From contig OZ242260.1 in assembly GCA_965207065.1 (NCBI GenBank), positions 864,001-928,000 of the forward strand: DNA of 64,000 bases, read 5' to 3'. The notes below the pieces were generated by a model, which ran no database searches, was not told where the DNA came from, and saw only the letters and a list, made by a program, of their open reading frames with translations. This DNA comes from a bacterium (GTDB lineage Bacteria > UBA8248). Positions 1 to 64,000 of this stretch are shown here, in pieces (position 1 is the stretch's first letter; each line of letters opens with the position of its first letter). Made by a program: the position numbers and the translations under genes.

Positions 1-270
1 ACCCTGGCGGCCAACATCATCGGTTCGTTCATCATCGGGTGCACCTACGAACTGCTCGTCGCGAAGGAGTTGTTCAGCGAAGAAGTCCGCCTGTTCACGA
101 TGATCGGCTTACTCGGCGGTTTCACTACGTTTTCCGCCTTCAGCCTCGAAACCCTCCTCATGTTCCAGGAGGGTGATTGGCTCCTGGCGGCGCTCTACGT
201 GGCGCTCTCGGTCGCCGGGTGTCTCCTCGCCGTCTGGGCGGGGTTTCAGTTCGCGGCCGCGGTTACATAA
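1..270 (+). CDS. crcB: Fluoride efflux channel CrcB/FluC (5'-truncated by window edge)
   Basis: Frame 1 reads TLAANIIGSFIIG...GLLGGFTTFSAFSLE, containing the GGFTTFS signature; stop at 268-270. Confidence 0.93.
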   Translation, partial: TLAANIIGSFIIGCTYELLVAKELFSEEVRLFTMIGLLGGFTTFSAFSLETLLMFQEGDWLLAALYVALSVAGCLLAVWAGFQFAAAVT

Positions 271-300
271 CGCACCTGAAACTTCCCCGGCGGCGTTTCC

Positions 301-798
301 TCACCTTCTGGCCGGGTAGACCGCCTTGTTGCGATTGTCGTGCCACGGATCGTACCAAAGCGCCTGAAATACCTGACCGGCTCTGATTCCATACAGTCTT
401 TCCCTGGAATTGATCCGCAAGGACACGATGGTTTCAATGTCGTCTTCTTCGATGTCTTTGAGTCTTTTCTTTGCGGTCGAGGAAAGATTCGAAACGAGGA
501 TCGGATGATGGTTGGTGCCTCGCCTTCTGCCGCCGCTCGTCCGATACAACTCGGCCCAGGTCATGGTTTGCCAGTTTGAAATCGTTTCGTCGACGAGCCG
601 CCTGAAATCGATATTCCTGCAAGCCTTCATGCCCCACGGACCATCCCAGTCGATCTTGCCCACGTGCCAGCAAATCACCAAATGATCGTGAGATTCGCTT
701 AATTCCTGACGAACTTCCTTGACGGATTCCCTGCTTGAGGGGCTGGATTGTGGGGGGATTGCTTTTCGCCGCTTACCTCTATACCTGGAGGGAGCCAT
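301..798 (-). CDS. Putative toxin (possibly RelE-like) partnered with Panacea antitoxin
   Basis: Overlaps 3' end of the DUF4065 gene; SLRINSRERLYGIR...LWYDPWH C-terminus; start uncertain (798 or 819). Confidence 0.55.
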   Translation of the reverse strand: MAPSRYRGKRRKAIPPQSSPSSRESVKEVRQELSESHDHLVICWHVGKIDWDGPWGMKACRNIDFRRLVDETISNWQTMTWAELYRTSGGRRRGTNHHPILVSNLSSTAKKRLKDIEEDDIETIVSLRINSRERLYGIRAGQVFQALWYDPWHDNRNKAVYPARR

Positions 799-1210
799 AA
801 TATTCCGCCAGCGATTCATGCGATATAATTTGATCCCCTCTTTCTCTGGTCGGAATACCCTTCCTTGCGTTCATCCATGGGGGTTCGGAATGCGTGAGGT
901 CGCTCAGTTGCTGACCACTGTATTCCCCGTAATGAGCCACCACGACATCAACGGTTTCACACTCGCTCTCGGACAAAGCGTCGGCATTCGCCCGGACCGT
1001 GGAGACATGGAAAAAACCTTGATGCCTTTTGTATAAATCGGGACACACCGGACCATTCGCCCACGCTTGAATCTCTTCGGGAAACAAAGGCTCTTCATCC
1101 CAGACGAGATGCCAAGCCTGCGCGTAATAAACGAGCTTTTGAAGTTTCCACGTCGTGATCCTGCCGGTCTTCGACAGAATATATTCCGCGACACCATAAA
1201 CCAACGCCAT
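779..1210 (-). CDS. Panacea-domain (DUF4065/SocA-like) antitoxin
   Basis: KLQKLVYYAQAW, IQAWANGPV and LSDLTHSEPPW motifs; GGAGG upstream of ATG at 1210. Confidence 0.88.
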   Translation of the reverse strand: MALVYGVAEYILSKTGRITTWKLQKLVYYAQAWHLVWDEEPLFPEEIQAWANGPVCPDLYKRHQGFFHVSTVRANADALSESECETVDVVVAHYGEYSGQQLSDLTHSEPPWMNARKGIPTRERGDQIISHESLAEYYGSLQV

Positions 1211-1475
1211 GCCTTCCTCCCCTTCCGTCTTTCTGTATTCACCCATTCTGGACATGAACATTCAAAATTTCAATGCGCGAATATAATACGATGATAACAC
1301 GAAATTCTCCGTGTGATTATCCCAAAAAATTCCCCGCGCCGCGGGGCAACGGGGACCACCAGGCGAGCCTGATGGGTAGCTAGATAAATATATGAGCAAT
1401 TCCACACCTTGTCCACATTTTATGCACGGATATTCCACGCGCCCGCAAGAAGGCGGATGCGCACCATGCTGCCCA

Positions 1476-2261
1476 TCAGATCGAATACATCTCGCCTCCG
1501 TCTACCTGAAGAGCGGCGCCGGTGATGTAGCTCGCGCGCTCGCTTGCGAGAAAGGCCACCGCCGCCGCGAATTCCTCCGCCTCTCCCAGGCGGCCGATGG
1601 CGATGTCCTTCGTTATCTCGGCGTAGACTTCCTCTTCAGTGCGGCCGCTCTCCGCCGCCATCTTCGCGACGCGCTCGGGCCAGTGGGTGTTGAAGCGCCC
1701 CGGGTTCACAATGTTGACCAGTATGCCGTCTCGCACGAACTCGCCCGCGAGTGATTTCGTGAAATTGAGCAGCGCCGCCTTCGACGCGTTCGACACCACG
1801 CGGCGAGGCCTTGGCTGGCGGCTGCTCGTGGAGCCCGTCATGATGATGCGGCCCCACTTCTGCTTCTGCATGTAGGGGATCACCAGACGGCTGAACTCCG
1901 AAGCCGCGAAGAGAATGCTGCTCATGGAGTAATCCCAGTCCGCGCGCTCCACGTCGAGAAAATCCTTTGTCGTGCTCACCCCTGCGTTGCTCACGAGAAT
2001 GTGGACCGTGCCGAAAAGGGCAACCGTCTCCTCCACCACGGCGGCGATTTCTTCCGCCTTGCTCACGTCGCAGCGCACCGCGCGCACCACGCCTTCCGAG
2101 ACCGACTGGATTTCCTGCTTGGCCGCCGCCAGACGCTCCTCGTTCCGGGCGCAGATGCAGACGTCGCAGCCCTCCCCCGCGAGTTCCCTGGCGACCGCGA
2201 GACCTAACCCTGAGTTTCCACCGGTGACGATGGCGGCTTTACCGTGAAGTCCCAAATCCAT
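1476..2261 (-). CDS. SDR family oxidoreductase
   Basis: TGGNSGLG, NAG, SNASK, PGR and VDGG motifs. Confidence 0.9.
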   Translation of the reverse strand: MDLGLHGKAAIVTGGNSGLGLAVARELAGEGCDVCICARNEERLAAAKQEIQSVSEGVVRAVRCDVSKAEEIAAVVEETVALFGTVHILVSNAGVSTTKDFLDVERADWDYSMSSILFAASEFSRLVIPYMQKQKWGRIIMTGSTSSRQPRPRRVVSNASKAALLNFTKSLAGEFVRDGILVNIVNPGRFNTHWPERVAKMAAESGRTEEEVYAEITKDIAIGRLGEAEEFAAAVAFLASERASYITGAALQVDGGEMYSI

Positions 2262-2373
2262 TTATTCATCCTTTTTTTATGAAAGGCGCCAGAAGCCCGC
2301 GAATGATTGAGAATGCGCATACGCCCCCTTATAATCCAGCGATTCCACCGTTCGCCACCCGAGAGGAGAAAAA

Positions 2374-2646
2374 ATGACGGAGCGCGCTGATTTTCGCCAG
2401 TTCTACCGCGACGCCCATAAAGTGGACCTGCTCACCGACCGCGAGAAAATCCTGATGGGCCTGGCCATCGCCATCGTGCGCAACTGCCAGCCGTGAGTGG
2501 ACCGCCGCCTGGCGGACGCCGGGAAAGCGGGCCTCTCCGAAGAGACGCTCGACGCCGCATTCGACCTGACCGCCGCCGTCATGGCGGGAGTCGCCCAGAG
2601 CATGAACCAGCGCTACAAGGCTTCTCGCAACCAGGGCGATAGCTAG
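2374..2646 (+). CDS. AhpD/carboxymuconolactone-decarboxylase-like probable selenoprotein (CQPU; TGA at 2494-2496)
   Basis: GAGGAG RBS + ATG; reads LTDREKILMGLAIAIVRNCQP-TGA-VDRRLADAGKAGLSEETLD; CMD-like pattern continues past TGA; GC hairpin follows. Confidence 0.8.
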
Positions 2647-2658
2647 AGATCGCCCCTG

Positions 2659-3210
2659 ATGAAAGACTGGTTCAAGCGATTCACGGATTTCGACGACCCG
2701 AACAAGCTCATGCCCTGGAAGGACAAAAGCCCCGAACCCCAGGGGGAGGAGCCTGAGGACCGCCCTGAGATACCCATCAAGCCGGGCTGGTATTTCGTGA
2801 TGTACTTCATCATGGGCGTGGGCTTCGACACCCTGTTCCCCACCTACGCCTTCCCGGAGAACGTACGCTTCACGCTCGGGGTCGGGCTGGTGATTGCAGG
2901 CGCCGTCCTGAATTCGACCTCCCTCGTCTGCTACAGGGACACCCGCACGAACCACGAGACGAACAAGCCCGCGCACGTCCTCATCACGGAGGGGCCCTAC
3001 CGCTTCTCGCGGAATCCTATCTATCTCGGCTACATGTGCCTCTTTCTGGGACTCGGGATTTTCCTCAACAACTTGTGGATATTCGTTCTGGGCGCGCCGC
3101 TCCTCGCCACGGTGCAGGTGGCCATCATCGCGCGCGAGGAGGACTACCTCGCGGAGAAATTCGGCGAGGATTACGGCGTATACTGCCAGAGCGTGCGCCG
3201 CTGGCTGTAG
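2659..3210 (+). CDS. Isoprenylcysteine carboxyl methyltransferase/PEMT family membrane protein
   Basis: GPYRFSRNPIYLG and REEDYLAEKFGEDY...VRRWL motifs. Confidence 0.88.
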   Translation: MKDWFKRFTDFDDPNKLMPWKDKSPEPQGEEPEDRPEIPIKPGWYFVMYFIMGVGFDTLFPTYAFPENVRFTLGVGLVIAGAVLNSTSLVCYRDTRTNHETNKPAHVLITEGPYRFSRNPIYLGYMCLFLGLGIFLNNLWIFVLGAPLLATVQVAIIAREEDYLAEKFGEDYGVYCQSVRRWL

Positions 3211-3610
3211 GGGGAGTTGGAAAGGTCCCTCAATAACAGAGGATTGATTTCTCAATCGAAATACGCTTATCAAATGACTCCCCCCTTGAGGGGAGAGGGG
3301 TCGACTCCGACTTGTAGGGGTCGCATACATGCGACCCATGCGGACGAACCAAAACAACGCTCATCGGCAATTCCCCCACCCAAAACGCGTCTATAACCCC
3401 AAAAGGGCGAATATCAAATCACGGGTCGCATTTATGCGACCCCTACACCACTACTACGTTCTTTCCGGCCAATCGGGCGACCACATGTGGGCGCATGTGA
3501 TTCGTTTTGGGCCGTCATTCCGGCGCATGCTGACAAAAACAAAATCCGTAATCACTCCCCGGTCGACTACACACGCCGAATCACGAATTCAGGGGTTTTT
3601 CAACAATCCC
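3211..3610. repeat. MITE-like element containing a GTAG-type REP doublet
   Basis: Left end resembles 15999-16075; REPs gtaggggtcgcatacatgcgaccc and gggtcgcatttatgcgacccctac; right end ggggtttttcaacaatccc. Confidence 0.65.
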
Positions 3611-3626
3611 TCCAGCGTGGCTCTCT

Positions 3627-3661
3627 CAAAAAAAGAGGCCGCCCCATACGGAGCGGCCCCT
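3627..3661 (-). terminator. Rho-independent terminator of the PPC-domain gene
   Basis: Minus strand ggccgctcc-gtat-ggggcggcc hairpin followed by a T run. Confidence 0.75.
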
Positions 3662-3693
3662 GAACATCCTACTTCCGATTGATTCTCTAAAGA

Positions 3694-4299
3694 CTACCGC
3701 ACGCCCTTGGGTTTGGGGCGCGCCTTGCGCTTCGCCATTGCCTGTTTTATCGCGGCATCGGATTTCCCGTTCGTCTCGATACCGAAGACCTCGCCCACGC
3801 GGGTGTGCTTGTCCATCAGGCGCATGAAGGAGATGTCCGCCAACTCGGCGATGACCATCTCGCACGTGCTGAAGATGGTGCACCCCTCCACCAGATGGCC
3901 GCCGAAGCACGTCGCCTCAGGCCGGCCCATCGAGATGGTGACGTGGGCGTGGAGGTAGGGCTCGCCCGCCTCAGTCTGCGTGATGTTGCCGCTCATCTGC
4001 AGGAGTTCGAGCGGGCCGCCTATGGGCGTGAAGATGCGGCACTCGTCGTTGATGGGGAACGGGTCGGGGAACTGCCAGACGTTTCTGAGCACCGCCTTCT
4101 GCAGGCTCGCCGCCACGCTCAGGATGACGCCCGCCTTCACATTCTTCTCCTGGCATATCTTGAGCGTCGTGCCGAACAGATCATCCCCCGGCGCCATGCG
4201 GACGGTCAGCACGCGGCCGATGCTCGCCTCGGCCACGTCGTAGCGGGCCTTGCGGGTCTTCCAGTTGGAATTATCGAAATTCGGTAATTTTCTCGCCAT
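3694..4299 (-). CDS. PPC-domain (DUF296) protein
   Basis: ELLQMSGNI, HAHVTIS and GGHLVEG motifs. Confidence 0.88.
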   Translation of the reverse strand: MARKLPNFDNSNWKTRKARYDVAEASIGRVLTVRMAPGDDLFGTTLKICQEKNVKAGVILSVAASLQKAVLRNVWQFPDPFPINDECRIFTPIGGPLELLQMSGNITQTEAGEPYLHAHVTISMGRPEATCFGGHLVEGCTIFSTCEMVIAELADISFMRLMDKHTRVGEVFGIETNGKSDAAIKQAMAKRKARPKPKGVR

Positions 4300-4432
4300 G
4301 GATACTCATTCTCCCTGAGAGGCCTCTCGCCTCGTATGTGAAAAGATGCGTTGAGCACGAAAATTTTTCGGGTTTATACCACACAGGATACCGGCGCGCA
4401 TTCCGCGTCCGTGCGAAAGCTGCGAAACAGCA

Positions 4433-5716
4433 TCAACCGCTCGGCGCCTCATAGCGGACTTCCCCGTTCGTGACGGTGCAGACGACGAACGCGCCCGGGT
4501 CGAAAACGTCGCCCAGGTTAAACCCGCCCGTGCCGCGAGGCGGACAGACGACGCAGAAATCGGCCGCGCCGCCGGGCTTCAGGACGCCCATGTTATCGAA
4601 GCCGAGCGCCTCGGCGCCCGCGCGCGTGCACATATCGAGCAGTTCGCTATCGCTTATCTCCGCATCCGAACCACGAAGCGCGCGGGCCTCGTCCAGAAGC
4701 GAGAGGTTGGGGCTGCTCGCCAGGCTGTCGGTTCCCAGGCACAGCTCCAGACCCGCCTCGCGCATGCGCGCCGCATCGGCGAAGGGGTGCTCGAAAAAAC
4801 GCGCCGAGCGCGGGCAAAGACAGACGCGCACCCCGTTCTTCCTGAGGAGCGCCCAGTCTTCCGCGTTCGTCTGGTTCGAGTGAACGGCGAGGGTGAGGCC
4901 ATCGAGCGCGCCCGTGAGATCGAGATGGGCGGCGGGGCGCAGGCCCGAGGGCTTGAAGCCGTGAAGCTGACCGTTCAGCTCATGGTGGACTCTCGCGAGC
5001 ACGCCGCCGCCGTCTTGTAAGAATTCGACCTCATGCATGCTTTCGCCCAGGTGCGTCGCCACGGGCCAGCCTCTCGATCTCGCCTCATCGCGCACGGCGC
5101 GGTAAAGAGCGAGCGAGGCGCTATAGGGCGCATGGGGACTCAGGCCATGCCGCACGGCGTTCGGTATGAGGCCCTTATATTCGGGAAACAGGTCACACGC
5201 CTTCATTTTTTCCGCCAGAACCTCATCCGCCCGCGCAGGGTCGAGCCCCAGCACCTCGTGGAACACCACGCCGCGCATCCCGGCACCCGATATCGCCGTA
5301 GCGCTCTCTCCCGAAGTCGAGACGTCGCCCACACAAGTGACGCCCGCCGCCAGGCTCGCGGCAGCGCCGATCTGCGCAGAAGCCAGAAACAGATGCGCGG
5401 GCCAGCCCCTCATCTCGCGCACGAGGGAGACGATCCAATCCTCCATCGGGCCGGGCTTTCGCTTCAGGCCCGAGAGTTCGAGATGCGTGTGCGCGTTGAC
5501 GAGGCCGGGAATCAGGATAGCGCGCCCGAAGTCGCGCTCTTCGGCCACGGGTTCCGCAGGGCGTACGAATGCTTCTTCTCCTACAGCCAAAACGCGGCCG
5601 GAGGACGTCAGGACAGCGCCGCGCCGGATGGGCGGCCCGTCCACCGGACAGACCAGGTCCGCCACCCAAAGCTCCATCTTCTGCTTTTGGGGCGTTCGGG
5701 GCGATTCCGTCGTCAC
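4433..5716 (-). CDS. Metal-dependent amidohydrolase, probable aminodeoxyfutalosine deaminase
   Basis: PGLVNAHTHLE, SPHAPYS, THLGES and LGTDSLAS motifs; directly downstream of mqnC. Confidence 0.75.
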   Translation of the reverse strand: MTTESPRTPQKQKMELWVADLVCPVDGPPIRRGAVLTSSGRVLAVGEEAFVRPAEPVAEERDFGRAILIPGLVNAHTHLELSGLKRKPGPMEDWIVSLVREMRGWPAHLFLASAQIGAAASLAAGVTCVGDVSTSGESATAISGAGMRGVVFHEVLGLDPARADEVLAEKMKACDLFPEYKGLIPNAVRHGLSPHAPYSASLALYRAVRDEARSRGWPVATHLGESMHEVEFLQDGGGVLARVHHELNGQLHGFKPSGLRPAAHLDLTGALDGLTLAVHSNQTNAEDWALLRKNGVRVCLCPRSARFFEHPFADAARMREAGLELCLGTDSLASSPNLSLLDEARALRGSDAEISDSELLDMCTRAGAEALGFDNMGVLKPGGAADFCVVCPPRGTGGFNLGDVFDPGAFVVCTVTNGEVRYEAPSG

Positions 5717-5729
5717 GGGAGAGGCGTTA

Positions 5730-6821
5730 CTAGATCAGTTCGTAGAAGAAGTTGCGCCGCCTGGGCGTGAAGCCGGCGTTTCGCGCCATGCGGTGGAGGT
5801 CGTCCTCGTTCAGGGCGTAGGTGGTGCCGGCGGCGCTCACCACGTTTTCTTCGAGCATGGTGGAACCCATGTCGTTGCAGCCGTAGTGGAGCGATATCTC
5901 GCCTATCTTCATGCCCTGCGTCACCCAGGAGGACTGGAAGTTCGCGATATTGTCGAGATACAGGCGGCTGATGGCCAGCATCCTGAGATATTCGCTGCTG
6001 CCCACCGTCTGGGCCTTGAGCGGCGCCGCGCCGTCGTTCTGGAACGTCCAGCATATATACGCCGTGAAGCCGCCCGTCTCGTCCTGGAGTTCGCGCAGGC
6101 GGTGTAAGTGTTCGACCCGTTCGGCATCGGTTTCCACGTGGCCGAACATCATCGTGGCGCTGGAGCGGATACCCTGGTTGTGGGCGGCGCGCATGACCCC
6201 GAGCCAGCCTTCCGTGTCGACTTTCAGCCGCGAAATCTTCTCTCGCACGCGGTCGACCAGAATCTCGCCGCCGCCGCCCGGCACGGAATCCAAGCCCGCA
6301 GCATTCAGGCGCGTGAGCACCACCTCGTAAGGCATGTCCTCGAGCCGGGCGATGTGGTGAATCTCGGGCGGACTCAAGGCGTGGAGATGGAGGTCCGGAA
6401 ACTCACTCTTCATCCAGGAGAAGAGCTCCTCGTACCATTCTATACGCAAGTCCGGGTGGTGGCCGCCCTGGAGCAGTATCTGGCGGCCTCCCACGGCGTA
6501 GAGCTCATCGAGTTTCTGTCTTATCTCGTCACGCGTGCGGATATAGGCTTCGGGGTGATCGCCCGGCGGACGGTAGAACGCGCAGAAGGTGCAGTAGACG
6601 TCGCACACGTTCGTGTAGTTGATGTTCCTGTCCACGCAATAGGTGGCGTAGCCCTCGGGGTGCAGTCGCGCGCGCACGTCGTCCGCCGCGGCGCCCAGGG
6701 CGACAAGATCGTCCCCTTCGAGCAGGGCGAGGCCTTCCTCATAAGAGAGGCGCTCGCCCGCCGCCGCCTTTTCAATCGCCTCGTAGAACGCCGTCGTCGC
6801 CGTGGTCATGGGTTTCCTCAA
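5730..6821 (-). CDS. mqnC: Cyclic dehypoxanthine futalosine synthase (radical SAM)
   Basis: DRNINYTNVCDVYCTFCAFYR, PGGGGEIL, QSSWVTQG and MLEENVVSAAG. Confidence 0.9.
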   Translation of the reverse strand: MRKPMTTATTAFYEAIEKAAAGERLSYEEGLALLEGDDLVALGAAADDVRARLHPEGYATYCVDRNINYTNVCDVYCTFCAFYRPPGDHPEAYIRTRDEIRQKLDELYAVGGRQILLQGGHHPDLRIEWYEELFSWMKSEFPDLHLHALSPPEIHHIARLEDMPYEVVLTRLNAAGLDSVPGGGGEILVDRVREKISRLKVDTEGWLGVMRAAHNQGIRSSATMMFGHVETDAERVEHLHRLRELQDETGGFTAYICWTFQNDGAAPLKAQTVGSSEYLRMLAISRLYLDNIANFQSSWVTQGMKIGEISLHYGCNDMGSTMLEENVVSAAGTTYALNEDDLHRMARNAGFTPRRRNFFYELI

Positions 6822-6861
6822 GGTTATCTCAAGCCCTGGGAATAATGCGGGAGAGCCGCGA

Positions 6862-8601
6862 TCAGGTCAACAGATGGAACCGGCGGTGCGAGTCGTTCCC
6901 CCGCCCAAGAGCGACATCGCGGGGATTCTCGATGGCGCGGATGGTGAGAGGCGCGTCGCGGTTTCTCACTTCGATCTGGTGCGCGGGAAAGGCGGAGACG
7001 TCCGCCCCTGCGCGCTCCGCGACCAGAGAGGAGATGACGAGCCGACAGCCGTATTCCTTCGTCAAATCCTGAAGGCGGCTGGCCGTGTTCACCGTATCGC
7101 CCACCGCCGTGAGATACTTCGCCACGCCCCGGCCCATCTCGCCCACCACGGTGGGGCCGGTGTGTATTCCGACGCCAACGCGAAGAGGCTCTTCGAGTTC
7201 ATCGGCGAGCGTCTTGCTCATTTCATCGAGCACGTCCACGATGGCGCAGGCCGCCGCCAAGGCCTGCCTGCAGCCCTCCTCAGGACCCTCCTCCACACCG
7301 AAGAGCGCCATGACGCCGTCTCCCACGAACTGGTTGATGAGTCCCCCCTCTTTGGTGATCGCCTCGCCCATCGCCTCGAAATAGCAGTTGAGGAAAAACA
7401 CGACGTCGTAGGGGAGTTTCTTCTCGGCGATACGGGTGAAACCCCTCAAGTCGGCGAACAGGACGGCCACGCCGCGCTCCTGTCCTGCGGCATAGCCCTT
7501 TTGCGCGAAACCCTGCGCCGCATTCGCTCTGGCGGGCAGCATGAGCAGGACCGAGAGGTCCGCCCCCGGCCGCAACTGGCACGCCAGGCGGACGTCGGGC
7601 GCGGCCTTGATGCGCTCCAGGACGCGCTGCTCCTCAACCTGCGCGGGTGGTATGGCATCCGCCCCGCCCAGCAGTTTCACCCGGCAGGTGGAGCACCGCC
7701 CGCGTCCCCCGCAAACCGAAGCGTGCGGGACGCCTGCGGCGCGGCTCGCCTCCAGCACGGTGGAGCCCACCGGCGCCACGGCCTCCCGTCCGCCCGCGTA
7801 TGCGACGCGGAACGTCTTGCGCATCCGCTCCCGCGCACAGCGCGCTCCCCGCGCGAGGAACACCAGCGCGACCAGTCCCAGATAGCCCCACCAGAGCGTG
7901 TCGCGCGCGAGGTGGAGTTCTTCTCTTTGCGCGCGGTCCGGCATCCCGGTGTGGCGCAGCATATCGCGCCGCCATTCCGCATCCGCCGACAGCCTCGCCG
8001 CCTCGCGCCCGCCCTGGCTGAAGCCCGCCAGCGATAAGGCCGCGACCAGCACCATGACGGACAGACAGGCCGGAAACCACTTCGAATACCAGGACCTGAG
8101 CCGCAGCCAGTAGTGGAGGCCCACGCCGGCGTGCGTCCAGGCGATGAGGAGAAAAATCGTCTGTTTCAAGCCCACGTCGGGCGAGCGCTCCCAATAGAGG
8201 AACATCAGGCGCTCGTAGGTATCCAGCGTGCCGAACCACTCATGGGCCAGGCGCGTGCCCACGACGTGCGAGATCATGAACAGCGGGATGGAAAGGCCCA
8301 GGACTATCTGGGCCCCCTCCCAGAGCGGCATCCTGAGGCTACGGCGGCCAAACAGGCCGTACATCGCAAGCGCCGTATGCAGGATGAGCGAACTATAAAA
8401 GAGCACCGAGCCGGGGACGCTTCGCCAGAACCCCAGGAACCAGAATCTGCCCGCGTCCATCGCAGCGAGCGAGGCCAGACCCAGGGTGTGATTCAAAAGA
8501 TGGGTGATGAGAAAGAGGAAAAGAACGCAGCCGGAGCCAAGGCTCATGCGCCTGCGCCAGTGTTCGACGGATGAGGCCGGGGCAGACGCATCAGAAGCCA
8601 T
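6862..8601 (-). CDS. Membrane adenylate/guanylate cyclase with 2Fe-2S ferredoxin domain
   Basis: TM N-terminus; CGGRGRCSTCR...RLACQ; LFADLRGFT; GDGVMALF; GDTVNTASRL. Confidence 0.9.
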   Translation of the reverse strand: MASDASAPASSVEHWRRRMSLGSGCVLFLFLITHLLNHTLGLASLAAMDAGRFWFLGFWRSVPGSVLFYSSLILHTALAMYGLFGRRSLRMPLWEGAQIVLGLSIPLFMISHVVGTRLAHEWFGTLDTYERLMFLYWERSPDVGLKQTIFLLIAWTHAGVGLHYWLRLRSWYSKWFPACLSVMVLVAALSLAGFSQGGREAARLSADAEWRRDMLRHTGMPDRAQREELHLARDTLWWGYLGLVALVFLARGARCARERMRKTFRVAYAGGREAVAPVGSTVLEASRAAGVPHASVCGGRGRCSTCRVKLLGGADAIPPAQVEEQRVLERIKAAPDVRLACQLRPGADLSVLLMLPARANAAQGFAQKGYAAGQERGVAVLFADLRGFTRIAEKKLPYDVVFFLNCYFEAMGEAITKEGGLINQFVGDGVMALFGVEEGPEEGCRQALAAACAIVDVLDEMSKTLADELEEPLRVGVGIHTGPTVVGEMGRGVAKYLTAVGDTVNTASRLQDLTKEYGCRLVISSLVAERAGADVSAFPAHQIEVRNRDAPLTIRAIENPRDVALGRGNDSHRRFHLLT

Positions 8602-8625
8602 GAAACCAATCTCCAGGCAGGCGGC

Positions 8626-9417
8626 TCAGAGGGGGTTTTTCTCCAGGAATTTTTCCATCTGCGCGATGAAGGCTCCCGGCTGATCCCAGAATACGCTGTG
8701 GCCCGCATCGGGGATGATGGAAGTCGTGCAATCGGGCACGCCCTTCGCATACACTTCACTGAAAGATATAGGACCGGCGTCGTTCTCCCCGTGGCACACC
8801 CAGGTGGGTACGGAGATCTTGTGCAGCTCGTCCCGTAAAACCGGCATTGTGAACAGCGCGTTCGCGGTATCGGCGAACGTCTGCGGCGTGTTCTTGAGAT
8901 ACCGCTCCCTGTACTCCTCGGCCAGAGGACCCTCGCGCAGGCTCTCGGGAATTTCGTCGCGGCGCAGCTTGTATTCGTGCAGCGCTTCCATCCCTTCGGT
9001 TTCGGCCACCTGAAGGTTCTCCTCGAACATCTGCCGGTACGCGCCCGATGGCGGGCCTGCGGATGCGGCGGATAGCATAAGGCGGCTCAGGCGCTCTGGA
9101 TGCTGAATCCCCACCATGGTGCCCGTGCGCCCGCCCATACTCTGGCCGAGATAATCGGTGCGCTCGACGCCCAAGGCGTCCAGAAAACCCACGACGTCAT
9201 CCGCGAAGGTCTGGATGGTGTAGGGGCCGCGCGGCTTGTCCGAATCGCCGTGGCCGCGCAGATCGAGCGCGTACACATGGAAGCGATCCGCCAGCCAGTC
9301 GATGAGGGGCGTGAAGGAGAAATGAGAGTTCTGAAACCCGTGCACCAGAAGAAAGTGCGTCCCTTCGCCTCGTTCGATGTAGTTGATGTCGATTCCGTTC
9401 ACGCGCGCTTTCGGCAA
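8626..9417 (-). CDS. Alpha/beta hydrolase
   Basis: VHGF, DLRGHG, GQSMGG nucleophile elbow, GH catalytic His. Confidence 0.9.
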   Translation of the reverse strand: MPKARVNGIDINYIERGEGTHFLLVHGFQNSHFSFTPLIDWLADRFHVYALDLRGHGDSDKPRGPYTIQTFADDVVGFLDALGVERTDYLGQSMGGRTGTMVGIQHPERLSRLMLSAASAGPPSGAYRQMFEENLQVAETEGMEALHEYKLRRDEIPESLREGPLAEEYRERYLKNTPQTFADTANALFTMPVLRDELHKISVPTWVCHGENDAGPISFSEVYAKGVPDCTTSIIPDAGHSVFWDQPGAFIAQMEKFLEKNPL

Positions 9418-9488
9418 GGTATTTCTCCTTTCGTTTCGCCACTTTGGCCCTTTGGCCGACTCTTTTGTCCTTTAGGCGATGAAAAGTT

Positions 9489-10910
9489 TCACGCCCCCAC
9501 GGGGGGCCGTTCGTTCCTGAGTTCTGGCGTCGCTTCTTCATAGGCGTGGGCCACGCGCAGGACGTCGGTCTCGCGCCAGGGGCCGCTCGCGATCTGGAGA
9601 GAGGTCGGCATGCCCTCCGAATTCCGGCCCATCGGCGTGACGAGCGCCGGGAAGCCCGTGGCGTTGTGCGGCGCGAGAAACGGCCTGTGGATGTTCTTGT
9701 AGGATACGTCCCGCCCGTTCATCCGGACGGTGAGCGTCTCTATCGGCGGGGCGACGCAGGGCATGGCGGGCTGGATGAGGGCGTCGGCGCCTTCAAAGAA
9801 CGCGGCGACCTCGCGCTGGGCCAGAACGCGTTCTCTCATCGCGCGCACGTAATTATCCGGCGCGATCTGGAACGACCACTCAATGCGCTCGCGCACGTCC
9901 GCCCCGTAGCCATCCGGGTTTTCTTCGAAAAACGGCCTGTGGAATTCGCTGAACTCAGGCCCCGAGATGAGGGGGAAGAAATCCATGAGCCTCTGGTGGT
10001 GCGCGAAGGATACCTCTTCCACCACAGCACCCAGGGCGCGGAACACCTCCACCGCCGCCTCGAACGCCGCCGTGACCTCCGAATCCACCTCGGCATGACC
10101 GTGAAAATCCGGGCAGACGAGGATGCGGCTGCCGCGCACGCCGTCCTCGATACTCGCAGTGTAGTCGGGAACGGGGATATTTTGGCACTTGGAATCCCGG
10201 GCGTCATAACCCGCCACCGCCTGAAGCATTATTCCTGCGTCGCGCGCCGTGCGCGTCATGGGCCCCGCATGGTCGAGACTCAGGGCGTTGGGGCAGATGC
10301 CCCGAATGCTCACCCGGCCGTGGGTCGTCTTGAAGCCCACCCCCCCGCACAGGGAAGCGGGGTTTCTGATGGAGCCGCCCGTATCCGTGCCGATGGCCGC
10401 GGGCGCAAGCCCCGCCGCACACGCCGCCCCAGAGCCGCCGCTCGAACCGCCGACGATGCGCTCGGTGTCCCAGGGGTTTCGCACGGTGCCGTAGTGCGGG
10501 TTGATGCTCACCGCCGCGGCGGCGAACTCGTGCGTGACCGTCTTGCCGAGCATGACGGCGCCCGCGTCCTTCAAGCGCCTGATGATCTCCGCATCCTCGC
10601 GGGGCACGTTGTCACGGTGAAAGGAAGAACCGTGGGTGGTGAGCACGCCCGCCGTCTCGACAATGTCCTTCGCCCCGTAAGGAACACCGTGCATGGGGCC
10701 GCGCCACTGGCCACCGGCTATCTCGGCCTCGGCGGACTTCGCCGCTTCCATGGCGAGTTCGGCCGTCACCGTCTGGTAGGCGAACAGCCTGGGGTTCACC
10801 GCCTCGATGCGCCTGAGGTGCGCTTCCGCCACCTCGACGGGGGAGATTTCCTTCTTGCGAATCATCCCCGCCAGATCGTGAATGCTCGTGAAGCAAAGGT
10901 CATCACTCAT
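9489..10910 (-). CDS. Amidase signature family protein (in frame with upstream mqnA)
   Basis: GVPYGAKD, GGSSGGS and GTDTGGSIRNPA motifs; AAGGAGG RBS precedes ATG at 10910. Confidence 0.9.
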   Translation of the reverse strand: MSDDLCFTSIHDLAGMIRKKEISPVEVAEAHLRRIEAVNPRLFAYQTVTAELAMEAAKSAEAEIAGGQWRGPMHGVPYGAKDIVETAGVLTTHGSSFHRDNVPREDAEIIRRLKDAGAVMLGKTVTHEFAAAAVSINPHYGTVRNPWDTERIVGGSSGGSGAACAAGLAPAAIGTDTGGSIRNPASLCGGVGFKTTHGRVSIRGICPNALSLDHAGPMTRTARDAGIMLQAVAGYDARDSKCQNIPVPDYTASIEDGVRGSRILVCPDFHGHAEVDSEVTAAFEAAVEVFRALGAVVEEVSFAHHQRLMDFFPLISGPEFSEFHRPFFEENPDGYGADVRERIEWSFQIAPDNYVRAMRERVLAQREVAAFFEGADALIQPAMPCVAPPIETLTVRMNGRDVSYKNIHRPFLAPHNATGFPALVTPMGRNSEGMPTSLQIASGPWRETDVLRVAHAYEEATPELRNERPPVGA

Positions 10911-11738
10911 GTCGTCCTCCTTGGAGGCTGAGTTTTCCACTACCTCCACGTGTGCTACCACCTCATCGACGAAGCGGGGCTCCCAGCCATCGGACACAAG
11001 GCCGTCCTCGACGAGAAGATGATAATAACGCCCCAGGCCCTCCAGTTCCTCGTCGCCCACGTCGTAGCGGATGCACTCGGTGAGATAACACCACGCCGTG
11101 TTCCTGTCGACGCCGGGCGGAAGCGCGCCGTTCACGATCTCCTCTATCCGTCCGACGCCCTCTTTTTTCGCGTTCTGCAAAAGCGCTGCGGCCTCGGCGT
11201 TTCCCGCCCCCTGACGGAACACCCAGAGCGCATACACGAAGGGGAGTCCCGTGAAATTCTGCCACTCCTCGCCCAGGTCGAGCACGTAGTGATCACCCGG
11301 CGGTTCGCGCAGCGCGTTGTCGCCGATGAGCAAGAAGGCGTCGAGCGACTCGTCCGCCCGCGGTGGTTTGATCGGGTCGATTGGGACGAACTCGGGCTCC
11401 GCCCCCCAGCGGTGTTTCAGATAGACGCGCGCCATGTTCGTCGCGGCGAGCGACCAGCTATCCAGCCCCACGCGACGCAGCGAATCAGCCGGTTTCCGGC
11501 AATAGAGGCGGATGCTCTCCACCGGGCCTTTGCTCGCGATGCCCACACCGGGCGCGAAACGCGCGCCGCGCATCCCGAAAAGGGCGAACGAGGAGACGAG
11601 CGCGCCGTCGAGCTCTCCGCTCTCAAGCATTTCCGCCAGTTTCGAGGGGGGTTCGACGAGGAGTTCGACCGCCGGGTTTCCTTCCAGCGCAATCGTGAGG
11701 GGTCTGGCGTTCAGGAAGGGAACGGTGCCGAGTTTCAT
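10911..11738 (-). CDS. mqnA: Chorismate dehydratase MqnA; no stop codon before the amidase
   Basis: LGTVPFLNARPL, GPVESIRL, LLIGDNAL and DLGEEWQNFTGLPFVYALW motifs; immediately follows mqnE. Confidence 0.85.
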
Positions 11739-11746
11739 GGTGGTGC

Positions 11747-12886
11747 TCAGGCGTGAACTGCCCATTGATCTCCCTGGCGCGTGACTTCCCGGTAGAGCGT
11801 GTCGCGCTCGATGGGCTCGCGCCCCACCTCGCGGATGAGGCGGCGGATGTCGTTCACGGTGAGTTCGTGCGGCGTCTTGGCGCCCGCCATGTGGTAGATC
11901 TTCTCCTGGACGACGGTGCCGTCCAGATCGTCCACGCCGAAGCGCTGCGAGATTTGCGCGACCGGCTGGCCCACCATGATCCAGTACGCCTTGATGTGGG
12001 GAATGTTGTCGAGCAGAAGGCGCCCGACAGCGTAGTTCCTGATGTCGAGCATCCCGCCCGTGGAGGGGATGTCGTCCATCTGCGTGTTCTCGGGATGAAA
12101 CGCGAGCGGGATGAAGGTGGTGAACCCGCCGGTCTCGTCCTGCAGGTCGCGGAGCCTGAGCATGTGGTCCACGCGATCCTCGTTCGATTCCACGTGGCCG
12201 TAGAGCATGGTGCACGTACTGCGGATGCCCTTGTTGTGGGCAATACGGTGGATCTCCAGCCAGTCCTCGCCCGAGTGCTTGCCCTTGCAGATTTTAGACC
12301 GCGTGGGTTCGGCGAAAATCTCCGCGCCGCCGCCCGTGAGCGAACCGAGCCCCGAGCGCACCAGGTGATCCAGCGTCTCCTCCACGCTCATCTTGGCAAT
12401 GTGATCGGCGAGAAAGCGGATCTCCGTGGCCGTGAAGACTTTGAGGTGCAGTTGCGGGTGAATCTCCTTGATGCCCTGGATCATCTCCAGATAGTAGTCG
12501 AAGGGCAGATCGGGATGAAGACCGCCCACCATGTGGAACTCGGTGCGGCCCCGGCCCAGCGTCTCCGCCATCTTGAAGATTTCTTCCAGCGAATAGGCAT
12601 AGGCGTCCTGCTGGCCTTCCTTCTTGCCGAACGCGCAGAACTTGCACGCCTTCCACAGCACGCAGATGTTCGAGTAATTGATGTGGCTGTTCACGTTGTA
12701 ATAGGTGCGGTTCCCGTGTAAGCGCTCGCGCACGACGTTCGCCAGGAAGCCTACGGCGTTCACGTCCTCGGCTTCGTAGAGGCGCACGCCCTCCTCGAAG
12801 GAAAGGCGCAGCCCCGCCTCGACTTTTTCGAGGATATCGCCCAGAGGGCCTCTCTGGACGCGCGAGCGCATGAAGTCGCGGTTCAT
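11747..12886 (-). CDS. mqnE: Aminofutalosine synthase (radical SAM)
   Basis: HMVGGLHP, GGGAEIF, TMLYGHVE, HIKAYW and DLDGTVVQEKIYHMAGA. Confidence 0.9.
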   Translation of the reverse strand: MNRDFMRSRVQRGPLGDILEKVEAGLRLSFEEGVRLYEAEDVNAVGFLANVVRERLHGNRTYYNVNSHINYSNICVLWKACKFCAFGKKEGQQDAYAYSLEEIFKMAETLGRGRTEFHMVGGLHPDLPFDYYLEMIQGIKEIHPQLHLKVFTATEIRFLADHIAKMSVEETLDHLVRSGLGSLTGGGAEIFAEPTRSKICKGKHSGEDWLEIHRIAHNKGIRSTCTMLYGHVESNEDRVDHMLRLRDLQDETGGFTTFIPLAFHPENTQMDDIPSTGGMLDIRNYAVGRLLLDNIPHIKAYWIMVGQPVAQISQRFGVDDLDGTVVQEKIYHMAGAKTPHELTVNDIRRLIREVGREPIERDTLYREVTRQGDQWAVHA

Positions 12887-13034
12887 GGTTCACCTTCTAC
12901 TTTTTCGTCTCATCGGAGAATCAATCCAGCCGGTGACGCACGGGCGCATTCTGGAGGCTGGAGGGGGGGATGTCAACGCGGGGTGGGGGTGGTACGCAGC
13001 CCACACATACTCTCCTTCGCTCCCTTACAACCCA

Positions 13035-13913
13035 TCACTCGCCGAAAAAATACTTCACGCCGAGCATCACGGAGAAGTGGTTCATGCCGCTGATCGTGGT
13101 GAAGTTGGAGAGGCCGGGGACCGGGTGGAAATCGTAGTCGCCTTTGACGTCCTCCATGTCGCCCACCATGGAGTAGGTGAGCTTGAGGCCGAGCAGCACC
13201 TTGTCGCTCGCGCGGTAGTCGAGGCCGGCATGCAGATGCGCGGACAAGACGGTGTCGGTCAGGTCCTCGTTCTGGCGGCCGTCGTACTGCTCGGGCATAT
13301 CGCAATCCATTGCCGGATTCTTGCACGAGTAGCGCGCCTCGAAATACACGCCCGAGAGCTCGACGAAGGAAACGCCCACGCCCGCGCCCACGTAGGGCGT
13401 GAAGCGGCTTCCCGCGATGGAAAAGTCGTAGTAGGCGTTCAGCGAGAGGGTGCGCGTCGTCAGATCGTCAATACTGGCGTTGGCCTCGCTTTGATAATTG
13501 CTCACCGGGCGGGCCATGATGCGCGCGCCGTCCAGATAGGTGATGTCGGTGAATTTCTGCTCGACGTCGTTTTTCCGCTGGGCCAGCCCCAGTTCCAGGC
13601 GAAAATCGCCGAAGGTGCGGCCGACGGAAATCTCGAGCGCCGCGCCGTCGTCCGCATCCAGATCATAGAACCACCGGTAGCCCTCGGGCGCGCCGCCGGC
13701 GAGGTGGCTGCAGTCGTCTTCGGGGTAGCAGATGTTGTCCCGGTTATGGCCCGCCTGCTCGATCCCCGAAGCCTTGTTGATCCCGATGCTCGCTCCCACG
13801 TACCAGCCCGAAGGCTTCGCCTCCTGGGCGGCGCTCGCACCCGCCGCGACGAGAATCGCGCATACCGCCAGCACAGCTATGATGACACAGAATTTCCCGG
13901 GTGATGCTCTCAT
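13035..13913 (-). CDS. Outer-membrane beta-barrel protein (opacity/OmpA-like)
   Basis: Signal peptide; LNAYYDF, FTPYVGAGVG; aromatic C-terminal strand. Confidence 0.8.
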   Translation of the reverse strand: MRASPGKFCVIIAVLAVCAILVAAGASAAQEAKPSGWYVGASIGINKASGIEQAGHNRDNICYPEDDCSHLAGGAPEGYRWFYDLDADDGAALEISVGRTFGDFRLELGLAQRKNDVEQKFTDITYLDGARIMARPVSNYQSEANASIDDLTTRTLSLNAYYDFSIAGSRFTPYVGAGVGVSFVELSGVYFEARYSCKNPAMDCDMPEQYDGRQNEDLTDTVLSAHLHAGLDYRASDKVLLGLKLTYSMVGDMEDVKGDYDFHPVPGLSNFTTISGMNHFSVMLGVKYFFGE

Positions 13914-14018
13914 TTCGTCCTCTCCTGCTCGATGTTGGATGATTCGGATACCCTCGTGGTGAACGATTCCATAGCCCGGGGGATTAAGCGCGTCATGAGC
14001 AATCGATACACAACGCCA

Positions 14019-14882
14019 TCAGGCCGGATTTTTCGAAAGCCGCTCTATCTTCACCTCGGTGGTGAGCTCCGAGTCGCCGTTTCCCCGGAACACGCCCCGG
14101 CTCGGGGGCACGTCCGCGTAATCCCGGCCCACCGCCACGCGGACGTGGCGCTCGTCTCCCTCGGTGTTGTTCGTCGGGTCGAAGCCGACCCACCCCACGC
14201 CCGGAAACCAGCACTCCACCCAGGCGTGGCTCTCGCCCGTGGCCTCGCCTTCGATTTCGGGCCCCAGGTAACCCGACACGTAACGGCACGGAACCCCCCA
14301 GCCGCGCACGATCGAGGCCATCACGTGCGCGTAGTCCTGGCAGACGCCCCGCCCGGTCTCCAGGATGTCCTCGATGGGCGAATCGACCTGGGTATGGCCC
14401 GGTATGTACTCGAAGACGTCGTTGAGTTTGGCGCAGAGCTCGCGCGCGCCCACGAGGGGGTCGTCCCCCGGAGCGATGTCGTGTTTCGCCACGAACCTAT
14501 CGAGCGCGGGACTCGGGCGAGCGAAGAGGCTCGGGTGCGTCAGCGGCCAGAGCTCGGGCGTGCGGACGGCGCTGCGAAGCGCCTCCGAAGCGCCGGGTTC
14601 GAGCCCCTCGGGGGCGGAGGCCAAGGGACCCACCTCCACGCGCGAGTGCGCCCGCACCTCGAAGCGCGGGTGCGGGCGGGCGCGATCCAGAAAATGCGCC
14701 GTGTTGCCGAACGGGTCGGTGAACTCGAAGAACCGGCCCTCGGGGTCGGTGCGCAGCGAGAACTCATGCACGGTCTGGGCGCGGTCGCGAAGCGGGCACA
14801 AGTACAGCGTCATCACCGATGTCTGAACGGGCGTCTCGTAATCGAAGCGTATGGCGTGCTCGACCGTGTAGCTCACTATCAC
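14019..14882 (-). CDS. Transglutaminase-like protein
   Basis: GVCQDYAH, RYVSGY, SHAWVE, FDPTN and GRDYADV. Confidence 0.92.
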   Translation of the reverse strand: MIVSYTVEHAIRFDYETPVQTSVMTLYLCPLRDRAQTVHEFSLRTDPEGRFFEFTDPFGNTAHFLDRARPHPRFEVRAHSRVEVGPLASAPEGLEPGASEALRSAVRTPELWPLTHPSLFARPSPALDRFVAKHDIAPGDDPLVGARELCAKLNDVFEYIPGHTQVDSPIEDILETGRGVCQDYAHVMASIVRGWGVPCRYVSGYLGPEIEGEATGESHAWVECWFPGVGWVGFDPTNNTEGDERHVRVAVGRDYADVPPSRGVFRGNGDSELTTEVKIERLSKNPA

Positions 14883-15853
14883 GCCGGGATCTCCTCGGCC
14901 AGTGAGCGGTGGACGTAAGCCGCCATCGCCAGGTCGTGGAGCTCACGGACGTCGCCCCCTATCGCGCGGAAGAATGCGCCCGCATCCACCTCGCCGGAAC
15001 CCGTCGCATCCATTTCGATGGCCGCCGTGAGTCGAAGCGCCATCCGGTGCGGCGGCGCGAGGGGAAAACGCGCGCCGAGCGGGTCGATTCCGTTCAGCAT
15101 TTCCTCGATGCGCTGCAGCGAGAAACGGAGCGAGCGGGGAAGCTCGGGATTGCGCGTCAGGAAACCGAGCACTTCTTCTTCGAGAATCTTCATCGAGTGG
15201 CGGCGGCAATAGATTTCATACGCGCGGCATATATGAAGCAAATCCGCCCACGAAAGCGCGGCGACGCCCCCCCTCGGATGCGCGAAATCGACCCATGCCT
15301 CAAGGAGTGCGGCCTGGTGCTGCGCCCGCTCGATGAAGCGGCCCAGTTCCAGAAAGCGCCAGGCATCGTCGCGCGGCATCGTCGAGTGCACCACGCCCGC
15401 GAACAGCCGCATGCGGTCGATGATATCGAGCGCGAGCCGAGCCGGCGCCTGCTCCCATTCCCGGGCGAAATTCACCTCGCGCATCCAGAGATAGCCCTGG
15501 TTGAGCCGCGTCCATATCGCAAGCGGAAGCTGCGCACGGACGCGCTGTCCGTTCTCGCGCGCCTGACTCCAGCACGAGAGGATGGAATCGGGGTTCGCTC
15601 CCTCCTCCACGAGGCTGCCCGCAAGGGTATAGGCGTCGGGAATCAGATACACCTCGGCCTCCTCAGCGCCCGCCGTCGCGCCGGGCGGGGGCTGGCCCAG
15701 CGACCGATAAATCGCCGCCCAACCGACGGCCAGTTCATCGGCGGGCCGGTCGACAAGCCGGTTGAGCTGGTATTCCAGAAGACGCGCCGTCTGTTCGACA
15801 CGCTCGACGTAGCGGCCCATCCAGTAGAAATCTGCGGCGACCCGAGCCAGCAT
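14879..15853 (-). CDS. Alpha-E domain protein (DUF403)
   Basis: MLARVA..YWMGRYVER, GRFIERA and PRSLRF ER motifs. Confidence 0.9.
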   Translation of the reverse strand: MLARVAADFYWMGRYVERVEQTARLLEYQLNRLVDRPADELAVGWAAIYRSLGQPPPGATAGAEEAEVYLIPDAYTLAGSLVEEGANPDSILSCWSQARENGQRVRAQLPLAIWTRLNQGYLWMREVNFAREWEQAPARLALDIIDRMRLFAGVVHSTMPRDDAWRFLELGRFIERAQHQAALLEAWVDFAHPRGGVAALSWADLLHICRAYEIYCRRHSMKILEEEVLGFLTRNPELPRSLRFSLQRIEEMLNGIDPLGARFPLAPPHRMALRLTAAIEMDATGSGEVDAGAFFRAIGGDVRELHDLAMAAYVHRSLAEEIPA

Positions 15854-15998
15854 GATTCCTCTCCTTCATCATCCAGTGATTCCCGCAGGGGAGAACACAT
15901 GAGAAGCGGCGCGAGGCCGCGGGGGCCCCAACCTCATTTTATAACAACCCCCTTCGCCGAAACCAGATTTTTTCCGTAGTGGTCAATCCCGACCGAAT

Positions 15999-16317
15999 GG
16001 GGGTTGTGGAAAAAAATCCCATAAAGCAAGGAATGGATTTTTCAATCGACATACGCATTATGAAACCACTCCCACATTTACAGAGCGCCAAACAACCACT
16101 CCCCCCTTGAGGGGGAGTCAGTGAACTGAGGGCGAAAGCCCGAAAGTGAACTGGTGGGGGGTATAATTCGGAATGGCAAGAAAACGCATTTTACCCCCCA
16201 CCGATTCAGCCTTCGCAAATACCGCTCGGCTTCATCGACTCCCCCTCAAGGGGGGAGTGAACTTCAAAAGCGTGCACGCAACCCAAAATTGCTTCCCGGG
16301 TCTTTTGCAACAACCCC
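15999..16317. repeat. MITE-like element with GGGGTTGT(T/G)GAAAAA-type terminal inverted repeats
   Basis: ggggttgtggaaaaa ... ttttgcaacaacccc; internal ctccccccttgagggggag palindromes; segments shared with 3211, 30091 and 32121. Confidence 0.7.
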
Positions 16318-16413
16318 GTATGTCAGTCATATATGTCTGACCCTAAATCCGGGTCGGCAATCAAAATAACACGCGGGGGCGGACACATAGGTCCGCCCCT
16401 ACCCTACTCTACC

Positions 16414-17889
16414 CTACCTCTCCAGCACCCAGATGTCCTTACACCCCCCGCCCTGGCTCGAATTCACCACGAGGCTGCCGCGCTTGAGCGCGACGCGGCA
16501 CAACCCGCCCGGAACCACGTGCTGCTCCTCGCGCCCCTGCAACACGAAGGGCCGCAGGTCCACGTGGCGCGGCTCGATGCCCCCATCGACGAAGCAAGGC
16601 GAGCGCGAGAGCGCGAGCGTGGGCTGTGCGATGAAGTTCGCAGGATCCGCGCGCAGCCGCTCGGCGAATTCCGCACGCTCCGCCGCCGTGGAGTGGGGGC
16701 CGACCAGCATCCCGTAGCCGCCCGAACCGCCGACTTCCTTCACCACCAGGTCGCCCAGATGCTCCAGCGTATAGGCCAGCCCCTCGGGTTCGCGGCAAAG
16801 GTGCGTCTCGACGTTGGCGAGTATCGGCTCCTCGCCCAGGAAATAACGGATGATTTGAGGCACGTAGGCGTAGATGCTCTTATCGTCCGCCACGCCGGTC
16901 CCCGGCGCGTTGGCGAGCACGAGGTTCCCCGCACGGTAGGCGTGGAAAAGCCCCGCCGCGCCCAGGAACGAATCGCCCCGGAACGTGACGGGATCGAGAA
17001 AATCATCGTCCACACGGCGGTAGAGCACGTCGATGCGGCGAAGCCCCGCCGTCGTGCGCGCGTACAACCCGGCGTCGCGCACGAGCAGGTCCTGGCCCTC
17101 GACGAGGTCGACGCCCATCTCGCCCGCGAGGAAGGCGTGCTCGTAGTAGGCGGAGTTGAAGATGCCGGGCGTGAGCACCGCCACGTTCGGCTCCCTCGGC
17201 GAGTGGCCCAGGGAGACGAGCGTGGAATAGAGGTGTTCGGCGTAATCGGCCACCTCGCGCACCCGGTGCTCGCGGTAGAGCCTGGGCAGCACGTCCTTGA
17301 TGGCGTTTCGGCAGGCAAGCATGTAGGAGACGCCCGAGGGTACGCGCAGGTTGTCCTCCAGGACGGCGAACCCATCGTGGGTGCGGACGATGTCGGTCCC
17401 GCACACGGCGACGTAGACGTCGTGAGGCACATTCAGCCCGCGCATCTCCATGCGGTATTGCGGACAGCCGAGCACGACGTCGATGGGAACGACCCCCTCG
17501 CGCAGGCACCGGCCCTCGTGATAGACGTCTTTCAAAAACATGTTGAGCGCCATCAGGCGCTGCTTGAGACCGCGTTCGACGTGGTCCCACTCCGCCGCCG
17601 TGAGCAGGCGCGGCACGCAGTCGATGGGGATGATCCGCTCGGTGGCTTCCTCGGCGTCGAGCACCGTGAAGGTGATGCCGTCATAGAGAAAGCGGCGGTA
17701 GACGCCCTCCTGGAGTTTGTCCAGATCCTCGGGCGTGAGTTCGGCGAGCGCGGTGTTCAGCCGCCCGCAAGACTCACGCGGACTGCCCTCTGAGTCGAAC
17801 ATCTCATCGTAAAAGCGCGAATCGAGATCGTATCCCGAAAAAGGCCCCTCGTCCTGCGCCGAGGCGAGCGGCTCCGCCCCCTTGTTCAT
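16414..17889 (-). CDS. Circularly permuted type 2 ATP-grasp protein
   Basis: VLEDNLRVPSGVSY, YRRVDDDFLDP, GTGVADDK and NSSQGGGCKDIWV; start approximate. Confidence 0.92.
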   Translation of the reverse strand: MNKGAEPLASAQDEGPFSGYDLDSRFYDEMFDSEGSPRESCGRLNTALAELTPEDLDKLQEGVYRRFLYDGITFTVLDAEEATERIIPIDCVPRLLTAAEWDHVERGLKQRLMALNMFLKDVYHEGRCLREGVVPIDVVLGCPQYRMEMRGLNVPHDVYVAVCGTDIVRTHDGFAVLEDNLRVPSGVSYMLACRNAIKDVLPRLYREHRVREVADYAEHLYSTLVSLGHSPREPNVAVLTPGIFNSAYYEHAFLAGEMGVDLVEGQDLLVRDAGLYARTTAGLRRIDVLYRRVDDDFLDPVTFRGDSFLGAAGLFHAYRAGNLVLANAPGTGVADDKSIYAYVPQIIRYFLGEEPILANVETHLCREPEGLAYTLEHLGDLVVKEVGGSGGYGMLVGPHSTAAERAEFAERLRADPANFIAQPTLALSRSPCFVDGGIEPRHVDLRPFVLQGREEQHVVPGGLCRVALKRGSLVVNSSQGGGCKDIWVLER

Positions 17890-17971
17890 ACAAGCCTCCA
17901 TCACACATTGAGTCACGAACAGGTTAACTGCGTTCGGGGCTTCGTTCAAGTTTTATGTTAGTGGCGATGCC

Positions 17972-18459
17972 TGTAGGGACAGGTCGCGACCTTGGGCCGC
18001 TCACAAGAACGGCCCCGACCCGGAACTGTTGAAAAAGCCCTTTCCGCCTCATCCTGAGTTGCGGCGAAGCCGCGTATCGAAGGATGCCCTCCTCGCCTCG
18101 GCGCGAGGCGTTCTACTCCCCTCGCCCTTCGATACAAACGCTCCTTTCTCAGTCGCGTTTTACCTTCGGCGGCTACTCAGGGTGAGGTCGATTCGGTATC
18201 CAAAAATGACGAGGGTTACGCGCTCGCTAGCAGAACCGGGTTTTTCAACAACCCCTTGAGGGTCGGGCCGACCCACTCCCCACTTGGTCGGGATGTCAAT
18301 ACTCGTGTAGGTAGCACTCCCTTCTTGGGAACGCTACATATTATGCGACCCGCATAGAGAAGACGAAAAGGCAGGGCCGCATAATATGCGGCCCCTACAA
18401 AACCGCCTACTCTCTAGTCGCGTAAAACACTCGTTTATCAGGGCTTTTTCAACAACCCC
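17972..18459. repeat. Cluster of REP and MITE-like repeats
   Basis: ctgttgaaaaag...tttttcaacaacccc enclosing the inverted pair cctcatcctgag..tatcgaagg / ccttcgata..ctcagggtgagg; REP gggccgcataatatgcggcccctac. Confidence 0.65.
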
Positions 18460-18498
18460 TCCCCGGTCGTCAAACGCTCCCTCATCAGTCGCGTTAGA

Positions 18499-18858
18499 CT
18501 ACTCACTCAGGACCTTGTCGGCCCATTCGACCAGGGCCACCAGGTCCGGCGGCGTCACGAAACGCGCGTTCTTGCCTTCGAGATCGGCTTCGGTGACCGC
18601 ACGGGCCCGCGCGCACGCCGTTCATATGTTGACGGGAATCGCGTGCTCAACAGTCTGCGCGAACGTCTCCCTGAGAGGCGGCCAGCCGACGGGCGTCACC
18701 GCGTTCATCACCTCGTCTTTCATGAGGTTCGCCGCCTCGCCCAGCAGAAACAGCCGCACCTCATGACCGGCCTCCGCAAATGCGTTCGCGTGCAGAAAGG
18801 CGAAGGACGCCTTGGTCGATTCGTCCGACCCCCAGGGACTCTTGATGAGGACTTTCAT
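18499..18858 (-). CDS. DsrE family probable selenoprotein (UxxC; TGA at 18622-18624)
   Basis: Reading through TGA gives IPVNI-U-TACARARAVTEADLEGKNARFVTPPDLVALVEWADKVLSE*, the normal DsrE C-terminus; GGAGG RBS. Confidence 0.85.
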
Positions 18859-19537
18859 GCGGGTGGTTCCTCCTTTCACGGTTGGGTGTGACTCCACATT
18901 CACCTGCAAACGCCGTCATGGCAAACCCATGCGCAATGGCAAGTATGCGTACACGCTACGGATTTACCGGGCGCTTCGGAAATACAGAAAACAGGGAAAA
19001 CCGCCAGGGAGGCCGCCTCCCTCAGAACAAGGGAAATCAGTTGAAAAAGCTGCTTAATTTTTTCCCCCTGGTGTTCCACACCAGAAAACAAGGATGCTTT
19101 TTAAAAGGCACGAATCACCGTTTCATGCCTGTCACATTCACTCAGAGAACCTTCACGATGTTCGGCTGTCTTCTTTCGCCCGATTGACCCGCCATATTCC
19201 CGGTGATACATTAAACGCATCTCATATCATCATACTTTTGACCACGCCATCATTGATCTATCCGCGATTTGCGAACCACGAAAAGGGGTTCTCGATGAAA
19301 GCGGTATATGCGTGGTTCTTCCCGGCACCTCGAGCCGGCGGCGACAGCAAATCCGATTACAAAGCAACCGAGCGGAAAACCGCCACCGGAGATCTTCCCA
19401 AGAGAAGAGTTTTCGGTTTCCCGTTGCGCCTTCGCTTCTCCGGCGTGTCGGAATGCGCATCCGGGAAGCCCAGCAACTACACGAAAGGCGCCGATGCGCT
19501 TTTCTTTTTCAGAACCCAGAGACAGGGGAGGTAAGCT

Positions 19538-20575
19538 ATGTGGCGTAATCGAAGCAACGGAAAGCGTCTCGCTGATAACCGAACCGTGAGAAGTTGTGGA
19601 TGGCTCCTGGCGGCGGCGATATTCGGCTTCGTCGCTGTTCTCTCGACCCCCGTATTCGCCATGGACAAGCAGCTTACCTTCATGTCGGGCGGTGCGAAGG
19701 GCTCCTGGTACCGCTACTTGACCGCGATGAGCGAATGCATGCGGAAAAACAGCGACATCAAGGTCACCGTCGTCCCGACCTCGGGCGGCATGGAAGCGTT
19801 CCGCAAGCTCCAGGGAGGCAAGGCCGACGTGGGGTTCACCTTCCAGACCGTGGCCTTTCCGGCCTGGCAGGGGAAGGGAAGCTGGAAGGGGAAGAAGCTC
19901 CGGGAGCTGCGCGCGGTCGGCTTTGGAATTTCCTCTTCGATATTCCACTTCGTCGTTCTGAAAAGCTCCGGCATCAAGAAACTGGCCGATTTGAGCGGGA
20001 AGAAGTTTTCGCCGTGCCCCATCGGCACCACCTGCTACGCATCCGTCGGCTCCTTTCTCAGACACATCGGCCTGTACAAGAAGATCAAGGTCAGCAACCT
20101 CTCCCACGGCGAGCAGGTCAGCTACCTGAAGGACGGCAAGATCGACGGCTACGCCCTGCAGGGCGGTCTTCCGAACCCCTCGGTCACGGAGGCGGCCCTG
20201 ACCCGCCCCGTCCGGCTGATCAGCGTCGATCAGGGGGTGGATTTCAGCGGATTCCTGAAGGAGTTCCCCGGCTTCGAGCCCACGACGATTCCGAAAGGGA
20301 CCTACAAGGGAGTGGACTATGACGTGTCCACCATGGGCCTGAGCGGTGTTCTGGTAGCGAACAAGAACACCTCCCCGGACTTGATTTACCAGATGACGAA
20401 GACGCTCTGGGGCAAATCCTGCGTCAGCTACCTGACCAAGAACAACCGCGGGCTGGCCGGCATGAAGAAAGCCAATCCGACCGAAGGGCTGGTGATTCCG
20501 GTTCACCCGGGAGCCGCCCGGTACTGGAAGGAAAAAGGGATCAAGAACATGGCGCCTGCCGAGGGCTCGATGTAA
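19538..20575 (+). CDS. TAXI-family TRAP transporter solute-binding protein
   Basis: Signal peptide; SGGAKGSWY, IPKGTYKG and IPVHPGAARYWKE. Confidence 0.9.
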   Translation: MWRNRSNGKRLADNRTVRSCGWLLAAAIFGFVAVLSTPVFAMDKQLTFMSGGAKGSWYRYLTAMSECMRKNSDIKVTVVPTSGGMEAFRKLQGGKADVGFTFQTVAFPAWQGKGSWKGKKLRELRAVGFGISSSIFHFVVLKSSGIKKLADLSGKKFSPCPIGTTCYASVGSFLRHIGLYKKIKVSNLSHGEQVSYLKDGKIDGYALQGGLPNPSVTEAALTRPVRLISVDQGVDFSGFLKEFPGFEPTTIPKGTYKGVDYDVSTMGLSGVLVANKNTSPDLIYQMTKTLWGKSCVSYLTKNNRGLAGMKKANPTEGLVIPVHPGAARYWKEKGIKNMAPAEGSM

Positions 20576-20742
20576 TTCAGGTGGGTGAATTTTCGTATAT
20601 CTCCCCGGAGGCGCGGAGTCTGGGCGGCCTTGCATCTTCATTAGCGCGCCTGATTCCGTCTCCTGCGGGGGGAAACCGGCGAAGGGCATGACTGGGGATT
20701 TCCCGATCTCCTGCGAGATCGAAAAGGGCGGAGCCGTGTGCG

Positions 20743-21837
20743 ATGAGTTATGAGCGAAAGACACTCGGGGTCGCCGTCATCGGCGCGGGGCGCATGGGGA
20801 CCCACCGCGCCAGAATGGCGTCCAAACACCCCGCGGTCCGGTTCCTGGCCATTTCCGATCTGGACCCCGCCCGGGCCGAGGCGCTGGGCGAGGAGGTGGG
20901 GGCGCATTTCACCACGGGCAGCAACGAGGTGGCGATAAACCACCCCGACGTCACCGCCGTCATCGTATCCACCCCCGAACCCAGTCATGTCGAGCCGATT
21001 CTGCAGACCATCGAGCGCGGTAAACGCGTCGTGGTCGAGACGCCCCTGGCCTTGAGCCTGGATGATGCGGACCGGCTGATAGAGGCTTCCGCGCAAAGCG
21101 GCGTGGAACTGCACGTGAACTACAGCAAGCGTTACTCGCGGCACTACTTCCTCGGCAAGGAGCAGGTCCAGGAGGGCCGGCTGGGGCGTCTCCTGGGCGG
21201 AACGGCCCGGGTGTACAATTCGCGCGCGCAGGCCTTCGAGATTCTGAAACGAACGGACGAGGTGACCCCGGTGGTCGACGTGCTGGTCTACTCCGTGGAC
21301 ATGATTTGCTGGCTCATGGAGGGGATCCGCCCGGTGGAGGTTTTCGCCCGGGGCCACGGGGTCGTTTTCGAAGAGGCCGGCTACCCCGGGATCAACGATA
21401 CGACCTGGGCGATTCTCACGTTCGAGGACGGAGCCGTCTTCAGCCTGGGAATCTGTTACGCCCTGCCCTACAAATACCCCACACTGGGGCAAGGCACCCG
21501 CCTGGAAGTCATCGGAAAGGAGGGGGTCCTGCTTTTTGACGAGGACAAGAAGGAGAACCTCCTCTATACGGAAAAGGGATATCCTCACGTCTACGTCCCC
21601 GACCACCACATCAATACCGCGTTCCTGGGAACCAACTCCGCGGGCGACTGGGCGCTCGACCATATGTTCGGGCCCGTCGCCCACGAGACGCGCGCCTGGC
21701 TCGATTACCTTTCGACGGGGAACCCCTGCCTGCACCCGACCGCAAAAGAAGCGCGGCAGACTCTGGAAATCACCCTCGCAATCGACGAATCCGCCCGGAC
21801 CGGAAGGGCGATCGAGCTGCCCTCGAGAGTCATCTGA
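20743..21837 (+). CDS. Gfo/Idh/MocA family oxidoreductase
   Basis: VIGAGRMG Rossmann motif; VSTP..H; ETP in place of the usual EKP. Confidence 0.88.
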   Translation: MSYERKTLGVAVIGAGRMGTHRARMASKHPAVRFLAISDLDPARAEALGEEVGAHFTTGSNEVAINHPDVTAVIVSTPEPSHVEPILQTIERGKRVVVETPLALSLDDADRLIEASAQSGVELHVNYSKRYSRHYFLGKEQVQEGRLGRLLGGTARVYNSRAQAFEILKRTDEVTPVVDVLVYSVDMICWLMEGIRPVEVFARGHGVVFEEAGYPGINDTTWAILTFEDGAVFSLGICYALPYKYPTLGQGTRLEVIGKEGVLLFDEDKKENLLYTEKGYPHVYVPDHHINTAFLGTNSAGDWALDHMFGPVAHETRAWLDYLSTGNPCLHPTAKEARQTLEITLAIDESARTGRAIELPSRVI

Positions 21838-21901
21838 GAATCCCCCGCTCTGCATATGACGCCCCTGACGCCATACGAGGCATGCCCGAGGAACGCAGGG
21901 G

Positions 21902-23851
21902 ATGGAGACGGTAGCCGTGCGCGATGACGCCCGAAACAACTGGCTCGACCGCTTCGTCACCCGGACCACGGCCATTCCGCTGCCCCGGGACTTGCGCTCG
22001 AAGGGGCTTCGCACCGTCGTGACGCTGGTTTCCGTCGCGTTTTCCCTTCTCTATATCTACTACGCCGGGTTCGGGTATTTCTCGCCCGAGAGCTTCATCT
22101 CCGGGTATCTGGGCTTCACGTTCGTCCTGGTTTTCATCCTTTTCCCGGGGTCGGACAAATCGCCGCGCGACCGGATTACCGCTGTTGACGGAATCCTGGT
22201 GTTGAGCACCATCGCGGTCACCTACCATTACAACGTCTACTTCCCCGTCCGCTACATCGAGCGATTCGGCGAGGCGCTCACGCACGACGTGGTTTTCGGC
22301 ATCATGGCCATCCTTCTGGCGCTCGAGGCCTGCCGCCGCACGCTGGGGCCCGCCCTCCCGTTGATCTCGGTGTGCCTGATCGGATATTCCCTTTTTGGCC
22401 CCTACTTTCCCGGCCATCTGACGCACCAGGGGATCAGCCTCTGGGACACCGCGGCATGGCTCTACAGCAACCAGTCGATCTACGGCGTCATCACGCGGAT
22501 ATTCGCGAGTTTCGTATTCCTCTTCATCGTGTTCGGCGCGATTCTGGAGATGTCGGGCGGCAAGGAGCTCTTCCTCAATCTCCCGCTCTCGATCATCGGG
22601 CGCACCCGGGGAGGTTCGGCGAAGCTCAGCGCCGTGGCGAGCGCGCTTTTCGGCATGATATCCGGGAGCCCCACGGCGAACATCGTGGGCACCGGAACGC
22701 TCACCATCCCGCTGATGAAGCGTTCCGGATTCCCGCCGCACGTCTCGGCCGCTTTCGAGGCCACAGCCTCGACCATCGGGGTGACCATGCCCCCGTTGAT
22801 GGGCGCGGCCATATTCCTCATGGCGGATTTCACGGGAATCCCCTATCTGGAAATCGTCAAGGTATCGATACTGCCGTCGCTGCTGTTCATGCTGTCCCTC
22901 CTGGTGGTGGCTCACGTGTACGCCAGGAAGGCGGGCATCGAGGGATTGCCGCCCGAGGAGCTGGGCGACCCCTGGGAGATACTCAAAAACTACTGGACCT
23001 TCGCGGTTCCCCTGGGTCTCATATTCTACATGCTCGGCTCGGGCTACAGCCCGGATTACGCCGTGTTCGTCGCTATCCTGGGCGTGGCGGGGGCGAGTCT
23101 CCTTTCCAGGCACACGCGCCTGACGATTCCCCAATGGGGTAAAATCCTCGAGACCGGCGCCCGGAGATCGCTCACCGTCGGCGGCTTGGCCGGATGCCTG
23201 GGCATCATCATCGGGATCGTGTTCAGGACGGGAATCGGAACCAAGCTCTCGATCCTCGTGGTCGATCTATCCGGCGGATATCTCATTCTCGCCGTTTTGC
23301 TGACCGCCCTGGTGACGTTCGTGCTCGGGATGGGCGTCTCTTCCATCACGGCCGACTACCTCCTCCTTTCGGTGCTGATCGCACCGGCGCTGATTGAACT
23401 CGGCGCGACGCCGATGGCGGCCCACCTTCTGATCATCTGGTACTCGCAGACATCGAACCTGACACCGCCGGTCTGCGGCGGCGCCTTCACCGCGGCCGCC
23501 ATCGCAGGCGCTCACCCCTGGAGGACAGGCTTCTTCGCCTTCCGGATCGGGCTGTTCATCTACCTCATTCCCATCGCTTTCGTTTTCGGCGACCTCCTGA
23601 ATCCGGGGCTGAACCTCCCCTTCTTCTGGACGCTGCTGACGGCGGCCCTCTCGGCGGTCTGCTTTGGCGGCGCCGTCATCGGCTACCTGGCGGGCCCCTT
23701 GAATATGTGGCAGAGGTTCTTGCTCGCGGCGGCGACGATCGCCTTGTTCGAACCGCACCTGCTCCTGGATTTCATCGGCGTGGCTCTCCTCGCGCTGGTA
23801 ATAGTGTGGCAAAATCTCGGCAGAAGGCGGGCGAACGAAGGGGCCGCCTGA
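21902..23851 (+). CDS. TRAP transporter fused 4TM/12TM permease
   Basis: GGSAKLSAVAS, GTLTIPLMK, MPPLMGAAIFLMA and NLTPPV. Confidence 0.92.
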   Translation: METVAVRDDARNNWLDRFVTRTTAIPLPRDLRSKGLRTVVTLVSVAFSLLYIYYAGFGYFSPESFISGYLGFTFVLVFILFPGSDKSPRDRITAVDGILVLSTIAVTYHYNVYFPVRYIERFGEALTHDVVFGIMAILLALEACRRTLGPALPLISVCLIGYSLFGPYFPGHLTHQGISLWDTAAWLYSNQSIYGVITRIFASFVFLFIVFGAILEMSGGKELFLNLPLSIIGRTRGGSAKLSAVASALFGMISGSPTANIVGTGTLTIPLMKRSGFPPHVSAAFEATASTIGVTMPPLMGAAIFLMADFTGIPYLEIVKVSILPSLLFMLSLLVVAHVYARKAGIEGLPPEELGDPWEILKNYWTFAVPLGLIFYMLGSGYSPDYAVFVAILGVAGASLLSRHTRLTIPQWGKILETGARRSLTVGGLAGCLGIIIGIVFRTGIGTKLSILVVDLSGGYLILAVLLTALVTFVLGMGVSSITADYLLLSVLIAPALIELGATPMAAHLLIIWYSQTSNLTPPVCGGAFTAAAIAGAHPWRTGFFAFRIGLFIYLIPIAFVFGDLLNPGLNLPFFWTLLTAALSAVCFGGAVIGYLAGPLNMWQRFLLAAATIALFEPHLLLDFIGVALLALVIVWQNLGRRRANEGAA

Positions 23852-23888
23852 AGTTCCTGGATATGGCCGAGCCAATGATCCTGAAAGG

Positions 23889-25943
23889 ATGTATCGGTTG
23901 TTTACGTTAGGCGTCGACATCGGTGGAACGTTCACCGACCTCGTAGCGGTTGATCCCGAACGCGGCGAGGTGCGGACGGGGAAGATCCCATCGGTTTCGG
24001 ATGAACCCGCAGGAGCCATCCTGGCATGCCTCCGGGACCTCGGGCTCGAAGGCGAGGAACTGGAGCGGATGATCCATGGAACCACCGTCGCCACCAATGC
24101 GCTCCTGGAGCGGCGCGGCGCCGTGACGGCGCTGGTGACCACGCGCGGGTTCCGGGACGTGGTCGAAATCGGCAGGTGCCGGCGGCTGGTCGAGGGCGGC
24201 ATGTTCAACATCGGGTTCCGCCGTCCGCCCCCTCTGGTTCCCCGAAACCTTCGCGAGGAGGTGGACGAGCGCGTCCGGGCGAACGGCAGCGTCGAAGCCC
24301 CGCCCCGGCCGGAAGAGTTCCAAAGCGTAGCGGAAAACCTGAGACGGGAGGGGGTCGAGGCGGTGGCGGTATGCCTCCTGCATTCCTACGAGAATCCGGA
24401 ACACGAGGAAGCCCTCGGGCGGTGGTTGCGGGACCAGTTGGGGCCTGAGGTCTACATCTCGCTCTCAAGCTCCGTGAACCCCCAGTACCGCGAGTTCGAG
24501 CGCTTCTCCACGACCGTGGTGAACGCCTATGTCGGTCCGGCGGTGGGGCGGTATCTCTCGAAACTCAGAGACGGCGATATCGGGAAGCTGGAGGACCGCA
24601 GCATTTACATCATGGGCTCGGCCGGCGGTGTGATGGATATCGACACGGCGGAGGACTTTCCGGTGCGGACCATCTTTTCGGGGCCTGCCGGCGGGGTCAC
24701 CGCGGGGCGATATATCTCCGGGGAACTCGGGATTTCGAATCTCATCACCTGCGACATGGGCGGGACGAGCGCGGACGTCGCCCTCCTCCTCCGGGACCGG
24801 ATTCTCTACGCCGGAGATACCGTCATCTCGGGGGTACCCGTCCGCGCCGCCCAGCTCGAGATGAAAACCGTCGGCGCGGGAGCCGGAAGCATCGTGTGGG
24901 TCGACGTCGACGGGGCGCTTTGCGTGGGACCCAGGAGCGCGGGCTCCTCGCCGGGTCCCGCCTGTTACGGGTTCGGGGGAGAGGAGCCCACCGTCACCGA
25001 CGCGAACGTCGTCTTGAACCGGATCGGAGACGGCGCCCTTCTCGGCGGGAAAATACGGGTGGACGCCTCGCCGGCGCGAGAGGCGATGGCCCCGGTGCGG
25101 GACAGGCTCGCATTCCGCTCGTCCGAGGAGCTGGCCGAAGGGGCGCTTAAAATTCTCGTGGCCCGGACGGTCCGGCTTATCCGCGAGATCTCGCTCGAAC
25201 GGGGGTTCGACCCGCGCGAATTCGCCTTCGTGGCCTTCGGCGGAGCAGGCCCCATGCACGCCGCGGCCATCGCGGATGAACTCGATATCGAAACGGTCGT
25301 GGTTCCGTCTCACCCGGGGAATTTTTCCGCCATGGGGCTCGTGATGGCGAAGATGCGCCGGGATGCGACCGCCACCTATCTCGAACGCTCCTCCACCATC
25401 GATTCGGCGGACCTGCGCGGGCGGCTCGGAGAGATGGCGGAGGGGGTGGTGGACCGCCTCCTTGGCGACGGCGTACGGAAGGAAAGCATCTCCTTGTCGT
25501 GCTTTCTGGAGATGCGCTGTCTCGGGCAGGCGCACGAGATTCCCGTTCCCCTGGGATCGTCTCCAAGCCAAGTGGATCTGCCGGCCATCGAGGACGCCTT
25601 CCGAAAGATCTATGCCGAACGCTACGGCCGCAACCCGGACCCCGCGACCGAATGGGAGGTGATTTCGATCCGGATTATCGGCGAGGGAGAAGTCCAGGCG
25701 TATCCACCGGAAACCTGGCGGGCAAAGCGCGGGGGCGGCGAGGGTCCCAGGGAGGTGCGGAAAGTCTGGTTCGATGGGGAGTGGCGCGAAACTTGCGTAT
25801 ATGAGCGAAACGGGGTCGGGCCCGGGGCGGTCGTGGAAGGTCCCGCCATTATGGAAGAGAGCGGAGCCACGACGGTGGTTCCGCCGGGGTGGCGCGCCAC
25901 GGTCCACGCGAGCGGGCACCTGCTGCTGCGAAGGCGGCGATAA
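23889..25943 (+). CDS. Hydantoinase A/oxoprolinase family subunit
   Basis: GVDIGGTFTD, HGTTVATNA, SGPAGG, DMGGTS and FGGAGPMH. Confidence 0.92.
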   Translation: MYRLFTLGVDIGGTFTDLVAVDPERGEVRTGKIPSVSDEPAGAILACLRDLGLEGEELERMIHGTTVATNALLERRGAVTALVTTRGFRDVVEIGRCRRLVEGGMFNIGFRRPPPLVPRNLREEVDERVRANGSVEAPPRPEEFQSVAENLRREGVEAVAVCLLHSYENPEHEEALGRWLRDQLGPEVYISLSSSVNPQYREFERFSTTVVNAYVGPAVGRYLSKLRDGDIGKLEDRSIYIMGSAGGVMDIDTAEDFPVRTIFSGPAGGVTAGRYISGELGISNLITCDMGGTSADVALLLRDRILYAGDTVISGVPVRAAQLEMKTVGAGAGSIVWVDVDGALCVGPRSAGSSPGPACYGFGGEEPTVTDANVVLNRIGDGALLGGKIRVDASPAREAMAPVRDRLAFRSSEELAEGALKILVARTVRLIREISLERGFDPREFAFVAFGGAGPMHAAAIADELDIETVVVPSHPGNFSAMGLVMAKMRRDATATYLERSSTIDSADLRGRLGEMAEGVVDRLLGDGVRKESISLSCFLEMRCLGQAHEIPVPLGSSPSQVDLPAIEDAFRKIYAERYGRNPDPATEWEVISIRIIGEGEVQAYPPETWRAKRGGGEGPREVRKVWFDGEWRETCVYERNGVGPGAVVEGPAIMEESGATTVVPPGWRATVHASGHLLLRRRR

Positions 25944-26122
25944 GGGGTTGTTGAAAAAGCCCCGCAATGCCGATATGACGGCGACGGGATACCGCCTTGC
26001 CGGAGGGAATGTAGGGGTCGCATAAATGCGACCCGCATGCCACGAACGGGGAGGGCCGCATATATGCGGCCCCTACGGGTAAATCTTGGTTGATGCGAGA
26101 AGGAAGGGTTTTTCAATAACCC
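25944..26122. repeat. MITE-like element enclosing a REP doublet
   Basis: ggggttgttgaaaaagccc ... gggtttttcaataaccc; internal gtaggggtcgcataaatgcgaccc and gggccgcatatatgcggcccctac. Confidence 0.72.
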
Positions 26123-26185
26123 TTTGCAGGGCAGCCGGGAACTTATCCTGGAATTGCGGCCTGTGATGAATGAAGAGGTGAAGAG

Positions 26186-27475
26186 ATGACTTCAAACAAG
26201 GGGACGGACTTTCTCGAAAGGGCCCGTTCTTCCCTCCCGGGCGGCTGGCTCGGGGACCTGACGCTTCCCGACGAGATGATGCTGATCGCTTCCCGCGGAG
26301 AGGGGAGCCGCCTTTATGACGTGGACGGGCGTGGTTACCTCGATTTCACGATGGGCGGGGGATCCCTGATCCTGGGCCACGCGCATCCGGCCATCCTCGA
26401 GGCGGTTCAAAAGCAGATGGAACTCGGTTCGACTTACTATACGCTGAGCGACCGTTCCATCGAGTTGGCCGAGGAACTGGTGAAGGCGATTCCCTGCGCG
26501 GAACTGGTGCGTTTCGCCTCGACGGGCGGGGAGGCCACGTTCTATGCGCTGCGGCTGGCGCGCGCCTTCACCGGCAAGGAGAAAATCCTGAAATTTGAAG
26601 GGAGCTACATCGGCCACAGCGACTACGGAATGATGAGCGTCTCCCCGCCGCGCCCGAACATGTATCCGTCCCACCACCCGGATTCGGCCGGGATTCCCGC
26701 TGCGGTCCAGGAACTGGTGATCACGGCTCCCTTCAACAATGCCGATATCGCCTGCGGGCTGGTGGAAGAGCACGCCGGGGAGCTTGCCGCCGTCATCGTC
26801 GAGCCCGTTCAGCGGTCGATTCCCCCGGCCCCGGGTTTTCTCGAGCAACTCCGCCAGGTGACGACCGAGCGCGGGGTGCTGCTCGTTTATGACGAGGTGG
26901 TGACGGGATTCCGGCTGGCCTACGGAGGGGCGCAGGAGTATTTCGGCGTCGTTCCCGACCTGGCGGCTTACGGCAAGGCCGTCGCCTGCGGGTTTCCCCT
27001 GTCGGCGGTGGCGGGGCGGGCGGATGTAATGGAACTGGCGGACCCCGCCCGCAAGGGAGAGCCGGAGTACGTCTACGTCAGCGGCACGCTCTCGGGAAAT
27101 CCGGTGTGCGCCGCCGCGTCGCTCGCCACCTTGCAGGAATTGTCCCGGCCCGGCGTCTACGACGGCTTACGCGACATGGGGGAGCGATACCGGGGGGAAC
27201 TGGCGGCCTTGTTCGACGAACACGGGGTTCCGGCCCAAGTGCAGGGAATCGGGCCCTTCTTCCAGGTGTTTTTCACCCAGAATCCGGTCACGGACTACCG
27301 GGCGCAGACGCAAGCCGACCGGAAGCGGTTCGAATCGTTCGTCCGAAAAATGTTCGCGCAAGGTATTTTCATGAGCCGCAGGGCGAAGAACTATCTCTCC
27401 ACGGCCCACGGCGAACCGGACCTGGGCGAGTTCCTGGAAGCGGCGCGCGCCGTATGCGCCGGAGGCATCGACTGA
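26186..27475 (+). CDS. Class III PLP aminotransferase (GSA-aminomutase-like)
   Basis: DEVVTGFR, PDLAAYGK and SGTLSGNP. Confidence 0.88.
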   Translation: MTSNKGTDFLERARSSLPGGWLGDLTLPDEMMLIASRGEGSRLYDVDGRGYLDFTMGGGSLILGHAHPAILEAVQKQMELGSTYYTLSDRSIELAEELVKAIPCAELVRFASTGGEATFYALRLARAFTGKEKILKFEGSYIGHSDYGMMSVSPPRPNMYPSHHPDSAGIPAAVQELVITAPFNNADIACGLVEEHAGELAAVIVEPVQRSIPPAPGFLEQLRQVTTERGVLLVYDEVVTGFRLAYGGAQEYFGVVPDLAAYGKAVACGFPLSAVAGRADVMELADPARKGEPEYVYVSGTLSGNPVCAAASLATLQELSRPGVYDGLRDMGERYRGELAALFDEHGVPAQVQGIGPFFQVFFTQNPVTDYRAQTQADRKRFESFVRKMFAQGIFMSRRAKNYLSTAHGEPDLGEFLEAARAVCAGGID

Positions 27476-27477
27476 CA

Positions 27478-29538
27478 ATGAACGATAACCCTACGACTCA
27501 GGAGAGCGCCTCGGCCGACGCCGTCACGATCTCGGTCATCCAGGAACTCTTGATCTCCGTGGTCCGCGAGATGCGGGTTACTTTTTCGCGAAGCGCATTC
27601 TCGTCGATCATCAACGAAGGACACGATTTTTCCTGCGCTCTCCTTTCGCCGGAGGGAGACCTGGTGGCCCAGTCGGAAGATCATCCCGGGCACATCTTTC
27701 CGATCTCCTACGCCGCCAAGGCGGTTTTCGAGCGCTACGCCGGCGATATTCATCCGGGCGACGTTTTCCTCCTGAACGACCCCTATATCTGCGGAACCCA
27801 CATGAACGACATGGCGATGTTCTGCCCCCGGTTTTTCGAGGGGCGCGCGCTCGCCTTCCCGGCGCTCCGCGCGCATTGGGGGGACGTCGGCGGCTCGGTG
27901 GCCGGCAGTCTTTCGGGTGACGCCTCCCACATCTTCATGGAGGGAATGATCGTCCCGCCCATCCGGCTCTATTCCCGGGGCGAGCTGAACCGCGAATGCC
28001 TGGAGGTCATTCTCAAGAACATGCGGGGCCGCGAAGACAGGCATGGCGACCTGATGGCCATGCTCGGCACCTGCCAGCTTGCGCAGCGGCGCCTGGACGA
28101 GATCGAGGAGCGATACGGACGCGAATCCCTCCAGGCGGTGAACGACAGCCTCCTCGCCCGGGCGGAGAAACGGATGCGGGCGGCCATCAGCGCGCTTCCG
28201 TGCGGAACGTTCCACTACGAGAACTACATCGACAACAGCGGCACGGGCGCCGAGCCGCTCCGGATATCGCTCCGCCTCCAGATCAAGGAAGATCAAATCC
28301 ACTGTGATTTCAGCGGGACTTCCGGGCAGGTGAAAGGGCCTACGAACGCCGGGCCGGCCACGGTGGCAACCTCGTGCTTCATGGTGCTGAAATCGCTTCT
28401 GGATCCCGCGCTGAGCGTGAACGCGGGCTGTTTCCGCCCCCTCACGATGGAAGCGCCTGAAGGGTCCATTCTCAATGCCGGGTTTCCCGCTCCGTTCGGC
28501 GGCGCTTCCGACGTGCGGCGCACGATAGAATCGTGCGTTCTGGGCGCGGCGGTCCAGGCGATGCCCGACCTCGCGGCGGGCGACACCAAGGGGGCGGCCA
28601 ACCATTGCTACATCGCGGGCAGCCGGCCGGACTCGGGCGAGGCCTTCCTCTACTATGAATATCCGGCGGGGGGCACGGGCGCGCTTGCGGGAAGCGACGG
28701 AGACCACGCCATCAGGACCTACACAGAAGGGGATTTCAACGCCGTCCAGCCGGTGGAGAGCCTCGAAGCCACGCTTCCGCTCCTCGTCGAGGAGAGCGGC
28801 CTCAGGGCCGGCTCCTGCGGGCACGGGGAGTGGCGCGGCGGTCTGGGCATGGAGCGGAGGGTCCGCCTGGAGGCCGGCGGCGCGGGCCTCACCGTTCTGA
28901 CGGACCGCGTGATCATCCCTCCCTACGGGGTGGACGGCGGGACATCGGGCGGAGGAAACCGGTTCACGGTTCTCCGGGAAGGATCGGAGGTGGAGCCTTC
29001 CGACGTGCCGGGCAAGGCCACGGCCTTTCCGCTCACTGAAGGCGACGCCGTCGTACTGCGCTCCGCGGGCGGCGGCGGCTGGGGGGACCCGCTCGCCCGC
29101 GCGCCCGAGGCGGTGCTGGCCGACGTCCGGCTGGGATACATCAGCCTGGAGGATGCGCGGGAAGTCTATGGCGTGGTCGTAAATGGCGGGGCAATCGATG
29201 CGGCTGCGACCTCCTCCGCGCGGGAGCGGCTCAGAAAATCCAGGGTGTATCTCACCGTCCGCCTGGGCAGGGAGGACGCCTACGGCGGCAGCCGGCGGCT
29301 TTGCCCGATGTCTCTTGGGACGGCGAAAGAAGGCGGATTTTCCGAAGGGATGCTCGTCGAGTACGTTCCGGCGCGGGGCGCGCCGCTCAGGGCCTGGGTG
29401 AAAATCACGCCGGGGCCGGCCACCGGGGAAACTCCCCTCGGACCCGTCGCGGCGAGCATTCTGAAGCTACGGGAGGAGGAGCGAATATGGCTCCGGCCGA
29501 TCACGACGCCCTACTCGCACCCCCCGCTGGCCTCGTGA
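27478..29538 (+). CDS. Hydantoinase B/oxoprolinase family subunit with C-terminal extension
   Basis: DFSCAL, NDPY..GTHMND, HWGDVGG and GGGGWGDP; ATG directly after the aminotransferase stop. Confidence 0.9.
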   Translation: MNDNPTTQESASADAVTISVIQELLISVVREMRVTFSRSAFSSIINEGHDFSCALLSPEGDLVAQSEDHPGHIFPISYAAKAVFERYAGDIHPGDVFLLNDPYICGTHMNDMAMFCPRFFEGRALAFPALRAHWGDVGGSVAGSLSGDASHIFMEGMIVPPIRLYSRGELNRECLEVILKNMRGREDRHGDLMAMLGTCQLAQRRLDEIEERYGRESLQAVNDSLLARAEKRMRAAISALPCGTFHYENYIDNSGTGAEPLRISLRLQIKEDQIHCDFSGTSGQVKGPTNAGPATVATSCFMVLKSLLDPALSVNAGCFRPLTMEAPEGSILNAGFPAPFGGASDVRRTIESCVLGAAVQAMPDLAAGDTKGAANHCYIAGSRPDSGEAFLYYEYPAGGTGALAGSDGDHAIRTYTEGDFNAVQPVESLEATLPLLVEESGLRAGSCGHGEWRGGLGMERRVRLEAGGAGLTVLTDRVIIPPYGVDGGTSGGGNRFTVLREGSEVEPSDVPGKATAFPLTEGDAVVLRSAGGGGWGDPLARAPEAVLADVRLGYISLEDAREVYGVVVNGGAIDAAATSSARERLRKSRVYLTVRLGREDAYGGSRRLCPMSLGTAKEGGFSEGMLVEYVPARGAPLRAWVKITPGPATGETPLGPVAASILKLREEERIWLRPITTPYSHPPLAS

Positions 29539-29593
29539 ACGGGCCGACGCCCTTACCCCATCGTCGGGCATCCCGATCATCGAATTGTTCACC

Positions 29594-30262
29594 GTAGCGG
29601 ACAGCCCCGAGGAAGGGCTGTCCCTACAAAACCAACCCCCCCTACCCCCCCTTGTCAGGGGTCAAACGCGAGTGAGGAACGAGCGTTTGCAGAAGCCATA
29701 GACGAGAAACGCATCGGCTCGCAAAACCTCCCTCTTCGGTCGGTTTTGACCCTGACAAAGGGGGGTAGGGGGGGTTGGTTTTCCGGGGGTTCCCTCTCAA
29801 GGGGCTGTTGAAAAAGTCCTCCAAGGGGAAATGATGCCCCAAAGAGTGCCGCCCAATGCGGGAGGGTGGTTTTGCAGTTCGCTTTTGATCGTCATTCCGG
29901 TGTCGGAACCGACCGAGGAGAGAGGGTTCGACGGAATCCAGGGACTTTGCTTTTTTTATTTCTTATGCACTCCCGCCAATGAATGGGGATGAAAAATCGG
30001 AACCTCGCCATTCTCCTCGGCTCTGGATTCCGGCATTCGCCGGAATGACGGCGCTGGTCAATTGCGAGAGAGGAGGGGTTTTTTAACAGACCCCTCAAGG
30101 GGGGAGTGAACTTCAAAGGCGTTCGCGCAACCCAAATCCGCTTGCCGGGACTTTTTCAACAGGCCCTCCTCGGTCGCGTTCGATCCCCTGCCCCCCCTTG
30201 ACAGGGGGGGTAAAGGCGCCGCCGCCCGGCGGGGTGTAAACAAGCCCCGATCATCCATTCAC
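29594..30262. repeat. Complex of REP, long-hairpin and MITE-like repeats
   Basis: aaaaccaaccccccctaccccccttgtcagggg...cctgacaaagggggtaggggggttggtttt hairpin; ggggctgttgaaaaa...ttttaacagacccc; gtcattccgg...ccggaatgac. Confidence 0.7.
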
Positions 30263-30480
30263 CGCGCGATTCCCTCGCGGCTCCGCTGCGATGTTCCTCC
30301 AAAATACCGCTTCGGAATATTGATCCCGTATGTCGCTCATATTGTGATAATATTGGTACAATCGTTCCAATATTTAACATTTACAGGTGTTTGACGATTG
30401 AAACGGGATACAGAACCGAAGGGTGCGCTCCGCTCGGGGGGCATCGCCGCCGGGGTTTCGCAGGTGACAGGAGATTGCAC

Positions 30481-31617
30481 ATGAACGGCTACAGGAAACG
30501 TACGGACTCGATGAAAGCGCTCTGGCTGCTCGTCGCCGCTGCGCTCGCGCTGGCAGTGACCGGTTGCGGGGGCGGCGGCGCCCGGCCCGCCGCGTCCATC
30601 ACGCCGGCCGTTGCGCCGCCGCCAGCCGTTGTCCCACCGCCAGAGGAGACGCCGACGGTCGTTGCGCCACCACCAGAGGAGACGCCGAGGAGGGTTGCTA
30701 CACCACCGAGGGTTGTTCCGCCGCCGACCTTCTCATCCGTGAAGCCGCCGGCCTTCACGCCGAAGGCGGTCGACCCGGTGAAGGCCGCCATGGAGGCGGC
30801 CGCAATGAGCGTGGAGACTTCGTCCCCGGACAATCTTCCCTCCTCCGAGGGAAGCACGAGCAACATGAACACCTGGGGTTCTCCTGGCAGCCCGGACGTG
30901 GAGGTCAGGACGAGAAGGGGGCCGAGCAGATGGAAGTGGTACGGATGGAATTGCTGGGGGTGGTCGCCCGACGGACCGGTGTGGGGCCCTTGCGGCTTTG
31001 GAGTCACCATCCTCGACAAGTGGACGAGCTATCCGGCCGACGCCGGTGATGACGAAATGAAGGTCCACGTCCGGGCCAAAGAGACCCCGGATAAAGATAA
31101 ATCGTTATTGGTTCAATTGGATCGTAGTTGGGGCTTCGCAGCCGGCGGCGAGAACGATTTCTTCGCGACCGAGGCCCACCTCGAGGCGCCCGGGACCCCG
31201 GTGCAGCCGGCGGCCCAGGGGACGGAGACGAGCGCGACGTGGACGGGCAGGGTCATCGCCGTAGACTCCGCACCGCGAAAAATCCTCATCCGGGGGTTTG
31301 AGATCGGCGGCAAGGCCGAGCTTACCTTCAACTTCGCCGGCAGCACGCTGGACGTGAATCTTACGGAGCTCAGGACCCCCCGGGCAGTAGATATTAATAC
31401 GGGGCAGGCCGGCCCCTACCCCTCCCAGAGATGGAATGGCCTGGGCGTCAGCAACGGGAGTTTCTCGGATTCAAAGGGCAACCGCACGATATCGGGCACC
31501 TTCCGCCATCAGGACGCGTCGAACACGAGCACGAACGCGGATACGGTCGGCGGTGTGTTCAACGTGCAGGGAACGATGAAGGGCGGCTTCGTCGCCACTT
31601 TTTCCGGGACCGACTGA
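30481..31617 (+). CDS. Surface lipoprotein with Pro-rich linker and TbpB-like beta-barrel C-terminus
   Basis: Lipobox VTGC + GGGG; VAPPPEETP repeats; ATWTGRVIA...ISGTF...VGGVF...GGFVA pattern. Confidence 0.65.
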   Translation: MNGYRKRTDSMKALWLLVAAALALAVTGCGGGGARPAASITPAVAPPPAVVPPPEETPTVVAPPPEETPRRVATPPRVVPPPTFSSVKPPAFTPKAVDPVKAAMEAAAMSVETSSPDNLPSSEGSTSNMNTWGSPGSPDVEVRTRRGPSRWKWYGWNCWGWSPDGPVWGPCGFGVTILDKWTSYPADAGDDEMKVHVRAKETPDKDKSLLVQLDRSWGFAAGGENDFFATEAHLEAPGTPVQPAAQGTETSATWTGRVIAVDSAPRKILIRGFEIGGKAELTFNFAGSTLDVNLTELRTPRAVDINTGQAGPYPSQRWNGLGVSNGSFSDSKGNRTISGTFRHQDASNTSTNADTVGGVFNVQGTMKGGFVATFSGTD

Positions 31618-31955
31618 CCCCTCGACGCGATCGAGGCGAGGTCGGGACGGCGGTTGTCCGGGGCGCGGGAAAACAGCCCCCTGCGCCCCTTGAGGGGAAT
31701 ATACGATGAAAAAGTCCTCATACCGTGATTTCGCGAATGGAGTCGAAATCGAAAGAGGTCTGTAGGGACAACCCCCTGTGGTTGTCCCTTGCAGAACAGG
31801 ACATCGGACAGGCACGGAGGCCGGACAACCCGAGGAGGGTCATCCGGCTAAGGCCCCCGAACCCTCATCCCGAACAGGCGGCGCAGGTCAAACGCGACTG
31901 GGGAAGGAGCGTTTATATCGAGAGCCCGCCCTGAGCCTGTCGGAGGGGACGCCGT

Positions 31956-32305
31956 AAAACCAACCCCCCCTACCCCCCCTTGTCAGGGGGGTATAAAAAG
32001 GCGATGCGCCCCGCCCTTGTTGGGGGGATGCGCACCGTCGGGCAGAGGGGGTTTTGCTTTTTCTTGCCCCCCTGACAAGGGGGGGTAGGGGGGGTTGGTT
32101 TTACGGGGTTTCCCTCTCAAGGGGCTGTTGAAAAAGCCTTGGGAAACGATTTTGGTTGCGCGCTCGCTTTTGAATTTCACTCCCCCCTTGAGGGGGAGTG
32201 ATTCCCTTTTTCTCGTTGGTCGAGAATTTTACTCCTTGGGGGAGTGGTTCTTGCACTTTCATCGATCGCGCCGAACCCTCGTTCATCAGGACTTTTTCAA
32301 CACCC
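31956..32305. repeat. Second copy of the long-hairpin + MITE-like repeat
   Basis: Same arms as 29627-29820 in the same orientation; ggggctgttgaaaaagcc...gactttttcaacaccc. Confidence 0.7.
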
Positions 32306-32402
32306 ATCCGGATCGGGCTTCCATGACACTCCGAGCACAATGAATTACAATTCGTCCACACATCGAACCCAGCCAACAGAGACTTGATACTTCGGGGAGG
32401 AA

Positions 32403-33797
32403 ATGAAAATGCCTCAGACAGCCGATTATCTTGTAAGCGGGGGAACCGTCATCACGGTGGACGAGGAGCGCCGCATTATCCGGGACGGCGCCGTCGCCAT
32501 TCGGGGAGACCGGATCGCCGCCGTCGGAAAGGCGGAGGAGTTGAACCGGGAATTCACCGCCGGGCGCACGATTGACGCGAAGGGCAAGCTCATCATGCCC
32601 GGCTTCGTGAATTCCCACATGCATTTCTACCACACCATGCACCGGGGGCTGGCTCCGGAGAACCTCGGCGGCATGCTGTGGTCCGACTACGTACACAGGT
32701 ACATCGCCACGGTCCTCACGCCCGAGGACGAGATATACGGCGCGCTGACGATACTCCTGGAAACCCTCAAGGCGGGCACCACCACCTTTCTGGAGGCGGG
32801 CTCCTACAACCCGGCGGCGGTGATCGAGGGAATCTCGCGCATCGGCATGCGCGGACTGATGGGCAGGCGGTCCTTCGACCAGGAGTTTCTGGGGCACGGC
32901 ATGCTCCTGGAAGATACCGACACCTGCCTGAAGGAAAATCTCGCCTTCCTGGAAAAGTACAGGGACGGCTACAACGGCGGGTTGATCAAGGCGTGCGTGG
33001 ACGTCGTCGGGCTCGGCCGCTGTTCGGACAGGCTCTATATCGATTCGAAAAAGATGGCCGACGATTACGGGACCACCCTGAACCTGCACCTCGCGGCCAT
33101 GTTCGAGGAAGTGACGGCCACGCGCATGCTCAGTGGTCACCGTCCCGTCGAGCACATGTATCATCTGGACGTGCTCGGGCCGAATACGGTTCTCGTCCAC
33201 ATGGTTCATGTGAACGAGCGGGAGATCGACATGCTGGCCGAAACAGACGCGCAGGTGATTCACTGCCCCTCGACGGCGCTCAAGATTTCCTACGGCAACG
33301 CGGCGTTCGGAAGGTTTCCGGAGATGCTGGCCAAAGGGGTCAACGTCGGAATCGGAAGCGACGCCTCGGACTGCTCGAACTACGCCGACATGATCCGCGT
33401 CATCTACCTCGCCGGCGTGCTGCCCAAGGACTACCGCTACGACCCCGACGCCGGCTCCGCGGAGACGGCCATTGAAATGGCCACCATCAACGGAGCGCGC
33501 GCCATCGGAATGGACCATGAAATCGGCTCGCTCGAGACCGGTAAAAAGGCGGATGTGATCGTCATCACCATGAAGCGGCCCGAGTGGTACCCGCTCTACA
33601 GCGAGGTGCAGAACCTCGTGTATTCCGCTTCGGGCGATTCGGTGGAGACGGTGTTCATCGACGGGAAGATCGTCATGGAAGACCGCGAGGTGAAGACGGT
33701 GAATGAGGAGGAGATACTGGAAAGGTGCCAGGAATGCGCGGTCGGCATCCTCAAGCGAAGCGGCGTGGAAGTGCCGGGGAAGTGGCCCATCCTGTAG
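32403..33797 (+). CDS. Amidohydrolase (AtzA/TrzA/deaminase-like)
   Basis: PGFVNSHMH, LHLAA, HCPS, GIGSD and GSLETGKKAD. Confidence 0.9.
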   Translation: MKMPQTADYLVSGGTVITVDEERRIIRDGAVAIRGDRIAAVGKAEELNREFTAGRTIDAKGKLIMPGFVNSHMHFYHTMHRGLAPENLGGMLWSDYVHRYIATVLTPEDEIYGALTILLETLKAGTTTFLEAGSYNPAAVIEGISRIGMRGLMGRRSFDQEFLGHGMLLEDTDTCLKENLAFLEKYRDGYNGGLIKACVDVVGLGRCSDRLYIDSKKMADDYGTTLNLHLAAMFEEVTATRMLSGHRPVEHMYHLDVLGPNTVLVHMVHVNEREIDMLAETDAQVIHCPSTALKISYGNAAFGRFPEMLAKGVNVGIGSDASDCSNYADMIRVIYLAGVLPKDYRYDPDAGSAETAIEMATINGARAIGMDHEIGSLETGKKADVIVITMKRPEWYPLYSEVQNLVYSASGDSVETVFIDGKIVMEDREVKTVNEEEILERCQECAVGILKRSGVEVPGKWPIL

Positions 33798-34249
33798 CAA
33801 CACCGTTCGGTCCGGGGAGAAGCATCGGGAGCGGACCACGAAGCCGCCGGTCAATTTCCGGACGGCCCGCTCACCGAAGGAGAGGCGGCGATTCGCAAGC
33901 GGCCGACGCGCCTACTCAGAATGAGATGAAACCCGACCGGGGAGGGAGGGTTTGACGGCGCATGCGCCTCCTCGAATCCGGAGAGAGGATGGGCAAGAAT
34001 CGCGACGTGTGATGAAGCGCATTGCCACAAATCGAATTTCCGAAAAATTCGATTAATTATTACAATAAACCCGATGACCACGCAATAGTACGATTGACTC
34101 CGTTTGTCTACAATAAATGATTGTTTATAATACCATATTTCTGTTATTTTCCTTCTCGACCCCCTTGCGCTTTCGTCACACGTATGCTCTGATACCCTCC
34201 GGTATGAAGCCGATCGTATGCGTTTTGATTACATATTATTGGAGGCGGG

Positions 34250-35428
34250 ATGCCGAAGCGAAGCGATTTGAAACTCACCAAGCGCACCGTCGACGCGCTC
34301 GAGACCGGCGGGAAGGACGCGGTCTTCTGGGACCGGGAGCTGGCGGGCTTGGGTGTGCGCGTCCACACCACGGGAAGGAAGACCTGGGTGGTGCAGTCCC
34401 GGGGACCCGGGGGTCCCAAACGCGTGACGCTCGGCCGCCACGGGGAACTGACCGTCGACGAGGCCAGGAAACAGGCCGCCCTCATTATCGACCGCATCAA
34501 GCGGGGCGAGGAGCCTTTAGCCGAAGCGCCGGGGGCGGAGCCCACCGTGGCGGGACTCGCCGAGCGCTTCATGCGCACCCACGTGGAGAAACATTTAAAG
34601 CCCGCCAGTGTTGCCGCGTACCGCACGGTGCTCGACAAACACATCCTGCCGGCCCTGGGCGGTATGGGACTGGACGAAGTCGGCGGGGCGGAAGTCACGG
34701 CGCTCCATCACAGGCTCAGGGACACGCCCGCCCGGGCCAACGCGGCCGTCCACCTGCTCTCGCGGATGTACACCCTTGCCGAGGCCTGGGACTTGGTCCC
34801 GCCCGGGCGGAACCCCTGCCTCTCGGTGCGCCGCTACAGGACGCGGGCGCGCGAGCGGTTCCTGACGCCGGCAGAATACCGGCGCCTGGGCCGTGCGCTC
34901 AGGCAAGCCGAGGCGGAGGACGGGATATGGCCTCCCGCTATCGCGGCCATCCGGCTGCTCGTCCTGACCGGATGCCGCAGGGGCGAGATACTGAGCCTCG
35001 GGTGGGACGACGTGGACCGCACGGCGGGGGATCTGCGCTTGAGGGACGCCAAGGCGGGTCCCCGGATGGTTCCCCTGACGAGGCCGGTGCTCGGGATACT
35101 GGACGCCATTCCCCGTTCCGGGGAGAACCTCTGGGTAATTGCAGGACAAAGACCGGGAAAACGCCTGACGGGCCTGCACCACTACTGGCGGCCTATCCGG
35201 GAGCGGGCGGGGCTGGCAGACGTAAGGCTTCACGACCTCAGGCATTCCTACGCGTCGAGGGCGCTGGCGCTGGGCGAGAATTTATACACGATAGGCAAGC
35301 TGCTCGGCCACACGAGCGTGGCGACGAGCGCGCGCTACGCACACCTGATGCGAGACGCCGAGAGGGAGGCGGCGGTACGGGTGGGCGGGAGTATCGGGAT
35401 TCACATCACCAACGGGAGGGCCGGGTGA
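34250..35428 (+). CDS. Tyrosine integrase with arm-binding (DUF4102-like) domain
   Basis: FWDRELAGLGVRV, LTGCRRGE, HDLRHS and LLGH...ARYAH. Confidence 0.93.
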   Translation: MPKRSDLKLTKRTVDALETGGKDAVFWDRELAGLGVRVHTTGRKTWVVQSRGPGGPKRVTLGRHGELTVDEARKQAALIIDRIKRGEEPLAEAPGAEPTVAGLAERFMRTHVEKHLKPASVAAYRTVLDKHILPALGGMGLDEVGGAEVTALHHRLRDTPARANAAVHLLSRMYTLAEAWDLVPPGRNPCLSVRRYRTRARERFLTPAEYRRLGRALRQAEAEDGIWPPAIAAIRLLVLTGCRRGEILSLGWDDVDRTAGDLRLRDAKAGPRMVPLTRPVLGILDAIPRSGENLWVIAGQRPGKRLTGLHHYWRPIRERAGLADVRLHDLRHSYASRALALGENLYTIGKLLGHTSVATSARYAHLMRDAEREAAVRVGGSIGIHITNGRAG

Positions 35429-35430
35429 AG

Positions 35431-36600
35431 ATGGCGAAGACGAAATACGGGACGCTTTCCAACCGCGCGGTCGGGAAGCTCGAAGTGGAGAAGGACACCG
35501 TCTTCTGGGATAAGGAGCTCACCGGCTTCGGCGTGCGGGTCTATCCCACCGGCTCAAAAGTCTACATCGCGCAGGCGCGGGGTCCTGGAGGACCCAAGAG
35601 GGTGGCGGTGGGCCGCCACGGGGTGATCAACGCCGATGAGGCGAGGAAACGCGCCGCCCGCATCATCGCGCGGATCAAGGCGGGCGAGGAGGCTGTTCCA
35701 GAGCCGCTTATACGCAAGGCAGGCCCCACGGTGAATGAGGTGTGCGCGCGCTACCTCGCCGAATACGTCGCAGTACGCTGCAAGCCGGCCACCGCCGCGC
35801 TCTACCGCTCGGTGATCAACCGCCACGTCCTGCCGGCCCTGGGCAGGGCGCCGATCGCTGCGCTCTCGCGCGCGCAGGTGGCGGAACTCCACGAGAGCCT
35901 GTACGAGACGCCCGCGGTGGCGAACATGGCGCTCCGCACCCTCTCCTCGATGTACCGCCTGGCCGTGGGCTGGGGAATGGTTCCCGAGGGAACCTCGAAC
36001 CCCTGCAAGGCCCTGGTGAAATACCCCGAGCGCAGGCGCGAGCGGTTCTTGACGGATTCTGAGTTCACCCGCCTGGGACACGCGCTCGAGGAGACGGAGG
36101 CTGCGGGCGACGCCTCCGCGTCCGCGGTGGCGGCTATCCGGCTCCTGGCGCTGACCGGGTGCCGCAGGAGCGAGGTCCTCAAGCTGCGCCGCGAAGACGT
36201 GGCGCTCGAAGCGTGCGAGCTCAGGCTGCCCGATTCCAAGACGGGCGCGCGGGCGATCCCGCTGCCGCCGGAGGCGGTCGAGCTTCTCGCGGGTCTCCTT
36301 GGCGCCCACGACGGCCCCTGGGTCATTCCGGGCGGGAAGCCTGGGACGCACCTCGGGAACATCGACGAGGCCTGGCGGGCGATCAGGGAGTGCGCGGGCC
36401 TCGGGGACGTGCGGCTGCACGACCTGCGCCACTCCTGGGCCTCGCGGGCCCTCGCGCTCGGCGAGACGCTCCCCGTCATCGGGAAGCTCCTGGGCCACAG
36501 CAAGATGGAAACCACGGCGCGCTACGCGCACCTCGCGCGCGACTCGGCGCAGGAGGCGGCCGAGCGGGTCGCCGAGAACATCGCCGGGGACGTCCTGTAG
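35431..36600 (+). CDS. Second paralogous tyrosine integrase
   Basis: FWDKELTGFGVRV, LTGCRRSE, HDLRHS and LLGHSKMETTARYAH. Confidence 0.93.
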   Translation: MAKTKYGTLSNRAVGKLEVEKDTVFWDKELTGFGVRVYPTGSKVYIAQARGPGGPKRVAVGRHGVINADEARKRAARIIARIKAGEEAVPEPLIRKAGPTVNEVCARYLAEYVAVRCKPATAALYRSVINRHVLPALGRAPIAALSRAQVAELHESLYETPAVANMALRTLSSMYRLAVGWGMVPEGTSNPCKALVKYPERRRERFLTDSEFTRLGHALEETEAAGDASASAVAAIRLLALTGCRRSEVLKLRREDVALEACELRLPDSKTGARAIPLPPEAVELLAGLLGAHDGPWVIPGGKPGTHLGNIDEAWRAIRECAGLGDVRLHDLRHSWASRALALGETLPVIGKLLGHSKMETTARYAHLARDSAQEAAERVAENIAGDVL

Positions 36601-36732
36601 GGCCGCAGCAGGCGCGCGCCAGCCAGGTGGTTGCCCGCGCTCGGGGCCGGTGATAAGTTTCATTCCATTCAACAGGTTATACGAATCATTCATCGCATAT
36701 CCTTCATCCGGACGATGCGCGGGAGGAGTCCC

Positions 36733-37026
36733 TTGACGAAGATGGACATCATCAACCTCTTGTCCGACGACACGGGCCTCGACAAGGTCAAGGCCGAAGA
36801 AGCCATCGATGCGGTCATCGACGCCGTCAAGGAAACTCTCGCGAGGGGCGAGTCCGTCATATTGAGGCGCTTCGGCTCCTTTAGTGTGAGGGAGAAGAAC
36901 GCCCGGGTGGGGCGCAACCCGAAGACGGGCCTCGAAGCGCCCATCAGCGCCCGCAGGGTCGTAAGGTTCAAGGCGGGAAAACACTTCAAGGATGTGGTGA
37001 ACGGGGCCGAGGTGACATTTTATTGA
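36733..37026 (+). CDS. HU/IHF family DNA-bending protein
   Basis: RFGSFSV, RVGRNPKTG and VVRFKAGK; GGAGG before TTG. Confidence 0.9.
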   Translation: MTKMDIINLLSDDTGLDKVKAEEAIDAVIDAVKETLARGESVILRRFGSFSVREKNARVGRNPKTGLEAPISARRVVRFKAGKHFKDVVNGAEVTFY

Positions 37027-37056
37027 TTCGCAGGTTTCCGGCCGGCCGGGGCAGAC

Positions 37057-37172
37057 GTGCTGAGCCTGGCGCTGGTGATCGACGCGATGGACCTGATGCA
37101 CAAGGGCCGGCTCGACGGCTTCTGCCTCGTCTCGAGCGACAGCAACTTCACGCGCCTCGCGCAGCGCGTGCA
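37057..37172 (+). pseudogene. Internal fragment of a NYN-domain gene
   Basis: ALVIDAMDLMHKGRLDGFCLVSSDSNFTRLA; no N- or C-terminus. Confidence 0.7.
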
Positions 37173-37228
37173 ACAGGTTCCTCTACCTGGAGAGCCTGGG
37201 TTCCGGGCGCAACTCCCGTGCGATTTTC

Positions 37229-38700
37229 CTACAGTTCCATCCCTCGATCCGATCGTGTCCTCTCCATCACCGGCGTCCGCCGCTCGATTGCCTGCGTCGC
37301 CTCGTTCGGCTTCTCCGCCCCGATGCTCTTTGCCTTTTCCCCTCCTATCGCCTCGAGCGCCGCGATACGCTCCCCCGTCGCGGCCTCAAGCCGCTCGCAC
37401 AGCGCTCTTGCATCGTCCGTCACGAGTTCCGCCCGGTCCCGGGCGCGGCTGATCTCGACGTAGAGCGTCTTCTGGTTGGTGAGGTCGGGGTGGTTGGCCT
37501 CCATGGCGGCGATCACGGTATCGACCGTCCGGCCCTGGAAGGCGTGGACGGTCGAGGCCCAGGCGCGGTCGACGTGGCGAAGCTGGGGGTCGCCGCGGGT
37601 CATGCCGATCGTGCGCCCGTCCTCGACCCGGAAGGTGACGCGGCCGTTCATGACGCGCGTCACCTCGGCGGCCTGGCTGTTGACCAGGCCGCGGTCCTTG
37701 TCGTTCCGGGTCCAGCGGACCTTGTCGCCAATGCGCAGCTCCATGCGTTCGACCTTGTAGACCTCGACCCCGCCGCTTCTCGCCGCGAGACGGCGGGGCT
37801 CCCAGCGGACTTCCCCTCCACCCCTGCCTTGCAGAATGACCGCGCCGCCCTTGTGATCGACACCCGTAACGCGCAGTTCGTCCCCCTTCTCGACACCCAG
37901 GCGCTTGTAGGGGCGGTGGAAGGCGACGACGTCGCCGGGTGAATAGTTCGCGGCGAGCGATTTCTCGGGGTTGGTGTAGCCGCGCGAGACGAGGCGATTC
38001 GTGAGGAAGGCCGGGCCGCAGACGACGCCCTCCCGGACCAGGCGCTCGCGTACGATGGCGTTTATCTTCTCGCGGATCTTGTGGCTCGGCGCCATGAGCC
38101 CGGCGTTTGCGCGCGCCTCGGGCGGGAGCGCCAGCCATCGCGCGGCCGCGGCGCCCGCAAGGTTGTCGGCTTTCACTTCGGCCACGTTGGAACCCAGTTT
38201 CTCGAAGGCGCGCCTGACGTCGCCCGCGAGGGTGGCCTCGACAGCGGCTTTGAGATCGGGATCCCGCTGTCGCATGATCTCGTTCATGGTCGCCGTCTTC
38301 ATGCCGGCTCGTTGCAATTGCGCGAAGGGTTTGCCGGCGTCGACGGCGCCTAACTGTTTCGCGTCGCCCACCAGCACGACCCGGGGCAGGCGCAGGACCT
38401 CCGAGATGCGGAGCAGTTCGCGCACCTCGCGCGTGGAGGCGAGTGAGCCCTCGTCCACGACGAGGGCGGTCTTCGCGTAGCCCGCGCGCAAGTGTCTTTG
38501 GGCTTTCCTCGTGAGACGGTTCTGAGCGACGTCTGCGTATCGCGTAAGAAAACGCTGGAGCGTCTCGCTCCCGATCCCCGCCTCGGCTTCGAGCGTCCGC
38601 GCGGCCGATGCCGAGGGCGCGAGGCCCCGGATTTCGTAGCCGCGTTTCTCGAAAAGCGCGCGGGCGCGCTTCAGCATCTTCGTCTTGCCTGTGCCCGCAT
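37229..38700 (-). pseudogene. C-terminal helicase part of a TrwC/TraI (MOBF) relaxase
   Basis: AGTGKT, VVDEGSL, VGDAKQL, TVHAFQG and YVEISRAR motifs; cut by the RIT element. Confidence 0.9.
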
Positions 38701-38793
38701 TAATGCCGAGAAGTGGATAATGCCGAGTGATCTGCTAAATACGGCTTGTTTACAGGGTTTTTCGGCACATTCACTCGGCATTATATCTGGAGA

Positions 38794-39786
38794 TCACTTG
38801 CCACCGAGAAGTTCCGTCAAGCTGTCCCTGACACCGGGGAAGGTCCCCGGTCTAATGGACGGCGGCGTGCGGGTCTCCAGGATGCGCAGCTTTTCGGCCG
38901 GGCTCGCACGGACGTACATCTCGGTGGTCTTGAGGTGCGCATGACCGAGCCACAGGGAGACCTTTCGGATGTCGCCGGTGGCATGCAGGATCGCCATGGC
39001 CGCGGAATGACGCAGCACATGCGGGGTCACTCTCTTGGTCTTGATCGACGCGACGGTCTTGGCGGCCGTGGTGACATGCTTGTCGAGCAGGTATGCGAAG
39101 CCGTCCGTGCTCATCGCCCGTCCCCGTGCATTGAGGAACATGTATCGGTTGGTGACCGACGGCCTGGCGTCGAGCCACTGATTGAGGACGGTCCTCGTTT
39201 CCTTCCACATGGGCAGTTCCCGTTCGCGTCGTCCCTTGCCCAGGATGCGGATGGTCCCGAGTCGGGGGCCGGACACGCTGTCGAGCGTGAGCGTTGTCAG
39301 TTCCGACACCCTCAACCCGGCGGCATAGCACAGATGCAGCATCGCCCGGTCTCGCAGACCTGCCATCGTTCCAGTATCCGGGGCATCCAGGATCGCTTGC
39401 ATTTCGGTCCGATCGAGCCAGTCGATCAGCGGCTTGTCGGTGGTCTTTTGCGGTATGGCGCGTACCTGCAACGCGAGGTCGAGGCAGCTCGGCACACGGT
39501 ATTCCAGATAACGGAAGAACGACTTGATGGCGGCAAGGCGGACATTGCGTGTGCCCACACTGTTGTTGCGGTCCTTCTCCAGGGACTCGAGGAAGGCCGA
39601 CAGCAACGCCACCGTGAAGTGCTCGATCTTGAGCTTGCAGGGACGGGTCCGGATCCGTTGCGCCGTGTAGGCCACGAGCAGCCGGAAGCACTCGGTGTAG
39701 CCCTGCAAGGTGTGGCGGCTGCATTGCCGTACGTTGGGAAGGTACTCCCGCAGGAAGGCGGAGAGATGGGGGGCAAGATCGGTCAT
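38794..39786 (-). CDS. RIT recombinase C
   Basis: GLRVSE, GKGRRER, PHVLRHS and WLGH...TEMY. Confidence 0.9.
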   Translation of the reverse strand: MTDLAPHLSAFLREYLPNVRQCSRHTLQGYTECFRLLVAYTAQRIRTRPCKLKIEHFTVALLSAFLESLEKDRNNSVGTRNVRLAAIKSFFRYLEYRVPSCLDLALQVRAIPQKTTDKPLIDWLDRTEMQAILDAPDTGTMAGLRDRAMLHLCYAAGLRVSELTTLTLDSVSGPRLGTIRILGKGRRERELPMWKETRTVLNQWLDARPSVTNRYMFLNARGRAMSTDGFAYLLDKHVTTAAKTVASIKTKRVTPHVLRHSAAMAILHATGDIRKVSLWLGHAHLKTTEMYVRASPAEKLRILETRTPPSIRPGTFPGVRDSLTELLGGK

Positions 39787-40712
39787 CGGGCGCCTCCATT
39801 GGTGTGAGCCTGTTCCACCGCCTCGGCGATGCCGTGCAGCAGAACCGGGGTCGCCTCCAGATACCAGTAGGTACTGGTGACATGGACGTGGCCGAGATAG
39901 GTGGCCAGAGCCAGCATGTGCCGGCCCGCTCCGGCGCCGGGAGGCAGCATCTCCAGTGACCGGACGGCGAAGGAGTGTCGCAGCGAGTGCAGGGTCGGCC
40001 CCCGCCCCGCGCCAGGTCTGCGCAGGCCCGCTTGTTCGGCGAGTTTGCGGAAGACACCGCGCACATGGCTTTTGTCTGGACTTCGGCCGGTTGCGATCAC
40101 GAACAGGTGCCGGTCCGGCGTTGTCTCCCTGAGCCGTGCCTCAAGGTAGAGTTCGAGCGCTTCCCAGGTGGTCGGGTGCAGCGCGACCATCCTCGTCTTG
40201 CCGAACTTCGTATCCCGGATGACCAAGCCGTCAGGGGTGATGTCATCCAGCGTCAATGCAAGGGCTTCGCCGATGCGCAGGCCGGTCGCTGCAATGAGAC
40301 CGAACAGGCAGTGCCAGGTCAGCGGGGCGATGGTTTCGGCGGGTCCCACCGACAGGGCCGCGGTCAGCAGTTTGCCGATGTCCGGGACCGATATCAGGTA
40401 CGGCTTCGGCCTCCGCCGCGTCGAACGCCCCAGCGCATCACGAGGCGGCACCTCGTGGCGATCGTCCTCCGCGTGCAGCCAGAGGGCAAGGTCATGGAGC
40501 ACACGGAGCTTTTTGACTTGCACTTGCGCTGATGCCGCCTTCGATGCCGAGGCCCACTCAAGAGCGGTCCCGGAGCAGATGCGGGTCTCGTTGCGAGCCT
40601 CGGCGAACCGCGCAAAGCTGCGCAGCATCCGTTCGTTCTGTGTAAACCGGTAACCGAGCGACCGCTTGATCGCGACAAAGCGCGCGACATGATCGGTGAT
40701 CGTTGTGCTCAT
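39783..40712 (-). CDS. RIT recombinase B
   Basis: TGLRIGE, TKFGKTR, HSLRHSFAV and YLGH...TYWYL; 4-bp gene overlaps. Confidence 0.9.
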   Translation of the reverse strand: MSTTITDHVARFVAIKRSLGYRFTQNERMLRSFARFAEARNETRICSGTALEWASASKAASAQVQVKKLRVLHDLALWLHAEDDRHEVPPRDALGRSTRRRPKPYLISVPDIGKLLTAALSVGPAETIAPLTWHCLFGLIAATGLRIGEALALTLDDITPDGLVIRDTKFGKTRMVALHPTTWEALELYLEARLRETTPDRHLFVIATGRSPDKSHVRGVFRKLAEQAGLRRPGAGRGPTLHSLRHSFAVRSLEMLPPGAGAGRHMLALATYLGHVHVTSTYWYLEATPVLLHGIAEAVEQAHTNGGAR

Positions 40713-42277
40713 TGGTCGCTCCTCCCCATCCAGGGCTGAGCGATCTCCTGCAACATGACCGCATCGGTCTTGGCGTAGATCATCGTCGTGTTCGGTGACC
40801 TGTGGCGCAGTAGCGACTGGATGACATCGAGCGTCGCGCCCGATCTGAGCAACGCCGTCGCCTGGCTATGGCGGAACACATGCGCACCGCGGCCGGCAAA
40901 GGTCTTGACCCCGGCGCGGTCGAGCGCGCGTTTCGCCAGAGAACTGACGATGCTTGAGTCGGCCAATGCTCGCCAGGGCGCTTGGGTGCAGAGGAACACC
41001 TTCTCCTCATCCACCCTCGGCCGCACCGTGGCGATATAGACATGGAGCGCATCGCCGGCATCCTGCGGCAACGGCAGAGCCGCCTCTCGGCGTGACTTCC
41101 CCGAGACACGGATCTCGGCCCGGTCCCAATCGATGTCGCCGAGGCGCAGGGCCACGATGTCTCCTGCCCGCAGGGCAAGCCGTGCCAGAAGCAGCAGGAT
41201 CGCCCGGTCGCGCACGCCCGTCCGGTCATCGCCGCAACTGGCGATGGCGCGTTCGACATCGTCGCACGTGATGTACCGTGGCAAGCTCGACAACTGCCCA
41301 CGAGGCGCTGACGGCACGGCCGCGATCAGCGCGGCCGGGATGCTGCCTTCCCAGGTCAGGAACCGCAGATACATGCGCATCGCGGTTGTCAGAGTCCGGG
41401 CGTAGCTCCGCGACCGCGGGCGCATCTTCTCAAGCAGCACCCGGCGGATCAGGGCCGCGTCACAGGCGCAGGGGTCGTCCCCAAGTTCAGGCATCATCTC
41501 GCCGATCAAACGCACATGTCGCCGTATTGTCCCCGCGCCGATGCCGCGATGGCGTTCAAGCCACACGGCGTACCTCTCAAGGCGAACGGGCGGCGCCTGC
41601 TCGACCGGGACCGGCTCCAGGGGATCGATCCGCCCGATCGAGACGAGGTGCTTCAGGAAGCCGCGCAGTTCGGTTGCGTAAGCTGTGCCGGGTCGCCTCT
41701 TCTCGTGGCCGCAAAACACCCCGGGGATCGAGCAGACGAACGACCGGTTCTCGAAGCGCGCATAGACCTGCGCGCTCAGATCGCACAGGCGGATGCGTGA
41801 GAGATGGAGCCAGACAATGAGACCGGTGCATCCTTTCCGGTACAACCTGAGGGTTGCAGCCGTGTAGCCATTGCCGCGCAAACCGGTGAGGAACGCGCCC
41901 AGCAGCCGCAGATTGTCGTCCAGCTCACCGGGTGTCTCGACATGCCCCGTCTGCTCGAGGAACCGGATGAACGCCATGAGCATGGGTGATGTGCGGCGCT
42001 TGCGCCAACGCCGCAGACGAACCGGCGCGCAAGATGCGCCGCAACGACAATCGTGCTGCAGAAAGCGCTCGATGATCGCGCCGTCCACCGTCTTGAGTTC
42101 GATACGGGTGAGTTCAAGCCAGACCAGGAAGTGAAGGGCGATGCGCCGGTACTTGCCAAACAGTGTCCCGGAAATCTCGGCGCGACTGCGGAGATCGTCA
42201 ACGAAGGCAAGGGTCAAATCGGTGAAGCCCGCCAGAGTGGCACTCGCCGGGGACGGGTTGCTGGATATTGCAGGCAT
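40709..42277 (-). CDS. RIT recombinase A (extended N-terminus)
   Basis: ALRAGD, GKSRRE, HVFRHS and LLRHRSPNTTMIYAK. Confidence 0.9.
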   Translation of the reverse strand: MPAISSNPSPASATLAGFTDLTLAFVDDLRSRAEISGTLFGKYRRIALHFLVWLELTRIELKTVDGAIIERFLQHDCRCGASCAPVRLRRWRKRRTSPMLMAFIRFLEQTGHVETPGELDDNLRLLGAFLTGLRGNGYTAATLRLYRKGCTGLIVWLHLSRIRLCDLSAQVYARFENRSFVCSIPGVFCGHEKRRPGTAYATELRGFLKHLVSIGRIDPLEPVPVEQAPPVRLERYAVWLERHRGIGAGTIRRHVRLIGEMMPELGDDPCACDAALIRRVLLEKMRPRSRSYARTLTTAMRMYLRFLTWEGSIPAALIAAVPSAPRGQLSSLPRYITCDDVERAIASCGDDRTGVRDRAILLLLARLALRAGDIVALRLGDIDWDRAEIRVSGKSRREAALPLPQDAGDALHVYIATVRPRVDEEKVFLCTQAPWRALADSSIVSSLAKRALDRAGVKTFAGRGAHVFRHSQATALLRSGATLDVIQSLLRHRSPNTTMIYAKTDAVMLQEIAQPWMGRSDQ

Positions 42278-42443
42278 TGTCGTTCTCCTTTTTGAGTGAG
42301 AGAACGATAATGCCCGAAGTCACCTGCCGATATAATGCCGAGTGAATGTGCCGAAAAACCCTGTAAACAAGCCGTATTTAGCAGATCACTCGGCATTATC
42401 CACTTCTCGGCATTAATGCCGTTATGCCGAGCTCGGCATAACG

Positions 42444-43813
42444 GCATAGCCCTGCACGCCCACGACGCGATCTTTTTCCGAGAGGATGAGCCTGACGGCG
42501 TCCCTTTGGCCCTACGTAAGCGGTCCCTTGCGCAGATGCGCGCTCACCATCCAGCCCCGCATGGCGGGCGCGCCCCGCCCGCGGCCCGCCTCCACCAGGG
42601 CGATGTTCTCGCGCTCCGCCGCCGCGGCCTTCTCCGTCGTGAGCATGTCCTTCACCCCAGGCAGGTCCGCCGCGTGCAGGACGCCGATCTCCTCCAGCCT
42701 CTTGACCTCGCGTTCGGCTCCCGCCATCGACACCGCGCCGGGCCGCCAGGCGAGCGCGCCCGCGAGGAGAGCCGCGCGGTCGAAGACGGCCTCGCGTTCC
42801 GAGAGGTGCGCCACGGCCCATTCCACGGCCTCCCGGACGGGTTCGACGTCCGCCGCGCTCCGGCCGGCGTCGCGGGACAGGGCCCTCCTCTCCATCGCCT
42901 GCGCCTTGAGGGTCCTGGCGTCGAAGTTCAACTCCTTCGCCTGCTTCTCCCATACGGCCAAGAGCGTCGCCTTGTCGGCTTGGCACTTGGGGTCCCTCGT
43001 CATGAGCGTGACCCGCTGGGCGGCGCGCTGGTTCTCCGACGTCTTGCCCAGCCCGCGTTCTTCCATCGCCTTCTCGATCTCAGCCCGCCGGGTCGAGAAC
43101 GCCTCGATCACCTCGCGCGGGACGCCCGCGATCTCGAAGCGCCCGTCCGCGTGGGTCTTCTCGACACGATAGCCGAAGCTTTCGAGACCACGGGCGAGTT
43201 CGGTCCGGTATATCGCGCCGATCAGCATCTTCTGCGCATAGAGCTTCTCGTTCGACATGGTCCTCCATTTACCGTCGGCGCCACGCACCATGTTGGCGAT
43301 CACGGCGTGCGTGTGGAGCAGGGGGTCCAGGTTGCGCGAGGTGTCGTGGCGGAAGGCCGCGACGAGAATCTTCTGATCGCCGGTCCGTATCATCCGCCCG
43401 ATCCCGGGCTCGCTCATCCTGGTCTCGGCGACGTTCCGCTCGACCCAGTCCAGGGTGCGCGACACGGCCACCTCGTGGGCCCAAATCGCGCGTCCGTCGC
43501 CGCCCAAGTAGGCCAGCAGCGAGACGGACTTGGGCGCCGAGAGGGTGAGATCTCGGCCGGGACGGTGGTGGATGACGCCGTCCTTGCCCCTCTTCCCGAG
43601 CCTGCGCCCCGAACCGTCCGGCACCACGCCCTCGAGCACCGCGCGGAGGGTGTCGGGGTCGACCGGACCCGTGAGTCCCATATCCTCGGCGCCCCTGCCG
43701 CGCCAGGCGCTCGCCTCCCGGTGGTTCGGGTCGTCCTTTCCGTAGTAGTCGTCGCGCTCGAAATAGGAGACACACTGCGCGGGCGCAACGACGGCGCCTA
43801 TGGACGCGACCAT
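42444..43813 (-). pseudogene. N-terminal relaxase part of TrwC/TraI (MOBF) with internal TAG at 42512-42514
   Basis: YFERDDYY, DLTLSAPKSVS, HDTSRNLDPLLHTHAV and FSTRR; frame continues past TAG as GQRDAVRLILSEKDRVVGVQGY. Confidence 0.9.
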
Positions 43814-44262
43814 ATCAGCAGTTCCTCATGTGGTTGCGATGCGGCCGCCCCGGCGGAACCGCGCCTTCTCCCGCCCCGCCGCTCACGCGGCGGCGCTCCC
43901 CCGCGTCCAGGTTATTTTTGTCGTACCCGTTCATATGCGTCTCTCCTTCGCGTTCGAGCATTTCGCCCCGATCGATCCTCCGGCGTCGTGCGGGCGGGGG
44001 CTCGCATCGCCCGCACCCATGACAAAATAAGCAAAAAAAATTCGTTTGCAAGGATTTTATATATCCGCTTTCCTGCGTTTTCTCGCCATACGCGCCCTCG
44101 CATACGACCGGCTGCGCGGGGGTATGATCTTTTTTTTTCGCGGGGCGCCCCGCCCCGCGCCGGCGAGAGGCCGAGGCGGGTGGTGAGGGAGCGCGGGAGC
44201 CTGTCCGGAGAGGCCGGGCGGCGCCTGCATTCCCCTTACCCGCAGCACCGGAGGCGCGACCC

Positions 44263-44595
44263 GTGAGTGAACCGAATCCATCCCGATACACCCGGGCCCT
44301 CGTTCTGGCGGGACCCGCTCTCGCGCTCCTCGCCACAATCCTCTCTCTCGCGGCCGGGAGCGGTCTCCGCCTCCTGTGGGCCGTCTGGTTCTGTGCGGCC
44401 CTCTGGAGCCTTCTCACGGCGCTTCCGTGCGTCCTGTGGCGGGGGTTCCGCCATGGGGACTGGACGGCCTTCAAGCGCTACGAACTCCCCGACGATCACG
44501 GCGAGCGCTTCGACTGGACGACGAGGACAGGGCGCTACGCACACCTCCGCGACCTCGATGAGCAGGAGCTTCACGGTCACGACCCGGCTCCCTGA
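44263..44595 (+). CDS. Small hypothetical membrane protein
   Basis: GGAGG RBS; two hydrophobic segments. Confidence 0.5.
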   Translation: MSEPNPSRYTRALVLAGPALALLATILSLAAGSGLRLLWAVWFCAALWSLLTALPCVLWRGFRHGDWTAFKRYELPDDHGERFDWTTRTGRYAHLRDLDEQELHGHDPAP

Positions 44596-44706
44596 TCCCC
44601 GCCTCGCGCCTCGGAGAGGCGGAGCCGGGCCGGGAGGGGGCGGCGGAAGAGGGCCGGGAGAGGCTCGCTTCCGCCGCCATAATTCACCTTTGCAAGGAGG
44701 CGCGCG

Positions 44707-45009
44707 ATGCGGAAACCAAAACGGGAAGCAAACACCTTTCTCACCCATCTCTCAGGCCTTGGCCTGGCGGACGATCGATACGAGGTACGACGCTACAAAT
44801 TCTCGGGCGGGGGCGAAGTCCGGCCCGTACCCGCCGTGGACAAGTGCGGGCGCAAGAGGAAACGCGCGACAGCATCGCGTCGTGCGGTCCGCGAGATGCG
44901 GCCCGCGCGGGATGAGCTCATCATCTGCACGGGGCTCAAGGTCCCCGGCAGCGGCCTGCAGCTCTGGGGGGAACACCTCGTGTGGGGAAAGATGCTGTGC
45001 CGGGGATGA
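44707..45009 (+). CDS. Hypothetical protein
   Basis: AAGGAGG RBS before ATG; co-oriented with neighbours. Confidence 0.5.
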   Translation: MRKPKREANTFLTHLSGLGLADDRYEVRRYKFSGGGEVRPVPAVDKCGRKRKRATASRRAVREMRPARDELIICTGLKVPGSGLQLWGEHLVWGKMLCRG

Positions 45010-45078
45010 TTTCCGGAAGACGTCTTGCCGGCCCGGCGCCGGCCGCACGTATTCCATCCACCCAGGGAGGGAGCCAGG

Positions 45079-45894
45079 ATGCCCTACAAGGATCTGGAGA
45101 CGCGACGCGAGAGAGAACGCGAACGACACAGGCGCCGGACGGCCAAACGCAAGGAAATGGGCCTTTGTCCAAAATGCGGCCGGAGAAATCCCGCGCCCGG
45201 GCGCAGCCAGTGCGAATCCTGCCTCGAAAGGGCCCGGGCTGCCGAACGCGCCCGCTACGCCAGGAGCAAGACTGCCGGAGAACCCTACGGTGGCCGGAAG
45301 CCCGAGAGCCGCCGGCGCATGGCGCGGGAGAGGAACAGGAAGCGAAGGCGCGAACGCCGCGAGGCGGGACTGTGCACGGCTTGTGGAGAGCGTCCCCCTG
45401 CCTGCGGCGGCGCCGTCTGCGAGACGTGCCGCGAGGCGCGGCGCAGGGAAGAGCGGTTGATCTACGAAAAAAGGCGCGCCATGGGGCGGTGCGGCAGATG
45501 CGGAGGACAGGTCTCAGCGGAGGCTTCCCGGTGCGCTTCGTGCGCCGCATCAGAAGTCAAACGCCGTCCACGCAAGAACGCCGCGAGCCGGGTGCGGTAC
45601 GCCGACAGGCGGGCCCGGTCGCTTTGCGTGGACTGCGCCGAACCGGTGAACGGAGCCGCGAGATGCGAGCGTTGCGCCCGCCGATCGTATTTCTCCTCGG
45701 GCGAGCACAAGGGAATGCCCGTCCATCCGACGCGCTACACCGTTGTCGAGCTCGCCACGGGCGCCGAGCACGGTCCCTGGGACTCTTGGGAGGAGGTGGC
45801 GATGTGCCTCGCCTTCGCGAAACTCTCCCGGGAGGAGGTGGAGGTGGTTGAGGATATCTCCGTGATGGCGAAACTCACCGCGGCTCCCTGGTGA
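45079..45894 (+). CDS. Arg-rich protein with four tandem CxxC...CxxC zinc-finger-like repeats
   Basis: CPKC/CESC, CTAC/CETC, CGRC/CASC and CVDC/CERC; GGAGG RBS. Confidence 0.7.
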   Translation: MPYKDLETRRERERERHRRRTAKRKEMGLCPKCGRRNPAPGRSQCESCLERARAAERARYARSKTAGEPYGGRKPESRRRMARERNRKRRRERREAGLCTACGERPPACGGAVCETCREARRREERLIYEKRRAMGRCGRCGGQVSAEASRCASCAASEVKRRPRKNAASRVRYADRRARSLCVDCAEPVNGAARCERCARRSYFSSGEHKGMPVHPTRYTVVELATGAEHGPWDSWEEVAMCLAFAKLSREEVEVVEDISVMAKLTAAPW

Positions 45895-46009
45895 GCGCGC
45901 CTGCACATGCAGCCGTCCGCCCGACGGCGGGGGGCCGGAACCGGGCGGGGCGGGAGGGTACGGCGCCGCCCTGCTGCGCAGCCGGCCTGTCGTCGACCGG
46001 GGGGAGGGG

Positions 46010-46435
46010 TCAACGCCCGCGCCGGAACGGACCGCGAAACCTCCGGCTCTCCGGCCGCCGTGACGAGGGGGCGAATCCCGGGCCGCGGGGCCGCGGCGTG
46101 AGCCGCCACACCGCCAGCCAGACCGGAAGAGAGACCAGTATCGCCCGAACGCCTGCGGGCAGCGGGACGAGCAGGTTCGCCACCGCGGCGGCGCCGAGCG
46201 CGACCCACGCCACAAGAGCGGGACCTGGATAGCCCAGGCGGCCCAGGCGCCGGCAGGCGAGCGCCAGCGGCAGGCCGAACGGAGCGGCCGCCGACAACGC
46301 CACGAGCGAGGAGGACCTCATCACATGTTCCACGGAGCCCGTGCGCAGTACCTCGACCGCGAGCATCCTCCCCGGCAGCCACAGGAGCGCCGGTAACCAG
46401 AACCTGAATCTTCCCGTGCGCCTTCGTCCGTCCAT
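46010..46435 (-). CDS. Hypothetical membrane protein
   Basis: Several hydrophobic segments; GAGG before ATG. Confidence 0.45.
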   Translation of the reverse strand: MDGRRRTGRFRFWLPALLWLPGRMLAVEVLRTGSVEHVMRSSSLVALSAAAPFGLPLALACRRLGRLGYPGPALVAWVALGAAAVANLLVPLPAGVRAILVSLPVWLAVWRLTPRPRGPGFAPSSRRPESRRFRGPFRRGR

Positions 46436-46619
46436 GCCTCATCCGACAATAATTCAGGGCCCGATGCAAGGGCAGGCGCGTTCCGCGAGCGCTCCCCGCC
46501 GGGTGAGGACCTCCCCGGGAGAGTGAGAGTGAAGCGGGGAGCCGGGCAAATGCCCGGTAGGGAGAGGGAGACGGTCTCCAACTCCCGCCGCCGGCGACAA
46601 CCCGAGAGGAGGCTTGGCC

Positions 46620-46754
46620 ATGTACGAGAACGACCATGACTACGAGATGTTCACCAGTGACGAGTTGCTCGCCGAGATCGGACTCGACGCGTACGCGATC
46701 CGCGTGATCCGCGACGAGGCGAAAGGCGAGGCGGAGGAGTTCAGGAGGGAATAG
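46620..46754 (+). CDS. Small acidic protein (44 aa)
   Basis: GGAGG RBS; MYENDHDYEMFTSDELLAEIGLDAYAIRVIRDEAKGEAEEFRRE. Confidence 0.5.
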   Translation: MYENDHDYEMFTSDELLAEIGLDAYAIRVIRDEAKGEAEEFRRE

Positions 46755-46834
46755 GGCGAACCGGGGGGGGGTGGAGAGAAAGACTCTCTCCCTCCCGTCA
46801 TTTTTTCACACTCACACCACGAAGGAGTACTACA

Positions 46835-47275
46835 ATGGCATTCGGACTCAACAGAGCGGAACTGATCGGGCGTCTCGGCGCCGACGTCACCATCAACCAC
46901 CTCGCGAGCGGCGGACGCGTCGCGAATCTCTCGATCGCCACCGACGAGGGCTACGTCGACAAGCAGTCGGGCGACCGGGTGGACAAGACCGAGTGGCACC
47001 GGGTCGTGACCTTCCAGCCCGGCCTGGTCGACATGTTCGAGAAGCACGCGAAGAAGGGCCGCCTGGTCTACGTCGCGGGCAAGCTCCAGACCCGCCGCTG
47101 GAAGAAGGACGAGGAGGATTCGGACCGGTTCTCGACCGAGATCCTCGTAGCACCCGGCGGGCGGGTGCAGTTCCTGGAAAAGATGAACGGAAATGGCAAC
47201 GGTAACGGCGCGCACGCCGAGACGGCGGCTGTGGCGGCGACCGCGGGCGTAGTGGGGGAAGACATCCCGTTTTGA
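46835..47275 (+). CDS. ssb: Single-stranded DNA-binding protein
   Basis: LIGRLGAD, TEWHRVV, GKLQTRRW and C-terminal EDIPF. Confidence 0.95.
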   Translation: MAFGLNRAELIGRLGADVTINHLASGGRVANLSIATDEGYVDKQSGDRVDKTEWHRVVTFQPGLVDMFEKHAKKGRLVYVAGKLQTRRWKKDEEDSDRFSTEILVAPGGRVQFLEKMNGNGNGNGAHAETAAVAATAGVVGEDIPF

Positions 47276-47282
47276 GTGCTTC

Positions 47283-47319
47283 AAGGGCCGGCGCCTCGCG
47301 CGTCGGCCCTTTCATTTTG
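47283..47319 (+). terminator. Probable terminator after ssb
   Basis: gggccggcgc-ctcgc-gcgtcggccc hairpin + tttcatttt. Confidence 0.6.
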
Positions 47320-47907
47320 CTGTCGACCCGGAGGAAGCCTCCCCTGGCCCGAGGAGAAGGATGAACACCCGGCCATGGACGAGGCCCGCACCTTTCCCGC
47401 CCCGCCGGCCTCTCTCGTCTACAGGGAACACCTGGAAAATCTCCGGTTCTGTGAACGATAAACCGTGTTCACGGAAGATCGGCTTGCGCCTGCGATCACT
47501 CCATGCTCAAGACAGTGGCTCGATCCACCCCCCGCTGCGGGAATTCCGGGCCGGAAAAAACGGCCCGAAATGACCCTTTCCGCAGCATGAGAGATTGTTT
47601 CCCGATGAGCTTCGCCTTCATCGTGAAACACCAGAAGCTCTTGTGTCCCGGTGGCGAATCAACTGTCTCTCTCTTAGCGTCCTCATTTTAGCACGAACGC
47701 CGAACGAATAAAGGGTGGCCGCAAGCGGCCATCATTTGCCGGTGCCCCCCAAAAAACGATGATGCGTGTTTTTCGGGAACCCCCCGGAAAATGACGAGCC
47801 CTTGATTCGCCCGCCTACGGGCGCCGGATACACCGCCCGGCGCCCTTACGTGCTGAAAATGGGACGCTAAGAAGCGCATCCGTTAACTCTCTGGAAAGGA
47901 GAAAGGC

Positions 47908-48282
47908 ATGGAAACCACCGTGGTGAACCTGAACGAATATGTGGCGCCCCAGTTCGGAGGCGGCTTGCTGGTGAGGATCGACCGCAAGACGAAGTGGGGA
48001 AACCCCTTCCGGGTCGGCACCGACGGCGACCGCGACGACGTCATCGAGAAATACCGGCGATGGCTGTGGGAAAAAATCCAGCGCGAGGAGCTCGACCTAT
48101 ACGAACTCGCCGACCTCCATGGCTGCGAGCTCGGCTGCCACTGCCGGCCCCTCCCGTGCCACGGCGACGTCCTCGCGCGCGCCGCCGAGTGGGCAGCCGG
48201 CTATCTCGACGAGATGCCCAAAGAAGTCGGGCGCAACGAGCGTGGCTACGCTCTTCCCGAATACAACCATCCCCTCGCTTGA
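47908..48282 (+). CDS. DUF4326 domain protein
   Basis: KWGNPF and LGCHCRPLPCHGDVL. Confidence 0.85.
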   Translation: METTVVNLNEYVAPQFGGGLLVRIDRKTKWGNPFRVGTDGDRDDVIEKYRRWLWEKIQREELDLYELADLHGCELGCHCRPLPCHGDVLARAAEWAAGYLDEMPKEVGRNERGYALPEYNHPLA

Positions 48283-48303
48283 GGACAACCAAAGGAGTGA
48301 ACG

Positions 48304-49257
48304 ATGACCGCTACACACGACCACAAGGAGAGCATCATGCATGAGAACGATCACAACGATGCCCAGCATGAATCCTTCACCGCCATGGTCTGCGAGCAGG
48401 CCGCCCTGTTCGGCGCGACTCCGGGGCCGGACGAGTTCGACAACCGCCCCGTGTGGGACGAGGGCGAGGCAACCGCCGCCGTCATCAAGGCATTCGGCGC
48501 ACTCGCGGAAGCAGCGCCCGACGGCACGCAACTCGCGGATGAGCGAAGAAACCTCCTGTGGGGCTTCGTCAACACCCTCGACGCGCAGACTCAGAGGCTC
48601 GACCGGGCAGCCGACAAACTCATCCCCGGCATCCGTGAACTCCAGCGCGAGCAGGACGGCTCCGAGATCCGCTCCCGCGAACTCGAACTCATGACCGACC
48701 GCGCCCAGAACCTGAATGACCGGCGCGACGCCTTCGAAGGGTTGCGCGACACGGCAGCAGAGGCCTACCGCATCGAGACCGGCGAGGTCTGGCGGCCGAG
48801 GCGAGGCTCGCACGTCTCGCAGACCGGTAAGCTCACCTCCGCCGTGATCGAGGCGCGCGACTTCCAGCGGGCGCGCAAGGACCGCGCGAACACGGCTCAT
48901 CTTCCCCAGGGAACCCTCGTCGCCGTCGCGGGCGGCAAGGAGGCGAACGACGCGGGCAAAATCATCGCGCATCTCGACAAGGTCAAGGCCAAGTACGCCG
49001 ACGTCGTCCTCGTCCACGGCGGCGGCCCCGGTGCTGAGAAGATAGCGGCGGGATGGGCCGAGCGGAACGGCGTCCACCAGGTCGTCTGCAAGCCCGACTG
49101 GGACGCACACGGCAGGGCCGCTCCCTTCCGCAGGAACGACGAACTCCTCGCACTCCTGCCCAAGGGCGTGGTCGCGTTCCCGGGTTCGGGCATCACCGAC
49201 AACCTCGTCGACAAGGCCCGCACCCTCGGCATTCCCGTCCAGAAAATCGCCGCCTGA
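48304..49257 (+). CDS. DUF2493 (SLOG/YspA-like) domain protein
   Basis: VAVAGG, LVHGGGPGAE, AAPFRRND and FPGSGITDNL. Confidence 0.8.
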   Translation: MTATHDHKESIMHENDHNDAQHESFTAMVCEQAALFGATPGPDEFDNRPVWDEGEATAAVIKAFGALAEAAPDGTQLADERRNLLWGFVNTLDAQTQRLDRAADKLIPGIRELQREQDGSEIRSRELELMTDRAQNLNDRRDAFEGLRDTAAEAYRIETGEVWRPRRGSHVSQTGKLTSAVIEARDFQRARKDRANTAHLPQGTLVAVAGGKEANDAGKIIAHLDKVKAKYADVVLVHGGGPGAEKIAAGWAERNGVHQVVCKPDWDAHGRAAPFRRNDELLALLPKGVVAFPGSGITDNLVDKARTLGIPVQKIAA

Positions 49258-50038
49258 CGTGAACGCTCCACGGGTCGCGTCGCAACACCTCAACTGCGGC
49301 GCGGCCCGTCGCTTCTCTCCTCGCTCACTCCACCGTACCTCTCCTGATTGCTCCGCTCGCTTCCTCCCGCTCAATCACCGCGGCGGCTCCCGCTCGTCAT
49401 TCCCGCCGGCAAGAATCCCCCCGACTCGCGTTCCCAAAGATCCCTGCGCTAGCCGCCCTTCGGCGTTTCTTTCAGTACACCAGACGCATCGCTGATGCGG
49501 GTGTCGCTGTGGCTGCGAATGTCCGCGTTCCCCTGCGCCCCTCTTTCATGAATCGTGCCTCCGTGCGTCCCCGTCGGGCCGGGAAAAGTAATACCAATCT
49601 GGCACCACACATATCCCTTTGAAATCAAGGCACTTAAAAGATGGCGCATGTCATATGAAATACGGCGTAATACGGGGAGTTCCTGAGAGATACCAGATTG
49701 GTAGTACTTAGTGGTGCGCTGCATTATGATGGCTACCAGTTTGGTAGTTCGTGAAACGGCGTCACGGGTATGATTTTGGGCCCGAGGTGGGTGTGTTTGG
49801 TGTAAGAAATAAGAATTTTTGCGATCGCTTTGCGACCGGAGCGTATGAAAATCTTCACGATAGGAGCGGCGAAACGGATGGTTCAGACGATACAGAAGAA
49901 CATCAGAGTCACGCCTGAACAGTGGAAACGAATTGAAAATGAAGCCGAAAAGCGCGACATCTCGCCGAACCGGCTCGTGGTAGAGCTGGCCATAGAGGGT
50001 CTCGAGCATCGGGAATGGCCGCGCACGGAGGCGGAAAT

Positions 50039-51967
50039 ATTGCGGTAGGGACGCCGGTTACCCGGCGCCCCCCGCTCAGATCCGGACGTGCCCGCTAAGG
50101 CATCCGGCTCCTCCCTCGGGTTTTGCCCCCGCTTAGGCATTGACGGCAAATCGTTGATCCGGCCACGGATGTCGGATTTCCAGCTTGGGCCAGTATCGCG
50201 CAATTAGCCTGTGGATGCTGGCCCAGGCGAACCGGTCCTTTTGCGATCTGCGGCGTATTATGTCGAGCCACACCCGCTTCAGGCGAAAGAGGAAGCGGTA
50301 CAGGTGCCGGTAGCTGGCCGGGACTGCATAGTAATTCAGCCATCCATCGACCACTTTACCCAGCCACTTGGCCGTATCCCTGATGTTGTCGTGCATCCGC
50401 CTGTGCAGCACCTCCTTGATCCGCTTCAGTGTGCGCGTCGTCCGCTTCGCAACTGGCTTGCGCCCCAACTGGAAGTGCCCTCCTCTGGTCTTCGCGCAGT
50501 AGTGCGTGAAGCCCAGAAAGTCGAAGGTCTCCGGTTTGCCTTGACCGCTCTGTTGTCGGTTCTCTTTGGCAAAACGCCCGAACTCGATGAGCCGGGTCTT
50601 GTCGGGATGTAGTTCCAGATCGAAGCGTCCGAACCGCTCCTTCACGGCGTCCAGAAAGCGCTCCGCGTCCCGCTTGTGCTGAAAACCCACCACGAAATCG
50701 TCAGCATATCGTACGATGATCGACTCGCCGTTGGCTTCGCGGCTGCGCCACTTCTTATGGAACCAGAGATCGAGGACATAGTGCAGGTAGACGTTTGCGA
50801 GACTCGGCGAAATCACCGAGCCTTGAGGCGTCCCCCGCAAGTCGTCCCGCCACTCTCCATCTTCCATGACGCCGGCGTTCAACCACTTGATGATCAGCCT
50901 GATAACCCGCTTGTCTCCGATGCGGTGCTCCAGAAACCGGACCAGCCAGTCCCTCGAAACCGTGTCGAAAAATGCGCGGATGTCACAATCGACCACCCAG
51001 TTGATCTTGCGCCGGTCGATGCCGACCGCGAGCGCATCGAGCGCGTCGTGCGCTCCACGCCCGGGCCGGAACCCGTAGCTGAACCCCAGGAACTCCGCCT
51101 CGTAAATCGGCGTCAGGATTATCTCCATCACCGCCTTCTGGACTATCTTGTCCTCGATGGCTGCGACGCCGAGCGGTCGTGTCCCGCCATCCGGCTTCGG
51201 GATATTCACCCGCCGTGACGGCGTCGCCCGGAACGCCCCCGAGTGCACGCGGTCGTGCAGGTCGGCCAGACGGCTTCCCAGCCCTTCCTCGTACATCCGC
51301 CATGTCACGCCGTCCGCGCCTGCCGCCGCGTCCCTCTTCATCTCGAAGAAGGCCCAGCGCAGCGCATCGACCGTGATATGGTGGAGGAGCGTCGTGAGAC
51401 GCATCCCAGGTTCCCTTTGTACAAACTGCCGTATCCGGTCGGCCGCTTGTGACACGCTTTCCCGGTCCTGCGTCCGGTACGTGCTTTGGCCCTCCGGATT
51501 CCCCTCGAGCTCGGCCCTTGGCTCCATCGGCTCCGCCGGGGCTGCCGCCCCTTTGTTCGCCGACTTCACGGCTACTATGGCCGAGTCTGACTTCTCCATG
51601 CCGTTCATCATCGGTTACGGACTCCTCCTTTCGTCAGCGACCCCGCCACGACAGCGGGGTGACATGGAGACCTCCCAGGTCCCGGTGCAGTGCGTACGTA
51701 CGTGTATGGGTTCTTAGACACCGCGGGATTCCGGCCCCCCTCGCCATGTCGGTGGGTCGAATGCTGCCTTCGGCCAGATGGACGGCCTCGGCATCCCGGA
51801 AATGCGCTTTTTCGGTGCTCATTAGCCCTACCCGCACGCGCCCCTGTCAACGCTTGACCCCCGCCCTCGCGAGCGTAGGCCCATGACTCGGGGTGGAAGT
51901 GGTGGCTCACCTTCTCCTTCCCGCCGGACTTTCACCGGCTGCACTGGCACCAGTTAGCCTGGCGCAC
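50039..51967 (-). mobile_element. Group II intron
   Basis: 5' GTGCG at 51967; domain V gagccggatgc...gcacgtccggatctg; domain VI ending ccctaccgcaat at 50039. Confidence 0.92.
50133..51611 (-). CDS. ltrA: Group II intron reverse transcriptase/maturase without endonuclease domain
   Basis: SYGFRPGR, GTPQGSVISP, RYADD and FDFLGF. Confidence 0.93.
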   Translation of the reverse strand: MMNGMEKSDSAIVAVKSANKGAAAPAEPMEPRAELEGNPEGQSTYRTQDRESVSQAADRIRQFVQREPGMRLTTLLHHITVDALRWAFFEMKRDAAAGADGVTWRMYEEGLGSRLADLHDRVHSGAFRATPSRRVNIPKPDGGTRPLGVAAIEDKIVQKAVMEIILTPIYEAEFLGFSYGFRPGRGAHDALDALAVGIDRRKINWVVDCDIRAFFDTVSRDWLVRFLEHRIGDKRVIRLIIKWLNAGVMEDGEWRDDLRGTPQGSVISPSLANVYLHYVLDLWFHKKWRSREANGESIIVRYADDFVVGFQHKRDAERFLDAVKERFGRFDLELHPDKTRLIEFGRFAKENRQQSGQGKPETFDFLGFTHYCAKTRGGHFQLGRKPVAKRTTRTLKRIKEVLHRRMHDNIRDTAKWLGKVVDGWLNYYAVPASYRHLYRFLFRLKRVWLDIIRRRSQKDRFAWASIHRLIARYWPKLEIRHPWPDQRFAVNA

Positions 51968-52558
51968 CCATTTGTTGCGCTCATCCATGTTCACCGCGCA
52001 GGCCATAATCCGCGACATGGAGAAGGCCGGACGTGAAGAAGAAATCGCGCAAATCAGCCGAAATATCTCCGAAGTCGCGCCGGAATTGCCGGGAAAATCG
52101 GCAAATAACCTGCGAGATCGAGTAGATTCGGGGAGCGACAACCCATAAGCTGATCAGCCTTAGCTCGTCTGAGAAATAACTTTCACAGTCGGAAATTCAC
52201 GCCACATAGACATCCGACTCGCCGTATCCGCGAGTTAATCGTTGCGTACATATTCATACTGCCGCTCTGTCCGGGACACGATGCGACAACCGGAACCGGT
52301 GAATCAGTCCAAACTGCATTCAAACAAAATGACGAAGCTGTGATTTTCAGGCAAAAACCGCAACCTCTCTTCGTCGTGCGCCTGCCTCCGAACTGTTCGT
52401 TGGAAGTCATTTTTAACGAAAAGCGCGGGGGAAATCTCGACGACATTCTTCTACTTCACGTCGCGCACGATGATGGTGCAGGTATACTTGGCAGGAAAAT
52501 CACATGATGCAAAAGCGGGAGGAAGAATACCTGACAGTCAAACTCCTGACCAAGCGTT

Positions 52559-53326
52559 TCACCAAGCAGGCGGTTTCGAGATCGTCGTACCTAGAAGGTG
52601 TTCGGGAAACTGCGCGGCTTTCAGCATTGCCGGACGAATATGCCTCACGCGATTCGCGACATCCCGCAACTTCGGAGCGATTGACCAGCGCCCCGGGCAT
52701 ACGATGAACACGGGCTTTTTTCGCTCCACGGACACCATGCGAATGGGTGTCACCAAATCGGTATCATTCGAAATCACAACGGCCACGTCGAACAATCCCT
52801 TCCAGGCATCGTTCAATAGATGAGCTGCGAGATTCACATCCGAGCCTTTCTCTTCCATCGTATGGACTTCGGCGACAACCGCATCGGGCAGTGGCCTAGC
52901 GGCCTTTCGCCGTTTTCTTTTGCCCGAGTCATCAATCGAATACCCACTCACCGGCAAAGTCTTTCCTAGATCTGCCACCGGGTGATTGCCCGCCGGCAGC
53001 GTTACCGGTCTCGGCGTATCGATTCTTTTATCGGCAACGGGCAGATTTGTGAGCGGGCGCCAGTTGATCTTGGCGAGAAATCTCCCGAGATGCACCTTTA
53101 CTTCGGGCAAAGTGTTAAGCGCGCTCAGATATACCTGCTGACGGGCAGGCGCTCCCGGATTCAATGCACCGGATACCCGGGCGGTGAAATAGTTGAGCCT
53201 ATCTATGGTATGACCCGCCGGAAGCAGGCGGTAGGAGAGTTTGACCAAGTTGAGCCACTTGAAGGGCGTACCCTTGAGCGCTCCGTAATACAGGTTGAAA
53301 CCATCGACGTAGACTCTGGTTCGCAT
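52559..53326 (-). CDS. NYN/LabA-DUF88 PIN-like nuclease
   Basis: VYVDGFNLYYG, EEKGSDVNLA and ISNDTDL. Confidence 0.88.
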   Translation of the reverse strand: MRTRVYVDGFNLYYGALKGTPFKWLNLVKLSYRLLPAGHTIDRLNYFTARVSGALNPGAPARQQVYLSALNTLPEVKVHLGRFLAKINWRPLTNLPVADKRIDTPRPVTLPAGNHPVADLGKTLPVSGYSIDDSGKRKRRKAARPLPDAVVAEVHTMEEKGSDVNLAAHLLNDAWKGLFDVAVVISNDTDLVTPIRMVSVERKKPVFIVCPGRWSIAPKLRDVANRVRHIRPAMLKAAQFPEHLLGTTISKPPAW

Positions 53327-53659
53327 GATTCCCACAAAAAGAGCAAAGGCCGCTCCGAAGAGTGGCCCTTGAGCCGACAGCACGCTGTCGGCGGGTATAT
53401 TTCCCTCAATGCTACCACCGGACCGACACTCTTGCAAGCGACAAAATTCTGAAACCAGTTCTCCCTTCACATCGCAAGAAGGCAACAACTAGCAGCGCCT
53501 TACCGGTGAGAAACTATAGCCTCTCCTCCAAACTCCCGCACTCCTTTTTCAGGAGTTTGGTGTCGATGGGGGTCGGGAAAGAGAGGAAGATAATGACTTT
53601 GCACGGAGGTGAGAATCAAATACTTTGTTCAGTAAGTTCATCTAATCAGCAATCCGCCA

Positions 53660-53687
53660 GGTTCATCCCCGCGTGGGCGGGGAACAC
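53660..53687 (-). CRISPR. Isolated type I-E repeat (28 of 29 nt; terminal-type, ends CCT not CCG)
   Basis: ggttcatccccgcgtgggcggggaacac, identical to the array repeat except the last base. Confidence 0.9.
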
Positions 53688-53790
53688 TCTTTCAGGCGCC
53701 GTCCCCGCTCTCGGAGGTCTCGTCGAAAGCCGCCGAGACGTTGAGGCCGAGTACGACGCAACGGTCCTGGAGGATCGTATCCGCTCAGCG

Positions 53791-54640
53791 CTACGACCGG
53801 GTCCGCAACGCACGGAATGAAGACGCAGCGTCGTGCGACAGGTTCATCGCCAACAACTCTGACATCGCGTCGTCCTCGGAAATCTCCGCGCTCCAACCGT
53901 AAGCACCCGCCACAGCGTCGGCGAGCCATTGCGGACGGGCGTTGTAGAGATTGGTCAACATGCGGCCCCTGAGTTCCTTTGCCGCCGCCTCGTCCCGAAC
54001 GACCGGGCGCTTCGGATAGCCCGGCACCGGTTCCTCCGTCCACTCCACCCATTCGGGCGGGTTGAGCCAGCGGTCGCGGAGGTCGATCAGGTGCCGGGCC
54101 GCGTCCGCGATGGCGACCGCGCGCGGGTCATCCGCATAGTCGGGCGCGAGAACGCCGGGCGAGAGACCGTCCGGGAAGGGGAAGGTTTCGAAGGTGGTGG
54201 TCGGCGTGTAGCGGGGATCGTTGCCTTTGCCGAGCCATGTGCCGAGCCGCAGCGACCACGCCTCGTGGAACGAGCTATGCAGGATGCCGAAGGTCACATC
54301 GTCGTTGCGCGCGATGACGATGTGCTGGTGGTCGGGGCAGACCCCTGCATCGAGCCAGACGAACAGCCGGTGCTTGGAAACCGTTGGCGTCGCGATGAAA
54401 CGTCGCAAACCGTCGAGCGCTCGCCACATTTCCGGTCTCGGGCGTTCATGTCTCTAACAGAACTTTCTGACTGCCGAAGCCCGGTTCCGCTGTCGGCCCG
54501 GCCAGACGCATTCCTTGACGTGCCCGAAGGGTGCTTCATAGAGCGCGGCTTCAGCCTCCGACATGTCCCATCCGAAATCGACGATCCACTTGTCCGCCGG
54601 ACGGCGGGTCATGTCCATGCCGTTGACACAGGGCCTTCTA
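53791..54640 (-). pseudogene. C-terminal (specificity) fragment of an MmeI-like type IIG/IIL restriction-methyltransferase
   Basis: NGMDMTRRPADKWIVDFG, TPTVSKHRLF, RYTPTTTFETFPFP and LTNLYNARPQWL; in-frame TAG at 54454-54456. Confidence 0.8.
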
Positions 54641-54679
54641 ACGTAGCTCTGCTCCACTCCGCGACCCTGCTCGTACATC

Positions 54680-56536
54680 CTAGCGCTGAACGCCGCTCCC
54701 ATACACCAGCGAGATCCCCTTCCGCGCCAATTCCGCCCCCTTCACATAGCTCTGCTTCACCCCACGACCGGTCTGGTACATCAACGCCAAGTTACTATGG
54801 GCGTTCGAGTCTCCTTGGTCCGCCGCCTTCTGGTAATACTCCACCGCCTTCATGTCGCTCTGTTCCACCCCATGACCCATCTGGTACATCCAACCCAGGT
54901 TGCGCTGGGCGTCCGCATTCCCCTGCCCGGTCGCCTTCCGGTACCATTCCACCGCCTTCACATAGCTCTGCTTCACCCCACGTCCGTCTCTGTACATCGT
55001 CCCCAAGTTGTTCTGAGCGTCCGCATTCCCTTGCTGGGCCGCCTTCCGGTACCACTCCGCCGCCATCACATCGCTCTGCTTCACCCCATGTTCGTACATC
55101 GTCCACAAGTCTCGTTCCGCCGCCTTCTTCACATGTCCGTGGTCCTCCCTCCGCCAGTCGCCGTCCGCCGCCCTCCGGTAATACTCCACCGCCTTCATGT
55201 CGCTCTGTTCCACCCCATGACCCATCTCGTACATCCAACCCAGGTTGCGCTGGGCGTTCTCATACCCCTGCCCGGTCGCCTTCCGGTACCATTCCACCGC
55301 CTTCACATAGCTCTGCTTCACCCCACGACCGTCTCTGTACATGGTCCCCAAGTTGTTCTGGGCGTCCGTATTCCCCTGCTGGGCCGCCTTCCGGTACCAC
55401 TCCACCGCCTTCACATAGCTCTGCTTCACCCCACGACCGTCTCTGTACATGGTCCCCAAGTTGTTCTGGGCGTCCGTATTCCCCTGCTGGGCCGCCTTCC
55501 GGTACCACTCCACCGCCTTCACATAGCTCTGCTCCACCCCACGACCGTTCGCGTACATCACACCCAAGTAGTTCTGGGCGGTCGTATTCCCCCGCTCCGC
55601 CGCCCACCGGTGCCGCTCCGCCGCCTTCCGGAACCGCTCCACCGCCTTCACATCGCTCTGCTTCACCCCATGTCCGTCTCTGTACATCGTCCCCAAGTTG
55701 TTCTGGGCGTCCGCATTCCCCTGCTCGGCCGCCTTCCGGAACCACTCCACCGCCTTCACGTCGCTCTGCTCCACCCCACGTCCGTCTCTGTACATGGTCC
55801 CCAAGTTGTTCTGGGCGTCCGTATTCCCCTGCTGGGCCGCCTTCCGGTACCATTCCACCGCCTTCACGTCGCTCTGCTCCACCCCACGACCGTTCGCGTG
55901 CTTCATAGCAAAGTTCAACTGGGCGGTCTTATCCCCCTGCTGGGCCGCCTTCCGGTACCATTCCACCGCCTTCACGTCGCTCTGCTCCACCCCACGACCG
56001 TTCGCGTACATCACACCCAGGTTGTTCTGGGCGAGCGCATGTCCTGCATTCGCGGCCTTCAGATACATGCCTGCAGCTTGTCTGCTATCCCGTGAAATTG
56101 CCAATCCATCTTCTAGCGCGGACGCGAGCAGGAATAACGCTTCCGCATTGCCGCCACGAGCGAGGTCTTGGACGGTACCTAGGACACGTCGCGCAAGCGT
56201 TTCCGCCAGGTTTCTGTCCTGGGGAAACTCAAGCCGACCCCCAACAATCTTTGCATAATTTTCCAACGGGTTTCCGCCCTCGTCCTCAACCCGACCCCTA
56301 AAAAGACTTCGCGCCACCCACATCACACCGAGGGGATGTCCCGCATCCGCCGCCATCTTGAATAGCGCCCCGGCTCGTACAAAATCATATCGATCACTCC
56401 GCGAGTACAAGGACACCGCCTCCGACACCATCTTCTCCGCCTCACGGAGAGCATCGCCATACGCCAGTTGGGGAACCACCACTCCTGTCAACAACACGAG
56501 CCAAGCGAAAAGCCTCAACTTCCGTGTGATTTTCAT
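54680..56536 (-). CDS. Secreted Sel1-like repeat protein
   Basis: Signal peptide; more than ten 36-aa AQNNLG.MY.DGRGV.QS..KAVEWYRKAA repeats (108-bp DNA repeats). Confidence 0.92.
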   Translation of the reverse strand: MKITRKLRLFAWLVLLTGVVVPQLAYGDALREAEKMVSEAVSLYSRSDRYDFVRAGALFKMAADAGHPLGVMWVARSLFRGRVEDEGGNPLENYAKIVGGRLEFPQDRNLAETLARRVLGTVQDLARGGNAEALFLLASALEDGLAISRDSRQAAGMYLKAANAGHALAQNNLGVMYANGRGVEQSDVKAVEWYRKAAQQGDKTAQLNFAMKHANGRGVEQSDVKAVEWYRKAAQQGNTDAQNNLGTMYRDGRGVEQSDVKAVEWFRKAAEQGNADAQNNLGTMYRDGHGVKQSDVKAVERFRKAAERHRWAAERGNTTAQNYLGVMYANGRGVEQSYVKAVEWYRKAAQQGNTDAQNNLGTMYRDGRGVKQSYVKAVEWYRKAAQQGNTDAQNNLGTMYRDGRGVKQSYVKAVEWYRKATGQGYENAQRNLGWMYEMGHGVEQSDMKAVEYYRRAADGDWRREDHGHVKKAAERDLWTMYEHGVKQSDVMAAEWYRKAAQQGNADAQNNLGTMYRDGRGVKQSYVKAVEWYRKATGQGNADAQRNLGWMYQMGHGVEQSDMKAVEYYQKAADQGDSNAHSNLALMYQTGRGVKQSYVKGAELARKGISLVYGSGVQR

Positions 56537-56624
56537 CTCTCTTGTCCTCCGTCGTCCGATCTTGACTCGAAACTCTACACTTCTTCCGTTGCCAATTCAA
56601 CTTTCCCGCGCCTGAAGGACGCCC

Positions 56625-56874
56625 TCAGCTTGTCGGCTGATCGCCGTTCGACAGGTGCTTGTCTCGCAAACGGAGATACGCCCGGCGGAGTCCCCTCTTG
56701 AATACGCGGTCTCCAACGAGCCGCCCCAGTTCCCGGTAGCTTTCCCACTGTGCCTCGTCGAAAAACTGATCCGCGGTGGTTTGTTGGGGAAAATCAGAAT
56801 TCGCCGCGTGGTAGTTGAGAATGTCGACGGGTTCGTCGCACAAGATTGTCGGTTTGACGTACACCAGGAGCGTG
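56625..56874 (-). pseudogene. C-terminal fragment of a patatin/cPLA2-like gene, cut by IS21
   Basis: LVYVKP...FPQQTTADQFFDEAQWESYRELG. Confidence 0.6.
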
Positions 56875-57702
56875 TGTTGCGGGCAACTGTAAATCTCCCA
56901 TTAATGGCAACCGAAAACTGCACACATTGATTGCCGGTGTAAGTGCCCGGGTCCACGCTGTTGGCAAGACCAACAGGAACGGAGCGGAGCGCAGATGCAC
57001 GGATGGGAGACGAGGATGTTGCTCAGGCACTACCTAGAGCAAGGTGTAACGAAGACGGAGCTGTCGCGGCGGTTCGGGGTGAGCCGCCGGACGATCCACG
57101 AGTGGATCGAAACGGGGCAGTTGGACCGGGACCTTGAGGGAGGCGGGACGCGGTACAGCCCGCGGCCAGCGGTTGAGCACAAGCTGGACGGGTACAAGGG
57201 GGATCATCGATACGCGACTGGAGGAGTTCCCCCGGTTGTCGGCGAAGCGGCTGTACGACGAGGTCCGGGCGGCAGGCTACACGGGCGGGTACGTCCGTGT
57301 GAGGGACTACGTTCGGGCGGTGCGGCCGCGGGAGCCTGAGGAGGCGGTGGTGCGGTTCGAGACGCCAGCGGGGCGGCAGGGGCAGGTGGACTTTGCGACG
57401 TTCACGCTTCCCTGGGGGCGGCGGCACGCGCTGGTGGCGGTTCTGAGCCACTCGCGACTGTTGTGGCTGCGGTTCTACCGCCGGCAGACGATGGCGGTGC
57501 TGATCGAAGGCCTGGAGAGCGCCTTCGGGTGGTTCGGCGGGGTACCGCGGGAGCTCTTGTTCGATCAGATGCGCTCGGTGGTGCTGTCGGACGGCCGCGT
57601 GGGCGGGGGCCAACTGGTACTGAACGCGGACTTCCTGCGGTTCGCCGCGCACTGGGGGTTCCGGACTCGGGCATGCCGGCCCTACCGAGCACAGACCAAG
57701 GG
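56875..57702 (+). mobile_element. istA: Truncated IS21-family element (left end + frameshifted istA)
   Basis: TG-starting end with repeated GGCAACYG boxes; RFETPAGRQGQVDF, LLFDQM and CRPYRAQTKG, then cut; frameshift near 57200. Confidence 0.85.
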
Positions 57703-59154
57703 CTAGGCTTCATACTGCACCTCATCGGGACGTTGCGTGACAAGCACGCGCGAAGGAAGTCGTTTCGTAAACTTCCGGCCCTGTTGCTTGACGGGCGGCT
57801 GGTCGCCGGGTGGCTCGTAGAGCCACTGGTCTCTGTCGTTGTAGCGGTGTGCTCGAAGCAGGCCATGGTGGCGCCATTGCTTGACGGTGTGGGTCGAGAC
57901 GTCGAGCATGGCAGCAGCTTCGCATACGGTCAACAGGCCGCGGGCGCGCAGGCGCTCGTAGCGGGAGGACAAGCGGTACTCCTTGCGTATGGCCTGTACG
58001 CGCTGCGGCCGGAAGACGACGCCGTGGCCGGTGCGCAGTCCGCTCTCGTTCAGCAAGGCGGCGACCTCCGCGTCGGTGTGGCTGTCGAGCAGGTTGTCGA
58101 TCTGGGCGACGACGCACTCGGGGGTCCGGTACCGTTGCCCTGCGGGAAGTTCGGGAGCCAACCGCAGCGTCCGCGTGGCCCCGCCGCGCAGGCGCACGCC
58201 AAGAGCGATCTCGGCGCCTCGCATGATGGTGACGTCGTCGATCAGCAGCCTGGCCATGCGCTTGCGCTCGCGGTCTGGCGTCGCCGGATCGTTCCACAGA
58301 CGCGGGAAGTCGGTGGCCAGGGACAGGACGCGTTGACGCCGGGCGTCGTCGAGCCGTCCCGGGTCCTCGACACGGCGCTGCTCGAGTTCGCGGCGAGCGT
58401 CGTCCAGAGCGCGCAACCTGGCGTTCCACTCGGCCTCCAGGACATCGGCTACGAGCCGCTTGTCGGGATGAGCCTGCATGAAGCGCTGCCGCGCCAGTTC
58501 CGCCTCCTCACGGGCCCTCTCGACGGTCTGGGCGCGCCAGGCATCGACCTCGTCGACGCGCGCGGCCAGTTCGTCCTGGACCTTGAGCGCCACGGTCAGT
58601 GTGACGGGCGTCATCAGTTCCACCAGTAATGCGCCCACGGCGCGGTCGATGCCGGCGCCGGGTATGGACTGGCACTTGGCGTCCGCGCTCTGGATGCCGT
58701 CGCGCTGGCAGACGTAGTCTGGAACCTGCCGACCCTGGCGGGTGTGATAGCGGACCGTCATGCCCTGCCCGCACACGCTGCACAGGGCAAGACCCTGTAG
58801 CAGCGCCGGCCCCTCGCGGGCTGGACCGCGGCGCCGGTCCGCGCCGTGGGCCAGCGCGTTGTCGCGTAGATGCCGTTGATTGGCCTCGAAGTGATCCCAT
58901 GCGATGTAGCCGGGATGGGCGTCCCGCAAAAGGACCGTCCACTCGCCGATGGGCACGCGCCGCCACTCGACGACGACGCCCGCGCGACGCCGCTGTCGGC
59001 TGCGCCCGAACGCGTAGGCGCCGGCATAGCGCGGATTGTGCAGCACCTGCAGGACGCGCGAGTGATCCAGCGGCTGCCAGTGCAGTTCGCCCTTGCGCGC
59101 CCCGGCGCGGATGCGGCGAGGGAAGAGCAGGCCCGCGTCGCGGAAGTGCCGCAC
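57703..59154 (-). pseudogene. Large serine recombinase, recombinase/zinc-ribbon/C-terminal part only
   Basis: LHNPRYAG, HPGYI, LLQGLALCSVCG, YVCQ and EVQYEA; N-terminal catalytic domain absent, cut at the CRISPR repeat. Confidence 0.85.
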
Positions 59155-62100
59155 CGGTTCATCCCCGCGTGGGCGGGGAACACGTCTCCATTGAGACCAT
59201 GCGGGTCGGATGCCCCGGTTCATCCCCGCGTGGGCGGGGAACACTGTTTCTGCTTTTCATCTGGTTGATGGCATCCCGGTTCATCCCCGCGTGGGCGGGG
59301 AACACTAGAGGGAAGGGTATAGGTCTACCTAATATACCGGTTCATCCCCGCGTGGGCGGGGAACACGGCACGCGACATGACGAAGATGCAATAGCCCACG
59401 GTTCATCCCCGCGTGGGCGGGGAACACAGGTCGTATTCACCCTCACTCCAGCCTGAGAACGGTTCATCCCCGCGTGGGCGGGGAACACGTGTAGAAGCTC
59501 GTGCATTTTGGAGTCGATTTCGGTTCATCCCCGCGTGGGCGGGGAACACAAGACCGGGCCGCTCCCTATGGGAAAGGCGTCCGGTTCATCCCCGCGTGGG
59601 CGGGGAACACTTTCGACTCTCGTGAGTACGTCCTCGAGCAGCCGGTTCATCCCCGCGTGGGCGGGGAACACGGCTGATTATCCAACGACATATTCACCAC
59701 ATCCGGTTCATCCCCGCGTGGGCGGGGAACACTTCCTCCCCGTCTCGCACGGGGGCATTCCATCCGGTTCATCCCCGCGTGGGCGGGGAACACTTCCTCG
59801 CGTGTGATTGGCATGAGGATTTCTCCGGTTCATCCCCGCGTGGGCGGGGAACACATGCTCTCACGCCACCTAGTGATGTCTTCATCCGGTTCATCCCCGC
59901 GTGGGCGGGGAACACCCACACTCTGTATAAAAATCAGAATCAGGACTCGGTTCATCCCCGCGTGGGCGGGGAACACTGGCCCCGGAACTGGCAAGCCGGT
60001 TCCAGCGCCGGTTCATCCCCGCGTGGGCGGGGAACACCGGCCCGAACTCGGGCCGACCCTACCCGTACCCGGTTCATCCCCGCGTGGGCGGGGAACACTG
60101 GGCGCAGCAGTCAGCCTACGGAATCTACCCCGGTTCATCCCCGCGTGGGCGGGGAACACTCGTCGGAAGACGCCAGCGCGTGGGTGTAATCCGGTTCATC
60201 CCCGCGTGGGCGGGGAACACAAGTTGTATTCCGTGATGATGTGATTGAGGTTCGGTTCATCCCCGCGTGGGCGGGGAACACCTCTCTTGCTCCGAAGAAA
60301 TCGCCGATTATGCCGGTTCATCCCCGCGTGGGCGGGGAACACCATTACGATTCAGTGGATAGGTATCGTCAACTCGGTTCATCCCCGCGTGGGCGGGGAA
60401 CACGTCCAGGCCGGGTATGGAGCCTGGGCTCCAGTCGGTTCATCCCCGCGTGGGCGGGGAACACTCGTCGGAAGACGCCAGCGCGTGGGTGTAATCCGGT
60501 TCATCCCCGCGTGGGCGGGGAACACACGCCCAAGGCTGCCGCGCCGAAGATGTACACCGGTTCATCCCCGCGTGGGCGGGGAACACTACATGGCCCGCAA
60601 GCGCGATGAATGGGCTGCCGGTTCATCCCCGCGTGGGCGGGGAACACACGTACGCCGTAAGAGCCGGTACGTTTCAGGGCGGTTCATCCCCGCGTGGGCG
60701 GGGAACACGCCGGTTCGCTGTTCACGATTGCCGGTTGAACCGGTTCATCCCCGCGTGGGCGGGGAACACGCGATCACGAAGGATTTACTTATGAGCATTA
60801 CCGGTTCATCCCCGCGTGGGCGGGGAACACTAATCAAACGCTCTTCCACTACATTCATATTCCGGTTCATCCCCGCGTGGGCGGGGAACACTTCTTGTCC
60901 AACAAGCTGGCCTCGTTCATCGTCGGTTCATCCCCGCGTGGGCGGGGAACACTGCTGAACAGATGGAGAGCATTAAGACAGGAACGGTTCATCCCCGCGT
61001 GGGCGGGGAACACAAATCTGCGGCAATCACGTAAAAGACGTTTTTCGGTTCATCCCCGCGTGGGCGGGGAACACTGGCAGGCACCAGAGCATGGAGTATT
61101 TGCATACGGTTCATCCCCGCGTGGGCGGGGAACACGGAGATATCGGCAAAGGTGTAATCGGCGATTTCGGTTCATCCCCGCGTGGGCGGGGAACACATCT
61201 ATCCATTCGTAGGAGAGGTAGCTCACGACGGTTCATCCCCGCGTGGGCGGGGAACACGCGTAGATTGTACCATTTCATGTGTCATTCTCCGGTTCATCCC
61301 CGCGTGGGCGGGGAACACCAGCGTCAGCGTTTTTTCGCCTCTCTGGCTGCCGGTTCATCCCCGCGTGGGCGGGGAACACGCGAGTCCGCTGTGTGATGCT
61401 CGCTATGACGGCGGTTCATCCCCGCGTGGGCGGGGAACACGTCTCCCCTATGCGCAAGCGCATCAGAGATGACGGTTCATCCCCGCGTGGGCGGGGAACA
61501 CAGCTCAAGTGCTTCTTCCAACATGGCCCGCCTCGGTTCATCCCCGCGTGGGCGGGGAACACATTCGCAAGGAACCTACCCCTTACCCCTCCCCCGGTTC
61601 ATCCCCGCGTGGGCGGGGAACACTATAAAAATCAAAACATCAACTCTGAAGGAACCGGTTCATCCCCGCGTGGGCGGGGAACACTAGTGTAGAATACGTT
61701 CCTACTTGCCATATTCCGGTTCATCCCCGCGTGGGCGGGGAACACAACAACACTACTGCAAGAACTTTCCCACCAATCGGTTCATCCCCGCGTGGGCGGG
61801 GAACACGCGTATATTGCCTCCCCAAATGGGTGCGGAACCGGTTCATCCCCGCGTGGGCGGGGAACACATATGGGGCCTCTTTGTATTCTTTTGGAACGTC
61901 GGTTCATCCCCGCGTGGGCGGGGAACACAGCACAGCAGGAGGTCGAATATAGTGCGTTACCGGTTCATCCCCGCGTGGGCGGGGAACACTCCCATTGCAT
62001 TTGTGCATTTTATTATTATGTCGGTTCATCCCCGCGTGGGCGGGGAACACTTGGCAAGCCCAGGTCGCGGAAGTATGTGTCCCGGTTCATCCCCGCGTGG

Positions 62101-63407
62101 GCGGGGAACACTGCACCTCTTCTTCGCTTAATTTCTCGTCTAACGGTTCATCCCCGCGTGGGCGGGGAACACCTGTTCCAGTGTTTCCTTTATCAACCAT
62201 AATCCGGTTCATCCCCGCGTGGGCGGGGAACACCTCTCCTCCTCTCCTAATCCCTACCCATTCCTCGGTTCATCCCCGCGTGGGCGGGGAACACATCCTC
62301 GATTTTGTTACGCCAGACTTTAATGTCGGTTCATCCCCGCGTGGGCGGGGAACACATCACGTATAGCCAAGGTACGTTTGAATGGAACCGGTTCATCCCC
62401 GCGTGGGCGGGGAACACGGTAATTACCGGTTTGATACGTTGGGACCATGTATTGCATCGGTTCATCCCCGCGTGGGCGGGGAACACTTCGTTTCCTCGAG
62501 GCTGTGCTTGTTCGGTTCATCCCCGCGTGGGCGGGGAACACCTGTTCCCTTAATGCTCCGAAGGATATGTATCCGGTTCATCCCCGCGTGGGCGGGGAAC
62601 ACTCACCACAGCGTCATGGCGTTTGAATCCCGAAGCTTCGGTTCATCCCCGCGTGGGCGGGGAACACTCTCCTGGAATATTGCAGTTTTAAGACCTCCGG
62701 TTCATCCCCGCGTGGGCGGGGAACACATGCCGGCGAGCAAGCTCGCCGGCATCGAGGCCGGTTCATCCCCGCGTGGGCGGGGAACACCCTGTACGGGGCA
62801 TGAGTGGACATTCTGATTTCGGTTCATCCCCGCGTGGGCGGGGAACACGCTTCTCACAACACCCAGAACCCGCCTTGTCTCGGTTCATCCCCGCGTGGGC
62901 GGGGAACACGGTGGTCGCCTTCGGCTCCCTTGGGTGGTCGCCGGTTCATCCCCGCGTGGGCGGGGAACACGCTCCCTTGGGTGGTCGCGCCTGCCGGCGC
63001 TCCGGTTCATCCCCGCGTGGGCGGGGAACACATTGCGCTGAATGAGTACAGTGTTGTTCATTCGGTTCATCCCCGCGTGGGCGGGGAACACTTTCATCAC
63101 ATATCCTCCTGCGGTTCATCCCCGCGTGGGCCACTCTTTCTGGCCGGCATCGCCGGCCCCTTTCGTCGGTTCATCCCCGCGTGGGCGGGGAACACCAAGG
63201 AGCCCGGCTGCTTCGCCCCGAAGGGTGCGGTTCATCCCCGCGTGGGCGGGGAACACGCATATACAACGTATCCGGCCAACGTACGGTTCATCCCCGCGTG
63301 GGCGGGGCTTTGTCGGTTCATCCCCGCGTGGGCGGGGAACACCTTGCCTGTTTCATAGATGGTTGACGTACTAGCAACCGGTTCATCCCCGCGTGGGCGG
63401 GGAACAC
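59155..63407 (-). CRISPR. Type I-E CRISPR array, 71 repeats (two internally damaged), GTGTTCCCCGCCCACGCGGGGATGAACCG
   Basis: 29-bp repeat with 61-bp period; counted by hand. Confidence 0.98.
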
Positions 63408-63532
63408 TCTTCTTGGAACTCATTGATTCAAAATAGATATTCAGGAGGACTCGGAGTTACCGGCTTTTTCGGGGCTTTGCTTAAAGTTTCAATCATGGCG
63501 TAATACGGCTCCTTAATACATGTTCAGCCGTT
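63408..63532 (-). promoter_or_regulatory. CRISPR leader with IHF-like site (AATCAATGAGTTC, 63416-63428)
   Basis: AT-rich segment between cas2 and first repeat; one mismatch to WATCAANNNNTTR. Confidence 0.75.

Positions 63533-64000
<468 letters not shown>

Follow-up and report, generated by a model that had tools for sequence, protein, structure and literature searches.

Casposons insert kilobase-scale DNA by means of a Cas1-family enzyme, with duplication of the target; these elements have a Cas1 of their own, a polymerase and terminal inverted repeats. Recombination between a spacer and its target is an established process according to a review (PMC8616872, citing Varble 2019 and Watson 2018). 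The staphylococcal case described there (Varble et al. 2019; Watson et al. 2018) is experimental: a short identity joins phage DNA at the spacer, and transducing particles spread CRISPR loci. In Streptococcus pyogenes, the prophage PhiAP1.1 places kilobases between two repeats and interrupts the array; it is described as an intact prophage that has an integrase and an attachment site within the repeat and can excise (bioRxiv 10.1101/2020.10.09.333658). The cyanobacterial Tn7-like transposons reported to target arrays are complete, with ends and tns genes, and bring mobile DNA to a fixed place within spacers, that is, a fixed position relative to the repeat (PMC11837452). Arrays may also collapse and be repopulated (Deecker and Ensminger 2020, via PMC8047081), and single host-like repeats amid mobile DNA are known as solitary repeats or RNA anti-CRISPRs (PMC10651486; PMC8616872).

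Here, we analysed a window of 64,000 nucleotides, the whole stretch introduced above, in which an initial annotation had proposed that kilobase-scale DNA occupies the oldest spacer slot of a type I-E array.

The CRISPR array and a lone downstream repeat

The locus is framed by the following features (window positions):

63408-63520, minus strand: CRISPR leader; its end, ..TTTTGAATCAATGAGTTCCAAGAAGA, is kept in the leaders of three related arrays
59155-63407, minus strand: type I-E CRISPR array of 69 full repeats, 29 nt each
59155-59183, minus strand: last regular repeat of the array (CCG), fused directly to a recombinase fragment
53659-53687, minus strand: lone terminal repeat; core identical at 28/28 bases, with T as the last base where the array has G
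53445-53658, minus strand: array trailer, 47% G+C, seen with the lone repeat in run X4
52559-53488, minus strand: NYN-domain gene cassette, downstream of the trailer

The genes cas2-cas1-cas6e-cas5-cas7-cse2-cse1-cas3 are located immediately upstream of the array, and all eight reading frames are open, as in a type I-E cas set. Seven of the eight proteins exceeded the NCBIfam type I-E cut-offs; Cas3 scored below that of the full-length model (366.5 versus 569) and passed both Cas3 domain models. The partly palindromic 29-nt repeats ending in ..CCG and the dominant spacer length of 32 nt (59/68) are likewise those of type I-E. Two additional damaged repeats are present at 63112-63134 and 63284-63307, and irregular units (spacers of 26-75 nt or damaged repeats) account for 9 of the 18 leader-proximal units versus none of the 50 older ones.

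A search of the genome, which is one 4.48-Mb contig, for the 28-nt repeat core with up to three mismatches found 70 forward copies and one reverse copy, and the reversed pattern used as a control gave none in either direction. The forward copies are the 69 array repeats (59155-63407) and, oriented like them, the lone copy at 53659-53687. On the plus strand the core is preceded by C in 69/69 array repeats, that is, CCG on the transcribed strand, whereas the lone copy has A (CCT). The orientation, the CCT ending and the 5467 bp (53688-59154) between the array's last repeat and the lone repeat downstream of it were thus as initially annotated, and the reasoning then applied to the last base agrees with the account of Swarts et al. 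(2012), in which the PAM supplies the last base of the repeat. A contig of 1149 nt in run X4 (record 17), from a closely related strain of another host and another study, carries the trailer (52800-53688, with six differences in 889 nt), the lone repeat, a 32-nt spacer (1 + 23 + 8 nt) and a further repeat. Because this contig has the trailer and the lone repeat next to a normal spacer-repeat unit, the lone CCT repeat is the genuine terminus of an array. This is what the initial annotation had supposed, and the normal 32-nt last spacer that it had suggested looking for in a sister strain is present.

The same contig bears on the idea that a mobile element brought in the lone repeat as a solitary unit, either an RNA anti-CRISPR or a recombination handle. 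Host-repeat mimics occur on phages and plasmids (PMC10651486; PMC8616872) and the flanks here are mobile DNA, but the X4 contig has this repeat and its trailer at the end of a regular run of spacers and repeats, and the last-base difference is as expected for a founder terminal repeat. We regard this idea as extremely improbable. A misjoin of unrelated DNA in the assembly is hardly more credible. Repeats are classic misjoin sites, the linkage across them comes from the genome assembly, the X-run contigs being too short to span them, and no listed contig piece covers the full stretch (56876-56904 is uncovered among the pieces listed). On the other hand, the genome is a single contig, and record 2 of run X1 joins the entire lone repeat core to 381 nt of the insert with 0 differences. 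In addition, record 10 of run X2 reads trailer, A, repeat and TC; since the terminal repeat in X4 is followed by TG, this 31-mer is specific for the terminal repeat plus the insert's first two bases.

The terminus could also be that of another array, the lone repeat being the remnant of a second downstream array and the 5.5 kb inter-array DNA. Two deletions would then be needed, one starting in the first array and ending within the recombinase gene, the other taking away the leader of the second array together with every repeat except the last. Type I-E loci commonly have two arrays. A second lone CCT repeat with one core mismatch lies 560 kb away (1.49 Mb) with no adjacent array, which indicates that arrays do shrink to a terminal repeat here; a related genome (G042) has a cas1-leader-single repeat-trailer locus, and the array of another (G044) ends in a perfect repeat with no downstream partner. 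The repeat-spacer-lone repeat series of X4 is compatible with either array, and array collapse is described in the literature (PMC8047081). The model nevertheless costs one extra array and two deletions and leaves the first array without its own terminal repeat. The lone repeat, unlike the distant one, matches the array core at 28/28 positions, and its flank aligned locally to the real leader no better than shuffled sequences did (p = 0.47). A deletion could account for this last result, which contradicts the leader-like flank noted initially. Overall, we consider the two-array origin rather unlikely.

Contents of the 5467-bp insert

The insert is a mosaic rather than one captured gene, made up of at least five decayed pieces, with insertions nested in one another:

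57692-59154, minus strand: 3' 1.46 kb of a serine-recombinase element; C-terminal 483 aa of the recombinase left, stop at 57703
56882-57706, plus strand: 5' portion of an element of the IS21 family; its istA carries one frameshift and stops at ..RPYRAQTKG
56625-56876, minus strand: C-terminal gene fragment, cut by the IS21 end
54680-56536, minus strand: Sel1-repeat protein gene, 618 aa, 13 Sel1 repeats, hydrophobic N-terminus
53791-54637, minus strand: remnant of an MmeI-type restriction-modification gene, last ~270 codons (~800 bp)
53688-53833, no strand assigned: 146 bp without a recognised source, separating the lone repeat from the MmeI remnant

The intact serine-recombinase element is a multi-copy element of 3.4 kb with DUF5372, HTH_32 and a 698-aa recombinase. 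The right edge of the insert starts in the middle of this large recombinase gene, as had been noticed: the Pfam Recombinase profile was matched at positions 39-102 only, Pfam profiles gave no Resolvase (catalytic) domain in the remnant, and intact homologues have ~215 additional N-terminal residues. A unitig of run X1 corresponds to 57694-59156. The missing 1.9 kb of the element has no copy elsewhere in the genome; with the left 2 kb as the query, the genome gave one distant paralogue only, and hence no reciprocal product. The istA sequence matched profile positions 48-228 of 294, and the point at which it stops (..RPYRAQTKG) is the insertion site of the recombinase element in other genomes too; the element thus sits at its usual target, inside the IS21 transposase gene. 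Pfam and NCBIfam profiles gave no match to the fragment at 56625-56876, whose DNA occurs in runs X1 and X4 with a different continuation past 56875.

The near-complete Sel1 gene of the initial annotation stood with respect to its 618 aa and 13 repeats, but its 3' end is damaged, with Sel1-type sequence continuing out of frame to ~54641. The MmeI-type genes of relatives encode ~770 aa; the remnant is frameshifted, lacks 7 aa internally and has a changed C-terminal end, and its homology runs from 54637 to ~53834. It lies on the minus strand where a plus-strand gene end (..SGAVPALGG..PQRTE, stop) had been read, for which we found no support. The left junction had been placed at the repeat edge, and this too lost its basis, the MmeI homology stopping 146 bp before the lone repeat. 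These 146 bp did not resemble the leader, contained no degenerate repeat and matched nothing in relatives, plasmids or metagenome loci.

No end-to-end inverted repeat of the insert was present among the 25 longest of 51 inverted pairs, consistent with the initial annotation. With no terminal inverted repeats, and with istA and the recombinase both truncated, the insert does not have the form of an IS or transposon insertion. Nor does it have that of site-specific integration; the recombinase has no Resolvase domain, and the usual target is the IS21 istA, not a repeat. The whole neighbourhood consists of mobile-element debris, and the NYN-domain cassette is itself mobile, being located elsewhere in a genus relative.

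Junctions at repeat borders

The intact recombinase gene has the same last two bases (CG) as the repeat, so that the right junction is placed within 2 nt. Among 31 homologous loci, the 19 whose match begins at residue 1 all read ..AC(G/C) before the cut and GTGCG.. after it, the triplet being ACG in 12 and ACC in 7, including the closest homologue (L029, 86%). A G thus stands at the position of the future last repeat base in 12/19 homologues, as well as in near-identical copies in X2 and X4; in X2 record 16 and X4 record 23 the match ends at 59156 and is followed by 260-280 more unlike letters. The AAG-like bases expected before the cut were not found, AAG being the usual triplet for type I-E and perhaps not that of this system. 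The array spacers matched nothing elsewhere in the genome. Neither the 65 window spacers nor 496 spacers of relatives yielded a protospacer, and none of those 496 matched the insert. The comparison of ACG and ACC with AAG accordingly refers to type I-E in general. The left junction lies at 53688 or somewhere within 53688-53833. The two terminal 32-nt stretches of the insert differ from each other; a single crossover with a circular element therefore fails, so that a double crossover or no fewer than two events must be assumed.

As for a spacer, a full repeat lies on both sides of the insert and the last base of the upstream copy is that of the source; the length, 5467 bp, is not the ~32-33 nt of a spacer. 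At the right junction, to within 2 nt, the putative target starts at the repeat-spacer boundary and runs past the spacer length, as in a recombination product. For the split at the array end, recombination with targeted mobile DNA seems a better fit than the capture of a giant spacer. Foreign DNA does occupy the oldest spacer slot, as initially claimed, and the recombinase is cut within 2 nt of the repeat, but the patchwork does not fit a captured gene.

The initial annotation had offered integration by Cas1-Cas2 as one route. If a long DNA were attached by its two ends to either border of a single repeat, that repeat would be duplicated and a 5.5-kb 'spacer' would result; the target would be the terminal repeat, or the sole repeat of a collapsed array later regrown by 68 units. 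The substrate ruler of Cas1-Cas2 is ~33 bp, and we know of no kilobase-scale integration in vivo, nor did literature searches bring up any. The geometry repeat(G)-insert-repeat(T), with G in the intact source gene, is what integration yields. The cas1 and cas2 frames are open with scores far over the family cut-offs, and the 9 irregular units in the newest part of the array point to faulty integration. Adaptation into a lone repeat, with collapse and repopulation, is documented (PMC8047081). Conversely, the insert consists of old DNA that has decayed and lost internal segments, so that its present ends may differ from the original ones, its left junction may lie anywhere in the 146 bp, and the triplet before the cut is not AAG.

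Related genomes provide further evidence. The arrays of G044 and G042 have none of 26 spacers in common. In each, the last repeat is a perfect CCG copy and is fused to a TrwC relaxase gene, the same gene in both genomes, cut at codon ~106 in G044 and ~19 in G042 (with CCT before the G042 cut, read from the G044 sequence as a proxy). No second repeat exists outside the array in the G044 genome (27/27 matches in the array) or on the contig of the G042 array, the only two other copies in G042 both being on contig C7. Full-site Cas1-Cas2 integration therefore cannot explain these fusions, and for the insert described here we find this route unsupported and distinctly unlikely. The array of a further genome, G010, ends inside a repeat. 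Three of the four array ends examined thus lie within 2 nt of a repeat edge (probability of at least three of four by uniform breakpoints, ~0.002), and none of these three retains part of a spacer.

These ends also bear on a series of illegitimate events, in which one or more mobile elements inserted at the old array end and deletions by microhomology or slippage followed, the right junction reaching the repeat edge by chance or being favoured by the repeat hairpin. The two-base microhomology (CG), the other deletion junctions inside the insert (MmeI/Sel1 at ~54640 and the 7-aa deletion), the mid-repeat end in G010 and the surrounding debris agree with such a course. The clustering of ends at repeat edges and the lack of partial spacers there do not, nor does the absence of the inverted repeats and target duplications expected of an inserting element, and we judge this course unlikely.

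Proposed history and relation to known systems

The first reading was thus partly supported, and we favour its second option, spacer-protospacer recombination. Our tentative proposal, to which we give somewhat less than an even chance, is that the lone repeat is the original terminal repeat and that the 5467 bp are a leftover of mobile DNA joined by recombination rather than a spacer made by adaptation. The array would formerly have held spacers against the mobile DNA now in the insert, and the 32-nt identity between spacer and protospacer would have served for homologous recombination, possibly stimulated by Cascade-Cas3 attack. Such an event would join the preceding repeat straight to the target sequence; with the PAM removed and the spacer destroyed as a working unit, the product would escape self-targeting. 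The left junction and the loss of the ancestral oldest spacers may result from a second recombination or a plain deletion. The insert itself is one contiguous stretch with internal deletions and a nested order: IS21 lies in the gene represented by the fragment, the recombinase element lies in that IS21, and the Sel1 gene is fused to the MmeI remnant. Points against spacer-protospacer recombination are the missing cognate spacer, the ACG/ACC triplets, the proxy CCT of G042, the mid-repeat end of G010, a 32-bp identity close to the shortest that RecA-type recombination can use, the need for more than one event or a double crossover, the unplaced left junction and the dependence of the linkage across the repeats on the assembly.

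It is possible, though doubtful, that arrays in these symbionts repeatedly fuse to mobile-element genes precisely at repeat borders, as footprints of border-specific joining. Self-targeting might set off spacer-guided recombination of this kind, or Cas1-Cas2 might carry out strand transfer onto long DNA; if real, either process would delete or capture kilobases and reshape both the array and the mobile element. Fusions at borders are seen in the recombinase here, in the relaxase at two codons (G042 and G044) and in foreign DNA abutting lone repeats.

A close parallel is the staphylococcal one, in which short identity likewise joins foreign DNA at a spacer; the present case belongs to type I-E, is a footprint fixed in the chromosome, involves plasmid- or IS-type DNA and has lost the downstream array. 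Like PhiAP1.1, the insert places kilobases between two repeats, but its recombinase is halved at the repeat, only fragments are present, and the attachment-site logic does not apply. The Tn7-like transposons share the fixed position relative to the repeat; here there are no ends, inverted repeats or tns genes, and the cargo is truncated. The insert also differs from casposons in having no Cas1 of its own, no terminal inverted repeats and no polymerase. Unlike solitary repeats, the lone repeat is collinear with the host array, and together with its trailer it closes an array in a sister strain. Collapse and repopulation, as described in PMC8047081, explains the lone repeats at 1.49 Mb and in the G042 locus, and also why sister strains may have no old spacers in common. 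Collapse between repeats leaves leader-repeat-trailer and, in that account, places no foreign genes against a repeat edge, unlike the locus described here.

Layout of the array and the lone repeat

The plus-strand repeat is the reverse complement of the classic type I-E repeat, and the array is therefore transcribed on the minus strand. The components, read from right to left, are as follows.

from about 63.5 kb onward, right end of the layout, read right to left: cas2 and cas1
63408-63520, minus strand: CRISPR leader, between the cas genes and the array
63379 down to 59155, minus strand: array of 69 repeats
53659-53687, minus strand: lone repeat, separated from the array by 5467 bp of other DNA
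adjoining the lone repeat on the side far from the array, minus strand: trailer of 214 bp, AT-richer

A search of the whole 4.48-Mb genome with the 28-nt repeat core found 70 forward copies and one reverse copy, and the reversed-pattern control gave no match in the same genome. The last base on the transcribed strand is G in every array repeat and T in the lone repeat. The repeat search and the comparison of last bases bore out, in all but one item, the initial annotation's description of the array, the gap, and the lone repeat ending in CCT. The founder terminal repeat alone is exempt from a PAM-derived last base, and the single T against 69 G's is the look expected of a true terminal repeat. 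Swarts et al. (2012) showed that in type I-E systems each repeat takes its last base from the PAM of the spacer after it.

Parts of the stretch occur in public sequencing runs of eight studies; none of the 24 runs listed was from RNA. Four of the runs, all short-read contigs, were compared. In the run X4, which comes from a closely related strain with a different host label and from a different study, one 1149-nt contig consists of the trailer, the lone repeat, 32 nt, and another repeat. Its trailer part corresponds to 52800-53688, with 6 differences in 889 nt, and the 32 nt between its two repeats (1 + 23 + 8) are other sequence. From this order, the lone repeat and the trailer are therefore the end of an ordinary spacer-repeat series in the sister strain. 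No leader likeness was found upstream of the lone repeat: local alignment to the real leader, the end of which is kept in three related arrays, was no better than with shuffles (p = 0.47), and the hypothesis that the lone repeat has a leader of its own was rejected.

The cas operon is complete beyond the window, with open frames for cas3, cse1, cse2, cas7, cas5, cas6e, cas1, and cas2. Seven of the eight frames exceed the type I-E family cut-offs; cas3 falls under the cut-off of its full-length model, yet passes both Cas3 domain models. A gene for a DnaQ-like DEDD 3'-5' exonuclease lies divergently beside cas3, outside the window (L059:8795-9412, corresponding to G000:C1:936094-936711 of the same genome). 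DnaQ-like exonucleases trim prespacers in type I-E systems.

Nine of the 18 newest (leader-proximal) units, at 62327-63407, are irregular. They include odd spacer lengths (33, 40, 26, 36, 30, 31, and 36 nt), a repeat with a 6-nt internal deletion (63112-63134) ahead of a 20-nt spacer, and a repeat that breaks off after 24 nt (63284-63307). Each of the 50 older spacers, in contrast, is 32 nt long. The irregular units suggest that spacer integration has recently become less accurate. One spacer occurs twice in identical form (60160-60191 and 60465-60496), and the source sequences of two neighboring spacers (62910-62941 and 62971-63002) overlap by 18 nt, which is consistent with repeated sampling of one target.

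Contents and junctions of the insert

The insert between the lone repeat and the last regular repeat (53688-59154) holds the following features.

57692-59154, minus strand: C-terminal 483 aa of a serine recombinase, the last 1.46 kb of a 3.4-kb element
56882-57706, plus strand: 5' part of an IS21-family istA (NCBIfam, 174 bits, profile positions 48-228 of 294)
56625-56876, minus strand: gene fragment
54680-56536, minus strand: Sel1-repeat gene, 618 aa, the last repeat running out of frame to about 54641
54637 to about 53834, minus strand: end of an MmeI-type gene (genes of about 770 aa in relatives and metagenomes)
53688-53833: 146 bp without a match in the searches, between the MmeI-type remnant and the lone repeat

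Intact relatives of the recombinase were found at 31 loci in sponge-associated and other genomes as part of the 3.4-kb element, whose copies within one genome are 99.5-99.97% identical. The element codes for a DUF5372 protein, an HTH_32 protein, and a 698-aa recombinase with Resolvase, Recombinase, zinc-ribbon, and HTH domains. The istA of the window stops at ..RPYRAQTKG, and at four other sites (L023, L028, L039, and L026/L027) the element adjoins an istA that breaks off at this residue, with IstA sequences 38 to 77% identical to the window's copy. At L023, the rest of istA and istB lie on the other side of the element. The adjacency of recombinase and istA in the window is therefore the normal target of the element and was not made by the CRISPR junction. 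The multi-copy element occurs in several bacterial phyla of sponge-associated genomes (window 56882-59154, L020-L028, L039, and L047), repeatedly at the same codon of istA, after ..RPYRAxTKG. The combination of DUF5372, HTH_32, and serine recombinase is a mobile element with another mobile element as its target.

The DNA of the 56625-56876 fragment continues differently past 56875 in X4 and in another public run, X1. Compared with the genes of about 770 aa, the MmeI-type remnant is frameshifted, has lost 7 aa, and ends in an altered C-terminus; this gene end lies where a plus-strand gene end had been read, and the latter was without support. Terminal inverted repeats were not found at the ends of the insert, nor were degenerate repeats above background in 53688-53900. 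The piece-by-piece content shows that the insert is DNA rich in mobile elements, with nested insertions as well as deletions inside it, and thus not a cleanly captured gene.

In the rest of the genome, the insert matched nothing beyond distant paralogues of the recombinase. In 60 relatives, neither the MmeI part nor the recombinase part exceeded 70% identity, and the 15 plasmid matches listed showed 63-68% identity. A search of 51 genomes of the phylum with the region 53600-53850 gave matches to the repeat only, and the exact trailer pattern had no match in metagenome contigs. The MmeI fragment reached at best 81% amino-acid identity in metagenome contigs, where none of its matches extended into 53688-53833 or carried the repeat.

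At the right junction (59154/59155), homologues were counted at 19 loci whose match starts at residue 1. With the cut marked by a slash, all 19 read ..AC(G or C)/GTGCG.. versus ..AACCG/GTGCG.. in the window. The triplet before the cut in the intact recombinase genes is ACG at 12 and ACC at 7 of these loci, compared with AAG, the usual type I-E PAM. A unitig of X1 (57694-59156) representing a near-identical intact recombinase copy ends two bases inside the repeat, and in contigs of X4 and a third run, X2, the match to the window ends at 59156 and is followed by 260-280 letters unlike the window. These break points place the right break at the repeat-spacer border, to within the CG that both sequences have in common. 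The 1.9 kb that the 3.4-kb element lacks here is nowhere else in the genome, and the junction therefore reflects loss or partial capture; reciprocal exchange was ruled out on this ground. A search of the genome for the reciprocal product, the N-terminus of the recombinase, likewise found none.

At the left junction (53687/53688), the lone repeat is complete and the MmeI homology stops 146 bp before it, so that the left break could fall at any point of these 146 bp. The 32-nt sequences beside the two flanking repeats are unrelated to each other, which excludes one single crossover with a circular element. Misassembly is a less likely explanation of the arrangement, since a contig of X2 contains the 31-mer that is diagnostic for the left junction. 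The evidence leaves out regions that none of the listed contigs covers, such as 56876-56904 and the crossing of the repeat at the right junction.

Other mobile DNA lies in the window. A mobile cassette with an NYN-domain gene adjoins the trailer (52446-53444; L010). In a genus relative (G021), the NYN cassette is located between a transporter-binding-protein gene and a cupin gene, and these two genes are adjacent at 230.0-231.9 kb in the genome of the window. Remnants of a conjugative element occupy 34117-43813. Three tyrosine-recombinase genes in a row (38794-42277) interrupt its TrwC relaxase gene and separate the N-terminal part (42512-43813) from the helicase part (37229-38677). A further integrase gene lies at 34117-36600. 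Between the NYN cassette and the conjugative remnants is a group II intron reverse transcriptase/maturase gene (50133-51611; RVT_1, E = 2.9e-36).

Array ends in related genomes and origin of the insert

Two related genomes from two genera of the same class, G044 and G042, have type I-E arrays with leaders of the same family as that of the window's array, and 0 of 26 spacers are common to both. In each, the last repeat is a perfect CCG copy fused to the same TrwC relaxase gene, which adjoins a coupling-protein gene and is cut after about 106 codons in G044 (L054; G044:C1:210500-216000) and about 19 in G042 (L055; G042:C5:1082500-1089000). With relaxase and coupling-protein genes as their immediate neighbors, these arrays may belong to a CRISPR-Cas locus that a conjugative element carries. 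A second repeat outside the array was not found in the complete genome of G044. Since such a fusion exists without a second repeat downstream, repeat-gene fusions in general cannot be put down to full-site Cas1-Cas2 integration. In the window itself, integration of long DNA by Cas1-Cas2, the main idea of the initial annotation, fits the geometry of repeat, insert, and repeat, and gains slightly from the sloppy newest part of the array, but no precedent was found in literature searches and the parallels in G042 and G044 are left unexplained.

The genome of the window has a second lone repeat at 1,486,764-1,486,792 (L060:8765-8793), on the other strand and 560 kb from the array, with one mismatch and also ending in CCT. 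A 54-aa open frame reaches within 1-2 nt of its leader-side edge; a resemblance of this frame to a transposase gained no support, since it matched no Pfam family credibly (best E = 0.087) and a search of 60 relatives found no homologue. On the trailer side, two large frames on the minus strand may form an AbiE-type toxin-antitoxin pair. An inversion between the array and this repeat was rejected; on paper, undoing it leaves the repeat-gene junction in place.

G042 also has a locus of cas1, leader, single repeat, and trailer, and an inverted 225-bp copy of the repeat and trailer 12 kb away, in which the similarity begins 2 nt before the repeat. At this site (L061; G042:C7:1010500-1028500), the two lone repeats share a trailer that is identical over 195 bp, and with it they occupy 2609-2833 and 14903-15127; one copy is the mini-locus of leader, single repeat, and trailer. 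The 12 kb enclosed by the inverted duplication hold, by eye, a putative cas1-like frame, putative type I restriction genes, a transposase-like frame of putative IS6 type, and a putative cut integrase gene.

Three of the four array ends examined lie within 2 nt of the distal edge of the repeat; G010 is a counter-example, in which the end repeat is cut after 18 nt. If breakpoints fell evenly along the 61-nt unit, three or more of four ends would lie at the edge with a probability of about 0.002, for a small sample (n = 4) of genomes picked because they share the repeat, and chance deletion is a less likely explanation.

We favor recombination through spacer identity, together with at least one further event, as the origin of the insert. 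Recombination between a spacer and its protospacer would yield a repeat, then the protospacer, then whatever followed in the target. The PAM would be lost and the spacer would no longer lie between two repeats, so that self-targeting would end. Spacer identity would thereby have joined mobile DNA to the oldest part of the array, and the further event or events would have produced the left side and cost the array its original last spacers. This origin is favored because of the shape of the product, an established process, and fitting targets. Spacer-target recombination is described as established for phages and staphylococcal arrays (PMC8616872), and the multi-copy recombinase element and conjugative relaxases (6-9 relaxase copies per genome in G042, G044, and the genome of the window) fit the expected spacer targets in these genomes. 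Protospacer and PAM searches with the array spacers against their own genome, with 561 spacers from seven arrays against the fetched loci and the genome, and with spacers against GenBank phages and plasmids gave only chance-level or repeat-driven matches. Two arrays with two deletions are a serious rival to recombination through spacer identity.

Implications and comparison with known disrupted arrays

The weight of the case would grow if the repeat-border rule holds in a wider survey. If the repeat-border fusions in the window and in the two related genomes arose by spacer-target recombination, they would be natural evidence of immunity memory as a recombination handle, which can weld targeted plasmids or elements to the chromosome and prunes old spacers while self-targeting ends. 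If Cas1-Cas2 made the fusions, they would indicate an integrase with a transposase-like side activity in vivo; if neither reading is true, the locus would be a decayed array end of the ordinary kind, in a genome rich in mobile DNA.

To our knowledge, foreign DNA in CRISPR arrays has so far consisted of intact elements (insertion sequences, Tn7-like transposons, and prophage) with their own enzymes. Described cases include a prophage with the repeat as its attachment site inside an array (bioRxiv 10.1101/2020.10.09.333658) and Tn7-like transposons that occupy a constant position within spacers (PMC11837452); lone terminal repeats through array collapse (PMC8047081) and solitary repeats on mobile elements (PMC10651486; PMC8616872) are also described. 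Like the known disrupted arrays, the array in the window has kilobases of DNA between two repeats. Unlike the known in-array elements, its insert lacks an intact element, element ends, and attachment sites, and the foreign DNA is fragmentary with a break on the repeat border. We file the insert as a disruption of an array by mobile DNA, a variant distinct from the known cases.
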